NCBI GenBank assembly: GCA_030390025.1
Contig: CM059432.1
Coordinates: forward strand, 68,326,001 to 68,390,000
Reading direction: 5' to 3'
Origin: Squalus acanthias
Lineage: Eukaryota
Length of the DNA stretch: 64,000 nt
Part shown: piece by piece, positions 1 to 64,000 of the stretch
How the letters are laid out: every line of letters starts with the position of its first letter
Numbering within the stretch: position 1 is the stretch's first letter
Position numbers and translations under genes: made by a program
The notes under the pieces: generated by a model
What the model saw: the letters and a program-made list of their open reading frames with translations, nothing else
The model's database searches: none
What the model was told of the DNA's origin: nothing

Positions 1-467
1 TCTGTTTGTATATTTTTACGACGTGTAAATTAAAAACACCTCAACCGGGTGCACCATTGTCTTCTTAGCTACCTCAACTGGTTCCATTAAGAATTATGGA
101 GGGAAAATTCAGTTGGTTGCGCTTCCCATTAGCGCCTGAAGAGGGCGCTAATGGGGCGCAAAACAACTAGCGCCCGGGCACAGCAATGTTTGCACCGCTC
201 GCGAAATTAACTAGACATTTTGCGGCGGCGCTAAGCTTTACCGCCCCGATCTCCTGCACATGCAGATCTTGACATCATACAAGGGTGCAACGCCCCTGTG
301 GCGCCCCGGAGCGGAAAATGAGTGGTGTCCCCATCCTTTCCGCCTGGCGCAACCAACGGCCGGAAGACTGGAACGCTCCCCAGTCGCTGTGGGGCTGGGG
401 GGGTCGCTATTTAAAGGGAGCCTCTTCCTGTCTTTCCCTGTGGTAGACATTTTGCACCACTCGTTCT

Positions 468-511
468 GAGAGAGAGAGAGAGAGAGAGATTCGGAGAGAG
501 AGAAAGAGAGA
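468..511. repeat. (GA)n microsatellite in the Harbinger A leader
   Basis: Interrupted GA run; the homologous position in the derivative (40310-40330) is much shorter. Confidence 0.85.
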
Positions 512-694
512 CTTCTGCATTGAGTGAACGCTGTGTGAGGTAGTTTTGGCTACTGATCATAACTTTGCAGGTACTTTGGTTTTTGACCTTCATAACTTTG
601 ATTGCCAAGAGACTCGGGGGCTGCACTGATTGGGGGCGTCGTCCTGCGCCACCAAAATCGGAGGACACAGAGACGCAGAGAGAGAGTGGCAATC

Positions 695-1993
695 ATGGCC
701 AGATGGAGGAGGGCCAACAGGCCTCTGTACAGGAGACCTTACCCTCCCAGGGTATTTCGCCAACAATTCACATATATTAATATGTCTGAGGAGCAGTGTT
801 TGTGAAGGCTGCGCTTCAGCAAGGAGGTAGTCACTGAGCTCTGCCACCTGCTGCAGCCAGATCTGCAGCCTCAACTGAGGTCCAGGACATCTCTGTCGGT
901 GGCAGTGAAGATCACAGTGGCTCTGAACTTTTATGCCACTGGCTCATTTCAATCAGCTACTGGGGACATCGCCAATATCTCTGAGTTCGCGGTGCATTGC
1001 TGCATCCGTCAGGTCACAAATGCGCTCTTTAAAAGGAGACGAGAGTACATCTCTTTCCCCATGGCCCCAGACAAGCAGCAAGAACGCGCAATGGGCTTTG
1101 CTAGGATAGCGGGCTTCCCCATGGTGCAGGGCACCATTGACTGCACGCATGTGGCTTTGCGTGCTCCGCATGAGAATGCCGAGGATTTCCGCAACAGAAA
1201 GGGGTTCCATTCCTTAAACGTTCAGTTGGTCTGTGACCACAGACAGCTGGTACTCGCTGTCAATGCCCACTATCCTGGCAGCTGCCACGATGCATTCATC
1301 CTGCGCCAGACTACTGTGGCAGAACCTTTCCAGGCACCGCATCAGCCAGTTGGTTGGCTTCTCGGGGACAAGGGATATCCACTGAGCACCTGGCTGATTA
1401 CACCGCTCCGTACACCCAACACCCCTGCTGAGCTGCGGTACAATGAGAGCCATCAAGCTACCAGGAACATCGTTGAGCACACAATCGGTGTGCTGAAGCA
1501 ACGGTTCCGCTGTCTGGACCATTCTGGAGGAGCCCTGCAGTACTCGCCTGAGCGAGTTTCCCACTTCGTAGTTGTGTGCTGCATGCTGCATAACCTGGCA
1601 ATCCTCAGGACCCAGCCAATGCTACCAGGCCTTGGAGCACCACCAGAGGAGGAGGAGGAAGAGGAGGAGGAAGAGGAGGAGGATGATCATCAGCAGCACC
1701 AAGGCGGGAGGGAGGCCCACAATGTAGAAACTGGAAGGGCCGTCCGTCAACGGCTGATAGCAAGCCACTTCTCGGCCCCTGCTGAGGAAATGGCTTCTGT
1801 CATTGAGAACAACATGAATGAAACCAACCCGACCAAGGCAGCAATGATTCCAAAGACCAAACATGTACATTTTGAAAACAAAAACTTATTTATTTTACAA
1901 ACTCTGTGTGTATCATTTCCTCATGACAAACTAATAGAAAGAAACACAAAAACACAGTCATTAACACAACTGGTTCTCACAACCTGGAGATAA
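695..1993 (+). pseudogene. Harbinger (HARBI1-like) DDE transposase, near-intact with one in-frame stop
   Basis: ORFs 602..805 and 899..1993 share a frame, separated by TGA 803-805. Motifs GTIDCTHV, GSCHDA, LGDKGYP, RNIVEHTIGVLKQRFRCL, CCMLHN and a poly-E tail. Confidence 0.92.
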
Positions 1994-2360
1994 TGTCCAA
2001 AACACTAAACAAAAGTTTGACCACGAACCTCGGCCTTTAATAAAAAAATGACCAACATTTTGTCACACCTCCTACTTTTTGCCCTTCGAGGGTGATCTCC
2101 TTCCCTTGCGCACTTCCCCCCTTCCTACCCTACTGCTCCTCCGTAATGGGACCCCAGTGGCTGCAGCAAGGCTGGTGGAAGGCTGCTGATTGTCAGAACC
2201 TGAGACTGCAGATGCCCTTGAAGGACGGCCTCGACCAGCTCTGGGCCTGGAGGGCCCGGCTGCAGACTGCACCAACTCTGCATGGGCGGCAGCAGTCTGT
2301 CCTACAGGCGGTGGCAAGTGCAGTGGAGAAGTGACAGTGGTGGCAGCAGGAATTACTCAT

Positions 2361-2449
2361 TGTAACTTTACCTGAAGAAGGGGCGATAGCTCCGAAAGCT
2401 TATAATTTTAAATAAATCTGTTGGACTATAACCTGGTGTTGTGCGACTT
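2361..2449 (+). mobile_element. Penelope-derived short insertion (family A), single arm with hammerhead motif
   Basis: CTGAAGA-A-GGGGC-gata-GCTCC-GAAA-GCTT at 2372-2401; matches the right arm of 27006-27224; absent at the homologous Myb position near 43610. Confidence 0.8.
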
Positions 2450-3497
2450 CTCATCTTCACATAGGACAGCAACTCCCTGCTCGACCGACACACTGGCACT
2501 CCCACGGGGCAGCACGTCAGCATCCGGAGCAATCTGCTGGAGCACAGATTGCTGGCCTGCTGCAGCGCGGTGAGAACCCCGGGGAAATGTGTCCAAACCA
2601 GCGAGGATGGCAGCAGTCAGTGCTCGCGTGGCCTCAATCTGAGTCTGCATGAGAGCAGTCAGAGATGGGGTCATGGCAGCCATTGACTGTATTGCAGCAC
2701 TAAACATTTGCGTGGCATCCACCTGTGCTACAGCGAAGTGCTCCACACTCCTTGCCAGTGATTCAATGCATTTGGGCACCCTTCCCACTGCACCCATGAG
2801 CTGAGTGTGCATGTCCACCGCCTGGGTGTTCATTTCAGTGATGAGCTGCTCCTCCTCTGCGTCCAGTGCAGTAGGCCTCGTTAGCATACTCTCCCTCCGG
2901 GGAGAAGGCCCCCGAGCTTCCCTACCCCCATCGCGTTGCTGCAGCCCCGCTGGGTCCTGGAGCTTCACCCTCATCAGACCCTTCCCCCCTGCTCCCCTCC
3001 AGGGAAGGCGTGTTCCCAGTGTGGGCATGGGCTTCCTCGGGAGAGGGTGGTGCTGATGCTCCGCCTTCATCTTCCTCCTTGCCTGCAGCTTCACTCCCAC
3101 TGGCAGCTTGAGGGCCCGTCTCCTCAGCTGGTGAATCACCATCTGAAAGCAGGGAGGTACAAGAGTGGCTTTAGCGTGAGGACAGGGGGGAGTAAGGGAG
3201 GAATGAGTGCAGCGATTTAGTAAGTTGTATTGAAAGTGTCAAAGGCTGGTGTTGTGAGGGACAAGTGGAAGGACAGAGGACAAAAAGGTGATGGCCTTAA
3301 CATTGCTGTCCAGAACGGGGTCGGCGTCTCCAGTGGTGACGGGACCGATCACCCGGCTTGCCACAATCCTGTGGACGCGCGCCTCAAGATCGCTGAGGGG
3401 TTGCAGCTGAGGCTGCCCTCCACCCGTCCGTTGCTGCAGTCTCCTATTATGAGATAGCTTGGCCTGCATTAAAAAGGACGGCGTCTGAGTAAATATA

Positions 3498-3605
3498 CAG
3501 CCATGGTCTTGCCTGATGTGCCTCCCATAGGTGAATAGTCCTTACTGTATGCAGCCATGGTCTTGCCTGATGTGCCTCCCATAGGTGAATAGCCCTTACT
3601 GTATG
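3498..3605. repeat. Tandem duplication, 2 x 54 bp, in Myb intron 1
   Basis: CAGCCATGGTCTTGCC...CTTACTGTATG at 3498-3551 and 3552-3605, one mismatch. Confidence 0.95.
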
Positions 3606-5034
3606 CAAAGTGTGGAATGTGCGTGGGTGTTTCATGAGAGGGCCATAGGTGTTGGATGAGTGTTGGGCATTGGGGTTTTAAGACCCTCTGGCCATAGAGT
3701 GAGGTTGAGATGGAGGGATGGAGAGGTATTGAAAAAAAGCCACTCACCCTGACGACCCGAGTGAGGTCGTTGAACTTTTTTTGACATTGTATATGGGTCC
3801 TGGGCACCATGCTCCTGGAGGAGATGCTCTGAGCCACCTCCCTCCACACTTTTCTGTACTCGCGCGGCAAAGGCCTCCTGCCACTCTCAAGGAAGAGTAT
3901 AGATTTTCTGCGCTCCACCGCGCCAACCAGAAACTAAGCTCGTTCTCTCACACTATCCATAGTCCTTGGCTGGAAGATTTAGGCACAGGTCTCTCCAGGC
4001 CGAGATTCAAGGCTCCAATGAGCAGGGTGTGGCTGGAGTGCAAGATTGACCCTCCCCTTTAAGAACTGTCCGGCGCCAGTGTGTCTGTGTTCCATCGCTA
4101 ACTGACAGCACCTTAACAGGGTATACCATTGTGTTCTTTCCAAATCTGCAGACTTTAGGAACCTCGAACCTCCTGTTTCAACAAGGCTATTGATTCAGTG
4201 TCAACAACTTATCTTATCTCAAAAGCCTGTATGCTGTTTACAGCTTCTCCATTGTTGAGGCTTCCAGATTTTCAAACCCAGTTTGTCATGTTTTAATATA
4301 GTCAGAATTATTTGAAAGGACGGTGTATTTTTCTGAATATGGCGTATTCCTTCACACATTCGCTCCACACTCACAGCGACCCTGGAGACAAAACCTGCCA
4401 GAGACTCCTGCACCTGTTCCTAGAGTTCCAGCACCGCTCTCCTTCTGGATGGACCCGGAGGCACAGGGTCCACATGCAGCTGAGCCGAGCTGGCAGGGTC
4501 CTGCGCCCTCCGACGAGGACTCTACACTGCTGTCCCTGTCTCCACCATCTGCTGATGCTCACTTGTGAGCTGTGATACACCAGGTGACAACACTACTCTA
4601 CCTCGCGAAGGTCCCACCGAGGTGTGAGTGTCTGCGCTGGTGCTGTGTGCGCTGAATTCTGCTGACGCTGCACCCTCAGATTTGTAGCTTCCTCTGAGGT
4701 GTCTGGAGGCTCAGGCTGTTCCACCTGGACAGTGGGGACAGGGACTTTTGATGGTCCTGTGGGGGAGTAAAGGAAAGAGTTAGAGATGTGAGGTCAAGGT
4801 TGCATGCACATTGAATAGTGCAGATGATCATAATTCAATCTGTTAGAGCATCAGAATCATTATCAGTGACTCATGCAATGTCAATGAGAGAGATGCCAAA
4901 CTATTCTGTCACCAGCTTGCTGTGATGCGCCCTGTCTCTCCGTCCCCCAGAGAGTCAGAGTCATAGAGTTATACAGCACAGAAAGAGGCTCTTCGGCCCA
5001 TCGTGTCCGCGCAGGCCATCAAGCCCTGTCTATT

Positions 5035-7835
5035 CTAATCCCATTTTCCAGCACTTGGTCCGTAGCCTTGTATGCTATGGCATTTCAAGTGCTCATCTAA
5101 ATGCTTCTTGAATGTTGTGAGGGTTCCTGCCTCTACCACCCTTTCAGGCAGTGAGTTCCAGATTCCAACCACCCTCTGGGTGAAAAAGTTTTTCCTCAAA
5201 TCCCCTCTAAACCTCCTGCCCCTTACCTTGAAACTATGCCCCCTGGTTATTGACCCCTCTACTAAGGGGAAAAGCTCCTTTCTATCTACCCTATCTATGC
5301 CCCTCATAATTTTGTACACCTCAATCAGGTCCCCCCTCAGCCTTCTCTGCTCTAAGGAAAACAACCCCAGCCTGTCCAGTCTCTCGTCATAGCTGAAGCG
5401 CTCCAGCCCAGGTAACATCCTGGTGAATCTCCTCTGCACCCTCTCCAATGCAATCACATCCCTCCTATAGTGTGGTGACCAGAACTGCACACAGTATTCC
5501 AGCTGTGGCCTAACTAACGTTTTGTACAGCTCCATCATAACTTCCCTGCTCTTATATTCTATGCCTCGGCTAATGAAGGCAAGTATCCCATATGCCTTTT
5601 TAACCACCTTATCTACCTGTCCTGCTGCCTTCAGGGATCTATGTACATGCACACCAAGGTCCCTCTGATCCTCTGTCCTTCCTAGGATCCTACCATTCAT
5701 TGTGTATTCCCTTGCCTTGTTTGTCCTCCCAAAATGCATCACCTCACACTTTTCAGGGTTAAATTCCATTTGCCACTGTTCTGCCCATCTAACCATCCCG
5801 TCTATATTGTCCTGTAGCCTAAGGCTTCCCTCCTCGCTATTTACCACTCCACCAATTTTCGTGTAATCTGCGAACTTACTGATCATACCTCCTACATTCA
5901 TATCTAAATCATTAATGTACACTACAAACAGCAAAGGACCCAGCACCGATCCCTGTGGTACACCACTGGACACAGGCTTCCAGTCACAAAAACAACCTTC
6001 GAACATCACCCTCTGCCTCCTACCACTAAGCCAATTTTGGATCCAATGTGCCAAATTGCCCTGGATCCCATGGGCTCTTGCCTTCTTGACCAGTCTCCCA
6101 TGTGGGACTTTGTCAAAAGCCTTACTAAAGTCCATGTAGACTACATCAACTGCACTACCCTCATCCACACACCTAGTCACCCCCTCGAAAAATTCAATCA
6201 AATTGGTCAGACATGATCTCCCCCTGACAAAGCCATGCTGACTATCCCTGATTAATCCCTGCCTCTCCAAGTGGAGACTAATTCTGTCCCTCAGAATTTT
6301 TTCCAATAATTTCCCTACCACTGATGTTAGGCTCACTGGCCTGTAAATCCCTGGTTTTATCCCTACTACCCTTCTTGAACAATGGTACTACGTTAGCTGT
6401 TCCCCAGTCCTCTGGCACCTCCCCTGTGGCCAGAGAAGTTCTGAAAATTTGTGTCAGAGCCCCTGCAATCTCCTCCCTTGCCTCACACAGCAGCCTGGGA
6501 TACATCTCGTCTGGGCCTGGGGATTTATCCACTTTTAAGCCCGCTAAAACCGCTAGTACCTCCTCCCTCTCAATGCTAATTTGTTCAAGTATATCACAAT
6601 CCCCCTGCCTGATTTCTATGCCTACATCGTCCTTCTCCATAGTGAACACAAATGCAAAATATTAATTTAAAACCTCACCTACATCTTCCGGCTCTACACA
6701 CAGATTACCACTTTGGTCCCTAATGGGCCCTACTCTTTCCTTGGTTATCCTCTTGCCCTTAATATACTTATAAAGCACCTTGGGATTTTCCTTTATTTTG
6801 CCTGCCAGTGTTTTTTCATGCCCCCTCTTCGCTCTCCTAATTTCTTTTTTAAGTACCCCCCTGCACTTTCTATACTCCTCTAGGGCTTCCACTGTTTTTA
6901 GTCCTTTGTATCTGCCAAAAGCCTCCCTTTTTTCCCTAATCCATACTTGTATATCCCTTGACATCCAGGGTTCACTGGGCTTGTCGGTCCCACCCTTAAC
7001 CTTTACGGGAACATGTTGGCATTGTACTCTCTCTATTTCCTTTCTGAAAGTCTCCCATTGCTCTGATGTGGATTTTCTTACAAGTAGCTGATCCCAGTCC
7101 ATTTTGGCCAGCTCCTGCCTTATCATACTAAAATCGGCCTTCCCCCAATTTAGAACCTTTATTTCCGGTCCATCTTTGTCCTTTTCCATGACTACCTTAA
7201 ATCTCACCGAATTATGGTCACTGTCACCAAAATGCTCTCTACTGACACTTTTACCACTTCCCTAGAATTAGGTCCAGTACCGCCCCATCTCTTGTAGGAC
7301 TTTCTACATGCTGGCTCAAAAAGCTCTCCTGGATGCACTTTAAGAATTCTGCACCCTCTAAGCCTTTCACACTCTGACTATCCCAGTTAATATTGGGGAA
7401 GTTGAAATCCCCTACTATTATTACCCTATTATTTCTACACTTCTCTGAGATTTGCCTACATATCTGTTCCTCTATCTCCCCCTGACTGTTTGGGGGCCTA
7501 TAGTACACTGCCAGCAAAGTGCTTGCCCCCTTTTTGTTTTTAAGTTCTACCCATATGGCCTCATTAGAGGAACCTGCTCAGATATCATCCCTCCTTACTG
7601 CAGTAATTGACTCCTTGATTAATAATGCGACACCCCCTCCTCTTTTACACCTCCCTCTGTCTCACCTGAAGATTCTATACCCCGGAATATTGAGCTGCCA
7701 GTCCTGCCCCTCCCTCAACCATGTCTCTGTGATAGCAACAATATCATACTCCCATGTGTTCATCACCACCTTCAATTCATCTGCCTTACTTGCAAGACTC
7801 CTTGCATTAAAATAAATGCCATCCAGCCTTGCCAT
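5035..7835 (-). pseudogene. CR1 ORF2 (APE endonuclease + reverse transcriptase), disrupted
   Basis: YYRPPN, GDFNFP, KSPGPD, GVPQGSVLGP, KFADYTK; broken by frameshifts (~7255, ~6350) and a stop at 6662. Confidence 0.93.
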
Positions 7836-7954
7836 ACTCCCTTGTGCCGTTACATATTTGCTCTACCTTCTAGGCTGACTTGTTTTTTCCTCTATATTTG
7901 GCTGTGCATCACCCCCTACAATAACTCCACTCCGTATCCCATCCCCCTGCCAAG

Positions 7955-8905
7955 TTAATTTAAACCCCCCCCAACAGTACTACCAAACCTCCCCACAAGG
8001 ATGTTGGTTCCGTTCCGGTTCAGGTGCAACCCATCCGACTTGTAAAGGTCCCACCTTCCACAGAAGCAGACCCAGTGATCCAGGAAACTAAAGCCCTCCC
8101 TCCTGCACCAACTCTTTAGCCACGCATTCATCTGCTCTATCCTTCTATTCCTATACTCACTAGCATGTGGCACTGAGAGTAATCCAGAGATTACAACCTT
8201 TGAGGTCCCGCTTTTTAATCTGCTACCTAGCTCCCTAAATTCTTGTTGCAGAACCTCATCCCTCTTTCTACCCATGTCATTGGTACCAATGTGAACCATG
8301 ACTTCTGACTGTTCGCCCTCCCCCTTCAGAATGCCCTGCAGCTGTTCAGTGACATCCTTGATCCTGGCACCAGGGAGGCAACATACCATCCTGGAGTCAC
8401 GTCTGCGACCACAGAAACATCTATCTGTTCCCCTTACGATAGAATCCCCTATCACTATTGCTCTCCCACTCTTTTTCCTCCCCTCCTGTGCAGCTGAGCC
8501 ACTCGTAGTGCCATGGACTTGGCTCTTGCTGCATTCCCCTGAGAAACCATCTCCCCCAGCAGTATCCAAAACGGAAAATCTGTTGGAGAGGGAGATGGAC
8601 CCAGGGGACTCCTGCACTACCTTCCTAGCTCTTTTACTCTGTCTGGCGGTCACCCATTTCCTGTCTGCCTGTGCACTCTTTACTTGCGGTGTGACCACCT
8701 CGTTAAACGTGCTATCCACGAAGATCTCAGTTTCACGGATGCTCCACAGTGACTTCAGCCGCAGCTCCAGCTCTGAAACGTGGATTTCGAGTAGCTGCAG
8801 CTGGAGACATTTCCTGCAGATGTGTTCGCCCTGCACACCGAAAGTGTCCCTGACTTCCCACATAGCACAGGAGGAGCACTCCACGCAGCCGAGCTGCCCT
8901 GCCAT
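7955..8905 (-). CDS. CR1 ORF1: zinc finger/leucine zipper + SGNH esterase-like domain (open, 316 aa)
   Basis: CSSC...CRKC followed by Leu heptads; GDSIVR, GTND and DGLHL blocks typical of vertebrate CR1 ORF1. Confidence 0.9.
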   Translation of the reverse strand: MAGQLGCVECSSCAMWEVRDTFGVQGEHICRKCLQLQLLEIHVSELELRLKSLWSIRETEIFVDSTFNEVVTPQVKSAQADRKWVTARQSKRARKVVQESPGSISLSNRFSVLDTAGGDGFSGECSKSQVHGTTSGSAAQEGRKKSGRAIVIGDSIVRGTDRCFCGRRRDSRMVCCLPGARIKDVTEQLQGILKGEGEQSEVMVHIGTNDMGRKRDEVLQQEFRELGSRLKSGTSKVVISGLLSVPHASEYRNRRIEQMNAWLKSWCRREGFSFLDHWVCFCGRWDLYKSDGLHLNRNGTNILVGRFGSTVGGGLN

Positions 8906-10390
8906 GTCCTACCCTTAATTTACTCCCTTTACTTCCTTTAAATTAAAGAATATTAAATACCCTAGGGACCTTACTTCCCTTTAAACACTACTTACTCTAA
9001 ACTAGAGACCTTACTTTGACTTTAACGACTGGACTGTAGAAATACTCACCAGGTCCTACTTACCAATCAGCTCCTTCCCTGGTTGTGACGTCACTTTAGC
9101 GGTTTCACAGTTGTTGCTGTTTGACTGCTCCCGCTCTCAGACTCTTTCCTTGGTGTAAAGTAAGAACCAATTCCTGCAGGGTGAAAAGTTAGGAAAAACA
9201 AAGGTGAAGCAAGGGAGCTCCTCCTTCCACTCCTCACTTAACTCCCTGACTCACCCAACTCGCAGCAGTCTGTTTAAACCGCACTCAGTCTCTGCGCTCG
9301 GTCTCCACCCAGGGCTGCTCTCGCTGCTGCTGCCAGTGAGTCTGGGCTGCTCTCTCTCTCCCCCGCTCTTTAAATCCTCGGTCTCTGCGCTCAGTCTCCA
9401 CCCAGGGCCGCTCTCGCTGCCTCTGCTGCTATCTGCCGTCCTCGATCCCAGCGATTTCCAGGGCCGCCTCCTCCCAGGCGGTGAGCTGGGCTACTGAGGG
9501 TGGCCCTCCTCCTGTCATGGATCTTTCCCTCTTATTGTGGGCTCTCTTTTCCTGCAATGAGCGACACAAGTGGAGTTTGAGTGAGAATGAAGGAGTGAGT
9601 GTAGAGAATCCAGAGCATAGATGCTTAGAAGGAGACAAAGGACCCTCCCTGTGTGTTGTAAGTTGTTGTCGTTGCATCACAGTGATAGGGAGTGTGAGGG
9701 CTGCATGGTCGAATAGTTAAGTGAATGTGACCATAGAGAGAGAGGGAATGGGTAAGGGTGCAGGGATGTAAGTGTCAAGTGGGATATGGAGGAAGCGGTT
9801 GGCAAAGCAGAGTGCTGGTGATGAGAGGCGATAGGGATCAGATTGAGGGTGATGGGAAAGTCATACTCACTTTTCCTGTGCGGAGAAGGTCATGAAACCT
9901 CTTCCTGCATTGCAGCCAGGTTCTGCGGCTCATCGAGATGGAGTTGACCTCCTGGGCCACTTGCAGCCACACAGCTTTAGACTGCTGGGGTGGCTTTTTT
10001 CTCCCTGAGGAAGGGAAGAGCACCTCCTTATTGGATCTTGCTCCCTCCACCAGAGCTTGGAGGGAGGGCTCATCGAAGCGTGGAGCACACTTTGGCCTAC
10101 TGGTGGACATAGTCGATCAATGAAGTGCTTACTACAATGGCCATAAAATTTGCAGTCTCCAGAAGAAGCAAGGCTGCTTGCAGGCCTTAAATCCAGCAGC
10201 ATTGATGATGTCATCGGAGGCATCTTTCTGGATGAAAAGACTCATTGGGCCAGGGGTTCCCACACGCTGGAAATCAATTGTCCAGTTAGGGGAAAATCGC
10301 ACTTTTTCCCTACTTCACTTCGGAGTCGGGGTGCTGACACGAATGTCACCTGACACGCCCCAGCTCGCCCACAATGGCAAAATCAAGCCC

Positions 10391-10957
10391 ATAGAGTCAT
10401 ATGGCACAGAAGGAGGCCATTCGACTCATCGAGTCCGTGCGGCTCTCTGTCGAGCAATCCAGTCAGTCCTATTCCCCCGCTCTATCCCCTTATCCCTGCA
10501 AGTTTATTTCCCTCAAGTGCCTATCCAGTCTCCCCTTGAAAACATTGAGTGTGTCCGCTTCCACCACTTCTGTCAGCAGCAAATTCCAGGTCCTCACCAC
10601 TCGCTGCGTAAAAAAGATTTTCCTCACGTTCCCCCTGTATCTCTTGCCCAAAACCTTAAATCTGTGTCCCCTAGTCCTTGTACCATCAACTAGTGGGAAC
10701 AACCTTTCCCCGTCTAGCCTATCCAAACCCGTCATAGTCTTTTACACCTCCATCAAATCACCCCTCAACCTGCTTTGCTTTAATGAAAACAAATCCAGCT
10801 TCTCCAACCTGTCCTTGCAGCTAAGATCCCTCATCCCCAGAACCATTCTAGTAAATCTCCTCTGCACCCTCTCAAGGGCCTTCACATCCTTCCTAAAGTG
10901 TCGTGACCAGAACTGGACGCAATACTCCAGTTGTGGCCCAACCAGCACTTTATAAAG
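10391..10957 (-). mobile_element. 5'-truncated CR1 (RT C-terminus + 3' end)
   Basis: LEYCVQFWS, RTRGHRFK, FFTQRVV; tail abuts the Harbinger B TIR. Confidence 0.9.
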
Positions 10958-10959
10958 AG

Positions 10960-11206
10960 CTGCAGACACCAGCACTGTCAGCCTGTTTCCACACTAGGTT
11001 CGCGTTGGTGACATTAAGTCGGCGTTGCACACCGATTTACATCATCACGCCGCCATTTTTTCCCCCCCGAGCGCTGCCAGTAAGGGGGAGAGCAATATGG
11101 CAGCTGCTGCGGGACCCACCACTGGCTTTCAAAAGAGCAACAGCCGCCATTTTATTGCCATTTCATGGCGCTACAGAGTGTCGGTAAGCAGATGAATTTC
11201 TAGCCC
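10960..11206. mobile_element. Partial Harbinger-type MITE end
   Basis: GC-rich segment ending in GAATTTCTAGCCC, similar to other TIRs here; partner end not found. Confidence 0.5.
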
Positions 11207-11244
11207 CTGATCTCTTAGACCAAGAAGGTTTCAGAGGACTTGAG

Positions 11245-11860
11245 GAAACTACTTATGAAAGTAGCAGGCTATTTGGCCCATCATGCTTGTGCCAGTGCTA
11301 GTTCTTCCAATGGAGTTAACCACTTAAATGCCATTTCCCTATGCTTTGCCTGGACCATTTTACATTCAGCTTTTTCAAATACTTATCCTGTTCCATTTTG
11401 AATGATATAGTCTATGATTCAACACCCACTTATTGGTAAAACATTCCACATTCTAATATGTTGTGTGAAAAAAAATCTTCTAACTTTCCCCTTCATTATT
11501 CTATTGACAGTCTGAAATTTTGTGTCCCCTTGTTACTGATTTACCAACCAGTGGAAACAATCTTTTATGATTTGCTCTCTTAACACCATTCATTACCTTG
11601 GAAACTTCTACTAGACACACCTTTAACCTCTTTGTTACAGTGAAAAAAGCCTCAATTTTCCAACCATTCTTTATAACTATAACCTTTCATTCCTGGTATA
11701 ATTTCAGTGAATCATCACTGTACCCTTTCCATGGTCCGAATGTCATTTCTTTAATAGGGTGCCCAGAGCTCCATGCAACACATTAACTGTATCTTAACCA
11801 ATGCCTCGGACAAATTTAACAAAACTCCCTCACTGATATATTTAATGCCTTTATGTATAA
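11245..11860 (-). mobile_element. Old, degenerate CR1 3' fragment
   Basis: Diverged similarity to 10391-10957 (e.g. TGTGTCCCCTTGTTACTG, AGTGGAAACAAT). Confidence 0.65.
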
Positions 11861-11996
11861 CATAAAGGGATCGAAATTGGGCTCGCTTACGCACGTTTTT
11901 TGGTCGCTATGAGGCCCCTTAAGCGTTGAAAATGGTGGAGTGTGTGCACTCTGACTGGATGCCATCTTCATAAAGGTGTTTGTGCGTGTGCACCTA

Positions 11997-12863
11997 GGGC
12001 TGGAGTTTACCAGCCCTGAGGAGGCGGGTTTGGAGGCGGGACTGCTGGGAAAGTCAAAAAGAATGGGAGCAGGTCCCGAACCCGCTCCCAACCCGGCTCC
12101 AACCAATCTTCCCGGGAGTCAGGTCCCCGATTTGCGCAGGGACCCGACTCCTAGTAGTGAGAAGAGGATTATAACTACTTAACTGCCTATTAATAGGTAG
12201 TTAACAGGCAGTTAAGAGGCTTTTTCCAATTTTTAGACTTCTGCTGCGGGCTTCCCAATGTCGGGGAACCCTGCCAGGGTAAGTGAGGCATGCTGTGGGT
12301 CTGTTGTTATGTTGGTGTTTGAATGACAGCTGCAGCAGTGGTGTGAAGGATGCAATGGGACACTGGTGAGTATCAGAGGTAAGGAAATGTTGGGAAAGTC
12401 ATTTTTAATGTGTTTAGATTTTTCTGTAGGTGACAAGCTTTGAAGTGTTTGTGTGGCCTCACCTCAATGGGAGAAGTAACAGGTCGCTTCTGTACCCTCA
12501 CCTACAGCTGCCATCTGTTTCATCCTAAGGAGAGAGTCACTGGAGAGCCTGAGTGCAAGGGCTCACCTGTGTACAGTGATTGTCAGTGTTTGATAGCACC
12601 TCAATGCTATCAAACACTGTCAAATCATCTGTCAAAAATTTATGGTTCATGTGCCTTTAAAAAAAACGGCAGGTGAAGCGTCATCAACCGACGTCATCTG
12701 ACACCGGCTTTCCCTTAATTGGCCAGCAAGCCCACAGGGCGGGCTTAACAAGGCCATTCAGAGGAAAACAGCGTCTGTGCGTCGGACGTTGCTGGGGGCG
12801 GGACTAGAACCCAGTAGGCAGCAGTCCCGTCCCCAACGCGTCTCGGTGAGTAAAATCCAGCCC
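11997..12863. mobile_element. Harbinger MITE nested in copy C, TSD CTA
   Basis: TIRs GGGCTGGAGTTTAC / GTAAAATCCAGCCC; CTA at 11994-11996 and 12864-12866. Confidence 0.9.
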
Positions 12864-13148
12864 CTAACGTCCGCCGGCAGCATGCAGAGCAGGTAGATGA
12901 TGACTTCAATCAGCATGCAACGCTGAGTTGACGCCAGCGCTGCCCTTTTGGAGCTCCATGCTCCAGCCTACGCCCTCTCTTAACCTCACACAGCGTAACA
13001 TGATGTTAAACGGCATGATGGACCCCCCCATCAGCACTATTTGAAGGGATCATCAACTACTTGCAAGTTAGTTGCTGGTTTATTTCAACTGGCTGTTGGT
13101 GCAATTCTACATGTTTGGGGTGCTTTTTCTAGTTGGTTAAAGTTTCAA

Positions 13149-13828
13149 GGGGGAAAATTGGCTCGCGTCCCCTTTGGGGCAATAACTTCGCCGTGACGCT
13201 ACTTTTAACGCCCCGAAAAAGTTAGCACCCCCGTGCCCGAAATTCAAAGGTAGCGCCCCAAGCAGGAGGCGGGGCGCTATTGGAAGTGTGCCCCCTCCCT
13301 CTTGGGGTGCTCCCATTGAATATCGCGGCGCTACGTGCAGCCAACACGTAGCACCGCGGTACTACAGGCCTCTCACCCCTGATTAAAGGGGAGGGTCCTA
13401 GTGCAGCATGCACCGGGGCCCTGCTGGACCACTGGAGAGCAGGGTGCCGGCAATAGAGCCCGGCACTCAAGAGGAGCGCCAGGCTGATGGATCGTGGCCG
13501 GCACCCCGCAGGAGGAGGCCAGAGGGGGCAGGTGCTGGCAGGCGGCCCAAAAAAAATGGCTTCCCGGCACCTGCCCTTTAATTATCGCTGCCCCGGCCGC
13601 AAAAACACCACACTGACCCTGTCGGACATAGCGTCCGGTGGTAGGTCAGGGGGCGCGAGCGGGGCGATGTGCATGACGATGACATCTTCACTGGAGGCAC
13701 AGCGCCGCGGGGCGCTACCGGCTACTGCCGCATCTAACCTCCAGCTGAATTTCATGGGAGGCGTTAGCGACGCCATGCCCGGGCTCTCGGGGCGCTAACA
13801 AGGTGCAAAGCAACCAAATTTTTCCCCC
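13149..13828. mobile_element. Harbinger MITE nested in copy C, TSD CAA
   Basis: GGGGGAAAATTGG ... CCAAATTTTTCCCCC; CAA at 13146-13148 and 13829-13831; absent from copy E. Confidence 0.9.
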
Positions 13829-13912
13829 CAATAGTCGATAGGGAGGGTGTGGCAGGTGCTGAAGTACATTTTTGCTGACAAAGGCTTCTGCACAGATCAG
13901 TTGCTCCCAGAC

Positions 13913-15054
13913 ATGGGTGGCCAAGTAGGCCTTGCTCTTGGCATTGAACATGACTGGGAGAATGAAGAGAGGCTACACAGAGCAGGACAAGCAAATAGAA
14001 GAGGGAGGAGGAGGAGGAGCAGAAGGGCTCTCAGCAGAAGGCCATATCCGCAGGGGATGTTCAGGAAGCAATTCTTGTACCTGAACTTCAGCGACGACCA
14101 ATGCTTGAGACGTCTGCGCTTCACTAAAGAGGTTATTACCAAAATCTGCCAACTGCTGCAGCCACAACTTCAACCTCAGAGCAGGGCAAGCACTGCATTG
14201 CCTGTGGTTGTCAAGGTGCCCGTGGCTCTTTCCAAGCTGCTGCTGGAGATATAAGCAACATCTGCAGTGCACTGCTGTATGAGGGAAGTCACTGGGCTCT
14301 CTATACAAAGAGAGACATCATCATCTCATTCCCTCTTGCCAGAGACAAGCAGGCTGAGTGAGAATGAGTGTTTGCAGGCTTGCCAATAATGCAGGGTGCC
14401 TTTGAATGTATGCACATTGCTTTGTGTGCACTTCATGTCAACTCTGACATGTACCTGAATCGAAAGGGATTCCACTCCCTCAATGTGCAGCTGGTGTGTC
14501 ACCACAAGCAGTGCATCATGCCGTTGAATGCCCGTTATCCTGGCTGCATCTTGATGCATTCAATCTGCAGCAGTCCTCTGTGCCAGCTGTATTTCAACCA
14601 CCACGGCAAACCAAAGGGTGGCTATTGGGCGACAAGGCTTATCTGCTCACGACATGGCTCATGACTCTGGTGTGTAACCCATGCACATGTGCACAGCAGG
14701 CATACAATGAGAGCCATACTGCCACAAGTAATCTTATAGAGCAGATCATTGGTATCCTAAATCAACAATTCTGCTGCCTGGACCGCTCTGGAGGAGCCCT
14801 GCAGTACTCAGCTGAGCAGGTCTCAAGATTTGTCGTGGTAAGCTGCATGATGTACAGCCTGGCCATCATAAGGGAACAGCCCTTGCCACCACCTATCAGG
14901 CGAGAAGCTGAGGAGCATGATGAGGAGAAGGCAGAGGAGGAGGAGGAAGAGGAAAATGGCAGAAGAGGAATAAGAGGAAGGGAGACTGCAACCTAGACAG
15001 CCCCTTTCTGCCCGGGCTCTACGTGAAGAACTAACTCAGCTGCGATACCAGTAA
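13913..15054 (+). pseudogene. Harbinger C transposase, degenerate
   Basis: RRPYP, RKGFHSLNVQLVC, GWLLGDKAY and an acidic tail; several frameshifts and deletions. Confidence 0.9.
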
Positions 15055-15209
15055 CCTCAACACCAATTCCTCATTCACCAACAGTCTCACACTCCTTACC
15101 TTTTCTGTGTCACTGACCATCACATTGTTCTTTCCCACAATGAAAAAATAAAAGCCAACACAGAATACACATTCCAATCCAAATTTATAAATTAAATCAT
15201 GCCATAGTG

Positions 15210-16685
15210 TAGGGATTCTCAATCTTTTTGCTTTCGAGCCCACCACCACCCTCCCACCCAATGTTATAAAAATTCCACGGACCCCCTGTAACAGAGCACA
15301 AGTATTTTTTCTGTATAAAAATTAGTTAATTGTTATTAATAGCTCTATTATAACCTTACGTAAAGAAAAATGTATTAAGTCCTAAATTTACATAAACAAA
15401 ATACCGCGGACGTTGGAAATCTGAAATGAAAACAGAAAATGCTGGAATAACTCAGAAAGGTCAGCGACCTGAAATGTTAACTCTGTTTCTCTCTCCACAA
15501 TGCTGCCTGACCTGCTGAGTGCTTCCAGCATTTTCTGTTTTTAACCTAAATTTACATTATGTGCCCATTTGCTGCCCGAGGTTTGCTCCACCCCATCAAC
15601 CATTTGCTTAACTGGAAATGAACCAGAAGCAACAAGCGCAGTGCTCACTACAGGCATGTTTCGTGCACACTTGGTCGAACTGGACTAAAATTCCAGGTCC
15701 ACATCCTCCATTTCGGAAACAGAACTTCCCTCTTATTTCAATACCAAACCCCAACACAGCGGTGAAAGCCAGCGACTTGAATTAACAGCACCAGTAGTGG
15801 CAGAGGCGGATGGCACGAGAGAAATGGAGAAATAAACAGGGCCCTGAGTGACTTTACCCACCCAACCTCATCGCCATAAGTCCTTTAGTGACAAAGGCAG
15901 CCCCCTTCTTTCCTCCTCCCCAACCCTTTCATAAATATCTCAAAGCACATGAGCATCCAGACTAGGCCTATCCGTCAGAGAAGCACATGGCCATGAATAT
16001 AAAGCTCCGAGTCTGAGATACGGGGAAAATCGTGATAATGCCATCAGCTATTTTATTAACTCAGACTGAAGACATTGAAGGAGAGAGTCACACTGGATCC
16101 CGATTATTACGGCCTTGCCGAAGGCCCGGAGACTGGAAAGTCTTTTTCTTTCCTTCCTCCCCACCTTCAAGGCCACGTGACATGCGCGCGCTCTCTCCAT
16201 TGATGGCGCTCTTTTCAAACGCGCGAGACACAGAGCAGCTCCGCAAGAGGGGAAAGAAGAGTTGAAAGGAAGGCTCACAATACCTTGTCCCACGCAACGT
16301 CTGACTAACTCGCTGATTTCCTCACCATCATTTAATAGTTAAAAGAGCTGAGTGGAACATGGAAGCGAATAGGGCTGGAGGAATAGGGCTGGATCAAAAA
16401 AAAACTTACCGAGGTAATACTGCTGTAAAACTCAGTGACCCACAAAGGGATTGTCTAAGCATTCAAATGGTGTCCAACAGTAAGAACCTGAATTGACTGT
16501 GCATGCACAGTCTTTATAGCTGAGACTATTCCACTCGTCTCAATATATAGGGGAGACTACTAATGTTTATGCCATAAACATTAGTAGTCTCCCCTGTATA
16601 TAGATGGGACAAACCAACTGGCGGACCCACAGAAATGTTCTCACAGACCCCTCGGGGGCCACAGACCCCCAGTTGAAAAGCCCTG
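15210..16685. mobile_element. Non-autonomous hAT (Charlie-like) element, 8-bp TSD CCATAGTG
   Basis: TIRs TAGGGATTCTCAA / TTGAAAAGCCCTG; CCATAGTG at 15202-15209 and 16686-16693; copy E shows the empty site near 58140. Confidence 0.9.
15394..15544. mobile_element. Penelope-derived fold-back insertion (family B) inside the hAT
   Basis: Inverted AAAACAGAAAATGCTGGAA arms; 13-bp duplication CCTAAATTTACAT at 15381-15393 and 15545-15557. Confidence 0.85.
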
Positions 16686-16707
16686 CCATAGTGCCTACAA
16701 AAATAAA

Positions 16708-19461
16708 CTAATCACCCTTGTGCATTCCCTTAGTGCCTCTGTTTCTCTTAGTGCTTCTACGAGGTGCTTCCCCAGTAGCTACAGCATGGCTGGTGGAAGG
16801 TTGTTGACTTTCAGTGGAGAAGACCGCAGATGGCCTTGGAGGGCAACCTCGAGCAGCTCTGGGCCCAGAAGACCCGAATTCAGACTGCATCATCTCGGCC
16901 AGGGCTGCAGCAGTCTGGGCTGGCTGGCTGACAAGCAACAGCAAGGGCACTGGTGCAGTAACAGGGGTGGGAGCACGAATGCTGTCATCCTGATAGAGGA
17001 ACCATTGCCACTCACCTGGGGTGGCTCCTCAGCAATCCGAGTATTCTGTTGGAGAGCAAATTGCTGGAGTGCTGTGACACCCTGCAAACCCTTTGAACAG
17101 TGGTTTCTAGATCCATGATGGCAGCAAGTTGAGTTTCCTCTGCAGCACTCAGACGTTGGATGGCTGCTGCTTGTGCTGCAATGGAAGCTGAGATGTCGGA
17201 CATCAGATGCTGCATCATGGTTGGTTCCACAATTGAGCTGATGGAGGTAGCCATGTTGGAAAGGATGGGCTCCAAGCTCTGTGCAAAGCCCTGTGCCAAG
17301 TTAGTGCCGGACTCCTCCATGCTCTTTGACATTGAGCACAGGCTTTCTGGCAGGCCTACCAATGCACCAAGCATTTGGGTGTGTACACTCATCAGCCTTC
17401 TTCAGTAGCTTGGTCCATTGAAGCCATCATCTGAGTCCTCTGCAGCCTAACATCGGTGGTGGGGAAGTTAATGGAAACCATTATCAGGGACAAAATAAGC
17501 TTTCATTTTGAAAGACATGGGTTAATCAAGAAGAGCGAGCATGGATTTGTTAAAGGCAAATCCTGTCTTGATTGAATTCTTTGATGAGGTAACAGAGAAT
17601 GTTGATCAAGGTAGTGCAGTAGATGTTGTACATATGGACTTTCTGAAGGTATTCGACAAAGTGCCACACGGGAAGCTTATTAAGAAGGTGGAAGCCCATG
17701 GAATTAAGGGGAAAGTTGTGGTATGGATACAAAATTGGCTCAGTGACAGGAAGCAAAGGGTAGTGGTGGATAGATGTTTTTCAGACTAGGAGGTGGTTTG
17801 CAGTGGTGTTCTCCAAGGGTCAGTTTTGGGTCCAATATTCTTTTCAATATTTATAAATGACCTAGACTCGGGTGTAGGACAAAGCATTATAAAGTTTGCA
17901 GATGATACGAAACTTAGCAAAGTAGTAGATAGTGATGAGGATAGTTATTGGCTTCAGGATGACGTAGACAGGATGGTGAAATGGGCAGAAGCATGGCAGA
18001 TGGAGTCAATGTGGAGAAGTGTGAAGTAATGCACTAATATGGAAAGACAGTATACTATAAATGGCATGACTTCGAAAAGTGTAGATGAGCAGAGAGATTT
18101 TGGTGTCCATATACACAAATCCTTAAAGGTGGCAGGGCAAGTTGATAAGGTGGTTAAAAAAGCATATGGGTTACTTAGGTTTATAAATAGAGGCACAGAA
18201 TATAAAAGCAAACAGCTCCTGCTAGAACTTTATAAATCAGTGGTTAGGCATCAGTTGGAGTATTGTGGACAATTCTGAGAACACACTTCAGGAAGTTTGG
18301 ACTGTTCTCCTTGGAAGAGAGGAGGCTTAGAGGTGACCTAATAACGGTTTTCAAGATGATGGGCAGTTTGGATAGAGAAGATAAAGAAAAGTTATTCCCT
18401 CTGGTGAGTGGGTCAGTAACTAAAGGTCATAGATTCAAAATCATTGGCAAAAGGTCTAGAGGGAAGATGAGAATTTTTTTCACTCAGAGAGTTGTCAGGA
18501 TCTGAAACGCTCTACCTGAAAAGGTTATGGAAGCTGATTCCATAAATAATTTTAAAAGGGAGTTGGACAGGTACTTGAGGATGAGGAACTTACAGGATTA
18601 CGGACAAAAAGAGATGTGGGACTAAGCACGACTGCTCTTTCAATGAGCCAGCACAGGCACGACGGGCCGAATGGCCTCCTTCTCTGCTGTAAGTTTCTAT
18701 GATTCTATGGTTTTATGCTGACACCATCAGTAGCTTCTCAGTCAGAAGAGTTTGTGGGATGAGGGAGAAGTGCAATGAGAGAAGGAGGATTAGGTATGCG
18801 GATACCTTCATCTTCAATTGCTACAGCCCCATCGGTGGCCTCAGCAATGGCCCTTCCCATAATGGCCAGTACCGGTTAGAACATGCAGGCGTGTCTCTCC
18901 TCCTCTGGTTAGTTCCTGCTGCCTCGGTTGTGCGCCACCTTCTCGTGCAAAGAACGAGGGATGTGTGTCAGTGAGTGTCATGCAATCTGTTTGAGTGATG
19001 TGGCTGTCATGGTTGAATAGCTGCCAGTGTGTGCAAGCTGTGAGATGTGGGTTTGAGGCTTGCAACAGTGCTAAGTGTGTGAAGGTGAAGTGAAGCATAT
19101 GAATGTTAGGTATGAGTCCTGATTGATAGATTGTTGGTAGGTGAATGATGGGGGTGTGGTGAATTGAGCAGTGGCTAAGGCTAGTGGTGCAGTTGGTAGG
19201 ATATGGCATTTGAAGATGCATTCACTGACCTTGACCACTCGTGTGAGATCATAAATCTTCTTCCTGCACCTTATTCTATTTCTTGGAGCTATACTCCTCG
19301 CATTGACCTCCTTGGCTATTGCTTCCCACTGCCTTCTGAAGAAGTGCCCGGAGGGCCTCCTGAGGAGACAGGACATCTCTTCTCCATTCCAGCTCGTCAA
19401 CCAAGACCTTGAATGCAACATCCGAAAACCTTGGTGCCCACTCTCTCCCATGGTCAGCCAT
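16708..19461 (-). pseudogene. Harbinger C Myb/SANT gene, disrupted by a CR1
   Basis: MADHGREWAPRFSD...QWEAIAKEVNARS...CRKKIYDLTRVVK; exon 3 is homologous to 58162-58930. Confidence 0.85.
17448..18718 (+). mobile_element. 5'-truncated CR1 (RT), degenerate
   Basis: FDKVPH, QGSVLGP, KFADDTK; TTCTATGATTCTATG tail. Confidence 0.9.
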
Positions 19462-20019
19462 TGTTGATTGTTGCACAGAACACTATTCCCAATGATCTCA
19501 ACACCTCCAGCAGCCACAATGTATCTCCCCTTTAAGAGGTGCAGGCTAGCTTTAAGTAGCACTAGGCACTCATGATATTAGGCCCTCTGCTGTTGTGTGC
19601 AGCCAATGAACAGCGTGGAGAGTGCTGGCTGCATGCAGACATCATGGTAATGCGCAGACAGCAGGAATTTAGCGTCCTGGTTGCATTTCAATCGTGCAAC
19701 CATTTTCCTCCTTCAACTGGACCAGTTGTGGGATTGTGGCCTCTATGTACTGCTGGAAGGAACTGCTGTTCTCACTTTAGTTCCTGCCTACAGAGGCTTC
19801 AATTCCCGCTCTAGGATTAGTAACAGCGCTTCAAGGAGAGCGCGACCCAGTCCAATACATTAGCAGCCAGACTTAGGTAAAAGTGGCACTGGGGGAAGTG
19901 TGGTCCAGTTGGAGCTGATTTTTCTCAGCAGATGCTGACACTGGGACCTGGTAGCCAAAAAGTTGAGTGCTAATAGCCATGGAGCACACAACCAGTATCA
20001 GATATATAATAATCCTGAT

Positions 20020-20584
20020 ACAATAGCAAAATACTGCGGATGCTGGAAATCTGAAATAACAACAGAAAATGCTGGAAACACTCAGCAGGCCAGGCAGCAT
20101 CCGTGGAGAGAGAAACAATGTTAACATTTCAGGTCTGTGAACTTTCGTCAGAACTGGAAAAAGTTAGAGATGTAACAGGTTTTAAGCAGGTGCAAAGGCA
20201 GGGAAAGGGGGAGGGGAAGAAAGAACAAAAGGAACGGTCTGTGATAGGGTGGAAGGCAGGAATGGTTAAATATTGCAAATGAGGATGATAGAATAATCGA
20301 TAGCTGCCATGTGAAAAAATAGGGGCAGGGATTATAGTCTGAAATTGTTGAACCCAGTGTTGAGTCCAGAAGGCTGTAAAGTGCCTAATCGAAAGATGAG
20401 GTGCTGTTCCTCGAGCTTACGTTGAGCTTTGTTGGAACAGTGTAAGAGGCTGAGGACAGAGAGATCAGAGTGGGAGTGGAGCGGAGAATTAAAGTGACAG
20501 GCGACCGGAAGCTCGGGGTCATCCTTACGGACTGAACGGAGGTGTTTTGCACAGCGGTCACCCAATCTGTGTTTGGTCTCCCCA
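20020..20584 (-). mobile_element. 5'-truncated Penelope-like element: GIY-YIG C-terminus + pseudo-LTR (family B parent)
   Basis: GETKHRLGDR..HLRSV...PVACHFN...RKLEEQHLIFRLGTLQPSGLN; hammerhead motif at 20120-20155 (-); 14-bp duplication ATAATAATCCTGAT at 20006-20019 and 20585-20598. Confidence 0.9.
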
Positions 20585-22379
20585 ATAATAATCCTGATCT
20601 TGGCCTAATGCTTTGACCACTGAGGTAGGGGGGCGGGGCGGTGGAAAGTGGAGGGTGGAGGCGGAGAGGGTTCTATTGCTTCTGCTTTGTCCACTACCTT
20701 TTACGATGGCCAGATTGTGCACAGCAGTTAAATAGTTGCGCTATCAGTAAAAGTTTATGGAAGTTATATAGCACAACTACTAGCTGATACATTGATGCAG
20801 TGATCAACTGAGTATGCACTACACTAAAGAGAAGACATTCCAACTCCAATGGAATAGATGCACATTGCAACATAAGAGTAGATACACTCGGTGGAAGCCT
20901 TGAATATATTTTTGAAATGTGTATCTTGCTAAAAGCAAGAAAAGTAGTTCCTCTTTATCTGTCTGAATCAGATTGCTGTCTTATTTTTATCGCAAACTGA
21001 TATTAATAGAAGGTAACTTTAGTTGGTCTGTTAAATTTAGTAGAAACATGCCACATGCAGACATATCTCACACTAATTTAGTTAAGCTGAATACCTTCAA
21101 TAATACTGAAAGGATTATCACGCAGACAAGACCATCTGTTCTTGGGAATGTAATAACTCCTAATACTAAAGCAAGGCATTACAGACTCATGGAGTGCAGA
21201 AATAGAGTACAGCTCTTGATAATGAGATTAATGCTTCATTGTTTTTACTGTTTAAACTGTATTAGACATAGCTAGATGTGAAGATAGCCTACAAAAACTC
21301 AAGTATATAGATTCAGATGGAGGCATGTAGTTTATTCTTTTATCTGTCTCCACATTAAAGAGCTGTACAAAATTGTAGATCATCTGTAAGCCTGAATGCT
21401 GTTCTAATGCGCATTGGATAAGGCAGTTTCATTGACAGTAGATAATCCAGTTTTGTCACTTCAACTACAAACAGGTTATGTAGGCTCAGCTTTGACATAT
21501 ATGGACCTTTCCTGAGAGCAGGGAAAATACAAACAGCTATCGACAAATGAAAATTAATGCCTAAGTGTAAGATAAATAAGTGTCATCTTGTTGTTCAAAA
21601 GAAGATTATACAGAGTCCAGGAATACTTCCAGCTTTCCTCAATGTGGAGAAGATTCTTCACTCAGGTCAGAGCTCGGCAGTATGCTGAAGGTTGCCAAGC
21701 AACGGAAATCATCCAAATTGAAAATGAGCAGAAAAATGAAGGGCTACAACTACTTAAGGTAAATGTTGGGTGAGACCATTTTATTAATTCAGCAATGAGG
21801 TGCTCTCTGTCAGTAACAGCTATATGGTGAGTCATATGATAAAGTATTATTTTTGACACTGCTGTGTAGTCAGTTTTATTTGAAGCCACTAAAATGATCA
21901 ATTCACACAATATTTTACATTTACATTCTCAGACCACTTTATGTTTGAATAAATTGAAATGTATTTGTAAATTTACCAGAAAAAGTAGACCATACTAAGT
22001 GTACTTTAATAAACTGTGGCTTAGCAGAGGATATTATATTGTATTGGTCTACTTAGAGTCATATTTTCTCTCTTCAATAATGTTAACAAAAATACAAGTA
22101 AAATGTGGTGTAATGCTGATAGAAAGCGCTCACAGAATGTTTGTCTGGGTTTAGTGCTGCTCTAAGGATTCCTCCTACTCCAGAATGACTTCATGAACTT
22201 TAGCAAACAGTATTTTTTTCAGGTCAGACCTGACATAAGTAAACTTAATGAATATGAAGATTATGAACTGTCAGCACAACAGTGAAAGAATTGAAAGTAT
22301 AGAGGAGGTTTTGGCTCCAGACCATGGGGGCAATGATTATGTTGCAGGCACAGAGGCACGCTTGCTCTGTGGAGACATC

Positions 22380-23043
22380 GGGCTGGATTTTCATTGACTC
22401 GTGGAGGCGGGTTTGGAGGCGTGTGGGGGTTAAAATTGCAAAAACTGGCGGGCGGGCACAAGTCCGCCTCCATCCCGCCTCTACGCAATTTTCATTAAAT
22501 CGTGTCTGCTGGTCCCGACTCCGTCCCGCCTTTAAGAGGCGGGATAGGCTGTTAAGGCCCTTAACAAGCACTAAATTGGCTCTATAATGCCATTTTGAAA
22601 GGCCTTTGTGATTTTAACCCTTGTTCTACGTGAAGCACGCCTGTTCTGAACCACGATTGTGAAACCTGGCGGGAGCAGATTTGGCTGGCTGGCTGGCTGG
22701 CTGGCTATGGGGATGCATATGTGGATGGAGAGGAGACATATCTGGGAGTGGTGGTGTAAAAATATCTGGGAGCAGACTTAGGGCTGCTGCTCATTTTGCA
22801 GGTCCTCTCACAGCAAAGGCCAGGCAGTCTTTGAAGACCTTCAATGCAGCAACAATGATGACATCATCAGAGGCGACTTTCAGACTGAAACCACTAATTG
22901 GTTCATGGGTTCCCACATGCTGGAACTCAATTGCCCAATTAGGTGAAAATTGCATCAATCTCCCACATCCAATTGCAGTCGGGTGGATAACACGAAAAGT
23001 GGATGACACGACCCCAACCTGCCCCAGTATCAAAATCCAGCCC
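22380..23043. mobile_element. Harbinger MITE (related to copy B), TSD ATC
   Basis: Perfect 12-bp TIR GGGCTGGATTTT; ATC at 22377-22379 and 23044-23046. Confidence 0.92.
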
Positions 23044-24142
23044 ATCAACTGCGATAGTGTGGAGCTGATAATATCGTCCCAACATAGCAAATTGTGTTCT
23101 GACTATGTCTGTATCCAACTGAGTTGCCCTTACATGATAGTGCAATAATGTACTGGAGTGCCATGGGAATCAAGAACCAGAGAAGGGCTGCTAGTGGCCT
23201 TTACAACACCAAAAGTTTTTTTTATGTTTAAGGTGGTGGACTCCTAAGTTTTTTTCAGGATTTGGCAAAAAATGGGGCAGCAAGGTAGGGTGGTCCTGCA
23301 AGGGAGCAAGGCAGTTCTGTGAAATCATTCATTTTTTATCCATCTGTCATTCAATTTCTGTATTTCTCTGTATTTGTTGATTTAACGAGTGAGGCAGGTA
23401 TGGGGAACCAGGAGGTAGTGGTGGAGGAGCCTCCGCCCTTGCTCTTATCCAACAGTTACGAGGTTCTTACTCTCTGTGTGGGCGAGAGCAGGGACTGCAG
23501 TGAGGATGAGCAAACTGACCACAGCAGCATGGTACAGGGAGCCATTCAAGTAGAGGGAGCAAAAAGAAATGTGGTAGTGGTAGGGGACATTATAGTTAGG
23601 GTGATAGATACTGTTTTCTGCAGCCGAGAGCGTGAGTCCCGAAGGCTGTGTTGCCTGCTCAGTGCCAGGGTAAAGGACATCTCCTCTGGGCTGGAGAGGA
23701 ACTTAGAGTGGGAGGGGAAAGATCCAGTTGTCGTGGTCCATGTAGGTACCAATGACATAGGTAGGACAAAGAAAGAGGTTCTGCTGAGGGAGTATGAGCA
23801 GCTAGGGGCTAAATTAAAAAGCAGAACCACAAAGGTAATAATCTCTGAATTACTACCTGCACCACGTGCAAATTGGTATAAGGTAAATAAGATCAGAGAG
23901 ATGAACGAGTGGCTCAAAGATTGGTGTGGGAGAAATGGGTTTCGATTCCTGGGGCACTGGCACCAGTACTGGGATAAGAGGGAGCTGTTCCATTGGGACA
24001 GGCTTCATTTGAACCAGGCTGAGACCAATGTCCTGGCGAATCGAATAACTAGGGCTGTAGATAGGGCTTTAAACTAAATAGTTGGGGGGAGGAATACGCT
24101 GAGCGGAAATTAAAAAAGTCAAAGAAAAATGGGAAGGCAAAA

Positions 24143-27100
24143 GTGCAGGGTAGCGATAGGGGTAATAATAACCAAAGTGTGACAGGAAGGGACAGAGCAT
24201 ATACACAGAAGAGTGCATCAGAAAGAGGGGTCAGAGTAGAGAAAAATGGTAAAAAGACAAAATTAAAAGCTCTATATTTGAACGCACACAGCATTCGTAA
24301 CAAGATAGATGAGTTGACAGCACAAATAGAAATAAATGGGTATGATCTGATAGCCATTACAGAGACGTGGTTGCAAGATGACCAAGGCTGGAAACTGAAT
24401 ATTCAGGGATATTTGCCATTTCCTCAGGATAGGCAGAAAGGAAAAGGAGGTGGTGTAGCTCTTTTAATAAGGGATGAGATCAGTGTGGTAATGAGAAATT
24501 ATATTGGCCTAGAAGATCAAGACGTAGAATCAGTTTGGGTGGAGATAAGAAATAATAAGGGTAAAAAGTCACTGGTGGGAGTGGTCTACAGGCCCCCAAA
24601 CAGTAGCCACACTGTAGGACAGAGAATAAATCAAGAAATAATAGAGGCTTGTAAGAAAGGTACAGCTATAATCATGGGAGATTTTCATCTTCATATTGAT
24701 TGGACAAAGCAAATTGGCAAAGGTAGACTTGAGGAAGAGTTCTTAGAGTGTATACTGATGGTTTCTTGGAACAATATGTTGTGGAACCAACCAGGGAGAA
24801 GACTATTTTAGATCTGGTAAAGTATAAAGAGGCTGGATTAATTAATGATCTCAAAGTGAAGGATCCTCTTGGGAAGAGTGATCATAGCATGGTTGAATTT
24901 CAAATTCAGTTTGAGGGTGAGAATGCTAGGTCTCAAACTAGTGTCCTGAACTTAAACAAAGGTAATTACAAAGGTATGAAGGCAGACTTGATTAAAGTGG
25001 ACTGGGAAAATGTATTACAGGGTAAGACTGTAGAAAAGCAGTGGCAAACATTTAAGGAAATATTTCATAACTCTCAGCAAATATATATTCCAGTGAGAAA
25101 GAAAGACTCTAAGAGAAGGATGAACCATCCGTGGCTAACTAAGGAAGTAAAGGATGCTATCAAATTGAAAACAAAAGCATACAATGTTATGAAGAATAGT
25201 GGAAGGCCAGAGGAGTGGGAAATTTTTAAAAAGCAGCAAAGGACGACTAAAAAAATGATAAAGAAAGAGAAGATAGCTTATGAGAGTAAGCTAGCAAGAA
25301 ATGTAAAAACAGACAGTAAGAGCTTTTACAGGTATATAAAAAGGAAGAGAGTAGCTAAAGTAAACGTTGGTACTCTAGAGGATGAGTCTGGGGAATTAAT
25401 AATGGGAAACAGGGAAATGGCAGAGACCTTGAACAAATATTTTGTCTCGGTCTTCACAGTAGAAGACACTAAAAGCATCCCAATAATGGATAATCAAGGG
25501 GCTATTGGGGTGGGGGGGGGGGAACTTAAAACAATCACTATCACTACAGAGAAAGTACTAGGCAAACTAATGGGACTAAAGGTGGACAAGTCCCCTGGAC
25601 CCGATGGCCTGCATCCTAGGGTCTTAAAAGAGGTGGCTGCAGAGATAGTGGATGCATTGGTTGTAATCTACCAAAATTCCCTGGATTCTGGAGAGGTCCC
25701 AGGGGACTGAAAAACCACAAATGTAATGCCCCTATGTAAGAAAGGAGGGAGACAGAAAGCAGGCAACTATCGACCAGTTAGCCTAACATCTGTCATTGGG
25801 AAAATGCTGGAGTCCATCATTAAGGAAGTGCTAGCAGGACATTTAGAAAATCATAATATAGTCAAGCAGAGTCAGCATTGTTTTATGAAAGGGAAATCAT
25901 GTTTGACAAATTTGCTAGAGTTCTTTGAGGATGTAGCGAGCAGGGTGGATCAAGGGGAACCAGTAGATGTTGTGTATTTGAATTTCCAGAAGGCATTCGA
26001 TAAGGTGCCACATAAAAGGTTACTACACAAGATAAGAGCTCACGGGGTTGAGGGTAATATATTAGCATGGATAGAGGATTGGTTAACTAACAGTAATCAG
26101 AGAGTCAGGATAAATGGGTCATTTTCAGGTTGGCAAACTGTAACTAGTGGGGTGCCACAGGGATCAGTGCTGAGGCCTCAACTATTTACAATCTATATTA
26201 ATGACTTGGATGAAGGGACTGAGTGTAATGTAGCCAAATTTGCTGATGATACAAAGATAGGTGGGGAAGCAAATTGTGTGGAGGACACAAAGAATCTCCA
26301 AAGGGATATAGATAAGTTAAGTGAGTGGGCAAAAATCTGGCAGATGAAGTTTAATGTGGGAAAATACGAGGTTATCCACTTTGGTAGGAAAAATAAAAAA
26401 GCAAATTATTATTTAAATGGGGAGAGATTACAAAATGCTGAGGTACAGAGGGATCTGGGGGTCCTTGTACATGAATCACAAAAAGTTAGCATGCAGGTAC
26501 AGCAAGTCATTAGGAAGGCAAATGGAGTGTTGGCCTTTATTGCAAAGGGAATGGAGTATAAAAGTAGGGAAGTCCTGTTACAACTGTACAGGGCATTGGT
26601 GAGACCACACCTGGAGTATTGCGTACAGTTTTGGTCTCCTTATTTAAGGAAGGATATACTTGCATTGGAGGCAGTTCAGAGAAGGTTCACGAGGCTGATT
26701 CCGGAGATGAAGGGGTTGTTTTATGAAGAAAGGTTGAGCAGGTTGGGCCTATACTCATTGGAGTTTAGAAAAATGAGAGGGGATCTTATCAAAACATATA
26801 AGATTCTGAAGGGTCTTGACAGGGTAGACGCAGAGAGAATATTTCACCTCGTGGGGGAATTTAGAACTAGGGGGCATAATTTCAGAATAAGGGGACACCC
26901 CTTTAAATCGGAAATGAGGAGGAATTTCTTCTCTCAGAGGGTCGTGAATCTTTGGAATTCTCTTCCCCAGAGAGCTGTGGAGGCTGGGGCATTGAATATA
27001 TTTAATGTGAGAAGTCGCACAACACCAGGTTATAGTCCAACAGCTTTATTTGAAATCACAAGCTTTCGGAGCACTGCTCCTTCGTCAGGTGAAGTGACTT

Positions 27101-27310
27101 CACCTGACAAAGGAGCAGTGCTCCGAAAGCTTGTGATTTCAAATAAAGCTGTTGGACTATAACCTGGTGTTGTGCGACTTCTCACATTTGTCCACCCCAG
27201 TCCAACACCGGCATCTCCACATCATGAATATATTTAAGGTGGAGATAGACAGATTTTTGAACGATAAGGGAGTCAAGAGTTATGGGGAGCGGGCAGGAAA
27301 GTGGAGTTGA
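24143..27310 (+). pseudogene. CR1 ORF2 (endonuclease + RT), disrupted
   Basis: Frameshift near 24750, stop at 25708, and an insertion at 27006-27224. Confidence 0.9.
27006..27224. mobile_element. Penelope-derived palindromic insertion (family A) with back-to-back hammerhead motifs
   Basis: Inverted arms of about 85-90 bp plus a short 3' extension; 13-bp duplication TGAATATATTTAA at 26993-27005 and 27225-27237. Confidence 0.9.
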
Positions 27311-27403
27311 GGCCAAGGTCAAATCAGCCATGATCTTATTGAATGGCGGAGCAGGCTCGAGGGGCCAAATGACCTACTCCTGCTCTTACGTCTTATGTTC
27401 TTA

Positions 27404-28404
27404 TGGAAAAGGACAGGAAGCAATCTAGAGTAAGAATGTTTAACTGGGGGAAGGCCAATTTCAGTGGGATGAGAACGGATCTGGCCCGGGTAAACTGGAA
27501 TCAAAGATTGGCAGGCAAAACTGTAGTGGAACAATGGGCTGCCTTTAAAGAGGAAACAGTTCGGGTACAGTCGAAGTACATTTCCACGAGGGGAAAAGGT
27601 AGGGCAACTAAAGTCAGAGCTCCCTGGATGATGAAACAGATAGCCAATATAATGAAGCAGAAAAAGAACACGTATGACAGATGTCAGGTTACAAATACAT
27701 CTGAGAATCAGGCTATACATAGAAAGGTCAGAGGAGGAGTGAAAAAGAAAATAAGAGGGGCAAAGAGAGGGTATGAGAATAGAATGGCAGCCAACATAAA
27801 AGGTAATCCAAAAGTCTTCTATAGGCATATAAATACTAAAAGGGTAGCAAAAGGAGGGGTGGGGCTGATTATGGACCAAAAAGGAGGCCTATGCATGGAG
27901 GCAGAGGGTATGGCTGAGGTACTAAATGAGTACTTTGCATCTGTCTTCACCAAGGAAGAGGATGCTGCCATAGACATAGTGAAGGAGGAGGTAGTGGAGA
28001 CACTTGATAGTATAAAAATTGATAAAGGAAGTTATTAGAAAGGCTGGCTGTACTTAAAGTAGATAAATCACCAGGAGCGGATGGGATACCTCCTAGGATG
28101 CTGAGGGAATTGAGAGTGGAAATCGCGGAAGTACTGGCCATCATATTCCAATCCTCCACAGATATGGGGGTGGTGCCAGAGGACTGGAGAATTGCAAATG
28201 TTACACCATTGTTCAGAAAAGGGTGTAAAGATAAACCCAGCAACTATAGGCCAGTCAGTTTAACCTCGGTAGTGGGGAAGCTGTTAGAAACAGTAATCAG
28301 GGACAAAATTAACAGTCACTTGGATAGGTGTGGATTAATTAAGGGAAGCCAGCACAGATTTTTTTTTGATGAGGTAACAGAGAGGGTTGATGAGGGTAAT
28401 GCGG
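27404..28404 (+). mobile_element. CR1 ORF2 internal fragment (different subfamily)
   Basis: FNWGKANF, APWM, LNEYFASVFT, NYRPVSLTS. Confidence 0.85.
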
Positions 28405-28405
28405 T

Positions 28406-28580
28406 CGAGATAGACAGATTTTTGAATGATAAGGGAGTCAAGGGTTATGGGGAGCGGGCAGGGAAGTGGAGTTGAGGCCAAGATCAGATCAGCCATGATC
28501 TTATTGAATGGTGGAGCAGGCTCGAGGGGCCGAATGACCTATTCCTGCTCCTACGTCTTATGTTCTTATGTTCTTATGTA
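28406..28580 (+). mobile_element. Short CR1 3'-end insertion
   Basis: Closely matches 27242-27403; (CTTATGTT)n tail. Confidence 0.88.
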
Positions 28581-29251
28581 TGTTCTAACAGCACATAATT
28601 TCTGTTGCTGTTTACTGGGGTCACCAGGAGTGCATCAGCATTTTCAGTGAGTCCCTGATCGTAAGCCAATATTTACCCCTAGGCCGTATGATAAATTGAG
28701 CACATTAATTTTTCAGAGCATCCACTGAATAAATTTATTTTTGTTGTTTACAGGCAGTAAAAGTTTTCTGCTAATATTCAGCTGCATTAATAAAGTTTTC
28801 AAAATTGATGTTAATTAAGTGGCATTTTAGCTGATTGAGAAGCATTAAATGATTATTATTGCAGTAGTTATTATCAGCTGCCAGTTTTTGACTACCACCA
28901 ACAAAATCCTAATCTCACAAATCGATTTGCTAATTATGTGAACTATGATGAATAACAGGCATTTAGCTCATTTTACCTCGAGAGGAAACCATGGCCTCTA
29001 GATACCTTAGGAATATTGATAATATTTACAAACAGGATGCTCATCTACAGTCAAGAGACCAACAGATTACATGGAGTACATTTTAGAATCCAGCCTAGAA
29101 ATGCATTCCTAATAATGTGTATTAATGTGTGCTCACAGTGGGTGGTTAAGAGTGAACTTACCATACAAGTGGTCATGAGTCAGGATAAGTCTGGTCTGTG
29201 ACTGAGTGCTGGAGCTGTAAGTGCGCATACAAACCCCAAACTAATGATAAT

Positions 29252-29993
29252 GGGCCGAAAATTGATCCCGGGACGCGAGAGTACGCACTGCGTACTCTCG
29301 CGTATTCCCACTCCAATTGCCGGTTTTCTGCATGCCCTGCGCGTGCGCTGAAAACCGGCAATTGCTCTTCTGAAAAGGGGGCGGGTCCTGGGTGCATCGC
29401 GTGCGCGCTACAGGCTGCGCGCACGCTGTGCACTTCATGCTTTGGACGCGCAGGTAAGTAAGGAAGATTTTGGAAATGTAAAAAGGAGGAGTAAGACCCG
29501 CTTTTAAGAAGGTAAGTAGTGAATTAAGTATTTTTTTGAATTTTTTTTTACAGGTATATCTTTTTTAGAGACTTTAAAGACAGGTAAGTTTATTTTTATA
29601 ACTTTTTAAAAGATTTAAAAAATTTTCAAAAATTTAATTTTTTATTTAAAATGGTTAATTTAATTAACTATACTTATTTTATTAATGTGATGGGGTTTTT
29701 TTTAAATTTAATTGAGGTTTAGCTGTTATTTTGGGGGGTGTAAGATTCATAGATTTCACAGGGTGCTGTGAAACTTATGAATGGAAGATGGTGTGCTGCC
29801 ATTGGCTCTAACTGAGTCACGTGATCCCACAGCTCGCACGAATTCACTACGCCGCTGGGATACGCAAGCACTGCCCAGCTGATCTCTAGAACATGAAGTT
29901 CGTGCGAGCTGGATCTGAAAAAGCACAAGCGAGGTGAGAGATCGCGGGAAAGCCTTACCCCCGCGGGAACAGAGCGAGATCAATTTCTGGGCC
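29252..29993 (+). mobile_element. Harbinger-type MITE, sister of 54497-55239 in opposite orientation
   Basis: TIRs GGGCCGAAAATTGATC / GATCAATTTCTGGGCC; flanks AAT/ATT. Confidence 0.9.
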
Positions 29994-30226
29994 ATTATCT
30001 ATATAAATCTGGAATGAATCTATTAATCATTGTTGATGACCTTGAAAAATGAACAGTGTAGCATCAAAGCCATGTGGACTGTATGGGTGAGAAGGCAATT
30101 GGTAATGGGGAAAAGCGGGTATATGATATCATTAAGTGCTACATTTCATCTGGCATCTGAGAAAGAAAGTTATGGAAAATAATCTGCATATTACGACAAA
30201 AGATGTTGCATGTTACAGAGACACTG

Positions 30227-30600
30227 GGGGAAGAATTTAACTCATGGCGGTCCAATTTGCACCCAAAAAGCGGGCAGCCAAAAGTTGAAAATCAGGAGCG
30301 GGCCTTGGCCGCCCCATTGACGCCCAAGGCCCCCCGATGCCGTATTTAGGCGGGCCTGTAAATGAATGAGTTGTAGGACCCCAGTGCAAAATTCAAGTAC
30401 AAATGGGCAGTGCTTGCTCTGCACAAGCTCTGCGTAGTTGTACCAGGTCTTCAGAGGCCGAACCAGCAGTCCTTGAAGCTGCTCAAAAACATCTGCAAAA
30501 CTTTTTCAAAACTTTATTTTTGTGGAGTCAGGAGGAGCAGGAGTGCTCCCCCTGCCTCCACAAATATACTGTGGGCTGCTGCCGGCCTGGGATCGACTCA
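30227..30600. mobile_element. Partial Harbinger-type MITE
   Basis: Starts GGGGGAAGAATTTAAC; GC-rich interior resembles 32164-32871; right end not found. Confidence 0.5.
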
Positions 30601-30639
30601 ATTTATTGTAGGTTCAGTGCTACAACCTCACAGTGGGTG

Positions 30640-30745
30640 GAAGTCCCACCCTACCTCAGGCTGTATAGTTAAATGCATGGTGGGGCTTGAACTCACAACC
30701 TTCTGACTTAGAGGTAAAATGCTACCACCTAAGCAATGCTGACAC
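30640..30745 (-). mobile_element. tRNA-derived SINE head fragment
   Basis: The reverse complement has A/B-box-like GCTTAGGTGGTAG and GAGTTCAAGCC, similar to 34040-34105. Confidence 0.6.
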
Positions 30746-31409
30746 TTAATCCACACCTTCTTTCACCAGTTTCAATACCATCGAACTAACATGATCTTTA
30801 AGTGATTATCTGATTTTGTTTTTCACAAAAACGGTCCAATTATTGCTTCCGTTTAGCGAGAGTTTACCAACTTCTGATGCAAAATTTGAGTTTTCCATGT
30901 TTCCAGTTACTTTAAACTAAAGTGGAAGAACTTGATATAAAATACTGTACAGCAGAATCTGATTGCTGCAAAAAATATTATGAACAGCATTAGCTACAAT
31001 TTAATTGTCACTTTGACATATATTAGTTTTAATTTCTTTGAGAAGATTATTAAGCCAAATTTGAATTTGTACTGCAACTTAATGTAATACTGTCAGTGAA
31101 ATTTCCTGTGCTTCCCATTTCTTAAATAAAATGTTGAAAATAGCCTCAATTAATGACAGTTTAAACATTTTCTTTTTTGATAAACTATTAGTCAGTTAAA
31201 AGGATAGTCAAACATTGGATTCAGTTTTATAAGAAGACATAATAAGAAGAATATTTGAACAAACACACTGGAACTGTCAAGGCTTAATCCATTTGTCAGA
31301 AATAGCCTTACAAACTGGAAGAGCTTTGGAAATTAGTCTATTTGTGATGCTATGCTGTGTGTCTTTTCTTAGTAATTGCCAGCAACTGCTGAGAAGATTA
31401 CAATAAAGT

Positions 31410-31497
31410 AGCCCTTCTCAAGGGCAATTAGGGATGGGCAATAAATGCTGGCCTTGCCAGCGACGCCCACATCCCAGGAACGAATAAAAGAAAAAAT
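31410..31497 (+). mobile_element. 3'-terminal fragment of the second LINE family
   Basis: GGGCAATAAATGCTGGCCTTGCCAGCGACGCCCACATCCC plus an A-rich tail, as at 36885-36945. Confidence 0.85.
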
Positions 31498-31818
31498 TGA
31501 TCTGAGTAATAATTTATTTGTGACTTTGTTCTTTGTCCTGAGTCTTTTATAGGATTGTATAGAAAGATGCTAGAAGCAGTTTGTCTAAATGCACATGGGT
31601 CACTTGTCATTTGAATGTTAAAGTGACCTGCCACTTATAAGATCATTAAAATTACTGCAGCTTCAAAGAATCTTGATAACTGACAATATTACTGCTACAA
31701 TATTGTATGATTGATCTATATTTTCAATGGTTAAGGCGGTGGGTGGCGTAACAGGTCAAACTCTGTCCTGTCACCTCTGAGTCCATGATTTGAATTGAGC
31801 CCAGACTGAAGAGGTGAA

Positions 31819-31964
31819 GGCCTAGAAATTCGTCTCGGGCAGTGATGCAAAATGGACGGTCTCGGATTGCAGTCAGTGGAACTGAATATCAGACACTGCG
31901 TATAACGGGCAGCCGATCAGATACCGCCCGTTTTGCCCCACCACCCAAGACAAATTTCTAGGCC
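31819..31964. mobile_element. 146-bp Harbinger-type MITE
   Basis: Perfect 12-bp TIR GGCCTAGAAATT with further imperfect pairing inward; flanks GAA/GAC. Confidence 0.85.
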
Positions 31965-32163
31965 GACGGTTTTCTCTGGTTGGCTATATGGATGCTACGT
32001 AAAATCGTTTACTAAGCCCAAATCCTGATAGCAATTCCGTGGCACAGAGCTACACAGAATTTGACAGTAACTTTGAAATCTCATTCAAGGATGAGCCCAA
32101 GATGGCAGATTTGGTGAATGGAGCCACTGACACGACTGCAGAACAATGGCCCCGATATTGATA

Positions 32164-32871
32164 GGGGCAAGTTTTATAATCGAGGGGAGGAGGTTCGGTC
32201 AGGAAACCCGGAAGGCTGGGTTTCACCGCATGCTGTGGAGTTTTAACTCCACAGTATGTATCTTTGTTTTTCAACAGGATCTCCGCCTGGAAGCCAGCCT
32301 GATTGACAGGCTTGGCTCCCAGTCGGGTGGGGAACATTCTGGAGCAGGCCGCAGCCCCAGGTAAGGTGCATGGGGAGTATGATCCCAACCCCGGGGGAGG
32401 GCATCCGATCCCAGGGAGGGTTCAATTCCTGACCCCGGGGGGGAGGGGGGGTGTCCGATCCTGGGAAGGATAAATCCCGGGGGGTGGGGGTCTTTGGATG
32501 GGGAGGGAGTCCGATGGCGGGCAAATCAGCACATAGCTTGGTGGGCCGTGAGGAAGCACTTTGCTCCTCTTGGCCCACAAGCAGTGCCGTAAGGTCACTT
32601 ACATTTTCTCCGAAGCTGTTCCCGCCTCCCTTCAGCTGCCGGGTTTCCCGAGGTCTGGGAAACCTGGCCAGCCAGACAGGTTAAATGTGAGGCTCCTAGC
32701 CTCATTATAATATTTAAATGGCCAACCCACCTCCTGTGAGCAGGTTGGCTGCCTGTCCCCTGTCCCGCCTCCATTAAACCCGAAAGTGGGCGGGTTGGAG
32801 GCGATACTTAAAAAAAAATGTACATATCACCCGTCCCAAATCCACCTGCTCTTGGGGGTTAAACTTACCCC
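32164..32871. mobile_element. Harbinger-type MITE
   Basis: GGGGCAAGTTT ... AAACTTACCCC; flanks ATA/AAA. Confidence 0.75.
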
Positions 32872-34217
32872 AAATGTGTCTTACAGAGGCTAAAGCACAA
32901 TGTTGGGAGAAAGCTGAGAAAGGATGGGGAAATGGTCAAAATAATTTTAACGTAAAGTATTTCTGTGAGTCCACGGCAGCCTCAGGCAGACCTCGGTTCT
33001 CATGAGCAGATCCTTTGGTCTAACTTAGGCTGGCTGCTCTTGAGATCAAATGTATTTGATTTGCTTATTGCTATTGGATGTTCATCCTCTACAATCTCAT
33101 CCCAGATATAAGTCAATGGCTCAATACCAAGAGGGACTCAAAGCTGGAGACTGACTCATCAACCAAATACACCATTCCATTCAGAAGAATCAATATAGTG
33201 GGGTTCCATGAGGTGGACCATATTGTGCACCCTATGCTACACCTGAACTTGGAGTGCTTGATACTGGCAAGTGCCAAAAAATTAAAAAATATTAGACCTG
33301 ATTTTAACTTGAGGTGAGAATCGTGCAGGGACCGACGAGGGCAGCAAACTGTCCTGGCCTTGGCAGCGTGAGGCACAGGCAATTTTAACTCCCAGGCTTC
33401 AGCAACATGCCACAAGTCAATTGCCTGCCCAAAATTAGCAGGAAGCGGCAGCTGGCTGGTGGGCCGGATCAGAATATTGGGCTGTAGGAGGCCACTCAGG
33501 AGCAAACCAGGAAGTGGGTAAGCTCCAAAACTTTTTTAAAATGTTAGAGAGAGCAAAACAAAGATTGGGGCCCTCACATGGGGAAAAGGCAAACCTGAAA
33601 TAAAGATGAACAAACTTTAAAAAAAAATTTGTTTCTAAAAATTTTAATTTTTATTAAAATGGTTAAATTTGACTTTGCATAAAATTAAAATTAGTTTTTC
33701 AGGGCCATAATCTTTGTTTAACAGTCAATATGCTGTTAAAACCCCAGTTAGACCTAATCCAACAAGGTTTAACTTTTAGTGGGGAATTTAGCGGTGTTAC
33801 TGCGGAAGATCCGAAGTTTTCGTCAGTTTCCCTGATTTGAGAGATTTAACTGACTGCCGGCTCTGTGGCTGGGGTGGGGGCAGGCGGGGGTGGGCGGGGT
33901 GAGGCGAGGGACGGCCACAGCGCAGCCTGTGGAGCAGCAGTGATTGACAGACCGCAACTCCAGGATTTACGCATTAGGCTGCCCTAAATCCTGAAGTTGC
34001 GGTCAGTTTCAAAAGTGAAATGATGCCGAGCATGTCAGCTGTGGCTCAGTGGGTAGCACACTCGCCTCTGAGCCACAGGGTTGTGGGTTCATAGTCCCAC
34101 TCCAGAGACTTGAGCACAAAAATCTAGGTTGACACTCCAGTTCAGTACTGAGGGAGTGCTGCACTGACGGAAGTGCCGTCTTTCAGATGAGACGATAAAC
34201 CAAAACAAGGCTATGTC

Positions 34218-34578
34218 TGATCTCACTGAAACATACAAAATTCTTACAGACCTTGACAGGGTAGATGCAGGGAGGATGTTTCCCCTGCTGGGATGTCTAG
34301 AACCAGGGGGCACAGTCTCAGAATAAGGTGTCGGCCATTTAGGACTGAGATGAGGAGAAATTTCTTCACTCAGAGGGTTGTAGAGGCTCAGTCGTTGAGT
34401 ATATTCAAGACAGAGATCAAAAGATTTTTGAATATTAAGGGAATCAAGGGATATGGGGATAGTTCAGGAAAGTGGAGATGAGGTAGAAGATCAGCCATGA
34501 TCTTATTAAATGGAGGAGCAGGCTCATAGGGCCAAATAGCCTACTCCTGCTCCTATTTCTTATACTCTTATGTTCTTA
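34218..34578 (+). mobile_element. CR1 3' fragment inside the SINE
   Basis: RTRGHSLRI, FFTQRVV and a CR1 3' tail. Confidence 0.88.
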
Positions 34579-36029
34579 GATCTAGCAGCTCAAATCTGGG
34601 CATCCATGAGGCGCTGTGGGCCATCAACAACAGCAGAATTGTATTCCAACACAATCTGTAACCTCATGGCCCGGCATATCCCTTACTTTACCATTACCAT
34701 CAAGCCAGGGGATCAACCATGGTTCAATGAGGAGTGTAGAAGAGCATGCCAGGAGCAGCACCAGGCGTACCTAAAAATGAAGTGCCAACCTCTTGCAGCT
34801 ACAACACAGGACTACACGCATGCTAAACAGCAGAAACAGCATGCTATAGCCAGAGTTAAGCGATCCCACAACCAACGGATCAGATCAAAGCTCTGCAGTC
34901 CTGCCAGATCCAGTCATGAATGGTGGTGGACCATTAAACAATTAACGGGAGGAGGAGGCTCCATGAACATCCCCATGCTCAATGTTGGCGGAGCCCAGCA
35001 CGTGAGTGCAAAAGACAAGGGTGAAGCGTTTGGAACCATCTTCAACCAGAAGTGCCGAGTGGATGATCCATATCGGCCTCCTCCTGAGGTCCCCACCATC
35101 ACAGAAGCCAATCTTCAGCCAATTCGATTCACTCCATGTAATATCAAGAAACGGCTGCCTGCACTGGATACAGCAAAAGCTATGGGCCCCGACAACATCC
35201 TGGCTGTCATGCTAAAGACTTGTGCTCCGGAACTAGCCGTGCCTCTAGCCAAGCTGTTCCAGTACAGCTACAACACTGGCATCTACTCGACAATGTGGAA
35301 AATTGTCCAGGTATGTCCTGTCCACAAAAAGCAGGACAAATCCAATCCAGCCAATTACTGCCCCATCAGTCTACTTTCAATCATCAGCAAAGTGATGGGA
35401 GATGTCGTTGACAGTGCTATCAAGAAGCGCTTACTCACCAATAACTTGATCACCGATGCTCAGTTTGGGTTCTGCCAGGACCGCTCAGCTCCAGACCTCA
35501 TTATAGCCTTAGTCCAAACATGAATAAAAGAGCTGATATCCAGAGGTGAGGTGAGAGTTACTGCCCTTGACATCAAGGCAGTATTTGACCGAGGAGCCCT
35601 AGTAAAATTGATGTCAATGGGAATCGGGGGGAAAATCCTCCACTGGCTGGAGTCATACCTAGCACAAAGGAAGATGGTTCTGATTGTTGGAGGTCAATCA
35701 TCTCAGCCCCAGGACATCACTGCAGGAGTTCCTCGGGCAGTGTCCTCGACGCAACAATCTTCTGCTGCTTCATCAATGACCTTCCCTCCATCATAAGGTT
35801 AGAAGTGGGGATGTTCGCTGATGATTGCACAGTGTTCAGTTCCATTCGCAACTCCTCAGATAATGAAGCTGTCCATGCCCGCATGCAGCAAGAGCTGGAC
35901 AACATTTAGGCTTGCGCTGCTAAGTGGCAAGTAACTTTCGTCCCACACAAGTGCCAGGGCAATGACTATCTCGAACAAATGTGAGAAGTCGCACAACACC
36001 AGGTTATAGTCCAACAGATTTATTTGAAA

Positions 36030-36066
36030 TCACAAGCTTTCGGAGCGCTGCTCCTTCGTCAGGTGA
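36030..36066 (-). ncRNA. Minimal type I hammerhead ribozyme motif (minus strand)
   Basis: Reverse complement reads UCAC CUGACGA A GGAGC-agc-GCUCC GAAA GC UU GUGA. Confidence 0.75.
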
Positions 36067-36068
36067 CT

Positions 36069-36106
36069 TCACCTGACGAAGGAGCAGTAGCTCCGAAAGC
36101 TTGTGA
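36069..36106 (+). ncRNA. Minimal type I hammerhead ribozyme motif (plus strand)
   Basis: UCAC CUGACGA A GGAGC-agua-GCUCC GAAA GC UU GUGA: core, stem I, stem II and palindromic AAGCUU at stem III. Confidence 0.75.
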
Positions 36107-38792
36107 TTTCAAATAAAACTGTTGGACTACAACCTGGTGTTGTGCGACTTCTCACATTTGTCCACCCCAGTCCAACACCGGCATCTCCACATCATATCTC
36201 TAACAAGAGAGAATTTAGCCACCTCCCCTTGACATTCAACGGCATTACCATCGCCGAATACCCCACCATCAACATCCTGGAGTCACCATTGACTAGAAAC
36301 TTACCTAGGCCAGCCACATAAAGACTGTGGCTACAAGAGCAGATCAGAGGCTGGCTATTCTGTGACGAGTGTCTCACCTCCTGACTCCCCAGAGCCTTTC
36401 ACCATCTACAAGGCACAAGTCAGGAGTGTGACTGAATACTCTCCACTTGCCTGGATGAGTGCAGCTCCAACAACACTCAAGAAGCTCGACACCATCCAGG
36501 ACAAAGCAGCCTGCTTCATTGGCACCTCATCCACCACCTTAAATATTCACTTCCTTCACCACCGGTGCACTGTGTCTGCAGTGTGTACCATCTACAAGAT
36601 GCACTGCAGCAACTCACCAAGGCTTCTTCGACAGCACCTTCCAAACTCACGACATCTTCAACCAAGAAGGACAAGGGAAGCAGGCACATGGAAACACCAT
36701 CACCTCCAAGTTTCCCTCCAAGTCACACACCATCGTGACTTGGAAATATATCGCCGTTCCTTCATCGTTGCTGGGTGAAAATCGTGGAACTCCTCCCTAA
36801 TAGTACTGTGGGAGTACCTTCACCTCACAGACTGCAGCGGTTCAAGGAGGCAGATCACCACCACCTTCTCAAGGACAATTAGAGATGGGCAATAAATGCT
36901 GGCCTTGCCAGCAACGCCTACATCCCATGAACGAATAAAAAAAAGCAGTGGACATAAAAGATCCCATAAGACTATTCGAAGAAGAGCAGGGGAGTTATCC
37001 CTGCTGTCCTGTGCCAATATTTATCCCTCAATGAACATCACTAAAACAGATTATCTGGTCATTGTCACATTGCTGTTTGTGGGAGCTTGCTGTGCGCAAA
37101 TTGGCTGCCGCGTTTCCCACATTACAACAGTGACTGCACTTCAAAAGTACTTCCTTGGCTGTAAAGCACTTTGGGACATCCTGAGGTTGTGAAAGACGCT
37201 ATATAAATGCAACTCTTTCTTTTTTCTTTATCATTAGGACCGCAAATTCCGGGCCAATATGTCAGTTCACTGATACATGTGTGCAGAAATAGACCTCTGA
37301 TAAGTTCAGGTGTAGTCCCAGGGCAGTGACAGTTGTGACCAAAATGCTTTGAGTCGTTGTATCTGTATTTTTTGATTACTCATGAAGTCCTCTTCCTCAT
37401 TTCAATTATGCAACGCATTGGGAATTTCGAAAGGAATATCCATCCTCATTTCTTCATTAAGATGTGACATCATAGCAAACTGAAGCCAAAAGTAAAAATG
37501 AAAAGTACTGGCGAGGAAAAATTCCAAAGTGCAAAAAGGAGGCCTTCCGAGCAAAATCAAGTAATGTATGGACCAAAATGTAGACAAAGGAAAATAACAT
37601 GCAAGAAAAATAAAATATAAAAAATAAATAAAACTTACCTACTCCCTGTGAGCGGTCTTCTGGAGCTAGCGAGTTCACAAAGACCATGGCGCACCCAGCT
37701 TTTATGGGTAAGGTGCATGCTGTGGGCAGAGACTTACCCAAACTTGTAAAATTGGGCAAAACTGTTTAAAGGCTCATTTACATATTTTAACAAGGCCCGC
37801 ACATGTCTGTAACAGAGGCTTCAATTAGCACTAGAACATCCCATGATCTGGCATGATGTCCTGGAACTAATTTTGCAGACCTTGCTGGCTGCGTGCAAGA
37901 CCCCATTGGTAGCACAGCGTCTCATACGATCAGGGCGTTGCTTTAATCTGCTGGAATTGTTTGAGGAAGTAACTAAACTAGTGTACAAGGGTAATCCAGT
38001 GGAAATAATTTACTTCAGTTTTAAGAAGGCTTCATTTTCTCTGGTGTCCAGGTTTTGCTGTAGCCAATTTCCTTGCAGCCTGCTCATTGTATCGGAGCAA
38101 TGTTTTCCAGTTCCTCGAACCAGCACAATCTTTCCGTTAAATTAGTCTGACAGACCACCTTGTTACCTTACTCCTTTGTCCTTTTGGCTCATGTTTTTCC
38201 ACAAAGACAAAGCCAAATAAAAACAGATATTGTTTTCATCGTCAGCAATAGCATTATTTATTTATATAATTAAAGCCATAATTATGATCTGAATTATGCA
38301 GCATGCCACAATTTTTTACTAAGTTCTCATTTTAAGAGGTTTTACATCGTCTACTTCCCCCGTAGGCTGAGAATAATAATAATAATTCCTACTGTTTTCC
38401 ATGGCAACAAATGAAATAGCAGACACAGGAATAATATACGGAGGGTTGCGGGGGAATAGAATAACTGCATTTTTGCTCAGGGGTGAATCAATCAGGCGGT
38501 GAGGTCACACGATGGTCCTCACAGCTGCTTAATAAATATAACTTCTTTATGTTGTGGCCCTGATAAATTGCATCACAGAGATGTAGATTTTTCTTTTGAT
38601 CAAATCTAAGCTTCTAATTGTAACTGTTGAGTAACTAAAATATCCTGTAGAAATGTGGGCCTACAAATTGGATCGTACCCGAATCGGGGTGCAATCACGG
38701 TGCAGTGATGCTGCTCGAGCCTAATGAGGCCGGCAGCAGAACCAATACACCTGAGGCCTGGTGAAAGAAATTCTAATGATTATAGTCAGATG

Positions 38793-39010
38793 TTTGAAAT
38801 AAAAACAGAAAATGCTGGAGATACTCAACAGGTCAGGCAGCATCTGTGAAGAGAGAAACAGAGTTAACGTTTCAGGTCGATGACCTTTCGTCAGACCTGA
38901 AACATTAACTCTGTTTCTCTCTTCACAGATGCTGCCTGACCTGCTGAGTATCTCTAGCATTTTCTGTTTTCATTTCAGATTTCCAGCATCTGCAGTATTT
39001 TCTTTTTGTA
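38793..39010. mobile_element. Penelope-derived fold-back insertion (family B) with a minus-strand hammerhead core
   Basis: Inverted arms of about 80 bp; CTGACGA-A-AGGTC-atc-GACCT-GAAA-CGTT on - at 38866-38894; duplication ATAGTCAGATG at 38782-38792 and 39011-39021. Confidence 0.88.
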
Positions 39011-39300
39011 ATAGTCAGATGCTTGTTCACTTATCCCTGCATTTCCTTTGCAACTTTCAAAAATATAAATCACAAGCATTTAACAAAGTACCTGGTTGTG
39101 AATTGGAAATTCTGAAAGTCATAAAATAGAGAAATATCTGGAATCTTTCATTCAGTAATCTCGTCAAAAATTGTAACCTTTTTTATTTTAGTGTAAAGAA
39201 TACTAATGCAGCCTTCTTCTAAGAAATGAATAGGACAACAAGATAAGGAAACACATTTATTTTTCTCTTTTATATTTTTTGTAGTTCACTGAACCCTCAA

Positions 39301-39578
39301 AGAACACATAGAAGATAGGAGCAGGAGTAGGCCATTCGGCCCCTCGAGCCTGTTCCGCCATTTAATGAGATCATGGCTGATCATCCAAATTCAGTACCCT
39401 GTTCCTGCTTTCTCCCCATATCCCTTGATCCCTTTAGCCTTAAGAAATATATCTAACTCCTTCTTGAATATATTTAATGAATTGGCCTCAACTGCCTTCT
39501 GTGGTAGAGAATTCCACAGGTTCACCACTCTCTGGGTGAAGAAATTCCTCCTCATCTCAGTCCTAAATGGCTTAACCC
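39301..39578 (-). mobile_element. CR1 3' fragment
   Basis: Reverse complement of the CR1 terminal sequence (AGGAGCAGGAGTAGGCCATTCGGCCCCTCGAG). Confidence 0.88.
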
Positions 39579-39807
39579 TTACACATTTTCCAACTGGTAA
39601 AACAATATCCTGAGGGTCTATGGTATTCCATGAAATGCCAGCTTCACTGTCATCAAAATATTTTGCTATTCCAGTTTTGACTGCCAGTCATACCAGTATA
39701 ATTGTAAGTCAGTTTAAGTGACATTGACTGACAATTCAAGTTTGACTTTATCTAGTTTTGGTAACTTTTCAAAAATCTAATCTAAAACACCAAGGGTTAG
39801 ACATTCA

Positions 39808-40700
39808 GGGGTAGAAATTAGGTCGCGCCCCATTTGGGGCGCAAATATCGTCTGGACACAAATATTAGCGCCTGGCGCTAATTATCGGCACTGACTGGAA
39901 ACTTCACTTTTACCGCCCCGGGAGGTGAGTGGAGCGCTAAAGCAGGCGCTGCACACCTGTCTTAAGGCGCAAAGGCCAAGGAGTGAGGCGCTACCTCAGA
40001 GCGCTGGCGAAGCTCATGTAATGTCAGTCAGCAATGGAACACACACACAATGGCACGGGCCAGTTCTTAAAGGGGATGGTTAATCTTGCTTTCCATCCAC
40101 ATCCTGTTCATTGCAGCCTTGAATCTCGGCCTGGAGAGACTTGCACATCAAATGTGCTGGAAAGAACAATGGAGAGTACCAGGCAAAGAGCTCAGAGTGC
40201 AGCTCCCACAGTCTCTGCTAAATCGATACAAGAATGGCAAATCAAAATGAACCTGCAAAGTGCTGCTCAGTACCCAAAACTCCTTCACACAACGTTGAAT
40301 CTCTTCAGAAGTCTCTCCCTCTCGCTCTCAGAATGCGTAGTTCAAAAATGCCACCAACAATAAAAGACAGGAAGAGGCCCCCTTTAAATAGCGCCCCCCC
40401 CCAGCCCCACAGCGATTGATAGCGTTCAAGTCTTCTGGTCGTTGGATGCGCCAGGCGGTAAGGCAGGGGGCGCCACTCAATTTCCGCTCCGGGGCGCCAC
40501 AAGGGCGTTGCACCATGGAATGACGTCACAATCTGCGCGCGCAGGTGGTCGCAGCGGTAAGTTTTAGCGCCGCCGCACAATGTCAAGTTAAGTTCCCGAG
40601 CGGCGCAAACATCGCTGCACCCGGGCGTTAGCGGCTTTGCGCCTCATTAGCGCCCTCTTAAGGCGCTAACGGGAGGCGCAACCAACTGAATTTTTACCCC
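39808..40700 (-). mobile_element. Internal-deletion derivative of Harbinger A family, TSD TCA
   Basis: GGGGTAGAAATT ... AATTTTTACCCC; TCA at 39805-39807 and 40701-40703; its ends match 98-470 and 3990-4107. Confidence 0.92.
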
Positions 40701-41068
40701 TCAGTACCTTAGCGCCCGGGCGGGGCTAACACTTAGTGCCTGGCCCTCTAGCGCTGCTCAGACCGTGATGTCAATGAGTGTGCAATGTCTCGTTCGTGCC
40801 CTGGATGCGAAATTCAGTCGCTTCCCCTGACTTACCACCTGGCACTGAGAACGACAGAAATAGTAGGCAATGATACCTGGGATTGCCGCTCCCGGGGCGC
40901 TGTTTAAAGGGATCACTTACCGGTTCATTGAGAGATCACATTTATTGCTGGCTTTTCAGATAGCGTTTTGGCTGCGTTCACATTTTCTCCATTTTTGCTT
41001 TGTTGCTGCTCCAACAGTTTCTTCACTTGTATTGCTCTGAACATTTCTATGTCCTCTTTTCTGCATTT

Positions 41069-42242
41069 ATGGGGGCTGTACTGGCACTCCACCTTGCCCT
41101 CCGGCAACTGCATTTGAGGCAGCTGATGCAGAGACAGAGATAGCCAAATGTGGCCAGAGGGAGGAGGGCCGACAGACCTCACAACAGGAGGCCTTACCCT
41201 CCCAGGGTTTTCCAGGAGCACTTCTCCTACATTCATCTCTCAGAGGAGCAGTGCCTTAGAAGGCTCCGCCTCAGCAAGAAGGTGGTCACAGAGCTCTGCC
41301 ACCTCCTGCAGCCAGACCTCCAGCCTCAGCTCAGGACCAGGACGTCTCTTTCAGTGGCAGGTAAGGTCACAGTCGCTCTCAAATTCTACGCCAGCGGCTC
41401 CTTCCAGGCTTCAACAGGGGATATTGCAAACATTTGCAGTTCGCCATCAATTGCTGCATCCGGGAAGTAACAGATGCTCTCTACAGAAGGAGAAGGGAGT
41501 ACATCTCATTCTCCATCACCAGAGAGAAGCAGGGCGACCGCTCATGTGGCTTTGCAAGGATAGCGGGCTTCCCCATGGTTCAGGGTGCCATTGACTGCAC
41601 CCTCGTAGCATTGCGGGCACCTCATCACAATGCAAAGGTGTTCCGTAACCACAAAGGCTACCACTCTCTGAACGTTCAGCTGGTGTGCGACCACAGCCAG
41701 CTCATCTTCGCCGTCAATGCCCACTATACTGGCAGCAGCCACGATGCATTCATCCTGCGACAGACTGGTGTCCCAGCACTGTTCCACCCACCACATGAAG
41801 CTCGCAGCTGGCTGATTGGAGACAAGGGTTATCCACTCGCCACCTGGCTGATGACACCCCTCTGCAACCCCAACACTCCTGCTCAGCATGCATACAATGA
41901 CACCAACAGCGTCACCAGGAACTTGATCGAACAGACTATCGATGTGCTAAAGCAATGGTTCCGCTGCCTTGAAGCTCTGGAGGAGCCCTGGAGTACTCCC
42001 CTAGTCAAGTCTCCCTTTTCATAGTTGTGTGCTGCATGCTGCACAACCTGGCCATTCTGAGGGTCCAGCCATTGCCACCAAGGATTGGAGGTCCACCTCA
42101 GAAGGAGGAAGAGGGAAAGGAGGAGGAGGCGGAGGAGAAGGATGAAGAGGAGGAGGAGCAGCAGCAATGGAGGAGGGAGGCAATCAATCTTGCTTATGCA
42201 AGGGCCGTGCGTGAGCGCCTCATTAGACAGCGCTTCCAATAA
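41069..42242 (+). pseudogene. Harbinger D transposase, frameshifted
   Basis: GAIDCT, GSSHDA, IGDKGYP and CCMLHN spread over three frames. Confidence 0.9.
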
Positions 42243-42523
42243 ATGATATAGCACATGGCGTTTGCGCAACACAACCACATCATTACATCCAGCTCGCAGC
42301 CCCTATCACCGGGCAAAGGTTTAATGAGAAATATCACAAAATGTGCAACGTCACATTAACAATTTATTATCGAACACAACTCTCTCTTATGAAACTCAAC
42401 TATTCATAAACAAACACAACCATTTATCAACAAACACGGCTCTTTCTTATCAAACTGAACTATTTATTACCAAACACAAATATTTATTTACAAGCATCAC
42501 TATTTGTTCACAAACACAACATT

Positions 42524-43275
42524 GGGCTGTATTTTGCGACCCCTACAGGTGTGTACGAGGTGTGTACTCACCAATAAGGGCCACGCAAGTTCCGGGTTTA
42601 GGCATGCGAAGCGCATGCGTGAAAACCCGGAACTTGCAATCTGTCAAGAATTCTCTTGACAGATGATCCGCATCCCCGGGAAAAAAGCCTCCGCGGGCGG
42701 AGAGTTGCGCTATTTGCCCAACTTCCGTCCGCTGAATGCCCGTGAAATTCTTACGTCTGGTAAAAGCAGGCGTCCTGCTTTCACCAGCATAAGAGTTTTA
42801 AAAAACAGAAAAATAAAATGTTATCACTCATTTATACATTAAAAACCCTGTCCAATAAGGTAAGTTTATTTGTAGCCCTGTTAAAATATATTAAAAAAAA
42901 ATTCAATAAATTCAATTTTTGTTTAAAATATTTAATTTAAATGGCATTTTAATTAATTTTAAATATGCAATGTTTTTTTATTATTTATTTCATGTGTTTG
43001 TGTATTTTTTAAGTGATCCCCATTCATATTTATGGGGATTCCATACGTACGGAACTCCTGTAAGTATGAATGGGGATTCCCCTTCTTTTATTGGTTGGGC
43101 CAGCCTACGTGATCCCAGGGGCGCTTGCGAACCGCCTGCACCCCTGGGATACATGGGCCTCTACCCGCGGGTACCCGGAGAGGCCCAGGACCGCGAATCT
43201 ATGAACCTCCCGGACCACCAGGTAAGTTCATAGATTTTTTGCAGGTCGGAAGCCTCCGACCGCAAATTTTGGGCC
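42524..43275. mobile_element. Harbinger-type MITE between the two genes of copy D
   Basis: GGGCTGTATTTTGCG ... CGCAAATTTTGGGCC; flanks ATT/AGT; GC-rich arms with an AT-rich core. Confidence 0.78.
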
Positions 43276-43339
43276 AGTATATTTACAAACACATCAATTT
43301 ATTAATACACACTACCCCCATTTGCTACTAAAGTATTTT

Positions 43340-46300
43340 TTACTCCCCCTCAATGATTTCCCTCCCCTTTTGACTTCCCCCTCCCAACCCTACTGCTCCT
43401 CCATAATGTGGCCCCAGTGGCTGCAGCAAGGCTGGCGGAAGGGTGCTGAGTCTGGGAGCCAGAGACTGCAGATGGCCATCCAGGACGCCCTCGACCAGCT
43501 CTGGGCCTGGAAGGCCCGGCTGCAGACTGCACCACCTCAGCATGTGCGGCAGCAGTCTGGGATGTCTGGGTTACAGGCTGCAATGGCGGAGTGGCAGTGG
43601 TGGGAGCAGGAATGCTGTCACCTGAGAGAGGACAGGACCTTCCTGCTCGACCGACACACTGCCACTCCCCTGGGGCAGAACCTCAACATCTGGAGCAATC
43701 TGCTTGAGCACAGATTACTGGCCTGCTGCGGTACTGAGAGATCCCCGGGGGACTATGGGCGACCCACCAAGGATGGCAGCAGTCAGTGCTTGCGTGGCAT
43801 CAATCTGAGACTGCATGAGAGCAGTCTGAGACTGGCTGCCACCAACCACTGACTCCATTACAGTACTAAGCCATTGCATTGCTTTGGCCTGTGCTGCAAT
43901 AGCTGCTGCCACCTCACCCATCACACGCGGCATGAGGTCTGGGTCCCTACGGTCTCTCTGCGAGTCGAACATCCTTTGCAAACTGCCAAGGATGGGCTCG
44001 ATGGTGTGAGCAGAGCTGAGTGCAATGTTGGAGGCGGACTCCTTCACGCTCCTTGCCAGTGCATTCATGCTCTCGGGCACCCTTGCCATTGCACCCAGGA
44101 GCTTGGTGTGCATGCCCATCGCCCGTCTGGTCAACGCCGCCACATTGACTTCCTCATCTGAGTCCTGTGCAGCAGAACTCGTGCACGAACTCACCCTCCG
44201 GGGAGATGGTCCCTGAGCTTCCATTTCCCCCTGGCGTTGCTGCAGCCCGCTGGGTCCCGGAGCTTCACCCACATCAAACCCATCTGCAAGGCTCCCCTCC
44301 AGCGACCGCGTCACCCCATTATCAGGCCTAGTGCCTTCGGGAGAAACAGCCAGTGAGGCTCTGGCTTATTCTTCCTCCTCCTCTCCCGCGTCGCTGCCAC
44401 TGGGAGGCTGAGGGACAGGCTGGTCAGCTGGTGGCTGATTATCTGAAAGCATAAAGGCACAAGAGTGGGGTTAAGGTCAGGGGAGGGGGGCAGGAACATA
44501 AGAACATAAGAACATAAGAAATAGGCGCAGGAGTAGGCCAATTGGCCCCTCGAGCCTGCTCCGTCATTCAATAAGATCATGGCTGATCTGATCCTAACCG
44601 CCAATCTACTACCACAGAACCATCTCCTGAACCTAACAGAATTGGACACACGAAATAGGAGCAGGATCAGGCTACACGGCCCCTGGGCCCGCTACTCTAC
44701 CCACAGGGCCATGACCGATCCGAACCTAGACTCATGTCCAAATTCCTGCCCGCTTCCTGTAACCTTTAATTCCCTTTACTTCTAGGAAACTGTCTATTTC
44801 TGTTTTAAATTTATGTAATGATGTAGCTTCTACAGCTTTTTGGGGCAGCATATTCCATGGACCTACCATCCTCTGAGTGAAGTAGTTCCTTCTCATCTCA
44901 GTTTTGAAAGAGCAGCCCCTTATTCTAAGACTATGCCCCCTAGTTCTAGTTTCACCCATCATCGGGAACATCCTCCCTGCATCCATCCGATCCAACCCCT
45001 TCACAATCTTATATGTTTCAATAAGATCGCCTCTCATTCTTCTGAACTCCAATGAGTAGAGTCCCAATCTACCCAACCTCTCCTCATATGTCCATCCCCT
45101 CATCCCCGGGATTAACCGAGTGAACCTTCTTTGTACTGACTCGAGAGCAAGTATGTCTTTTCTTAAGTATGGACACCAAAATTGTATGCAGTATTCCAGG
45201 TGCGGTCTCACCAATACCTTGTACAACTGAAGCAATACCTCCCTATTTTTATATTCTATCCCCCTAGCAATGAAAGCCAACATTCCATTGGCCTTCTTAA
45301 TCACTTGCTGCACCTGCATACTAACCTTTTGAGTTTCGTGCACCAGGACCCCCAGATCCCTTTGTACTTCAGTACTTTCCAGTTTCTCGCCATTAAGATA
45401 ATAACTTGCTCTACTATTTTTCCTGCCAAAGTGCATAACCTCACACTTTCCAGTATTGTATTCCATCTGCCAAATCTCTGCCCACTTATTTAACCTGTCT
45501 ATGTCCCCTTGCAGATTTTTAATGTCCTCCTCACTCACTACTTTCCCTCCCATCTTAGTATCATCTGCAAACTTTGATATGTTACACTCGGTCCCCTCCT
45601 CCAAATCGTTAATATAGATTGTAAAGAGTTGGGGACCCAGCACTGACCCCTGTGGAACACCACTAGTTACTGATTGCCAGTCTGAGAATGAACCATTTAT
45701 CCCAACTCTCTGCCTTCTGTTAGATAGCCAATCCTTTATCCATGCCAGAATATTACCCCCAATCCCGTGATTTTTTATCTTAAGCAATAATCTTTTGTGT
45801 GGCACCTTGTCAAATGCCTTTTGGAAGTCTAAATACACCACATCCACTGGTTCCCCTTTATCCACCCTGTATGTTACTTCCTCAAAGAACTCCAGCAAAT
45901 TTGTCAAACATGTCTTCCCCTTCATAAAACCATGCTGACTTTGTCCTATTAAATTATGATTATCCAAATGTCCCGTTACTGTCTCCTTAATAATGGACTC
46001 CAAAATTTTACCTACCACAGATGTTAGGCTAACCGGTCTATAGTTTCCAGCCTTCTGTCTACTGCCCTTTTTAAATAAGGGTGTTACATTAGCAGTTTTC
46101 CAGTCTGCCAGGATCTTTGCTGAGTCCAGGGAGTTTTGGAAAATTATTACCAATGCATCCACAATCCCTACCGCCACTTCCCTCAAGACCCTAGGATGTA
46201 AGCCATCAGGTCCAGGTGATTTATCTGCCTTGAGCCCCATTATTTTACCGAGTACCACTTCCTTAGTGATTTTGATCGTGTTTAGCTCCTCCCCCCCTAT

Positions 46301-48075
46301 AGCCCCCTGTTTGTCCAGTGTTGGTATATTCTTAGTGTCCTCTACTGTAAAGACTGATACAAAATATTCATTCAGTGTATTTGCCATCTCCATATTTCCC
46401 ACCATTAATTTCCCGGTCTCATCCTCTAAGGGACCAACATTTACCTTAGCCACCCTTTTTCTTTTTATATAACTATAAAAACTCTTACTATCTGTTTTTA
46501 TATTTTTTGCTAATTTACTTTCATAATCTATCTTCCTTTTCTTAATCAATCTTTTTGTTATTTTTTGCTGTCTTTTAAAGTTTTCCCAATCCTCTATCCT
46601 CCCACTAGATTTGGCTACCTTATAAGCCCTTGTTTTTAGTTGAATACTATCCTTAATTTCTTTACTTAGCCACGGATGACTGTCTTTTCTTTTACACCCT
46701 TTTCTTCTCAGTGGAATATATATTTTTTGGAAGTTGTAAAATAACTCCTTAAATGTACACCACTGACCATGTATCGTCTTACCCTTTAATCTATTTTCCC
46801 AATCCACTCTACTCAATTCCGCTCACATACCATCATAGTCTCCTTTATTCAAGCTTAGCACGCTTGTTTGAGATCCAACCTTCTCACCCTCTAATTGAAT
46901 ATGGAATTCAACCATGTTATGGTCACTCATTCCAAGGGGATCCTTTACTAGGACATTTTTAATCAATCCTGTCTCGTTACACAGGACCAGATCTAAGGTT
47001 GCTTGCCCCCTGGTCGGTTCAGTTACATACTGCTCAAGAAACCCATCCCTAATACACTCAATGAACTCATCCTCAAGGCAGCCCTGCCCAATTTGATTTG
47101 TCCAATTAATATGATAGTTAAAATCCCCCATAATTATAGATGTTCCCTTATTACAAGCCTCAACTATTTCCTGATTGATACTCTGTCCAACAGAGTTGCA
47201 ACTATTCGGAGGCCTATAGACTATGCCCACTAGTGTTTTTTTCCCCTTATTATTCCTTATCTCCACCCAAACTGTTTCATTATCCTGATCTTTTGACCCA
47301 ATATCATTTCTCTGTATTACAGTGATTCCTTCCTTTATTAGGGAGCAAGGAATGGAGACAGTATACTTAGATGGAAAGTGGGAAGGGCTTGTTGTGTGAG
47401 GTGAAAGTGGTGAGAGAAGGGGGAGAGGTGATGAACATACCGTTGTTGTCCTCAAGGGGGTCGACGTCTCTGACGGCCACAGCACCCACGACCTGGGCCC
47501 CAATGATGTGCATTACTCACTCCTCCCGATCTGTAAGGGGGTGCAGGTCCGCCTCACCTCCTCCAGTTCATAGCTGCTCCCTCCTGTTGTGAGCAAGCTT
47601 GACCTCCAAGAAAAAGGACAGTGTGTGAGTGAGTGTGCAGCTATGTGTTTGGCAGATGTGCCTACCATAGTTGAATAGCTGTCAATGTATGCAAGGTGTA
47701 AGATGTGGATGTGACTTTTAGTAGGTGGGCATAGTTGGTGGGTGAGTGTTGGGGATGTGGCGGTTTATACAGTGTGTGCACAGAGTGAGGTTGAGATGGT
47801 GGCATGTAGAAGTTTTTGAAGCATGTACTCACCCTGACCACCTGAGTAAGGTCATTGAGTTTCTTCTGGCACTGGGTGAGAGTTCTGTGGACCGCACTTC
47901 TGGCCGACACGTCCTGGGCGACCTCCCTCCACATCCCCCTAAAGGCCTGTGGCAATAGCCTTCTGCCAGTGTCTGGGAAGAGCACTGCCTGTCGGCGTTC
48001 CACAGCTGCGACCAGAACCTCCACAGCGTGGTCGCTGAACCGGAGAGATCTCTCCCTGGGCCTCTGATCAGCCAT
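43340..48075 (-). pseudogene. Harbinger D Myb/SANT gene (exons 48075-47833, 47603-47441, 44442-43340)
   Basis: MADQRPRERSLRFSD...WREVAQ...QCQKKLNDL; GT-AG junctions; TGA stops in exon 2. Confidence 0.87.
44495..47340 (-). mobile_element. 5'-truncated young CR1 in Myb intron 2; ORF2 has a single in-frame stop
   Basis: ORFs 46823..47503 and 44732..46816 share a frame; KFADDTK; (CTTATGTT)n tail. Confidence 0.93.
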
Positions 48076-49018
48076 GACTTGTTTGAGTGAAGGCTTGCAG
48101 CTCCTTGCAGGCCCAGTTCTCAAGCAGCAATGATCAGAGTGAAGCTGTGCAGCATGATTAAACCTCCCCTTTAAGAACTGGAAGACGCCAGTCTGTCTGA
48201 GTACTTGTAATGGAAGGTAGCGCCCCGCTCTCCGACGTTAGCGCCCTAAAAGAAGTGTGTAGTGCTTGATTTAGCGCTCCACTTCCCTCTTGGGGGCGCT
48301 AAAACTCAATTTTGCGGTCACCGGTGCCCAGGCGATGTTAGCACCCCAAAATGGTCGATACTGAATTTTTACCCCCAACACACTAAAACACTGGACTGTG
48401 CAGTCTTAGTTCAGCGAAGCATTAGATAACGCAGAAACCAAAAGGAAAAAATCTGTTTAGTTTACTGCACACTGCTGCTGCAAACCTCCCATTCTTTTTG
48501 AAACATCAATAAAAATTACTGTTGGCGATGTTATTGCACAAACATTTGATGCATTCAAATTCCTATCTCAGCTATTTTTAACAGTCTATTTATTTTAAAT
48601 GGATGAATGTCTCCCTTAAAATATCTGAGATGAAGTTGATATGAGCATGTTAAGTATTCATACAATAATATTGGCAACAGTAATTTGTATCTTAAAGTTA
48701 GGGATTGAATTTCATAGACCTTTCTAAAAGCTACCTCAGGAGAACAATTCTCACTTACAATATGACTGCTCTGAAAAATCACGTCATTTTTGACACATTT
48801 ATGACTTTTTACCCATTCATTGATACTAATACTTATTCAAATGAGGGTATAACATTGTGAAAGCAGCAAGAAGGCAGTTGGAGCTATACGTTGTGGACAA
48901 GACAGGCTATCAAAATCTTCATGTTACATCTTGTTTATTGAAATGGGGAATGTGGATGATGTGGGGAACCAACATTGGAGGGCAAAGCAAATAAAAATTA
49001 GAGGGAAGCAAATCTTTT

Positions 49019-50786
49019 GGCCTGAATTCGCCTAACTCGGTGGGTCCGGTGCAGTCGGGGTCGGTGGCGGGGTGCGACCTCGCTACTGGCTCCAGCCCGC
49101 TCTGTCAAATGATTTTATGCTGATTGAGCTTGTTAAGCCCGCCCAGCGTGTTTCACGGCCAATTGAAGGAAGCGGGTCTGATGATGTCATTTGATGACGC
49201 GTCATCAGCCGGTTTCCTTAAAGGGACCATGCACAAATTGATTTTGACAGTTGTGCTGTCAGAGTTCTATAGCATTGAGGTGCTGCAAACACTGCAGAGA
49301 GGTGCACGGCTGCACCCAGGCTCTCCCATGACTCCCTCCATATGCTTATAGAGGGAGTCACAACACGCAGGGAAGTCCTCTTCCCTTCCCATGGGCGGAA
49401 GAGACCTCCCCAGGAGACCAACGCAGCCTGGCTGCACACTGCACAGGAGGACACAAGCAGGGATGTCAAAAGGAGGGCCAGGCTGCAGTGGCACAAACCT
49501 TTCAATGATCTCAGCAGATCACAAAACGTTACTGCAAAGCCACACTCAACCTCATCCCCATCAATCTGCCTTCCCTACCCTACTCCTGCACATCCTTACT
49601 CACACCAACTTACCTTGCACCTCCACCCATCCCTCTCTATCTATATTATCACTTCCCCATCTCACTTGCCACCCCTCACACTCACCTTCATCCTAGTCCA
49701 ATCATACCAAGTAACAACACACAAGGGTAGGCACTTGGGTGTTTTAGCTAATGTTCATGTAAAGTTTCTGTTAATGTGCTGTCAAACATTGAAATCTTTA
49801 TTTTCAACACTTTGCGTTCTTGGACAGATTTGTGTGCACCTTTGGAAGTAGCTTAGTGAGTTGCAGTGAATGGTGAGACATAAGGGTACACCCCCACCCC
49901 CACCTCCCCCCGCCAATGGTGATGAATGTGAAAGGAATGGCTTGGGCATTGTGGGGATGCTTTATGGTGTTGGTGTGGAGTGGTGTCAACCTGGCGCATG
50001 ATGTGGCAGCCAGGGTGTATAGCATCAAGTGAAGTAAATCTGGCCATGGTGAGGCCATCCCTGGCCTCCCAGGCAGCAATGTGGCCGAGTGCTGATGCCG
50101 TGCGTCCTGTGCAGCATCAGTTGATTGCGGGGAGGTTGGTGTTGTTGCTGGTGCTGCTGGTGTGCCTGGTGCTGCTGGTGTTGAGGCTGATTGTGGTGGG
50201 ATTCTGAGGACCAAGGTGAGAGAGTTTCAAGGGCACCAATGCTGATGGAATAGATAGCAGGTGACGTTGAGATGACAGAAGCGATCTGTCAATGGTGAGA
50301 GAGGTTGTTCCAATGAATTGACACTGGATAGAGAGTTTGCTCCAAACTCTTGCTAGCTGCATAAAGCTCAATCTCTCTTCCAAAAGCAGTAAGCAACAGC
50401 TTCTAACCTTGGAAAGTGAACAGCTATGAAATGGGAGCTTGTATATACCATTTGCAGCTGTCAAGTTAAGAAATCATCCCATGCTGACACAACTCCTGAC
50501 CTCCTTACCTGACGTGATCCCCGAGCAGCGGGGAAGCTGTGGGTGAACTCTTAAAATCTAAAGGTGAGCTTAAAATAGTTTTTAAGTGCCTGTTAACAAG
50601 CTCTTAATAATCTGAATTGCCTCCCCCACTGCTTGGTGTCGGGTCTGTTCAGCGATGACAGACCCAACATCTGGGAGACTAGTGTGGAGGCGGCTTGATA
50701 GCTGGTTCCCTACCCGCTGTCCAAAAAAATTTTCGCACCCGACCCGCCACCAAACGCGCCCAGTGACCCCCCGAAAAATTCTCCCC
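49019..50786. mobile_element. Harbinger deletion derivative retaining Myb exon 1 (on +)
   Basis: LIEGVTTRREVLFPSHGRK...AWL...WHKPFNDL at 49342-49520; degenerate TIRs flanked by TTT. Confidence 0.7.
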
Positions 50787-50907
50787 TTTAAATCTATATC
50801 AGCAGTGGGCTGCATTTTGGTTTTCTTTATGAGAAGTGTGGCACTATTCCTGGATAGGACATCCAGATGATAATAAATGCTAGAAAGAAACAGATGTTGG
50901 GAACACT

Positions 50908-51560
50908 GGGGGAGAAATTCAGTATCGCCCCGTTTGGGGTGCTAAATTTAGAAAGCTGGAAAAATTAGTGGCAAGCAGTAATGATTCTCAGCTTTCTCTA
51001 AATTGGGTGTTAGCGCTCCAGAAGGGAAGTGGGAGCGCTAAATCAGGGACGGTAGCGGTGCAGCATTGCACAATGATCACTGCAGCGCTGCCGGGATCCG
51101 AGGGCTCCTTCCCTCCCTTAAAGGGAAGGGCCATTACTGCAGGCTCTGCATTACAACGATGTCCCTCGTCGCCGACGGCAGCCGGGATCCGCGACGATCA
51201 GGCCCAAGCACGCTAACAGAGTGCAGGGCTGATCAATCGTGGCAGTTAAACATTTTCAAATGGCAACCTAAGGGATGGAAACTAATTTTTTCTGCAGACT
51301 AGCGGCCTTACCTTCAACGACCGCTCCTGAAGCAACCGGCCTCCCGAACAACGCCTCCTGCAGCTGTCGGTGCTATCGCCTGGCGATGCTGCAGGCTGCG
51401 CAGCCAGATGACATCACGATCTCCAGGCGCAGGAGATTGTGGCGCTAGGGGTTACCGCCGCCGCAAAGTTCCAGGTGAATTTTGCGGGCAGCGGTACTAT
51501 CGCCGCGTGCGGGCGGTAAGTCGTTAGCGTCCTGTTATCACCCCCAGAGACGCTCACCGT
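50908..51560. mobile_element. Harbinger MITE related to 13149-13828, right end eroded
   Basis: Starts GGGGGAGAAATTCAGTATCG, similar to the copy D TIR. Confidence 0.7.
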
Positions 51561-51739
51561 CCATTTCCTTCACAGCAGTGAGTGCTTGTGGTGTAGGGAG
51601 AGACGGTTTAGCAGTTTCCAGGTCATTTACCCATTAACTCTCTTACTACAATTGATGCATCTATTGATTCTTTTCTCTACCCTTCCCCTCCCTGCTTTTC
51701 TATATTTTTGTCCAACCTTATGAAATGTCTATCTATCTT

Positions 51740-51865
51740 TCATTCTCCAGTTCTGAAGAAGGTATATCCTAACCTGTCCTTTCCCTTTACAGATACTGAC
51801 AATCCTGCTGTATATTTTCTGCATTTTCTGTTTTGATTAAAGATTTCTAGCAATTGCAGTTTTTC
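51740..51865 (+). mobile_element. Old Penelope pseudo-LTR remnant
   Basis: CCAGTTCTGAAGAAGG ... GCATTTTCTGTTTT, a diverged version of family B. Confidence 0.55.
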
Positions 51866-52130
51866 TTTTTCCTTTTATTCTCCAGATGATGGCAACTGCT
51901 TTTCTGGGTAGATCATTTAAAAAACAATACTGTATGTTTCCCAGGAAAACCTCTCTATTGTTCCACATTCTGCTTTGTCCCCACAATGCTTTGTCAAAAT
52001 GTTCCCTGCCACCTTGACCATTTCTTTCTTTATCTGTATTTTTTCCCTAAAATGTTGGCCTCAAATGACTATTTTTCAGTTAAATTCTTGTCCGTTTAAT
52101 TAGAAATTTAAAAGGACACACACGCTCACT

Positions 52131-53062
52131 GGAGGTGATTTTTGAGGCCTCCCGCCAGGTGGAAATGAGACGGTAGTGCCCTGAAAATGGTGAGGAATGA
52201 CTTACTGCTCTGTTCCCACCAACGATGTGGCCCTATCTTCCCCAGAACCTAGCGCTGGATGGTTGGAGCGCCTGCCTGAGTCAGGCGGTAAGCCTTTTTA
52301 ATTTACAAATTAGTGCCCTATAACGTACATGGGAGCCTGATTACCATTTTAGGACAGTACTGGGCACAGTTGCAAATGTTCTGCCTACCATCATCTGGCA
52401 GTTCAGCTGAAGAGATGCCTAACAGGTAAATTTTAATTTATTTTTGTGGGGCTGGAAGGAGCATTAATACCATTTTTCCGGGTTTCCACAGCTTTCTGCC
52501 AAAGATATGGCCGACAAGCGGGAGAAGTATCATGGAGATTCGCCCGTAGTATGTCTTGCTGTCAGTGGCACGGCTTGAAAGAAGGCATGTCAGACCAATC
52601 AACAGCCAGCATACCCTGATCGGCCACACCTGCCAAGACATAGCCCACTATATCTGCTGTCCTGGAACACCTATCGCCAATAACCATGGAAAAGTGTCTG
52701 TTTCCAAATAGATCTGCTGCAAAGACACTTGCAGCTACCATGCAGCATAGGCTGTCACATCCAATGACAGCAATGGGAAACTGTGGCTTTAAATCTGAAA
52801 TACTGACCTATGCTGTGGAATGGCGCCATCATCCTTGCAAGCACCTCATGCAGCACTAATTCACCTTCAGCAGCCATCAGACTGGCTGTTAGCTTTGGCT
52901 GCTCCAACATTTACCCACAGACTCATGTCTGCACTTTGCATTTCCTTCCCCTTTATTTTCTTCTGCCTCTACTTAGCCCCTGCCCTGCAGCCTTGAAAAA
53001 GGCTGATAATGGGGTCAGATGCCTTCTGAGGCGCTACAAAATCTATCCAAATTTCTGTCCCC
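52131..53062. mobile_element. Degenerate Harbinger-type MITE(s)
   Basis: TIR-like ends GGAGGTGATTTT and AAATTTCTGTCCCC; may be composite. Confidence 0.45.
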
Positions 53063-53212
53063 TTATTGTGACATGTCCCTTTAACCGTCCCCATTCCTTT
53101 AAATTTTACTTCATTTTCTCTGCCACCTCCATTGTACGCTCCTCACTTGTTTTAATGTCTACCTAAAGCTATGCAAATCAGTTAGCTTTGGAAATCTGGA
53201 TGTAAACAGCAT

Positions 53213-53845
53213 GGGAGGAATTTTAACCCCCCAGGATGGGCAGGAGAAGGGCGAGGTGGGGGGTGTTAAATTTTTAAAATTCGGAAACGCTACCCCAACC
53301 CAACGCAAACGGGCCTACTTCCGATTTAACCGAGGTGGTTGGGAGTTGGGCTTGTAACCTGCTCTCGAGAGGTGGGTCAGTAATTATAATATTTAATTAA
53401 GCCTGTGCCTCTCAGATTTTAGTAGCCATGTGGATTTATCGGCTGTGACCTGGGTTTCATAGGGACTCAAGAAACCCAGCAGCTAAAGGGAGGCGAGAAC
53501 TGCCGGAACCAGCAGGTAAGTGCTTTTCCAGCACTACTTGTGGGCCAGGTGTGCTTCCCCTGGCCTCCTAAGCTAACCTGTCGCAATTGGCCTCACTCCT
53601 CGCAATCAGCCTCCCTCCTGGCTGATCTGCCACAATCCGATGTCTCACCCCTGCTATTTCCTCCCTGCGATCTCCCCCCCACGATCTTCCCCACTCCCCG
53701 CAATCTCTTCCCTCGCGATCCCCCCCACAGCCCACGATCTCCCCCGCCCCACGATCCCTCCCGCCCTCCTCTCCATCCCTGGCTGTGGCTTTGTACACAG
53801 GCTTTCCTGCCTAGCAGCCAGCCAGCCTCTCAATCTGATCTTGCA
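53213..53845. mobile_element. Partial Harbinger-type MITE with CGATCTCCCC-type internal repeats
   Basis: Starts GGGAGGAATTTTAACCCC; short degenerate repeats at 53660-53760. Confidence 0.55.
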
Positions 53846-54116
53846 GGGTGTTGTGCATAGTATCAAATGATTCCAGTGGATGATCATGCTCAATTGGCAA
53901 CTGTCTGTTATGAGTTCTGAATCAATGTGCGCTGCAGTTAAGGATGGACGCAGGCCCTAGCGCCAACAGGTTCCTGCTCCTGCAGTGCCACCACCATCAC
54001 TTTCTCTTTACTTATGGTCTGTAATGCACCCAGTTACGTCGGAACATACAACTGTTCTCTCACCCCAGGGTTGATATACCTATGCTGCTGCTTGTAACGT
54101 GTGAAGTAATTGACCC

Positions 54117-56181
54117 TTAGGGACAAAATTAACATTCAATTGGACAAGTGTGGACCAATTAAGGAAAACCAGCACAGATTTATTAAAAGCAAATCGTGTT
54201 TAAATAACTTGATTGAGTTTTTTGATGAGGTAACAGAGAGGGTTGATGAGGGCAATGCAGTTGATGTGGTGTAGATGGTCTTTCAAAAGGCGTTTGATAA
54301 AGTGTCACATAATAGGCTTGCCAGCAAAGTTGAAGCCCATGGAATAAAAGGGACAGTGGCAACATGGATACAAAATTGGCTAAGTGACAGGAAACAGAGA
54401 GTAGTGGTGAACAGTTGTTTTTCAGACTGGAGGAAGGTATACAGTGGTGTACCCCAGGGGTCGGTACTAGGACCACTGCTTTTCTTGATACATATTGGCC
54501 CAGAAATTAAAGACTGAGTGTTGACGCGGGGGTAAGGCTTCCCCGCGATCTCTCACTCCGCGTTGGCTTTTTCAGATCCAGCTCGCACGAACTTGATGTT
54601 CTAGACATCAGCTGGGCAGTGCTTGCGTATCCCACCGGCGTAGTGAATTCGTGCGAGCTGTGGGATCACGTGACTCAGTTAGAGCCAATGGCAGCACACC
54701 ATCTTCCATTCATAAGTTTCACATAAGTGCTGTGAAAGCTATGAATCTTACACACCCCCAAAATAACAGCTAAACCTCAATTAAATTTAAAAAAAAACCA
54801 TCACATTAATAAAATAAGTATAGTTAAATAAATTAACCATTTTAAATAAAAAATTAAATTTTTGAAAAAATTTAAAATCTTTTAAAAATTTATAAAAATA
54901 AACTTACCTGTCTTTAAAGTCTCTAAAAAAGATATACCTGTTTAAAAAAATTCAAAATAATACTTAATTCACTACTTACCTTGTTAAAAGTGGGTCTTAC
55001 TCCTCCTTTTTTCATTTCTAAAATCTTCCGTCCTTACCTGCGCGTCCAAAGCACTAAGTGCACAGCGTGCGCGCAGCCTGTAGCGCGCACGCGGTGCACC
55101 GAGGAACCGCCCCCTTTTCCAAAAACCAAGTGCCGGTTTTCAGCGCATGCGCAGTGCATGCAGAAAACCGGCAATTGGTGACAGAATACGCGAGAGTATG
55201 CAGTGCGTACTCTCGCGTCGCGGGACTAATTTTTGGGCCATTAATAACTTGGACTTGGGTGTACAGGGCACAATTTCAAAATTTGCAGATGACACAAGCC
55301 TTGGAAGTATAGTGAACAGTGAGGAGGAGAGTGATAGACTTCGAGAAAACGTAGACAGGCTGGTGAAATGGACGGACACGTGGCAGATGAAATTTAATGC
55401 AGAAAAGTGTGAAGTGATACATTTTGGTAGGAAGAACGAAGGGAGGCGATATAAACTAAAGGGTGCAATTCTAAAGGGGGTGCATGAACAGACAGACCTG
55501 GGGGTATATGTGCACAAATCGTTGAAGGTGGCAGGGCAGGTTGAGAAAGCAGTTAAAAAAGCATATGGGATCCTGGGCTTCATAAATAGAAGCATAGAAT
55601 ACAAAAGCAAGGAAGTTATGATGAACCTTTATAAAACACTGGTTCGGCCTCAACTGGAGTATTGTGTCCAATTCTGGGCACCGCACTTTAGGAAGGATGT
55701 GAAGGCCTTCGAGAGGGTACAGAAAAGATTTACAAGAATGGTTCCAGGGATGAGGGACTTCAGTTACGTGGATAGACTGGAGAATCTGGGGTTGTTCTCC
55801 TTAGAGCAGAGAAGGTTGAGAGGAGTTTTGATGGAGTAGATAGAGAGAAACTGTTCCCATTGGTGGAAGGGCTTGAGAACCAGAGGACACAGATTTAAGG
55901 TGATTGGCAGAAGAACCAAAGTCGACATCAGGAAAAACTTTTTTACGCAGAGAGTGGTTAGGATCTGGAATGCACTGCCCGAAAGGGTGGTGGAGGCAGA
56001 TTCAATCGTGGCTTTCAAAAGGGAATTGGATAAGTACCTGAAGGAAAAAAATTTGCAGGGCTTCGGGGAAAGGGTGGGTGAGTGGAAGTAGCTGAAGTGC
56101 TCTTGCAGAGAGCTGGCACGGGCTCGATGGGCCGAATGGCCTCCTTGTGTGCTGTAACAATTCTATGATTCTATGATTCTA
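54117..56181 (+). mobile_element. 5'-truncated CR1 (RT) interrupted by a MITE
   Basis: QGSVLGPLLFLI|NNLD...KFADDT; (ATTCTATG)n tail. Confidence 0.92.
54497..55239 (-). mobile_element. Harbinger-type MITE, TSD ATT
   Basis: GGCCCAGAAATT ... AATTTTTGGGCC; ATT at 54494-54496 and 55240-55242; removing it restores the CR1 RT sequence. Confidence 0.93.
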
Positions 56182-56851
56182 ATGCAGGGTTGTGTGAGGT
56201 GCTACCTTCTTCCTATTGCCTGGGAGCTACAAGACCTTGTTCAAGCGTGCCTATAGAAAACAAAGAGAAATATATGTTAAATTCTTGGCTGCAAGGCTCC
56301 CATACAAACTATGCTTACATATCAATATACTGTCGGCGCAAAATTCGGATCCATAGCACCTGTCTTTTGGGCTCAATGAGTGCCCTTAGAGGTCCAAAAT
56401 GGCATCCATGGCACGCGTGCACTCTTGTGGGGCAAATCGTGCCGGACGCCATATTGCTAAGGGCGTTCGCGCGGGCCGCAGTGAGTGTCTGCCGGAAGTA
56501 AGCAGAGCGGGCTGATCATGACGTCAATTAGCATGCAATGCTGATTTGATGCCAGCACTGCCATTTTGGAGCTCAACACTCCAGCTAACACCTTCTCTTA
56601 AGCTCGCACAGCAGAACACGCGTTCAGCAGCAGGAAGGACCCCCCCCCCACCAACGTTATTTAAAGGGATCATCAATTACTTACAGGTTAGTTGCTGGTT
56701 GATTGCTTCTGGCTGTTGGTAGAATTCTACAAGTGTTTGGTGCTTTCTATAGTTGTTTCAAGTTGCAAAAGTCTACAAGGAGTGGTGTGACAGGTGCTGA
56801 AGGACATTTTCCTGACTTCAAGGCTTCTGCACAAACCACTTGCTGACAGAC

Positions 56852-57992
56852 ATGGGTGCACGAGTAGGAATTGCCCTTGGAATACAGCATGACTTGGAGA
56901 ATGAACAGGTGCCACACAGAGCAGGACAAGCTGCTGGAACAGGTGGGAGGAGGAGGGGGGGCAGAAGTGCTCTCAGCAGGAGGCCATATCCGCCCAGTCT
57001 GTTCAGGGAGCAATTCTCCTACCTGAACGTCAGCGAGAAACAATGAGTGAGATATCTGCGCTTCATTAAGAACATACGCACTGAAATTTGCCAACTGCTG
57101 CAGCCACAACTGCAACCACAGAGCAGGGCAGGGCCGTATTGCCAGTGGCTGTGAAGGAGACCATGGCGATGAACTTTTATGCGTCTGGTTTCTTCCAGGC
57201 TGGAGCTGGAGATATTTGCATCATCTTGCAGTTTGCCATCCACTGTTGCGTAAGGGAGGTAACTGAGGCTCTCTATTCCAAGAAAGCTGACTACATTTCA
57301 GTCTCTCTTGCCAGAGACCAGCAGGCGGAGTGCGCACATGGCTTCGCTAGGATTGATGGCTTCCCCATGGCGCATGGTGTCATTGACTGCATACACATCG
57401 CTGTGCGGGCACTGCATGTCAATTCTGTCATATACCGGAACCAAAAGTGATTCCAATCCCTCAATGTCTAGCTGGTGTGCAACCATAGGCAGCAAATCAT
57501 GCAGGTTGATGCCCGGTATCCTGCCAGCAGTCATGATGCCTTCATTCTGCGGCAGTCCGCTGTGCCAGCTGCATTTCAGCCACCTCGGAAAACCAACGGG
57601 TGGCTACTGGTGACAAAGGCTATCCACTGATGACATGGCTCATGACTCCAGTGCGCAACCCATGCACACTTGGGCAGCATGCATACAATGAAAGACATGC
57701 TTCTACACAAAATGTGATAGAGCAGACCATTTGCATGCTGAAACAATGCTTCCGCTGCCTGGACTGCTCTGGAGGAGCCCTGCAGTACTCAGCAGAGCAG
57801 GTGTCAAGATTCGTAGTGGTCTGCTGCATGCTGCACAACCTCGCCATCCTGAGGGCACAGCCAGCTATACAGCGAGCTACGGAGGAGGAGGAGGAGGAAG
57901 ATGAGGAGAAAGAGGAAGGGAGGCGGCAACCTGGACAGCCCCTTTCTGCCCGGGATGTCCATGAAGAACTCATTCGAGTGCGATACCAGTGA
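56852..57992 (+). pseudogene. Harbinger E transposase, degenerate
   Basis: RRPYPP, GVIDCIHI, GDKGYP, CCMLHNL; stops and frameshifts. Confidence 0.9.
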
Positions 57993-58161
57993 ATGCAACC
58001 CCAATTCCCTATTCACCAACAGTCCCACACCTTACCTTTTCTCTGTCACTGACCATCAAGACGTCCGCTTGGCCAAAATGCAAAAATAAAAGCCACCACA
58101 AAATAAACATTCCAAACCAAATTTATAAATCAAATCATGCCATATTGTATACAAACGTAAA

Positions 58162-59348
58162 CTAATTATCCTTGTACATTCCATTGGTGCCTGTCTTCCG
58201 TGTGCCTTTGCCTGTCCTAGTGCTCCTATGGAGTACTACCCCAGTGGCTGCAGCATGGCTGGTGGTAGGCAGTTGACTTTCAGTGGGGGAGACTGCAGAT
58301 GGCCTTGCAGGACGACCTTGAGGAGCTCTGGGTCTAGAAGGCCCGGCTGCAGACTGTACCATCTCGGCATGGGCAGCGACAGTCTGGGCTGACTGGCTGA
58401 CAGGCAACAGCAAGGGTAATGGCGGAGTTGCAGGGGTGGGAGGAAGAATGCTGTCTTCCTGAGAGAGGGCAGCAGGTTCATGCTCTGTGGAGCCACTGCC
58501 ACTCCCCCGGGGCGGCACCGCAGCAATCCTAGTTATCTGTTGGAGGACAGATTGCTGGACTGCTGTGACCCCCTGCAAGCACCATTGTCATCCACAGCCA
58601 TGATGGCAACAATCTGAGTTTCCACTGCAGCACTCAGATGTTGGGTAGCTTCTGCTTGTGCTGCAATGGAAGCTGTGACATCGGCCACCAGACACTGCAT
58701 CATGGTTGGGTTCACGAGTGCGAACGGAGTTGGCCATCACTTCCATAGTGGAAAGGATGGGCTCCAAGCTCTGCGCAAAGCCCTGTGCCAAGTTGCTGCC
58801 GGACTCCTTGACATTGCACATAGGCTTTCTGGCATGCTTCCCAATGCACTAAGCATTTCATTGTCCATACCCATCACCCTTCTTCTGTAGCCTGCCCCAT
58901 CGAAGTCCTCATCTGAGTCCTCATGCAGCAGAACTCGTACGCGACCTCGCCCTCCAGCGAGCTGGCACCTGCGCTATTCTTCCCCTCTGCTCTGGCTCCA
59001 GGCCACTCATGCCTGGTGTCTAACCACGTGCAGATCCCACCTCTATGCTATCCTCTAAATTATGCGCAGTGTAATATCTGAGCTGGTGGCTGCAAGTGTG
59101 AAATCGAGTGATGGTGTGTTTTCATCATCACTGTTCTTTTGCTCTTCCACCACTGCCTGGAAAGGTTGCAGTTCTTGGGTATCTGAAAGGAAAAAGGGAC
59201 AAGGGTAGCGTTGTGGTGAGGGGAGTGGGGAAAGCAAGAGGTGCATGTTTATACCATCAGCAGCTTGTAAATCGAAAGAGATTGTGGGATGAGAGGGACG
59301 TGGGATGTGAGAAGGAGGATTAGGTATGAGGATACCATCACCTTCAAT
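58162..59348 (-). pseudogene. Harbinger E Myb gene, exon 3 and the end of exon 2
   Basis: Homologous to 16708-17447 and 18720-18820. Confidence 0.8.
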
Positions 59349-59852
59349 GTTTTTTTTTGTTCGTTTATGGGATGTGGGCGTCGCTGGCAAGGCCAGCATT
59401 TATTGCCCATCCCAAATTGCTCTTGAGAAGGTGGTGGTGAGCCACCTTCTTGAACCGCTGTAGTCCGTCTGGTGAAGGTACTCCCACAGTGCTGTTAGGT
59501 AGGGAGGTCCAGGATTTTGACCCAGCGACGATGAAGGATCGGCGATATACTTCTAAGTCAGGATGCTGTGTGACTTGGAGGGGAACTTGGAAGTGGTGGT
59601 GTTCCCATGCGCCTGCTAATCTTGTCCTTCTAGGTGGAAGAGGTCGTGGGTTTGGGAGGTGCTGCTGAAGAAGCCTTGGCGAGTTGCTGCAGTGCATCTT
59701 GTAGATGGTACACACTGCAGCCACAGTACGCCGGTGGTGGAGGGAGTGAATGTTTAAGGTGGTAGATGGGGTGCCAATCAAGTGGGCTGCTTTGGATGGT
59801 GTCGAGCTTCTTGAGTGTTGTTGGAGCTGCACTCATCCAGGCAAGTGGAGAG
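59349..59852 (-). mobile_element. 3' part of the second-family LINE, interrupted by the Gypsy element
   Basis: Reverse complement of 36440-36945 (SLHHRRTVAAVCTIYKMH). Confidence 0.9.
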
Positions 59853-60067
59853 TGTCATAAATCGCAAGTAACAACTCAGGAAGTACTACTGGGCGGCCAG
59901 CTGGGGCGCCGTCCAGGGAGTATAAATACTCAGGCATGGGCCCACCTTGGGCAGAGACAATCTGGAAACAGGAAGCTAGTGACTGCTAACTAGACCTCCA
60001 TGTTTTGTTACAAGTTGATTAAAGCCTTGCTTTATGTTCAAGTGCGTAGTGAGTCTTTATTACGTCA
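59853..60067 (+). repeat. 5' LTR of a Gypsy element (~215 bp)
   Basis: TG start exactly at the LINE breakpoint; TATAAATA 59921-59928; ATTAAA 60018-60023; CA at 60066-60067. The end is inferred because the 3' LTR is outside the window. Confidence 0.75.
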
Positions 60068-60167
60068 ATTTAATCAACTTGATATCGTCTCCACGCTTTG
60101 GGTGATTCGGAACAACCAGCTGCAACTCGAACCACAGAAGGGAACTTGGGCAAGAAACTGATCCATC

Positions 60168-63100
60168 ATGGAAAAACTCCTTAGACCCGCTCGTCTCGAC
60201 CTGGACCCGAATGCACCTGCGGCAGCAAAGGTATGGAAGCATTGGTTTCGTACCTTTAGCAACTTTCTTGAAGAATGTGGGGCGGATGTCCCTAATAAGT
60301 TACGAATGCTTATCAACTACGTGTCTCCTCATGTGTATGATTATATTGAGGACTGTATAGACTATGACACTGCTATCGAAATCTTACAGCAGCTATATGT
60401 CAAGTCCCCAAATGAAATCTTTGCTCGACACCTACTGGCCACAACTAGGCAGCAGCCTGGGGAATCACTCGATGAATTTCTCCAGAAACTTCGCAGGCTC
60501 AGCAAGGATTGTAACCTTAAAGCAGTTTCAGCTGAACAGTATCAAGAGGAACTAATCCGCGATTCCTTTATCAATGGAATCGCGTCCCCTTTTATACGTC
60601 AGCGCCTGCTGGAAAATAAAACCCTCAATTTACGGGCTGCTTATGACGAGGCGTGTTCCTTGGACTTGGCCAAGAAAAATGCAGACACTTATCTCCCACC
60701 ACGTGCACGGGCGGCGGCTATCTCCTTTAATGAGTCTTTCGGTAGGTCTCGGGCGGATGCCCCCACTGATGTTGACTCTACTCTAACGGACGACGACCCT
60801 ACCCTAGAGGCCTTCGCTGATGACGACCCCGCCCTAGCAGCATCCTGGCAATCAGGAAGAAAGTGTTTCTTTTGTGGAGGGGCGTGCCATCACAGAAAAT
60901 TTTGCCCGGCTCGTAATGTGACCTGCAATCATTGCAGCAAGAAAGGACACTTTTCCAAGGTATGCCAGTCATGGGCCTTTGCTAACAAGAAAGGCCGCTC
61001 CTCTAAAGTATACCGGTCGAGAGCTCCTGTTAGCTTCACAGCTGCTATCTATGGAGCTGCTTCTCCCCCAAGAACTACTGTTAAGGCTACAGTTGCCGAA
61101 GGGAAAATTGCCCCTCCTCCCATCACGGCTGTTTTTCCCCAAAGTTTGTCCCATGCAGCCACGAAGGTTTCAGTAAATGGGCACACTCTAAGCGCGCTAA
61201 TCGACTCCTGCAGCTCTGACAGCTTCATTAGTAAGCGGGCTGTCAACAGGTTAAAACTGCACATTTATCCCTCGGACAGGGAGATTGCAATGGCTCTGAC
61301 GACTCTGACCACCAATTCTTCTGGCTTCTGTCTGGTCAACCTCATCCTCAACGGCCGCACGTATCTCTCCACCCGGTTCGGAGTACTCGCAAACTTATGC
61401 AGCGATGTGCTTCTGGGACAGGACTTCCAGAAGCAGCACAAGAAGATCACTTTTGAGTTTGGAGGGTCAAGGCCGGAGCTTACCATTTCTAAGGTGCCGT
61501 TTTGTGCACTCTCGGCGGCCTTACTCGGTGAACCCTCCCTGTTTGCCAATCTTCCCCCCCGCTGTAAACCCATAGCCACCAAATCGCGGCGCTTTAGCCA
61601 AGATGATCGAGCGTTTATTGAGGCGGAAATCTCTCGCCTTTTAGTCGACGGTATTATCGAGCCATGTTCATCTCCCTGGCGGGCTCAGGTCGTCATCGTG
61701 AGGAATCCCTTAAAACAACATAAAAAACGTCTGTGTATCGATTATTCGCAGACTATTAATCTATATACCGATCTGGATGCCTACCCGCTGCCACGCATAG
61801 ATGACATGGTCAACGACCTTGCCAAATACAAGGTATTCTCGACCTTCGATTTAAAAAGCGCGTACCATCAGGTGCCACTGCAAGACTCCGACAAGAAGTA
61901 TACGGCCTTTGAGGCCAATGGTCGGCTTTTCCAGTTTCGCCGCCTTCCATTCGGGGTCACCAATGGGGTGGCCGTCTTCCAACGGGCCATGGATGGCCTA
62001 GTCCGGCAAGAGAACTTGACGGATACCTTTCCGTATTTAGACAATATCACTATTGCCGGCCATGATCAAAAGGAGCATGACGCCAATCTTCAGAGATTTT
62101 TTGACGTACTCCGCTGTCGCCACTTAACGTTAAACAAATCCAAATCGGTGAAGTCGGTGCCATCGGTGAACATTCTTGGCTACTGGGTGGGCAACGGTGT
62201 TATTAAACCGGACCCAGAGCGACTTCGTCCACTTCAGGAGCTCCCTCCCCCGACGAACCTCGGCTCTCTTCGTCGGGCACTTGGCATGTTTGCTTATTAC
62301 GCAAAATGGATACCACACTTCTCCGATAAAATACAGCCCCTGCTCCATGCGAAGTCTTTTCCATTGGAAGCTATGGCTATTTCTGCCTTCAACCTCCTCA
62401 AACGACAGCTGGAGAAAGCCACGCTTCGCTCCATTGACGAAAATCTTCCTTTTGTGGTCGAATGCGATGCATCGGAGGTGGCGATCGCCGCTACCTTGAA
62501 TCAAGGTGGCCGACCCGTGGCATTCCTATCCAGAACCTTGCAGGGTAGCGAGCTCCATTACCCCCCCGTCGAGAAGGAGGCTACGGCCATCATCGAGGCT
62601 GTACGCCAATGGGGTCATTTTCTTGCTCGGCGTCATTTTACGCTTATAACTGACCAGCGCTCTGTGGCCTTCATGTTGGATAACCGGAGGCGCACGAAAA
62701 TCAAAAATAATAAAATTCAACTCTGGAGGAGTTGGCTGGCTGCCTTTGGATATACTATCTGTTACCGACCCGGCAAACAGAACGTGGCCCCAGATACCTT
62801 CACACGGGCATTTTGCTCCTCAATGTCAACGTCGACTCTGGCGGATTTGCATATGGACTTATGCCATCCTGGTGTGACCCGCATGTTGCACTTTGTGCGC
62901 TCCAAAAATCTACCATTTTCAACCGAGGACGTAAAGAAAACATGCTCCTCCTGTAGGATTTGTGCAGAATTGAAACCACAATTCTTTCGCCCATCAGATG
63001 GCTTACTCATACATGCAATGCAGCCTATGCAGAGGCTCAGCATAGACTTTAAAGGGCCATTGCCTTCGTCGACAAGGAACACCTACCTACTTACGATAGT

Positions 63101-64000
63101 GGACGAGTATTCACGCTTTCCCTTCGCCTTCCCCTGCCCTAATATGCTTACCTCTACGGTAATTAAATGCCTCGATCAGGTCTTTTCCCTTTGCGGGACG
63201 GCCAATTTTATCCACACTGATCGGGGTCGCTCCTTTACGTCGAGTGAACTTAAAAGTTATCTCTCCCAACGGGGAATCGCCTCCAGTAGGACGACACCAT
63301 ATCACCCAATCGGTAACGGACAGGTTGAACGATACAATGCCATCATCTGGAACGCTGTCCGTCTGGCACTAAGGTCACGCAACCTGCCGGACCAGCAGTG
63401 GGAAACGGTGCTCCCCGACGCGTTACACTCTATCAGGTCTCTTCTCTCCACATCTACTAATGTCACGCCTCATGAGCGATTCTTCAAATTCCGGCGTCGC
63501 TCTACACATGGGACGTCTCTACCGTCATGGTTGGTGGCTCCAGGCCCGGTGCTACTCCGGAGGTTCGTCCGGTCTGCCAAAAACGACCCTCTCGTTGACG
63601 AGGTGGAGTTAACGGAGGTAAACCCCACGTATGCGCACGTACGGTACCCTGATGGCCGGGAGACCACCGTCTCGCTCCGAGATCTGGCTCCCTGCCCAAC
63701 CGGTCACACGGGCCCGAATGATGAAGGATCCCCCGACAATGATATCAACACTCCGCACCCCTATGAAAATGACGCCCCGCCTGGGACATCTGGGGATCTG
63801 CCGGCAACGCTACCGGATCAACTCAGGGAGCTGGACGCTCCCTGTAGGATGGCCACCCGAAACCAGGACGCCGGACAATCTCCAGCCACGACCCGGGATG
63901 AGGCCAGCTCAGCACCTGTGGGGACCCGCACCCGGAGTCATGATATTCCCAGTCCTCCACAGGATGATCAAGATGACGCGGACTCTACTGACTTACCGGT
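60168..64000 (+). CDS. Ty3/Gypsy Gag-Pol polyprotein, single uninterrupted ORF running off the window
   Basis: Manual translation from MEKLLRPARLDLDP finds no stop: two CCHC knuckles, protease LIDSCS, RT (FDLKSAYHQ, LPFG, YLDN), RNase H (CDAS, EKEA), integrase (HHCC, IDFKGP, TDRG, GQVER). Order PR-RT-RH-IN. Confidence 0.95.
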   Translation, partial: MEKLLRPARLDLDPNAPAAAKVWKHWFRTFSNFLEECGADVPNKLRMLINYVSPHVYDYIEDCIDYDTAIEILQQLYVKSPNEIFARHLLATTRQQPGESLDEFLQKLRRLSKDCNLKAVSAEQYQEELIRDSFINGIASPFIRQRLLENKTLNLRAAYDEACSLDLAKKNADTYLPPRARAAAISFNESFGRSRADAPTDVDSTLTDDDPTLEAFADDDPALAASWQSGRKCFFCGGACHHRKFCPARNVTCNHCSKKGHFSKVCQSWAFANKKGRSSKVYRSRAPVSFTAAIYGAASPPRTTVKATVAEGKIAPPPITAVFPQSLSHAATKVSVNGHTLSALIDSCSSDSFISKRAVNRLKLHIYPSDREIAMALTTLTTNSSGFCLVNLILNGRTYLSTRFGVLANLCSDVLLGQDFQKQHKKITFEFGGSRPELTISKVPFCALSAALLGEPSLFANLPPRCKPIATKSRRFSQDDRAFIEAEISRLLVDGIIEPCSSPWRAQVVIVRNPLKQHKKRLCIDYSQTINLYTDLDAYPLPRIDDMVNDLAKYKVFSTFDLKSAYHQVPLQDSDKKYTAFEANGRLFQFRRLPFGVTNGVAVFQRAMDGLVRQENLTDTFPYLDNITIAGHDQKEHDANLQRFFDVLRCRHLTLNKSKSVKSVPSVNILGYWVGNGVIKPDPERLRPLQELPPPTNLGSLRRALGMFAYYAKWIPHFSDKIQPLLHAKSFPLEAMAISAFNLLKRQLEKATLRSIDENLPFVVECDASEVAIAATLNQGGRPVAFLSRTLQGSELHYPPVEKEATAIIEAVRQWGHFLARRHFTLITDQRSVAFMLDNRRRTKIKNNKIQLWRSWLAAFGYTICYRPGKQNVAPDTFTRAFCSSMSTSTLADLHMDLCHPGVTRMLHFVRSKNLPFSTEDVKKTCSSCRICAELKPQFFRPSDGLLIHAMQPMQRLSIDFKGPLPSSTRNTYLLTIVDEYSRFPFAFPCPNMLTSTVIKCLDQVFSLCGTANFIHTDRGRSFTSSELKSYLSQRGIASSRTTPYHPIGNGQVERYNAIIWNAVRLALRSRNLPDQQWETVLPDALHSIRSLLSTSTNVTPHERFFKFRRRSTHGTSLPSWLVAPGPVLLRRFVRSAKNDPLVDEVELTEVNPTYAHVRYPDGRETTVSLRDLAPCPTGHTGPNDEGSPDNDINTPHPYENDAPPGTSGDLPATLPDQLRELDAPCRMATRNQDAGQSPATTRDEASSAPVGTRTRSHDIPSPPQDDQDDADSTDLP

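Follow-up and report, generated by a model that had tools for sequence, protein, structure and literature searches.

Two short inserts, A (27006-27224, 219 bp) and B (35979-36194, 216 bp), lie 8.9 kb apart in the window (the whole stretch of DNA analysed, 64,000 nt), and each folds back on itself so that both of its strands carry a hammerhead motif. The question raised by this arrangement is what such an insert is: a non-coding mobile unit in its own right, able to cleave host transcripts from either strand, as proposed in a preliminary description, or the stump of a larger element in which the ribozymes are passengers.

Anatomy of the inserts and of related copies

As detailed in Table 1, each insert is a single head-to-head unit, and the two are 95% identical over 220 alignment columns. 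That they are independent insertions with near-identical ends and different duplications of 12-13 bp, as first described, was confirmed: the target duplication matches at 13 of 13 positions for A and at 11 of 12 for B, and the outer ends agree within 1-2 nt. Matches of this grade arose by chance 8 (A) and 13 (B) times per 40,001 random position pairs in this repeat-rich window. Insert A lies in the 3' end of a reverse-transcriptase frame belonging to a LINE, and paralogous LINE copies without the insert provide the empty site. The arms of A pair at 91 of 92 positions around the central base 27096; the inverted arms of B, about 90 bp long, show 94% paired identity. The tail is present on one arm only in all four two-arm inserts (A, B and, from a second family, D and F) and ends 120 to 121 nt past C3 of the hammerhead in A and B.

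The centre junctions of A and B are asymmetric and differ, though by no more than about 4 nt. The arms of A differ at 1 of 87 columns and have two variants in common that are absent from B; those of B differ at 4 of 88 columns, including loop-2 length and position 27148, where three letters are common family-wide. With two palindromes of this family readable in full, inverting within about 4 nt of each other, the arms do not group left with left and no arm-specific variants are common to A and B. The one-sided 36-nt tail, the unlike centre junctions and the second family of the same build had been overlooked in the preliminary description.

Table 1. Positions of the inserts, their parts and the related copies in the window
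Feature	Position	Strand	Remarks
A, left target-site duplication	26993..27005	+	13 bp, AT-rich; final 2 bases also match arm end
A, inverted arm, without tail	27006..27095	-	intact minimal hammerhead 27056-27092, C3 at 27088
A, centre	27096..27096	.	one unpaired base
A, direct arm	27097..27188	+	hammerhead 27100-27136, G8>A at 27109 (CpG-type change)
A, tail	27189..27224	+	36 nt, one-sided, A+C-rich (72%); ends 120 nt past C3
A, right target-site duplication	27225..27237	+	
B, left target-site duplication	35967..35978	+	11/12; final 4 bases also match arm end
B, inverted arm, without tail	35979..36065	-	hammerhead 36030-36066, loop 2 of 3 nt
B, direct arm	36066..36158	+	hammerhead 36069-36106, loop 2 of 4 nt, predicted cut after 36102
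B, tail	36159..36194	+	36 nt, one-sided
B, right target-site duplication	36195..36206	+	
C, older single arm of the A/B family, without tail	2365..2453	+	inside DDE/Myb-type DNA transposon
D (control, second family), inverted arm + arm + tail	38797..39010	.	duplication 14/15; direct arm without CUGANGA core
F (control, second family), short tail-bearing arm inverted against tail-less arm	15396..15544	.	duplication 14/15
E (control, second family), ordinary 5'-truncated Penelope-like element	20020..20584	-	duplication 14/14

A motif descriptor for the minimal hammerhead gave three matches in the window against none in 100 random 64-kb windows. The four motifs, one per strand in each insert, lie at the places given earlier, and the G8>A change in the plus-strand core of A as well as the predicted cutting position in B were found as described. 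Core and helices I (4 bp) and II (5 bp) are intact in three of the four; stem III has no loop 3, and the paired cores are only 11-16 nt apart, on opposite strands, in fully complementary arms. The model search that had been recommended returned no Rfam hammerhead match at E ≤ 10, for the whole window or for the motif alone. Matches to miRNA-like hairpins in Rfam, below the gathering score, were rejected as generic hairpin scores.

Copy C, the single-arm copy reported earlier, is real and on the plus strand; its position is about 2365-2453 and not 2361-2449. Its first base corresponds to that of the direct arms in A and B; it has diverged at 11-13 of 88 columns, and the inner pair of its helix I is broken; the best candidate for a target duplication (8/11) was rejected. 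Copies D, E and F belong to a second hammerhead family, unrelated to the A/B family. Copy E retains the C-terminal half of an endonuclease of GIY-YIG type, with its stop at 20332-20334, a 3' UTR, a hammerhead (C3 at 20151) and the tail. In F neither arm has a complete core, and the tail-bearing arm is far shorter than the tail-less one. The 3' ends of this family are fixed relative to C3 (+132; +94 to +99) and the 5' ends variable (-433, about -1, +5, +14 and +66), the centres varying by up to 70 nt and often losing the ribozyme core. The arms of D differ from each other at 4 of 82 columns, and each differs from copies E and F at 7-12. A convincing target duplication was found for five of the six bounded copies (A, B, D, E and F, not C), with an A+T content of 53/69 (77%) versus a 53% background (p 3.5e-5).

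The parent element and the ends seen in public sequencing runs

The endonuclease fragment of copy E is 65-70% identical to domains in skate proteins. One match (70% identity over 84 aa) is to a domain in protein P0001 whose opening part resembles GIY-YIG weakly (E 0.008, which does not pass the cut-off), and the third protein-atlas match carries GIY-YIG on 23% of its members; a Pfam search of the fragment itself gave no match. Among the protein matches of copy E, no reverse transcriptase of a Penelope-like element (PLE) was seen for the second family, and we read the reverse transcriptase of P0001 as a fused piece of a LINE. Two protein searches with arm frames (0 of 17 candidates in one, 0 hits in the other) linked no reading frame to the A/B family. 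A 3,967-nt contig of a probable RNA run begins with an A/B arm. Pattern scans of a genome-contig collection for further copies gave none; the 120 metagenome loci from a 16-mer pattern scan (best bit score 39) and the single locus per scan of viral contigs were set aside as chance matches.

Five DNA runs from two studies, one of them possibly the assembly's own source, contain 0.90 of the sampled words of B; five RNA runs, in which this share was 0.10-0.16, were left out. The A/B family is very abundant: 9,803 and 14,179 contigs aligned on 131 bp of it, summed contig depth not being treated as a copy number. Its 3' junctions, whose flanks are unrelated (agreement 0.36-0.42), fall in a cluster at 27184-27194, with 21-68 contigs at each position listed; a further group lies at the tail end, so that the runs contain two clusters of 3' ends. 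Upstream of 27097, an un-inverted continuation with a common motif was found in 13, 22 and 4 contigs of three runs, with up to 30 letters visible; the arm therefore belongs to a longer parent. Two DNA runs each contain one contig in which an inverted arm passes straight into the tail (27097 to 27188). The run junctions listed include no centre joint of A or B type, contigs and assembly graphs breaking at palindromes. The fall in depth towards the 5' end of the arm was rejected as a sign of truncation, since alignments are clipped in that region by loop-2 variants and edge effects. Among 1,523 million letters of raw reads from another organism (X21), 9 reads matched, not enough to study junctions.

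At three sites (the equivalents of 27144, 27160 and 27162), A-to-G type changes were 7- to 74-fold more frequent in the probable RNA run than in the DNA runs, and these edit-like changes suggest that the family contributes to editing in this lineage. The likely biological effect of the inserts is dsRNA that is A-to-I edited; the earlier proposal of dsRNA is supported, with a length of about 90 bp if the inserts are transcribed.

Origin of the palindromes and fate of the ribozymes

The A and B centres differ, the arms do not sort by side and the un-inverted sequence continues upstream: taken together, these observations mean that each palindrome is best read as built during insertion, so that fixed ends are no proof of an independent mobile unit. 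We consider it rather probable that a high-copy Penelope-like retrotransposon with an endonuclease gave rise to A and B as insertions with extreme 5' truncation, the palindrome having been made at insertion by double priming and the hammerheads being passengers. The element's putative enzyme would cut AT-rich DNA on both strands, 12-15 nt apart, as seen in the duplications. Each free target end would then serve as a primer, and reverse transcription would begin at one of two set internal positions close to the RNA 5' end: that of the arm end (C3+84 to +88) or that of the tail end (C3+120). The fixed ends are observed, and both sites would be in use here. Two start sites, with both strands extended, are described in vitro in the accessible part of a study of an anole PLE (PMC11167929). 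On an uncleaved RNA template, both cDNAs would halt at or slightly short of the 5' boundary, which lies some 7 nt upstream of the core of the hammerhead: the boundary itself is observed and would be the transcription start. Finally, the two cDNA ends, overlapping by 0-4 nt, would be joined in head-to-head orientation and completed by fill-in, to give a dead, promoter-poor stump; in read-through RNA its arms would pair into a hairpin of about 90 bp that masks the hammerheads, the dsRNA then being A-to-I edited. Use of a single RNA by both primers would be expected to yield the joint of inverted arm and tail only. Fold-back synthesis or later conversion could likewise account for the similarity of the arms within A and within D, and the arm differences of B, whose duplication has 1 mismatch in 12, could be later mutations. 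Priming without homology, as the same part of the anole study reports it (PMC11167929), counts against this account.

A possible but distinctly less probable account keeps the origin as a PLE stump and attributes the inverted arm to self-priming, in which the end of the first cDNA, or of an antisense template, would fold back and be extended, the second nick being resolved at the arm end. Such is the published interpretation of head-to-head PLE junctions, explained by Arkhipova et al. (2013) in the text available as self-priming on an antisense template (PMC3846280). It predicts arms identical at birth, which suits A, with its single difference, and D, whose arms differ less from each other than from E and F. 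However, the arms of B carry different family-wide variants, the arm-plus-tail-only joint and insert F fit two separate primers more simply, and the centres have no loop-forming spacer in common. Double priming from both cut target strands, at two internal start sites, is probably how the palindromes arose.

It is unlikely that the inserts are a non-coding palindromic unit, copied anew in full from its own transcript by the PLE protein acting in trans. The close agreement of ends (1-2 nt) and centres (about 4 nt), the abundance of the family, the ability of pLTR sequences alone to support mobilisation in trans and the existence of non-autonomous PLE derivatives would all suit such a unit. But the centres do differ, no left- or right-arm lineage is seen, the sequence continues un-inverted upstream, and the sister family of the same build has centres up to 70 nt apart. 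Moreover, the inverted arm has its outer end exactly at a priming site and overlaps the target there, a feature superfluous for a unit that is re-copied; the hairpin would also conceal the priming site upstream as well as promoter-proximal sequence. Inversion points varying at random had been put forward as the mark of ordinary truncated copies; this test does not discriminate, since reverse transcription running off a fixed RNA 5' end would give near-fixed inversion points. We give little credence to the narrower idea that a subset of stumps has turned into a palindromic SINE-like unit that depends on the PLE and perpetuates itself: transcribed in full and re-copied in trans with its centre fixed, it would have its ribozymes silenced by its own antisense arm and be abundant enough for a main source of edited dsRNA in cartilaginous fishes.

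It is very improbable that the paired hammerheads work as ribozymes and cleave host transcripts of either strand. Three of four cores are intact, and the right arm of B alone is predicted to fold both stems (probabilities 0.98 and 0.94). In read-through RNA, by contrast, the predicted hairpin amounts to 157-183 kcal/mol and the predicted stem II probability is 5e-12 or lower for all four combinations of strand and insert; whichever strand is transcribed, the antisense arm is made first. Without loop 3 a second molecule is needed, and for isolated arms the dimeric active fold is predicted 4-14 kcal/mol above the best cofold. One core is mutated, the paired motifs are on opposite strands, and D and F have lost one or both cores. 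In the available parts of the published work, a single minimal hammerhead did not cleave and dimers did so little (PMC4209133); the anole motif depends on the protein of its element, and its site was not the end point of any RNA-seq read (PMC11167929). Most likely, to judge from the folding models, both ribozymes are masked inside one long RNA hairpin and do not cut host RNA.

Perfect inverted repeats are a known type of artefact and no run contig shown crosses a centre, but assembly errors or later rearrangements of single-arm copies are scarcely credible for four separate inserts of two families, with duplications flanking the whole structure, asymmetric centres, arms differing at 1-4 sites and five DNA runs of two studies holding most of the sampled words of B.

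Comparison with known systems

The structure is known as a class, and the PLE-type origin that was first proposed, with a minimal, dimer-type hammerhead on each strand, is supported. Truncated EN+ PLE insertions, in the sections of the literature at hand, have an inverted 5'-truncated copy adjoining a pLTR, head to head, with a 30-40 bp tail usually at one end (PMC8557442; PMC3846280). The present inserts resemble them in their inverted and direct arms (A, B, D and F), the tail on one side (36 nt in A/B), the duplication around the whole unit, the hammerhead in a terminal repeat and the AT-rich targets. They differ in that A and B keep no coding sequence and form an almost perfect 180-bp palindrome plus tail, and in the duplications, 12-15 bp here versus 8-10 bp in the rotifer examples given (PMC8557442; PMC3846280). 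With the minimal metazoan PLE hammerheads of Cervera and de la Pena (2014) as there described, the A/B motifs have in common the extra base after A9, the G-C first pair of helix II, the palindromic 15.2-16.2 and the lack of loop 3 (PMC4209133). Paired opposite-strand motifs were already noted there and ascribed to truncated PLEs, but at 100-700 bp, unlike the close, fully complementary A/B pairs.

PAc, the Poseidon of Anolis carolinensis, offers the nearest parallel to the double-priming account: two internal start sites bounding the tail, an AC-rich tail end about 120 nt past the core (119-127 nt past C3 by our estimate from the text), AT-rich targets, an uncleaved RNA template and extension of both strands (PMC11167929, in part). 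Its reading frame starts inside the hammerhead, unlike the A/B arms, in which we observed no such start, and inverted products are not described for it in the accessible text.

Non-LTR retrozymes are likewise small, non-coding and PLE-derived, with a type I hammerhead, but according to the portion available they are head-to-tail tandems with same-strand ribozymes releasing monomers or circles (bioRxiv 10.64898/2026.07.22.740005). Membership of A and B, which are solitary and head-to-head, was rejected. In L1 twin priming both target ends prime and the products join in inverted orientation, the arm not being duplicated; the favoured account is alike in its priming, and A and B differ from L1 inversions in duplicating the arm.

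If double priming is correct, the stumps are a natural record of PLE integration, with 3' ends fixed at two sites and a preferred stop just upstream of the hammerhead. Thousands of copies would allow double priming to be tested against self-priming, a point left open in the available parts of the cited papers. A high-copy family that builds its own hairpin is also a ready ADAR substrate, like the palindromic Harbingers of frogs: in the accessible text of that study, the Xenopus element is a self-folding repeat of about 200 bp, heavily edited, as is Penelope in a lizard (PMC5625713). The Harbinger palindromes are the termini of DNA transposons, not built at insertion as is proposed for A and B.

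Palindromic inserts of two hammerhead families

Inserts A and B, most likely of a Penelope-like element (PLE), both consist of an inverted arm of ~90 bp, a direct arm and, at the right side only, a tail of 36 extra bases. They are 95% identical over 220 aligned columns, and one further relative, the single-arm copy C, lies within the window. The preliminary description of two inserts with 12-13 bp duplications was upheld (13/13 for A, 11/12 for B); random position pairs reached an A-like or B-like match 8 or 13 times per 40,001, respectively. Insert A lies at the 3' end of a reverse-transcriptase frame (RVT_1) from a LINE, presumably a CR1; the insert is absent from paralogous copies, and the frame becomes continuous once the insert and one duplication are removed. 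The host of C, which we take to be a Harbinger DNA transposon, gave matches to DDE_Tnp_4 and Myb only. The window appears to be made up largely of transposable elements, with one LINE frame (44732-46822) open over 696 residues.

Coordinates of the inserts and other transposable elements in the window
Feature	Position	Description	Target duplication
A	27006-27224	two-arm insert	13/13
B	35979-36194	two-arm insert	11/12
C	about 2365-2453	older relative of A and B
D	38797-39010	second family; inverted arm, arm and tail	14/15
F	15396-15544	second family; inverted arm, arm and tail	14/15
E	20020-20584 (minus)	second family; ordinary truncated copy	14/14
Further second-family site	about 51780-51870	minimal-hammerhead PLE family
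DDE_Tnp_4 transposase with convergent Myb/SANT-domain frame (presumably Harbinger-like)	806-1993, 14448-14996, 41365-42024, 57537-57992 and 3469-3933, 19071-19577, 47662-48237	several copies, 60-88% identical
LINE reverse-transcriptase frames	5035-6387, 24065-27237, 44732-47512, 55084-55839

A minimal-hammerhead descriptor found three motifs in the window versus none in 100 random windows. The A/B motifs have all the features given for minimal hammerheads by Cervera and de la Pena (2014, PMC4209133), i.e. an extra base after A9, a G-C first pair and a palindromic stem III without loop 3; the same paper mentions paired motifs on opposite strands. The preliminary description was right about the hammerhead positions, the G8>A change (at 27109) and the predicted cut after 36102. 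An Rfam search gave no hammerhead match for the window or the motif: we take this as due to models expecting loop 3, yet it counts as a miss. The palindromic inserts are real, and their class of structure is already known.

The direct arms all begin at the same base (27097 in A, 36066 in B, 2365 in C). The inverted arm of A ends at the equivalent of 27097 and that of B stops 3-4 nt before it; the two centres, where the arms join, differ by 5 nt. The central base of A (27096) is a single G preceding the direct arm, which fits either a templated inverted-arm base or an extra base from a copied 5' cap, a mechanism known from L1. The two arms of A are alike except at 1 of 87 columns and have two variants in common that are absent from B; those of B differ at 4 of 88. 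Across inserts, the left arms differ at 2 columns and the right arms at 4. Arms of A and B do not group left with left and right with right, so that comparison of these two copies is suggestive of palindromes formed separately. B may derive from two templates: its arms differ in loop-2 length, itself a family-level variant, and in the letter at position 27148, for which the DNA runs described below show G, A (36-52%) and T (13-18%), all of them frequent. Arm conversion or later mutation could blur such a signal.

The second hammerhead family, without significant sequence similarity to the first, served as an internal control. Its stem III has another tetramer, likewise palindromic, and its helices I and II are unlike those of A/B, with pairing kept. 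Relative to core residue C3, its 3' ends are constant, at C3+132 for the tail and at +94 to +99 for the tail-less arm, and its 5' ends variable (about -433, -1, +5, +14 and +66). The arms of D differ at 4 of 82 columns, versus 7-12 against other copies. The direct arm of D is without the CUGANGA core, which its inverted arm retains along with 3 of the 4 helix I pairs; in F neither arm has a complete core. A 90-residue frame in E is 65-70% identical to domains of three skate/ray protein records, P0001-P0003 (5 matches among 28 candidates). The matched domain begins, in P0001 and P0002, with a GIY-YIG-type motif (weak: Pfam E 0.008, below cut-off); the E fragment itself gave no Pfam match. In this genome the arm/tail build is thereby linked to a PLE with an endonuclease, via the second family and not A/B's own, and the protein matches are suggestive of a cartilaginous fish. 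The P0001-P0003 gene models, annotated as receptors or as uncharacterised, terminate in the same domain, probably through annotation read-through into PLE fragments. Ahead of it, P0002 has a cysteine-rich linker, a trait described for the Neptune clade. In E, a segment (20153-20175, minus) that ends 2 nt before the hammerhead core contains a branch-point-like motif, a pyrimidine run and an AG, resembling the D. virilis Penelope intron end at helix I as described in PMC4209133; the inverted arm of D halts about where this motif sits.

Copies in public sequencing runs

A single arm with its tail (27094-27224) was compared with 4 of the 21 runs listed. For organism A, 9,803 and 14,179 contigs aligned in two DNA-type runs and 2,162 in a probable RNA run; organism I gave 9 raw reads only. 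At its peak, summed depth reached 8.4 and 5.6 million, versus roughly 12-30 for long single contigs; since summed contig depth does not equal copy number, we say only that the A/B family has thousands of copies or more.

In the DNA runs, loose ends with unrelated flanks concentrate between 27184 and 27194, where each listed position has 21-68 contigs, and 441 and 1,655 contigs extend past the ends of the arm-plus-tail query; in the RNA-type run, 6 contigs stop at 27223. Un-inverted continuation upstream of 27097 was found in 13, 22 and 4 contigs with a common pyrimidine-rich motif; the arm is therefore part of a longer parent element. Read with this continuation, 27097 corresponds to the A in a match to the initiator consensus YYANWYY, which is too loose for proof, and the context fits a branch-point pattern equally well. 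In each DNA run, one contig links 27097 with 27188 across strands, so that the tail alone follows an inverted arm. Among the loose ends listed (213 more exist), no centre joint of the A or B type occurred. A family-wide T>C at the equivalent of 27132 (cleavage base H17) makes up 6-19% of DNA-run depth versus 1.7% in the probable RNA run. The latter also has a 3,967-nt contig (depth 87) with the arm at contig positions 51-137 on the sense strand, which may be a transcript of the autonomous element or host RNA.

Predicted hammerhead folding and possible double-stranded RNA

Cleavage of host transcripts from either strand, as initially proposed, is not borne out by folding predictions. Full inserts are predicted to fold at -157 to -183 kcal/mol, with a stem II probability of at most 5e-12 in read-through RNA for all four strand/insert combinations. 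Both stems are predicted to fold in the isolated right arm of B (0.98 and 0.94) and poorly in isolated left arms (0.06-0.18). With cores that face outwards, transcription reaches the antisense arm first whichever strand is used, and the two cores are never sense copies on one RNA. Minimal hammerheads are reported to show no cleavage as monomers and hardly any as dimers (PMC4209133). Given masked stems, outward cores and weak published motifs, cutting of host RNA by the A/B hammerheads is predicted to be unlikely.

For the proposed dsRNA the runs are more favourable. Among 12 variant rows, three reach 3% in the probable RNA run only, all A>G or T>C: 27144 (7.2% versus 0.10-0.14% in the DNA runs), 27160 (4.6% versus 0.50-0.62%) and 27162 (10.7% versus 0.14-0.18%). 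They are spread over 43-69 contigs, and 13% of that run's contigs are less than 90% alike, versus 1.2-1.6% in the DNA runs. The excess looks like A-to-I editing on both strands, in a family-wide signal (not from A or B) and a run guessed to be RNA, from a sample other than the DNA runs. Heavy editing is described for Penelope in lizard and palindromic Harbingers in frog (Porath et al. 2017, PMC5625713).

Integration and comparison with known elements

The ends, the duplications and the junction variation are directly seen in the inserts. Their simplest account is double priming: both cut target strands would prime, one at each of two internal start sites, reverse transcription would run off near a fixed RNA 5' boundary, and the two products would be joined head to head. 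Double priming would explain why the ends are fixed and A and B nearly equal in length, why 4/4 two-arm inserts have a tail on one arm only, why the hammerhead is kept uncut and how an inverted arm came to be joined to a tail alone. For the A/B family we infer the enzyme, the transcription start and the joining step. The main rival is a palindrome made by fold-back self-priming. The preliminary description held that random inversion points would mean ordinary truncated copies; this is not decisive, since near-fixed points are expected under either mechanism without an independent unit. Twin priming is known from L1; a literature search for it with inverted Penelope returned two papers, both unrelated by title.

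In the openly accessible papers searched, no description was found of the A/B family or its stump-sized palindromes. Their anatomy agrees with published accounts. Craig et al. (2021, PMC8557442) describe PLE insertions that lack much of their 5' part, often having, at the 5' end, a truncated copy in inverted orientation and, at one end, a tail of 30-40 bp; in Arkhipova et al. (2013, PMC3846280) the anatomy is the same, duplications flank the whole unit and most junctions are head-to-head. According to PMC8969392 and PMC2377424, an inverted pLTR, a short 3' extension and an internal promoter are standard features. In the anole PLE studied by Frangieh et al. (2024, PMC11167929), the protein cleaves both strands of AT-rich DNA and extends each of them, starting on uncleaved RNA at two internal sites that bound the tail. 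The start region reported there, 111-118 nt into a frame beginning at stem II, lies by our estimate ~119-127 nt past C3; the A/B tail (72% A+C) ends at C3+120-121.

Follow-up and report, generated by a model that had tools for sequence, protein, structure and literature searches.

A Ty3/Gypsy retrotransposon of Squalus acanthias that probably primes reverse transcription with a piece of its own RNA

The 3' end of the window (the whole 64,000-nt stretch of Squalus acanthias DNA that was analysed, from contig CM059432.1) hosts the 5' end of an intact, recently amplified Ty3/Gypsy element. This element probably primes minus-strand DNA synthesis with a 13-nt piece cut from its own RNA; self-priming as such, by whichever route, is very likely. 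The 5' end of the element was the subject of an earlier reading made from the sequence alone. The features of the element are as follows (window coordinates unless stated).

59848..59852 (+): left target-site duplication GAGAG; its second copy lies past the 3' LTR
59853..60067 (+): 5' LTR, 215 bp, TG...CA, with bounds set by the 3' LTR
59921..59928 (+): TATA box TATAAATA, identified from sequence
59952..59953 (+): predicted transcription start at A59953, 32 nt after the TATA box, where variants cluster (suggestive only)
59965..60006 (+): predicted RNA hairpin in R, upstream of the primer (folding prediction)
60011..60023 (+): candidate self-primer and partner of the PBS, with a predicted cut after 60023 (complementarity and folding)
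60018-60023 (+): ATTAAA, a poly(A)-type hexamer forming the final six bases of the left arm
60044..60065 (+): predicted U5 stem-loop just 5' of the PBS, within the 45-nt loop
60069..60081 (+): primer-binding site (PBS), 1 nt past the LTR end and without TGG; complement of 60011-60023
60082 (+): recurrent-mutation hot spot adjoining the 3' side of the PBS; putative end of plus-strand strong-stop DNA
60168..64000 (+): single gag-pol ORF of 1313 aa, with its stop at window-equivalent 64109
G000:C8:68390148-68390362 (beyond the window): 3' LTR, identical to the 5' LTR and preceded by a polypurine tract (PPT)

The LTR start (TG at 59853) and end (CA at 60067) agree in 17 of the 19 other copies fetched first, and the remaining two have no 3' LTR inside the fetched stretch. 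The LTRs of the window copy are identical over all 215 positions, and 5-bp target-site duplications are present in 141 of the 156 copies with two LTRs. The ORF encodes Gag with zinc-knuckle motifs, protease, reverse transcriptase (RT), RNase H and integrase. The protease-RT-RNase H-integrase order, direct LTRs, PPT and target duplication are those of a Ty3/Gypsy element, and the best relative of solved structure is the Ty3 RT. A 20-base Gag-start pattern has 653 matches in the 3.7-Gb genome and the LTR pattern has 1,890, so the family is both young and large. The RT active site reads YLDN rather than YxDD (window 62038-62049), and the family is clearly active; among 60 aligned relatives, the last motif position is N in 52 and YLDN itself is found in 46. 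A second copy (L002/L045, G000:C1670:408924-413600) shares its flanks and target duplication with the window insertion and is a haplotig or segmental duplicate.

Downstream of the LTR end there is a single A and then the right arm of the inverted repeat, with no TGG. The arms at 60011-60023 and 60069-60081 are 13 nt long, 100% complementary and separated by 45 nt. The missing TGG and the complementary arms had been described in the sequence-only reading, whose points hold: the LTR end at CA 60067 is upheld by the 3' LTR and the 17 copies described above (an LTR ending elsewhere, named there as counter-evidence, was not found), the complementarity and the inclusion of ATTAAA in the partner are exact, and the distance of approximately 85 nt from TATA box to partner is a fair estimate (90 nt from the first TATA base, 83 from its end). 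The arm pair is the only perfect inverted repeat within 59800-60300, and a 13-nt complement to the PBS zone arose in 1 of 20,000 dinucleotide shuffles of the LTR. The 251-nt region overall folds no better than shuffled sequence (z -0.42); the 13-bp helix is predicted in both the minimum free energy and centroid structures, with a local pairing probability of 0.97. An Rfam search of 59800-60250 gave no matches.

The pairing is retained within the family. Among 185 distinct copies, which were chosen by several routes, some requiring parts of the motif (29 subfamily-B copies were chosen for their PBS variant), all 13 Watson-Crick pairs are kept in 144/150 copies of subfamily A and 23/35 copies of subfamily B, and another 11 subfamily-B copies have 12 pairs and one G-U. 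On C1 and C2 up to 172 Mb, the motif list includes 67 of the 68 copies recovered with the Gag pattern only (compared by eye), so the bias from motif selection is small. The sister subfamily, B, has altered both sides of the pairing in a matched C/G swap: its PBS carries A60076G, and the partner base is C in 24 of the 35 matches, T in 10 and G in one. One copy, L395, is A-type apart from a subfamily-B base in its PBS (1/14 diagnostic sites). Chance alone would produce one or two changes of this kind, and the copy is therefore not counted as a case of priming in trans. In L452, the partner was lost through a deletion between GCC repeats, which is uninformative on pairing. A looser LTR/PBS pattern gave no more matches than a control pattern, and tracing of LTR variants from parent to daughter yielded no usable pair.

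The same arrangement is found in related elements. Of 80 metagenome loci, 30 have a Gag start, three of these with too little upstream DNA, leaving 27 evaluable loci, several of them siblings. Nineteen of the 27 show 12 or more exact pairs between the sequence 1 nt after a CA and an upstream segment, all in one register; four others have 10-11 pairs, one has 7 in register and three (L113, L127 and L129, omitted from the family counts) have none. Twenty-one family representatives, five from the same genome and 16 from metagenomes, encode proteins 48-94% identical to the window protein. On the protein tree of these families there are 30 pair-to-pair changes, and only 13 of 273 cells are non-pairing. 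Watson-Crick pairs fill 222 of 234 cells (18 distinct PBS 13-mers) versus a permutation mean of 169 and maximum of 192 (10,000 permutations), figures that overstate significance since the permutation ignores kinship and the register is that of the best match. Pair columns 4-9 and 11-13 switch between Watson-Crick types among families, and the LTR-PBS match averages 12.1 nt within a family versus 6.0 nt across families. Loop lengths span 24-68 nt. In nearly every case the partner terminates in TAAA; (A/G)C comes next and then, as a rule, a small hairpin. A canonical AATAAA or ATTAAA closes the partner in 13/21 families, and five families keep the pairing despite non-canonical terminal hexamers. 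In the metagenome copy L057 (98.8% identical to its sibling), both LTRs carry a G>T change that is mirrored by C>A in the PBS, and the base next to the PBS on its 3' side is changed as well. In L060 both LTRs are changed and the PBS is not, as expected of a first-generation error, but this copy is not supportive. The pairing is real and conserved, and it is probably functional. Records of the clade's proteins come from crustaceans, cnidarians, an ascidian, a mussel, a nematode and cartilaginous fishes; viral contigs gave no relative, and the ESM Atlas returned generic RT clusters only, with no clade name.

Evidence for the primer end comes from position 60082. In subfamily A this site takes 18 parsimony steps for 20 variant copies among 128, the most of 4,079 internal sites, and the runners-up take 10 steps, at CpG sites (step counts are approximate, given recombination in the family and a mostly star-like copy tree). 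With this site left out of the tree building, its variants are distributed nearly at random (17 steps vs. 20.2 shuffled), while a marker 65 nt away follows the tree (7 steps vs. 38.9 shuffled). The variant frequency is flat with LTR divergence (5/44, 9/42 and 7/45), and 60082 surpasses all 53 other sites in a TGA context. In subfamily B, 14/35 copies are changed, with all four bases and a deletion represented, and no other site has all four bases in at least two copies each. Genome-wide, 115 subfamily-A copies are non-A at 60082; among the 100 matches listed, 86 have G, 14 have C and none has T. T, the base expected from read-through beyond 60011, is found in 2/35 subfamily-B copies. A similar hot spot is known in Ty1 beside tRNA-type PBSs. 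The hot spot marks the primer end, which here coincides with the end of the LTR complement; it provides independent support for a PBS that is re-copied from a primer ending with this complement. For Tf1, copying of the primer by RT into the PBS tail and addition of untemplated bases have been reported (available passages of PMC11042837). From the sequence variants, plus-strand strong-stop DNA would end at 60081, and the copied primer would be 13 nt long with its 5' end at 60011. What is new here is that copy errors mark the primer end, in a natural record of replication left by several hundred near-identical copies. Together with the LTR end and with the conservation in relatives (19/27 loci, 30 compensatory changes, 21 families) that the sequence-only reading had called for, the hot spot makes its self-priming interpretation very likely.

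Experiments have demonstrated self-priming in Tf1 of fission yeast, and the trait counts as a hallmark of the Tf1/sushi chromoviruses. A TGG-type tRNA PBS is absent from the window copy and from 21/21 families, and the best PBS-tRNA match is 7 nt, internal segments included, in a comparison with just 8 distinct tRNA sequences of 5 types. Like Tf1 and Tf2 of Schizosaccharomyces pombe, Tj1 and the Tf1/sushi chromoviruses in general, the element has, in place of a tRNA PBS, post-LTR sequence that is complementary to a segment of its own LTR; it also has a predicted U5 stem-loop beside the PBS and a PBS apparently rebuilt from the primer with untemplated additions (available passages of PMC10085805, PMC7175516 and PMC11042837 describe these Tf1-type features). 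Unlike these elements, it has the RT motif YLDN and no Pfam chromodomain hit up to E 5 in either the C-terminal 236 aa or the whole ORF, its 13-nt partner ends in a poly(A)-type hexamer and sits approximately 58 nt downstream of the predicted transcript start, not at the start itself, and a second cut or trim would be needed. Of the three duplexes of the Tf1 pretzel, the central duplex and the U5 stem-loop are predicted here; no consistent duplex was predicted to join sequence on the 3' side of the PBS with LTR sequence following the primer. Because of the chromodomain and pretzel results the element is not filed under Tf1/sushi, and the tree contains clade members only, with no named references. 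By analogy, the mechanism would be a variant of known self-priming that works like that of Tf1 (available passages of PMC7175516, PMC10085805, PMC4600332 and PMC5341516).

Self-priming has been predicted for the plant lineages Tcn1 (Gypsy) and TAR/Houba/Osr-1 (Copia) from LTR-PBS complementarity of at least 10 nt (PMC6317226, available passages). These share the predicted mechanism and differ in their plant hosts and lineages; as far as those passages show, their primer ends were not deduced from copy errors. Dictyostelid Skipper and fungal GalEa also have no tRNA PBS and no TGG after the LTR but, unlike the window element, are described in the available passages of PMC5006619 and PMC6934838 with a polypyrimidine tract or internal hairpin and no LTR complement. 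In the full-text literature, which mostly does not extend to subscription journals, neither self-priming in a chromodomain-less animal Gypsy element nor priming by the 3' R was found in the passages available (PMC3601003, PMC6238403, PMC7197481, PMC2864245 and PMC4668388 were also covered), and a full-text search did not link YLDN with Gypsy. Copying of the cap is not a subject of the PMC4668388 passages.

The RNA may start near 59953, judging from TATA spacing and weak junction signatures in the sequence. A TATA-like box lies 25-35 nt before the partner in 0/21 families, and 72-90 nt before it in each of the five own-genome lineages examined, all of which have an A 32 nt after the box. At C59952 there are 103 variant LTRs (G in 96 of the 100 matches listed), ten-fold more than the 9 at a control C six bases away (1 G, no pairs). 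The C59952G change is present in about 26 LTR pairs (counted by eye) and, in subfamily B, in 1/165 LTRs plus L451. Copying of the cap would put a G at this site, a hint that strong-stop DNA in some cases extends as far as the cap. In addition, among 131 subfamily-A LTR pairs, the only two multi-base substitutions common to both LTRs are both at 59951-59953. However, most copies with C59952G have inherited it (22 copies, 13 steps vs. 20.7 shuffled; 0/22 on a background present in 47/126 other copies, p 1e-4), and three distinct events near the start give p 0.006 in a 3-nt window and p 0.10 in a 9-nt window, so that C59952G and the multi-base changes are only suggestive as a sequence marker of the start. 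L393/L451, whose LTR seems to begin exactly at 59953, was rejected as a start marker: it carries a later insertion into the LTR, with U3 upstream. L392 breaks at 59957 and has a short upstream flank. With a start at 59953, both ends of the primer would have to be made by cleavage.

Four rearranged copies representing three independent events (L417/L278 at C2:121178887, L419 and L420 on C36, and L418 at C25:14935031) switch strands through the 13-bp pairing. In these copies LTR and PBS run into the reverse complement of the partner, R and U3, and three continue into the PPT and body; L278 and L418 are flanked by 5-bp target duplications. L418 contains a minus-sense U5 piece with a blunt end at 60023/24, a single case, which is the junction that a cut 5' template would give. 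Three head-to-head LTR pairs (G000:C19:19464713-19464804, C27:8858154-8858245 and C1:101167155-101167246) have their symmetry centre in the loop of the R hairpin (~59985) and are probably fold-back products of reverse transcription.

The model tentatively preferred, as the single most likely route, is priming in cis by the 5' copy of the partner, which is favoured by folding proximity and the one blunt 60023/24 junction. Transcription would begin near 59953, 32 nt after the TATA box. The nascent RNA is predicted to pair 60011-60023 with 60069-60081 over a structured 45-nt loop, hiding the ATTAAA of the 5' LTR. RNase H would then cut after A60023, as in Tf1, and the new 3'-OH would be extended from 60068 through U5. 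Removal of the RNA 5' of C60011, as the 60082 hot spot suggests, would leave the 13-nt primer. Finally, the plus strand would copy the primer and rebuild the PBS, often adding one untemplated base that becomes fixed at 60082. Since such copying rebuilds the PBS from the primer, PBS and LTR would co-vary automatically.

A doubtful but serious alternative is self-priming in which the partner copy within the 3' R serves as primer, either from the same RNA looped back or from a second packaged RNA. Here the tail would be cut after ATTAAA and the new 3' end would pair with the PBS; strong-stop DNA would reach the cap and fold onto the adjacent 3' R, and RNase H would trim the RNA to the 13 nt protected by the PBS. 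Were this so, which is unlikely, the clade would prime with the 3' end of its own RNA, and priming and the first strand transfer would be one fold-back event. The C59952G excess, with its LTR pairs and its presence in subfamily B, and the two shared multi-base changes at 59951-59953 fit this route, but are subject to the inheritance and window-size effects noted above. The 5'-copy route places the end of strong-stop DNA at 60023, and there is no error hot spot at that position (4 non-A LTRs and no pair, vs. ~1,890 normal LTRs), again as the 3'-R route has it. L417 and L419/L420, which continue past the PBS into reverse-complemented R, U3, PPT and body, have the form expected of a 3'-end template, and none of the four rearranged copies stops at the predicted start; yet a template switch over the 13-bp homology explains the read-through copies equally well. 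The 5' copy is separated from the PBS by 45 nt and is the predicted occupant of that site (0.97), and L418 indicates a cut 5' template, both of which favour priming in cis.

The remaining two explanations fare less well. In an exact Tf1 geometry, the packaged RNA would start at or beside 60011, the primer would be its first 13 bases, and the TATA box at 59921 would serve another transcript or none. No second cut would be needed for the primer to begin at 60011; in Tf1 the first 11 bases are used (PMC7175516) and Tf2 has alternative start sites (PMC5341516), according to the available passages. This geometry is nevertheless improbable, given the positions of the TATA-like boxes described above, a start that would be a pyrimidine, a poly(A) hexamer within the first 13 bases, and C, the cap-templated base, in just 14 of the 100 listed variants at 60082. 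Very improbable is a helix that is regulatory only, hiding the poly(A) signal of the 5' LTR, with a tRNA fragment or other host RNA as primer. It would account for the canonical hexamer at the partner end in 13/21 families, and the set of tRNAs compared was small (8 distinct sequences, 5 types), but the PBS is family-specific and tracks each LTR, which a conserved host RNA could not match. Moreover, the five families with non-canonical hexamers still pair, a single nucleotide always separates the LTR end from the right arm, and the LTR complement stops where the 60082 hot spot lies. As an additional role, masking of the 5' LTR poly(A) signal by the modelled helix is plausible in the window family, and not universally, given the 13/21 canonical hexamers.

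Self-priming thus appears here in a chromodomain-less animal clade, with a primer seemingly excised from within R and overlapping the poly(A) signal. If this is correct, self-priming would have had an independent origin or would follow a different route in this clade, 3'-end formation would be tied to priming, and the element would be free of both tRNA supply and silencing by tRNA fragments.

Several other observations were made in the same genome. Two more families of the clade (L191, L211 and L214-L216; L161 and L212) share the primer core, have a TATA box and carry an R hairpin whose sequence differs. L213 (G000:C19:4681441-4688424) consists of internally deleted tandem copies with common LTRs and resembles the integrase-independent tandem insertions of Tf1. 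Two non-CpG positions change often, 59997 by T>G and 59947 by T>C, and the two LTRs of one copy mostly differ there; these are possibly DNA-templated RT error sites or assembly errors. Elsewhere in the window, a Harbinger-type transposase (DDE_Tnp_4) with its Myb/SANT partner, a GDSL-esterase ORF1 and a LINE RT make up an ordinary repeat landscape, and the repeats carrying these ORFs are located as follows.

806-1993 (+): repeat carrying one of these ORFs
3469-3933 (-): repeat carrying one of these ORFs
7955-8908 (-): repeat carrying one of these ORFs
44732-46822 (-): repeat carrying one of these ORFs
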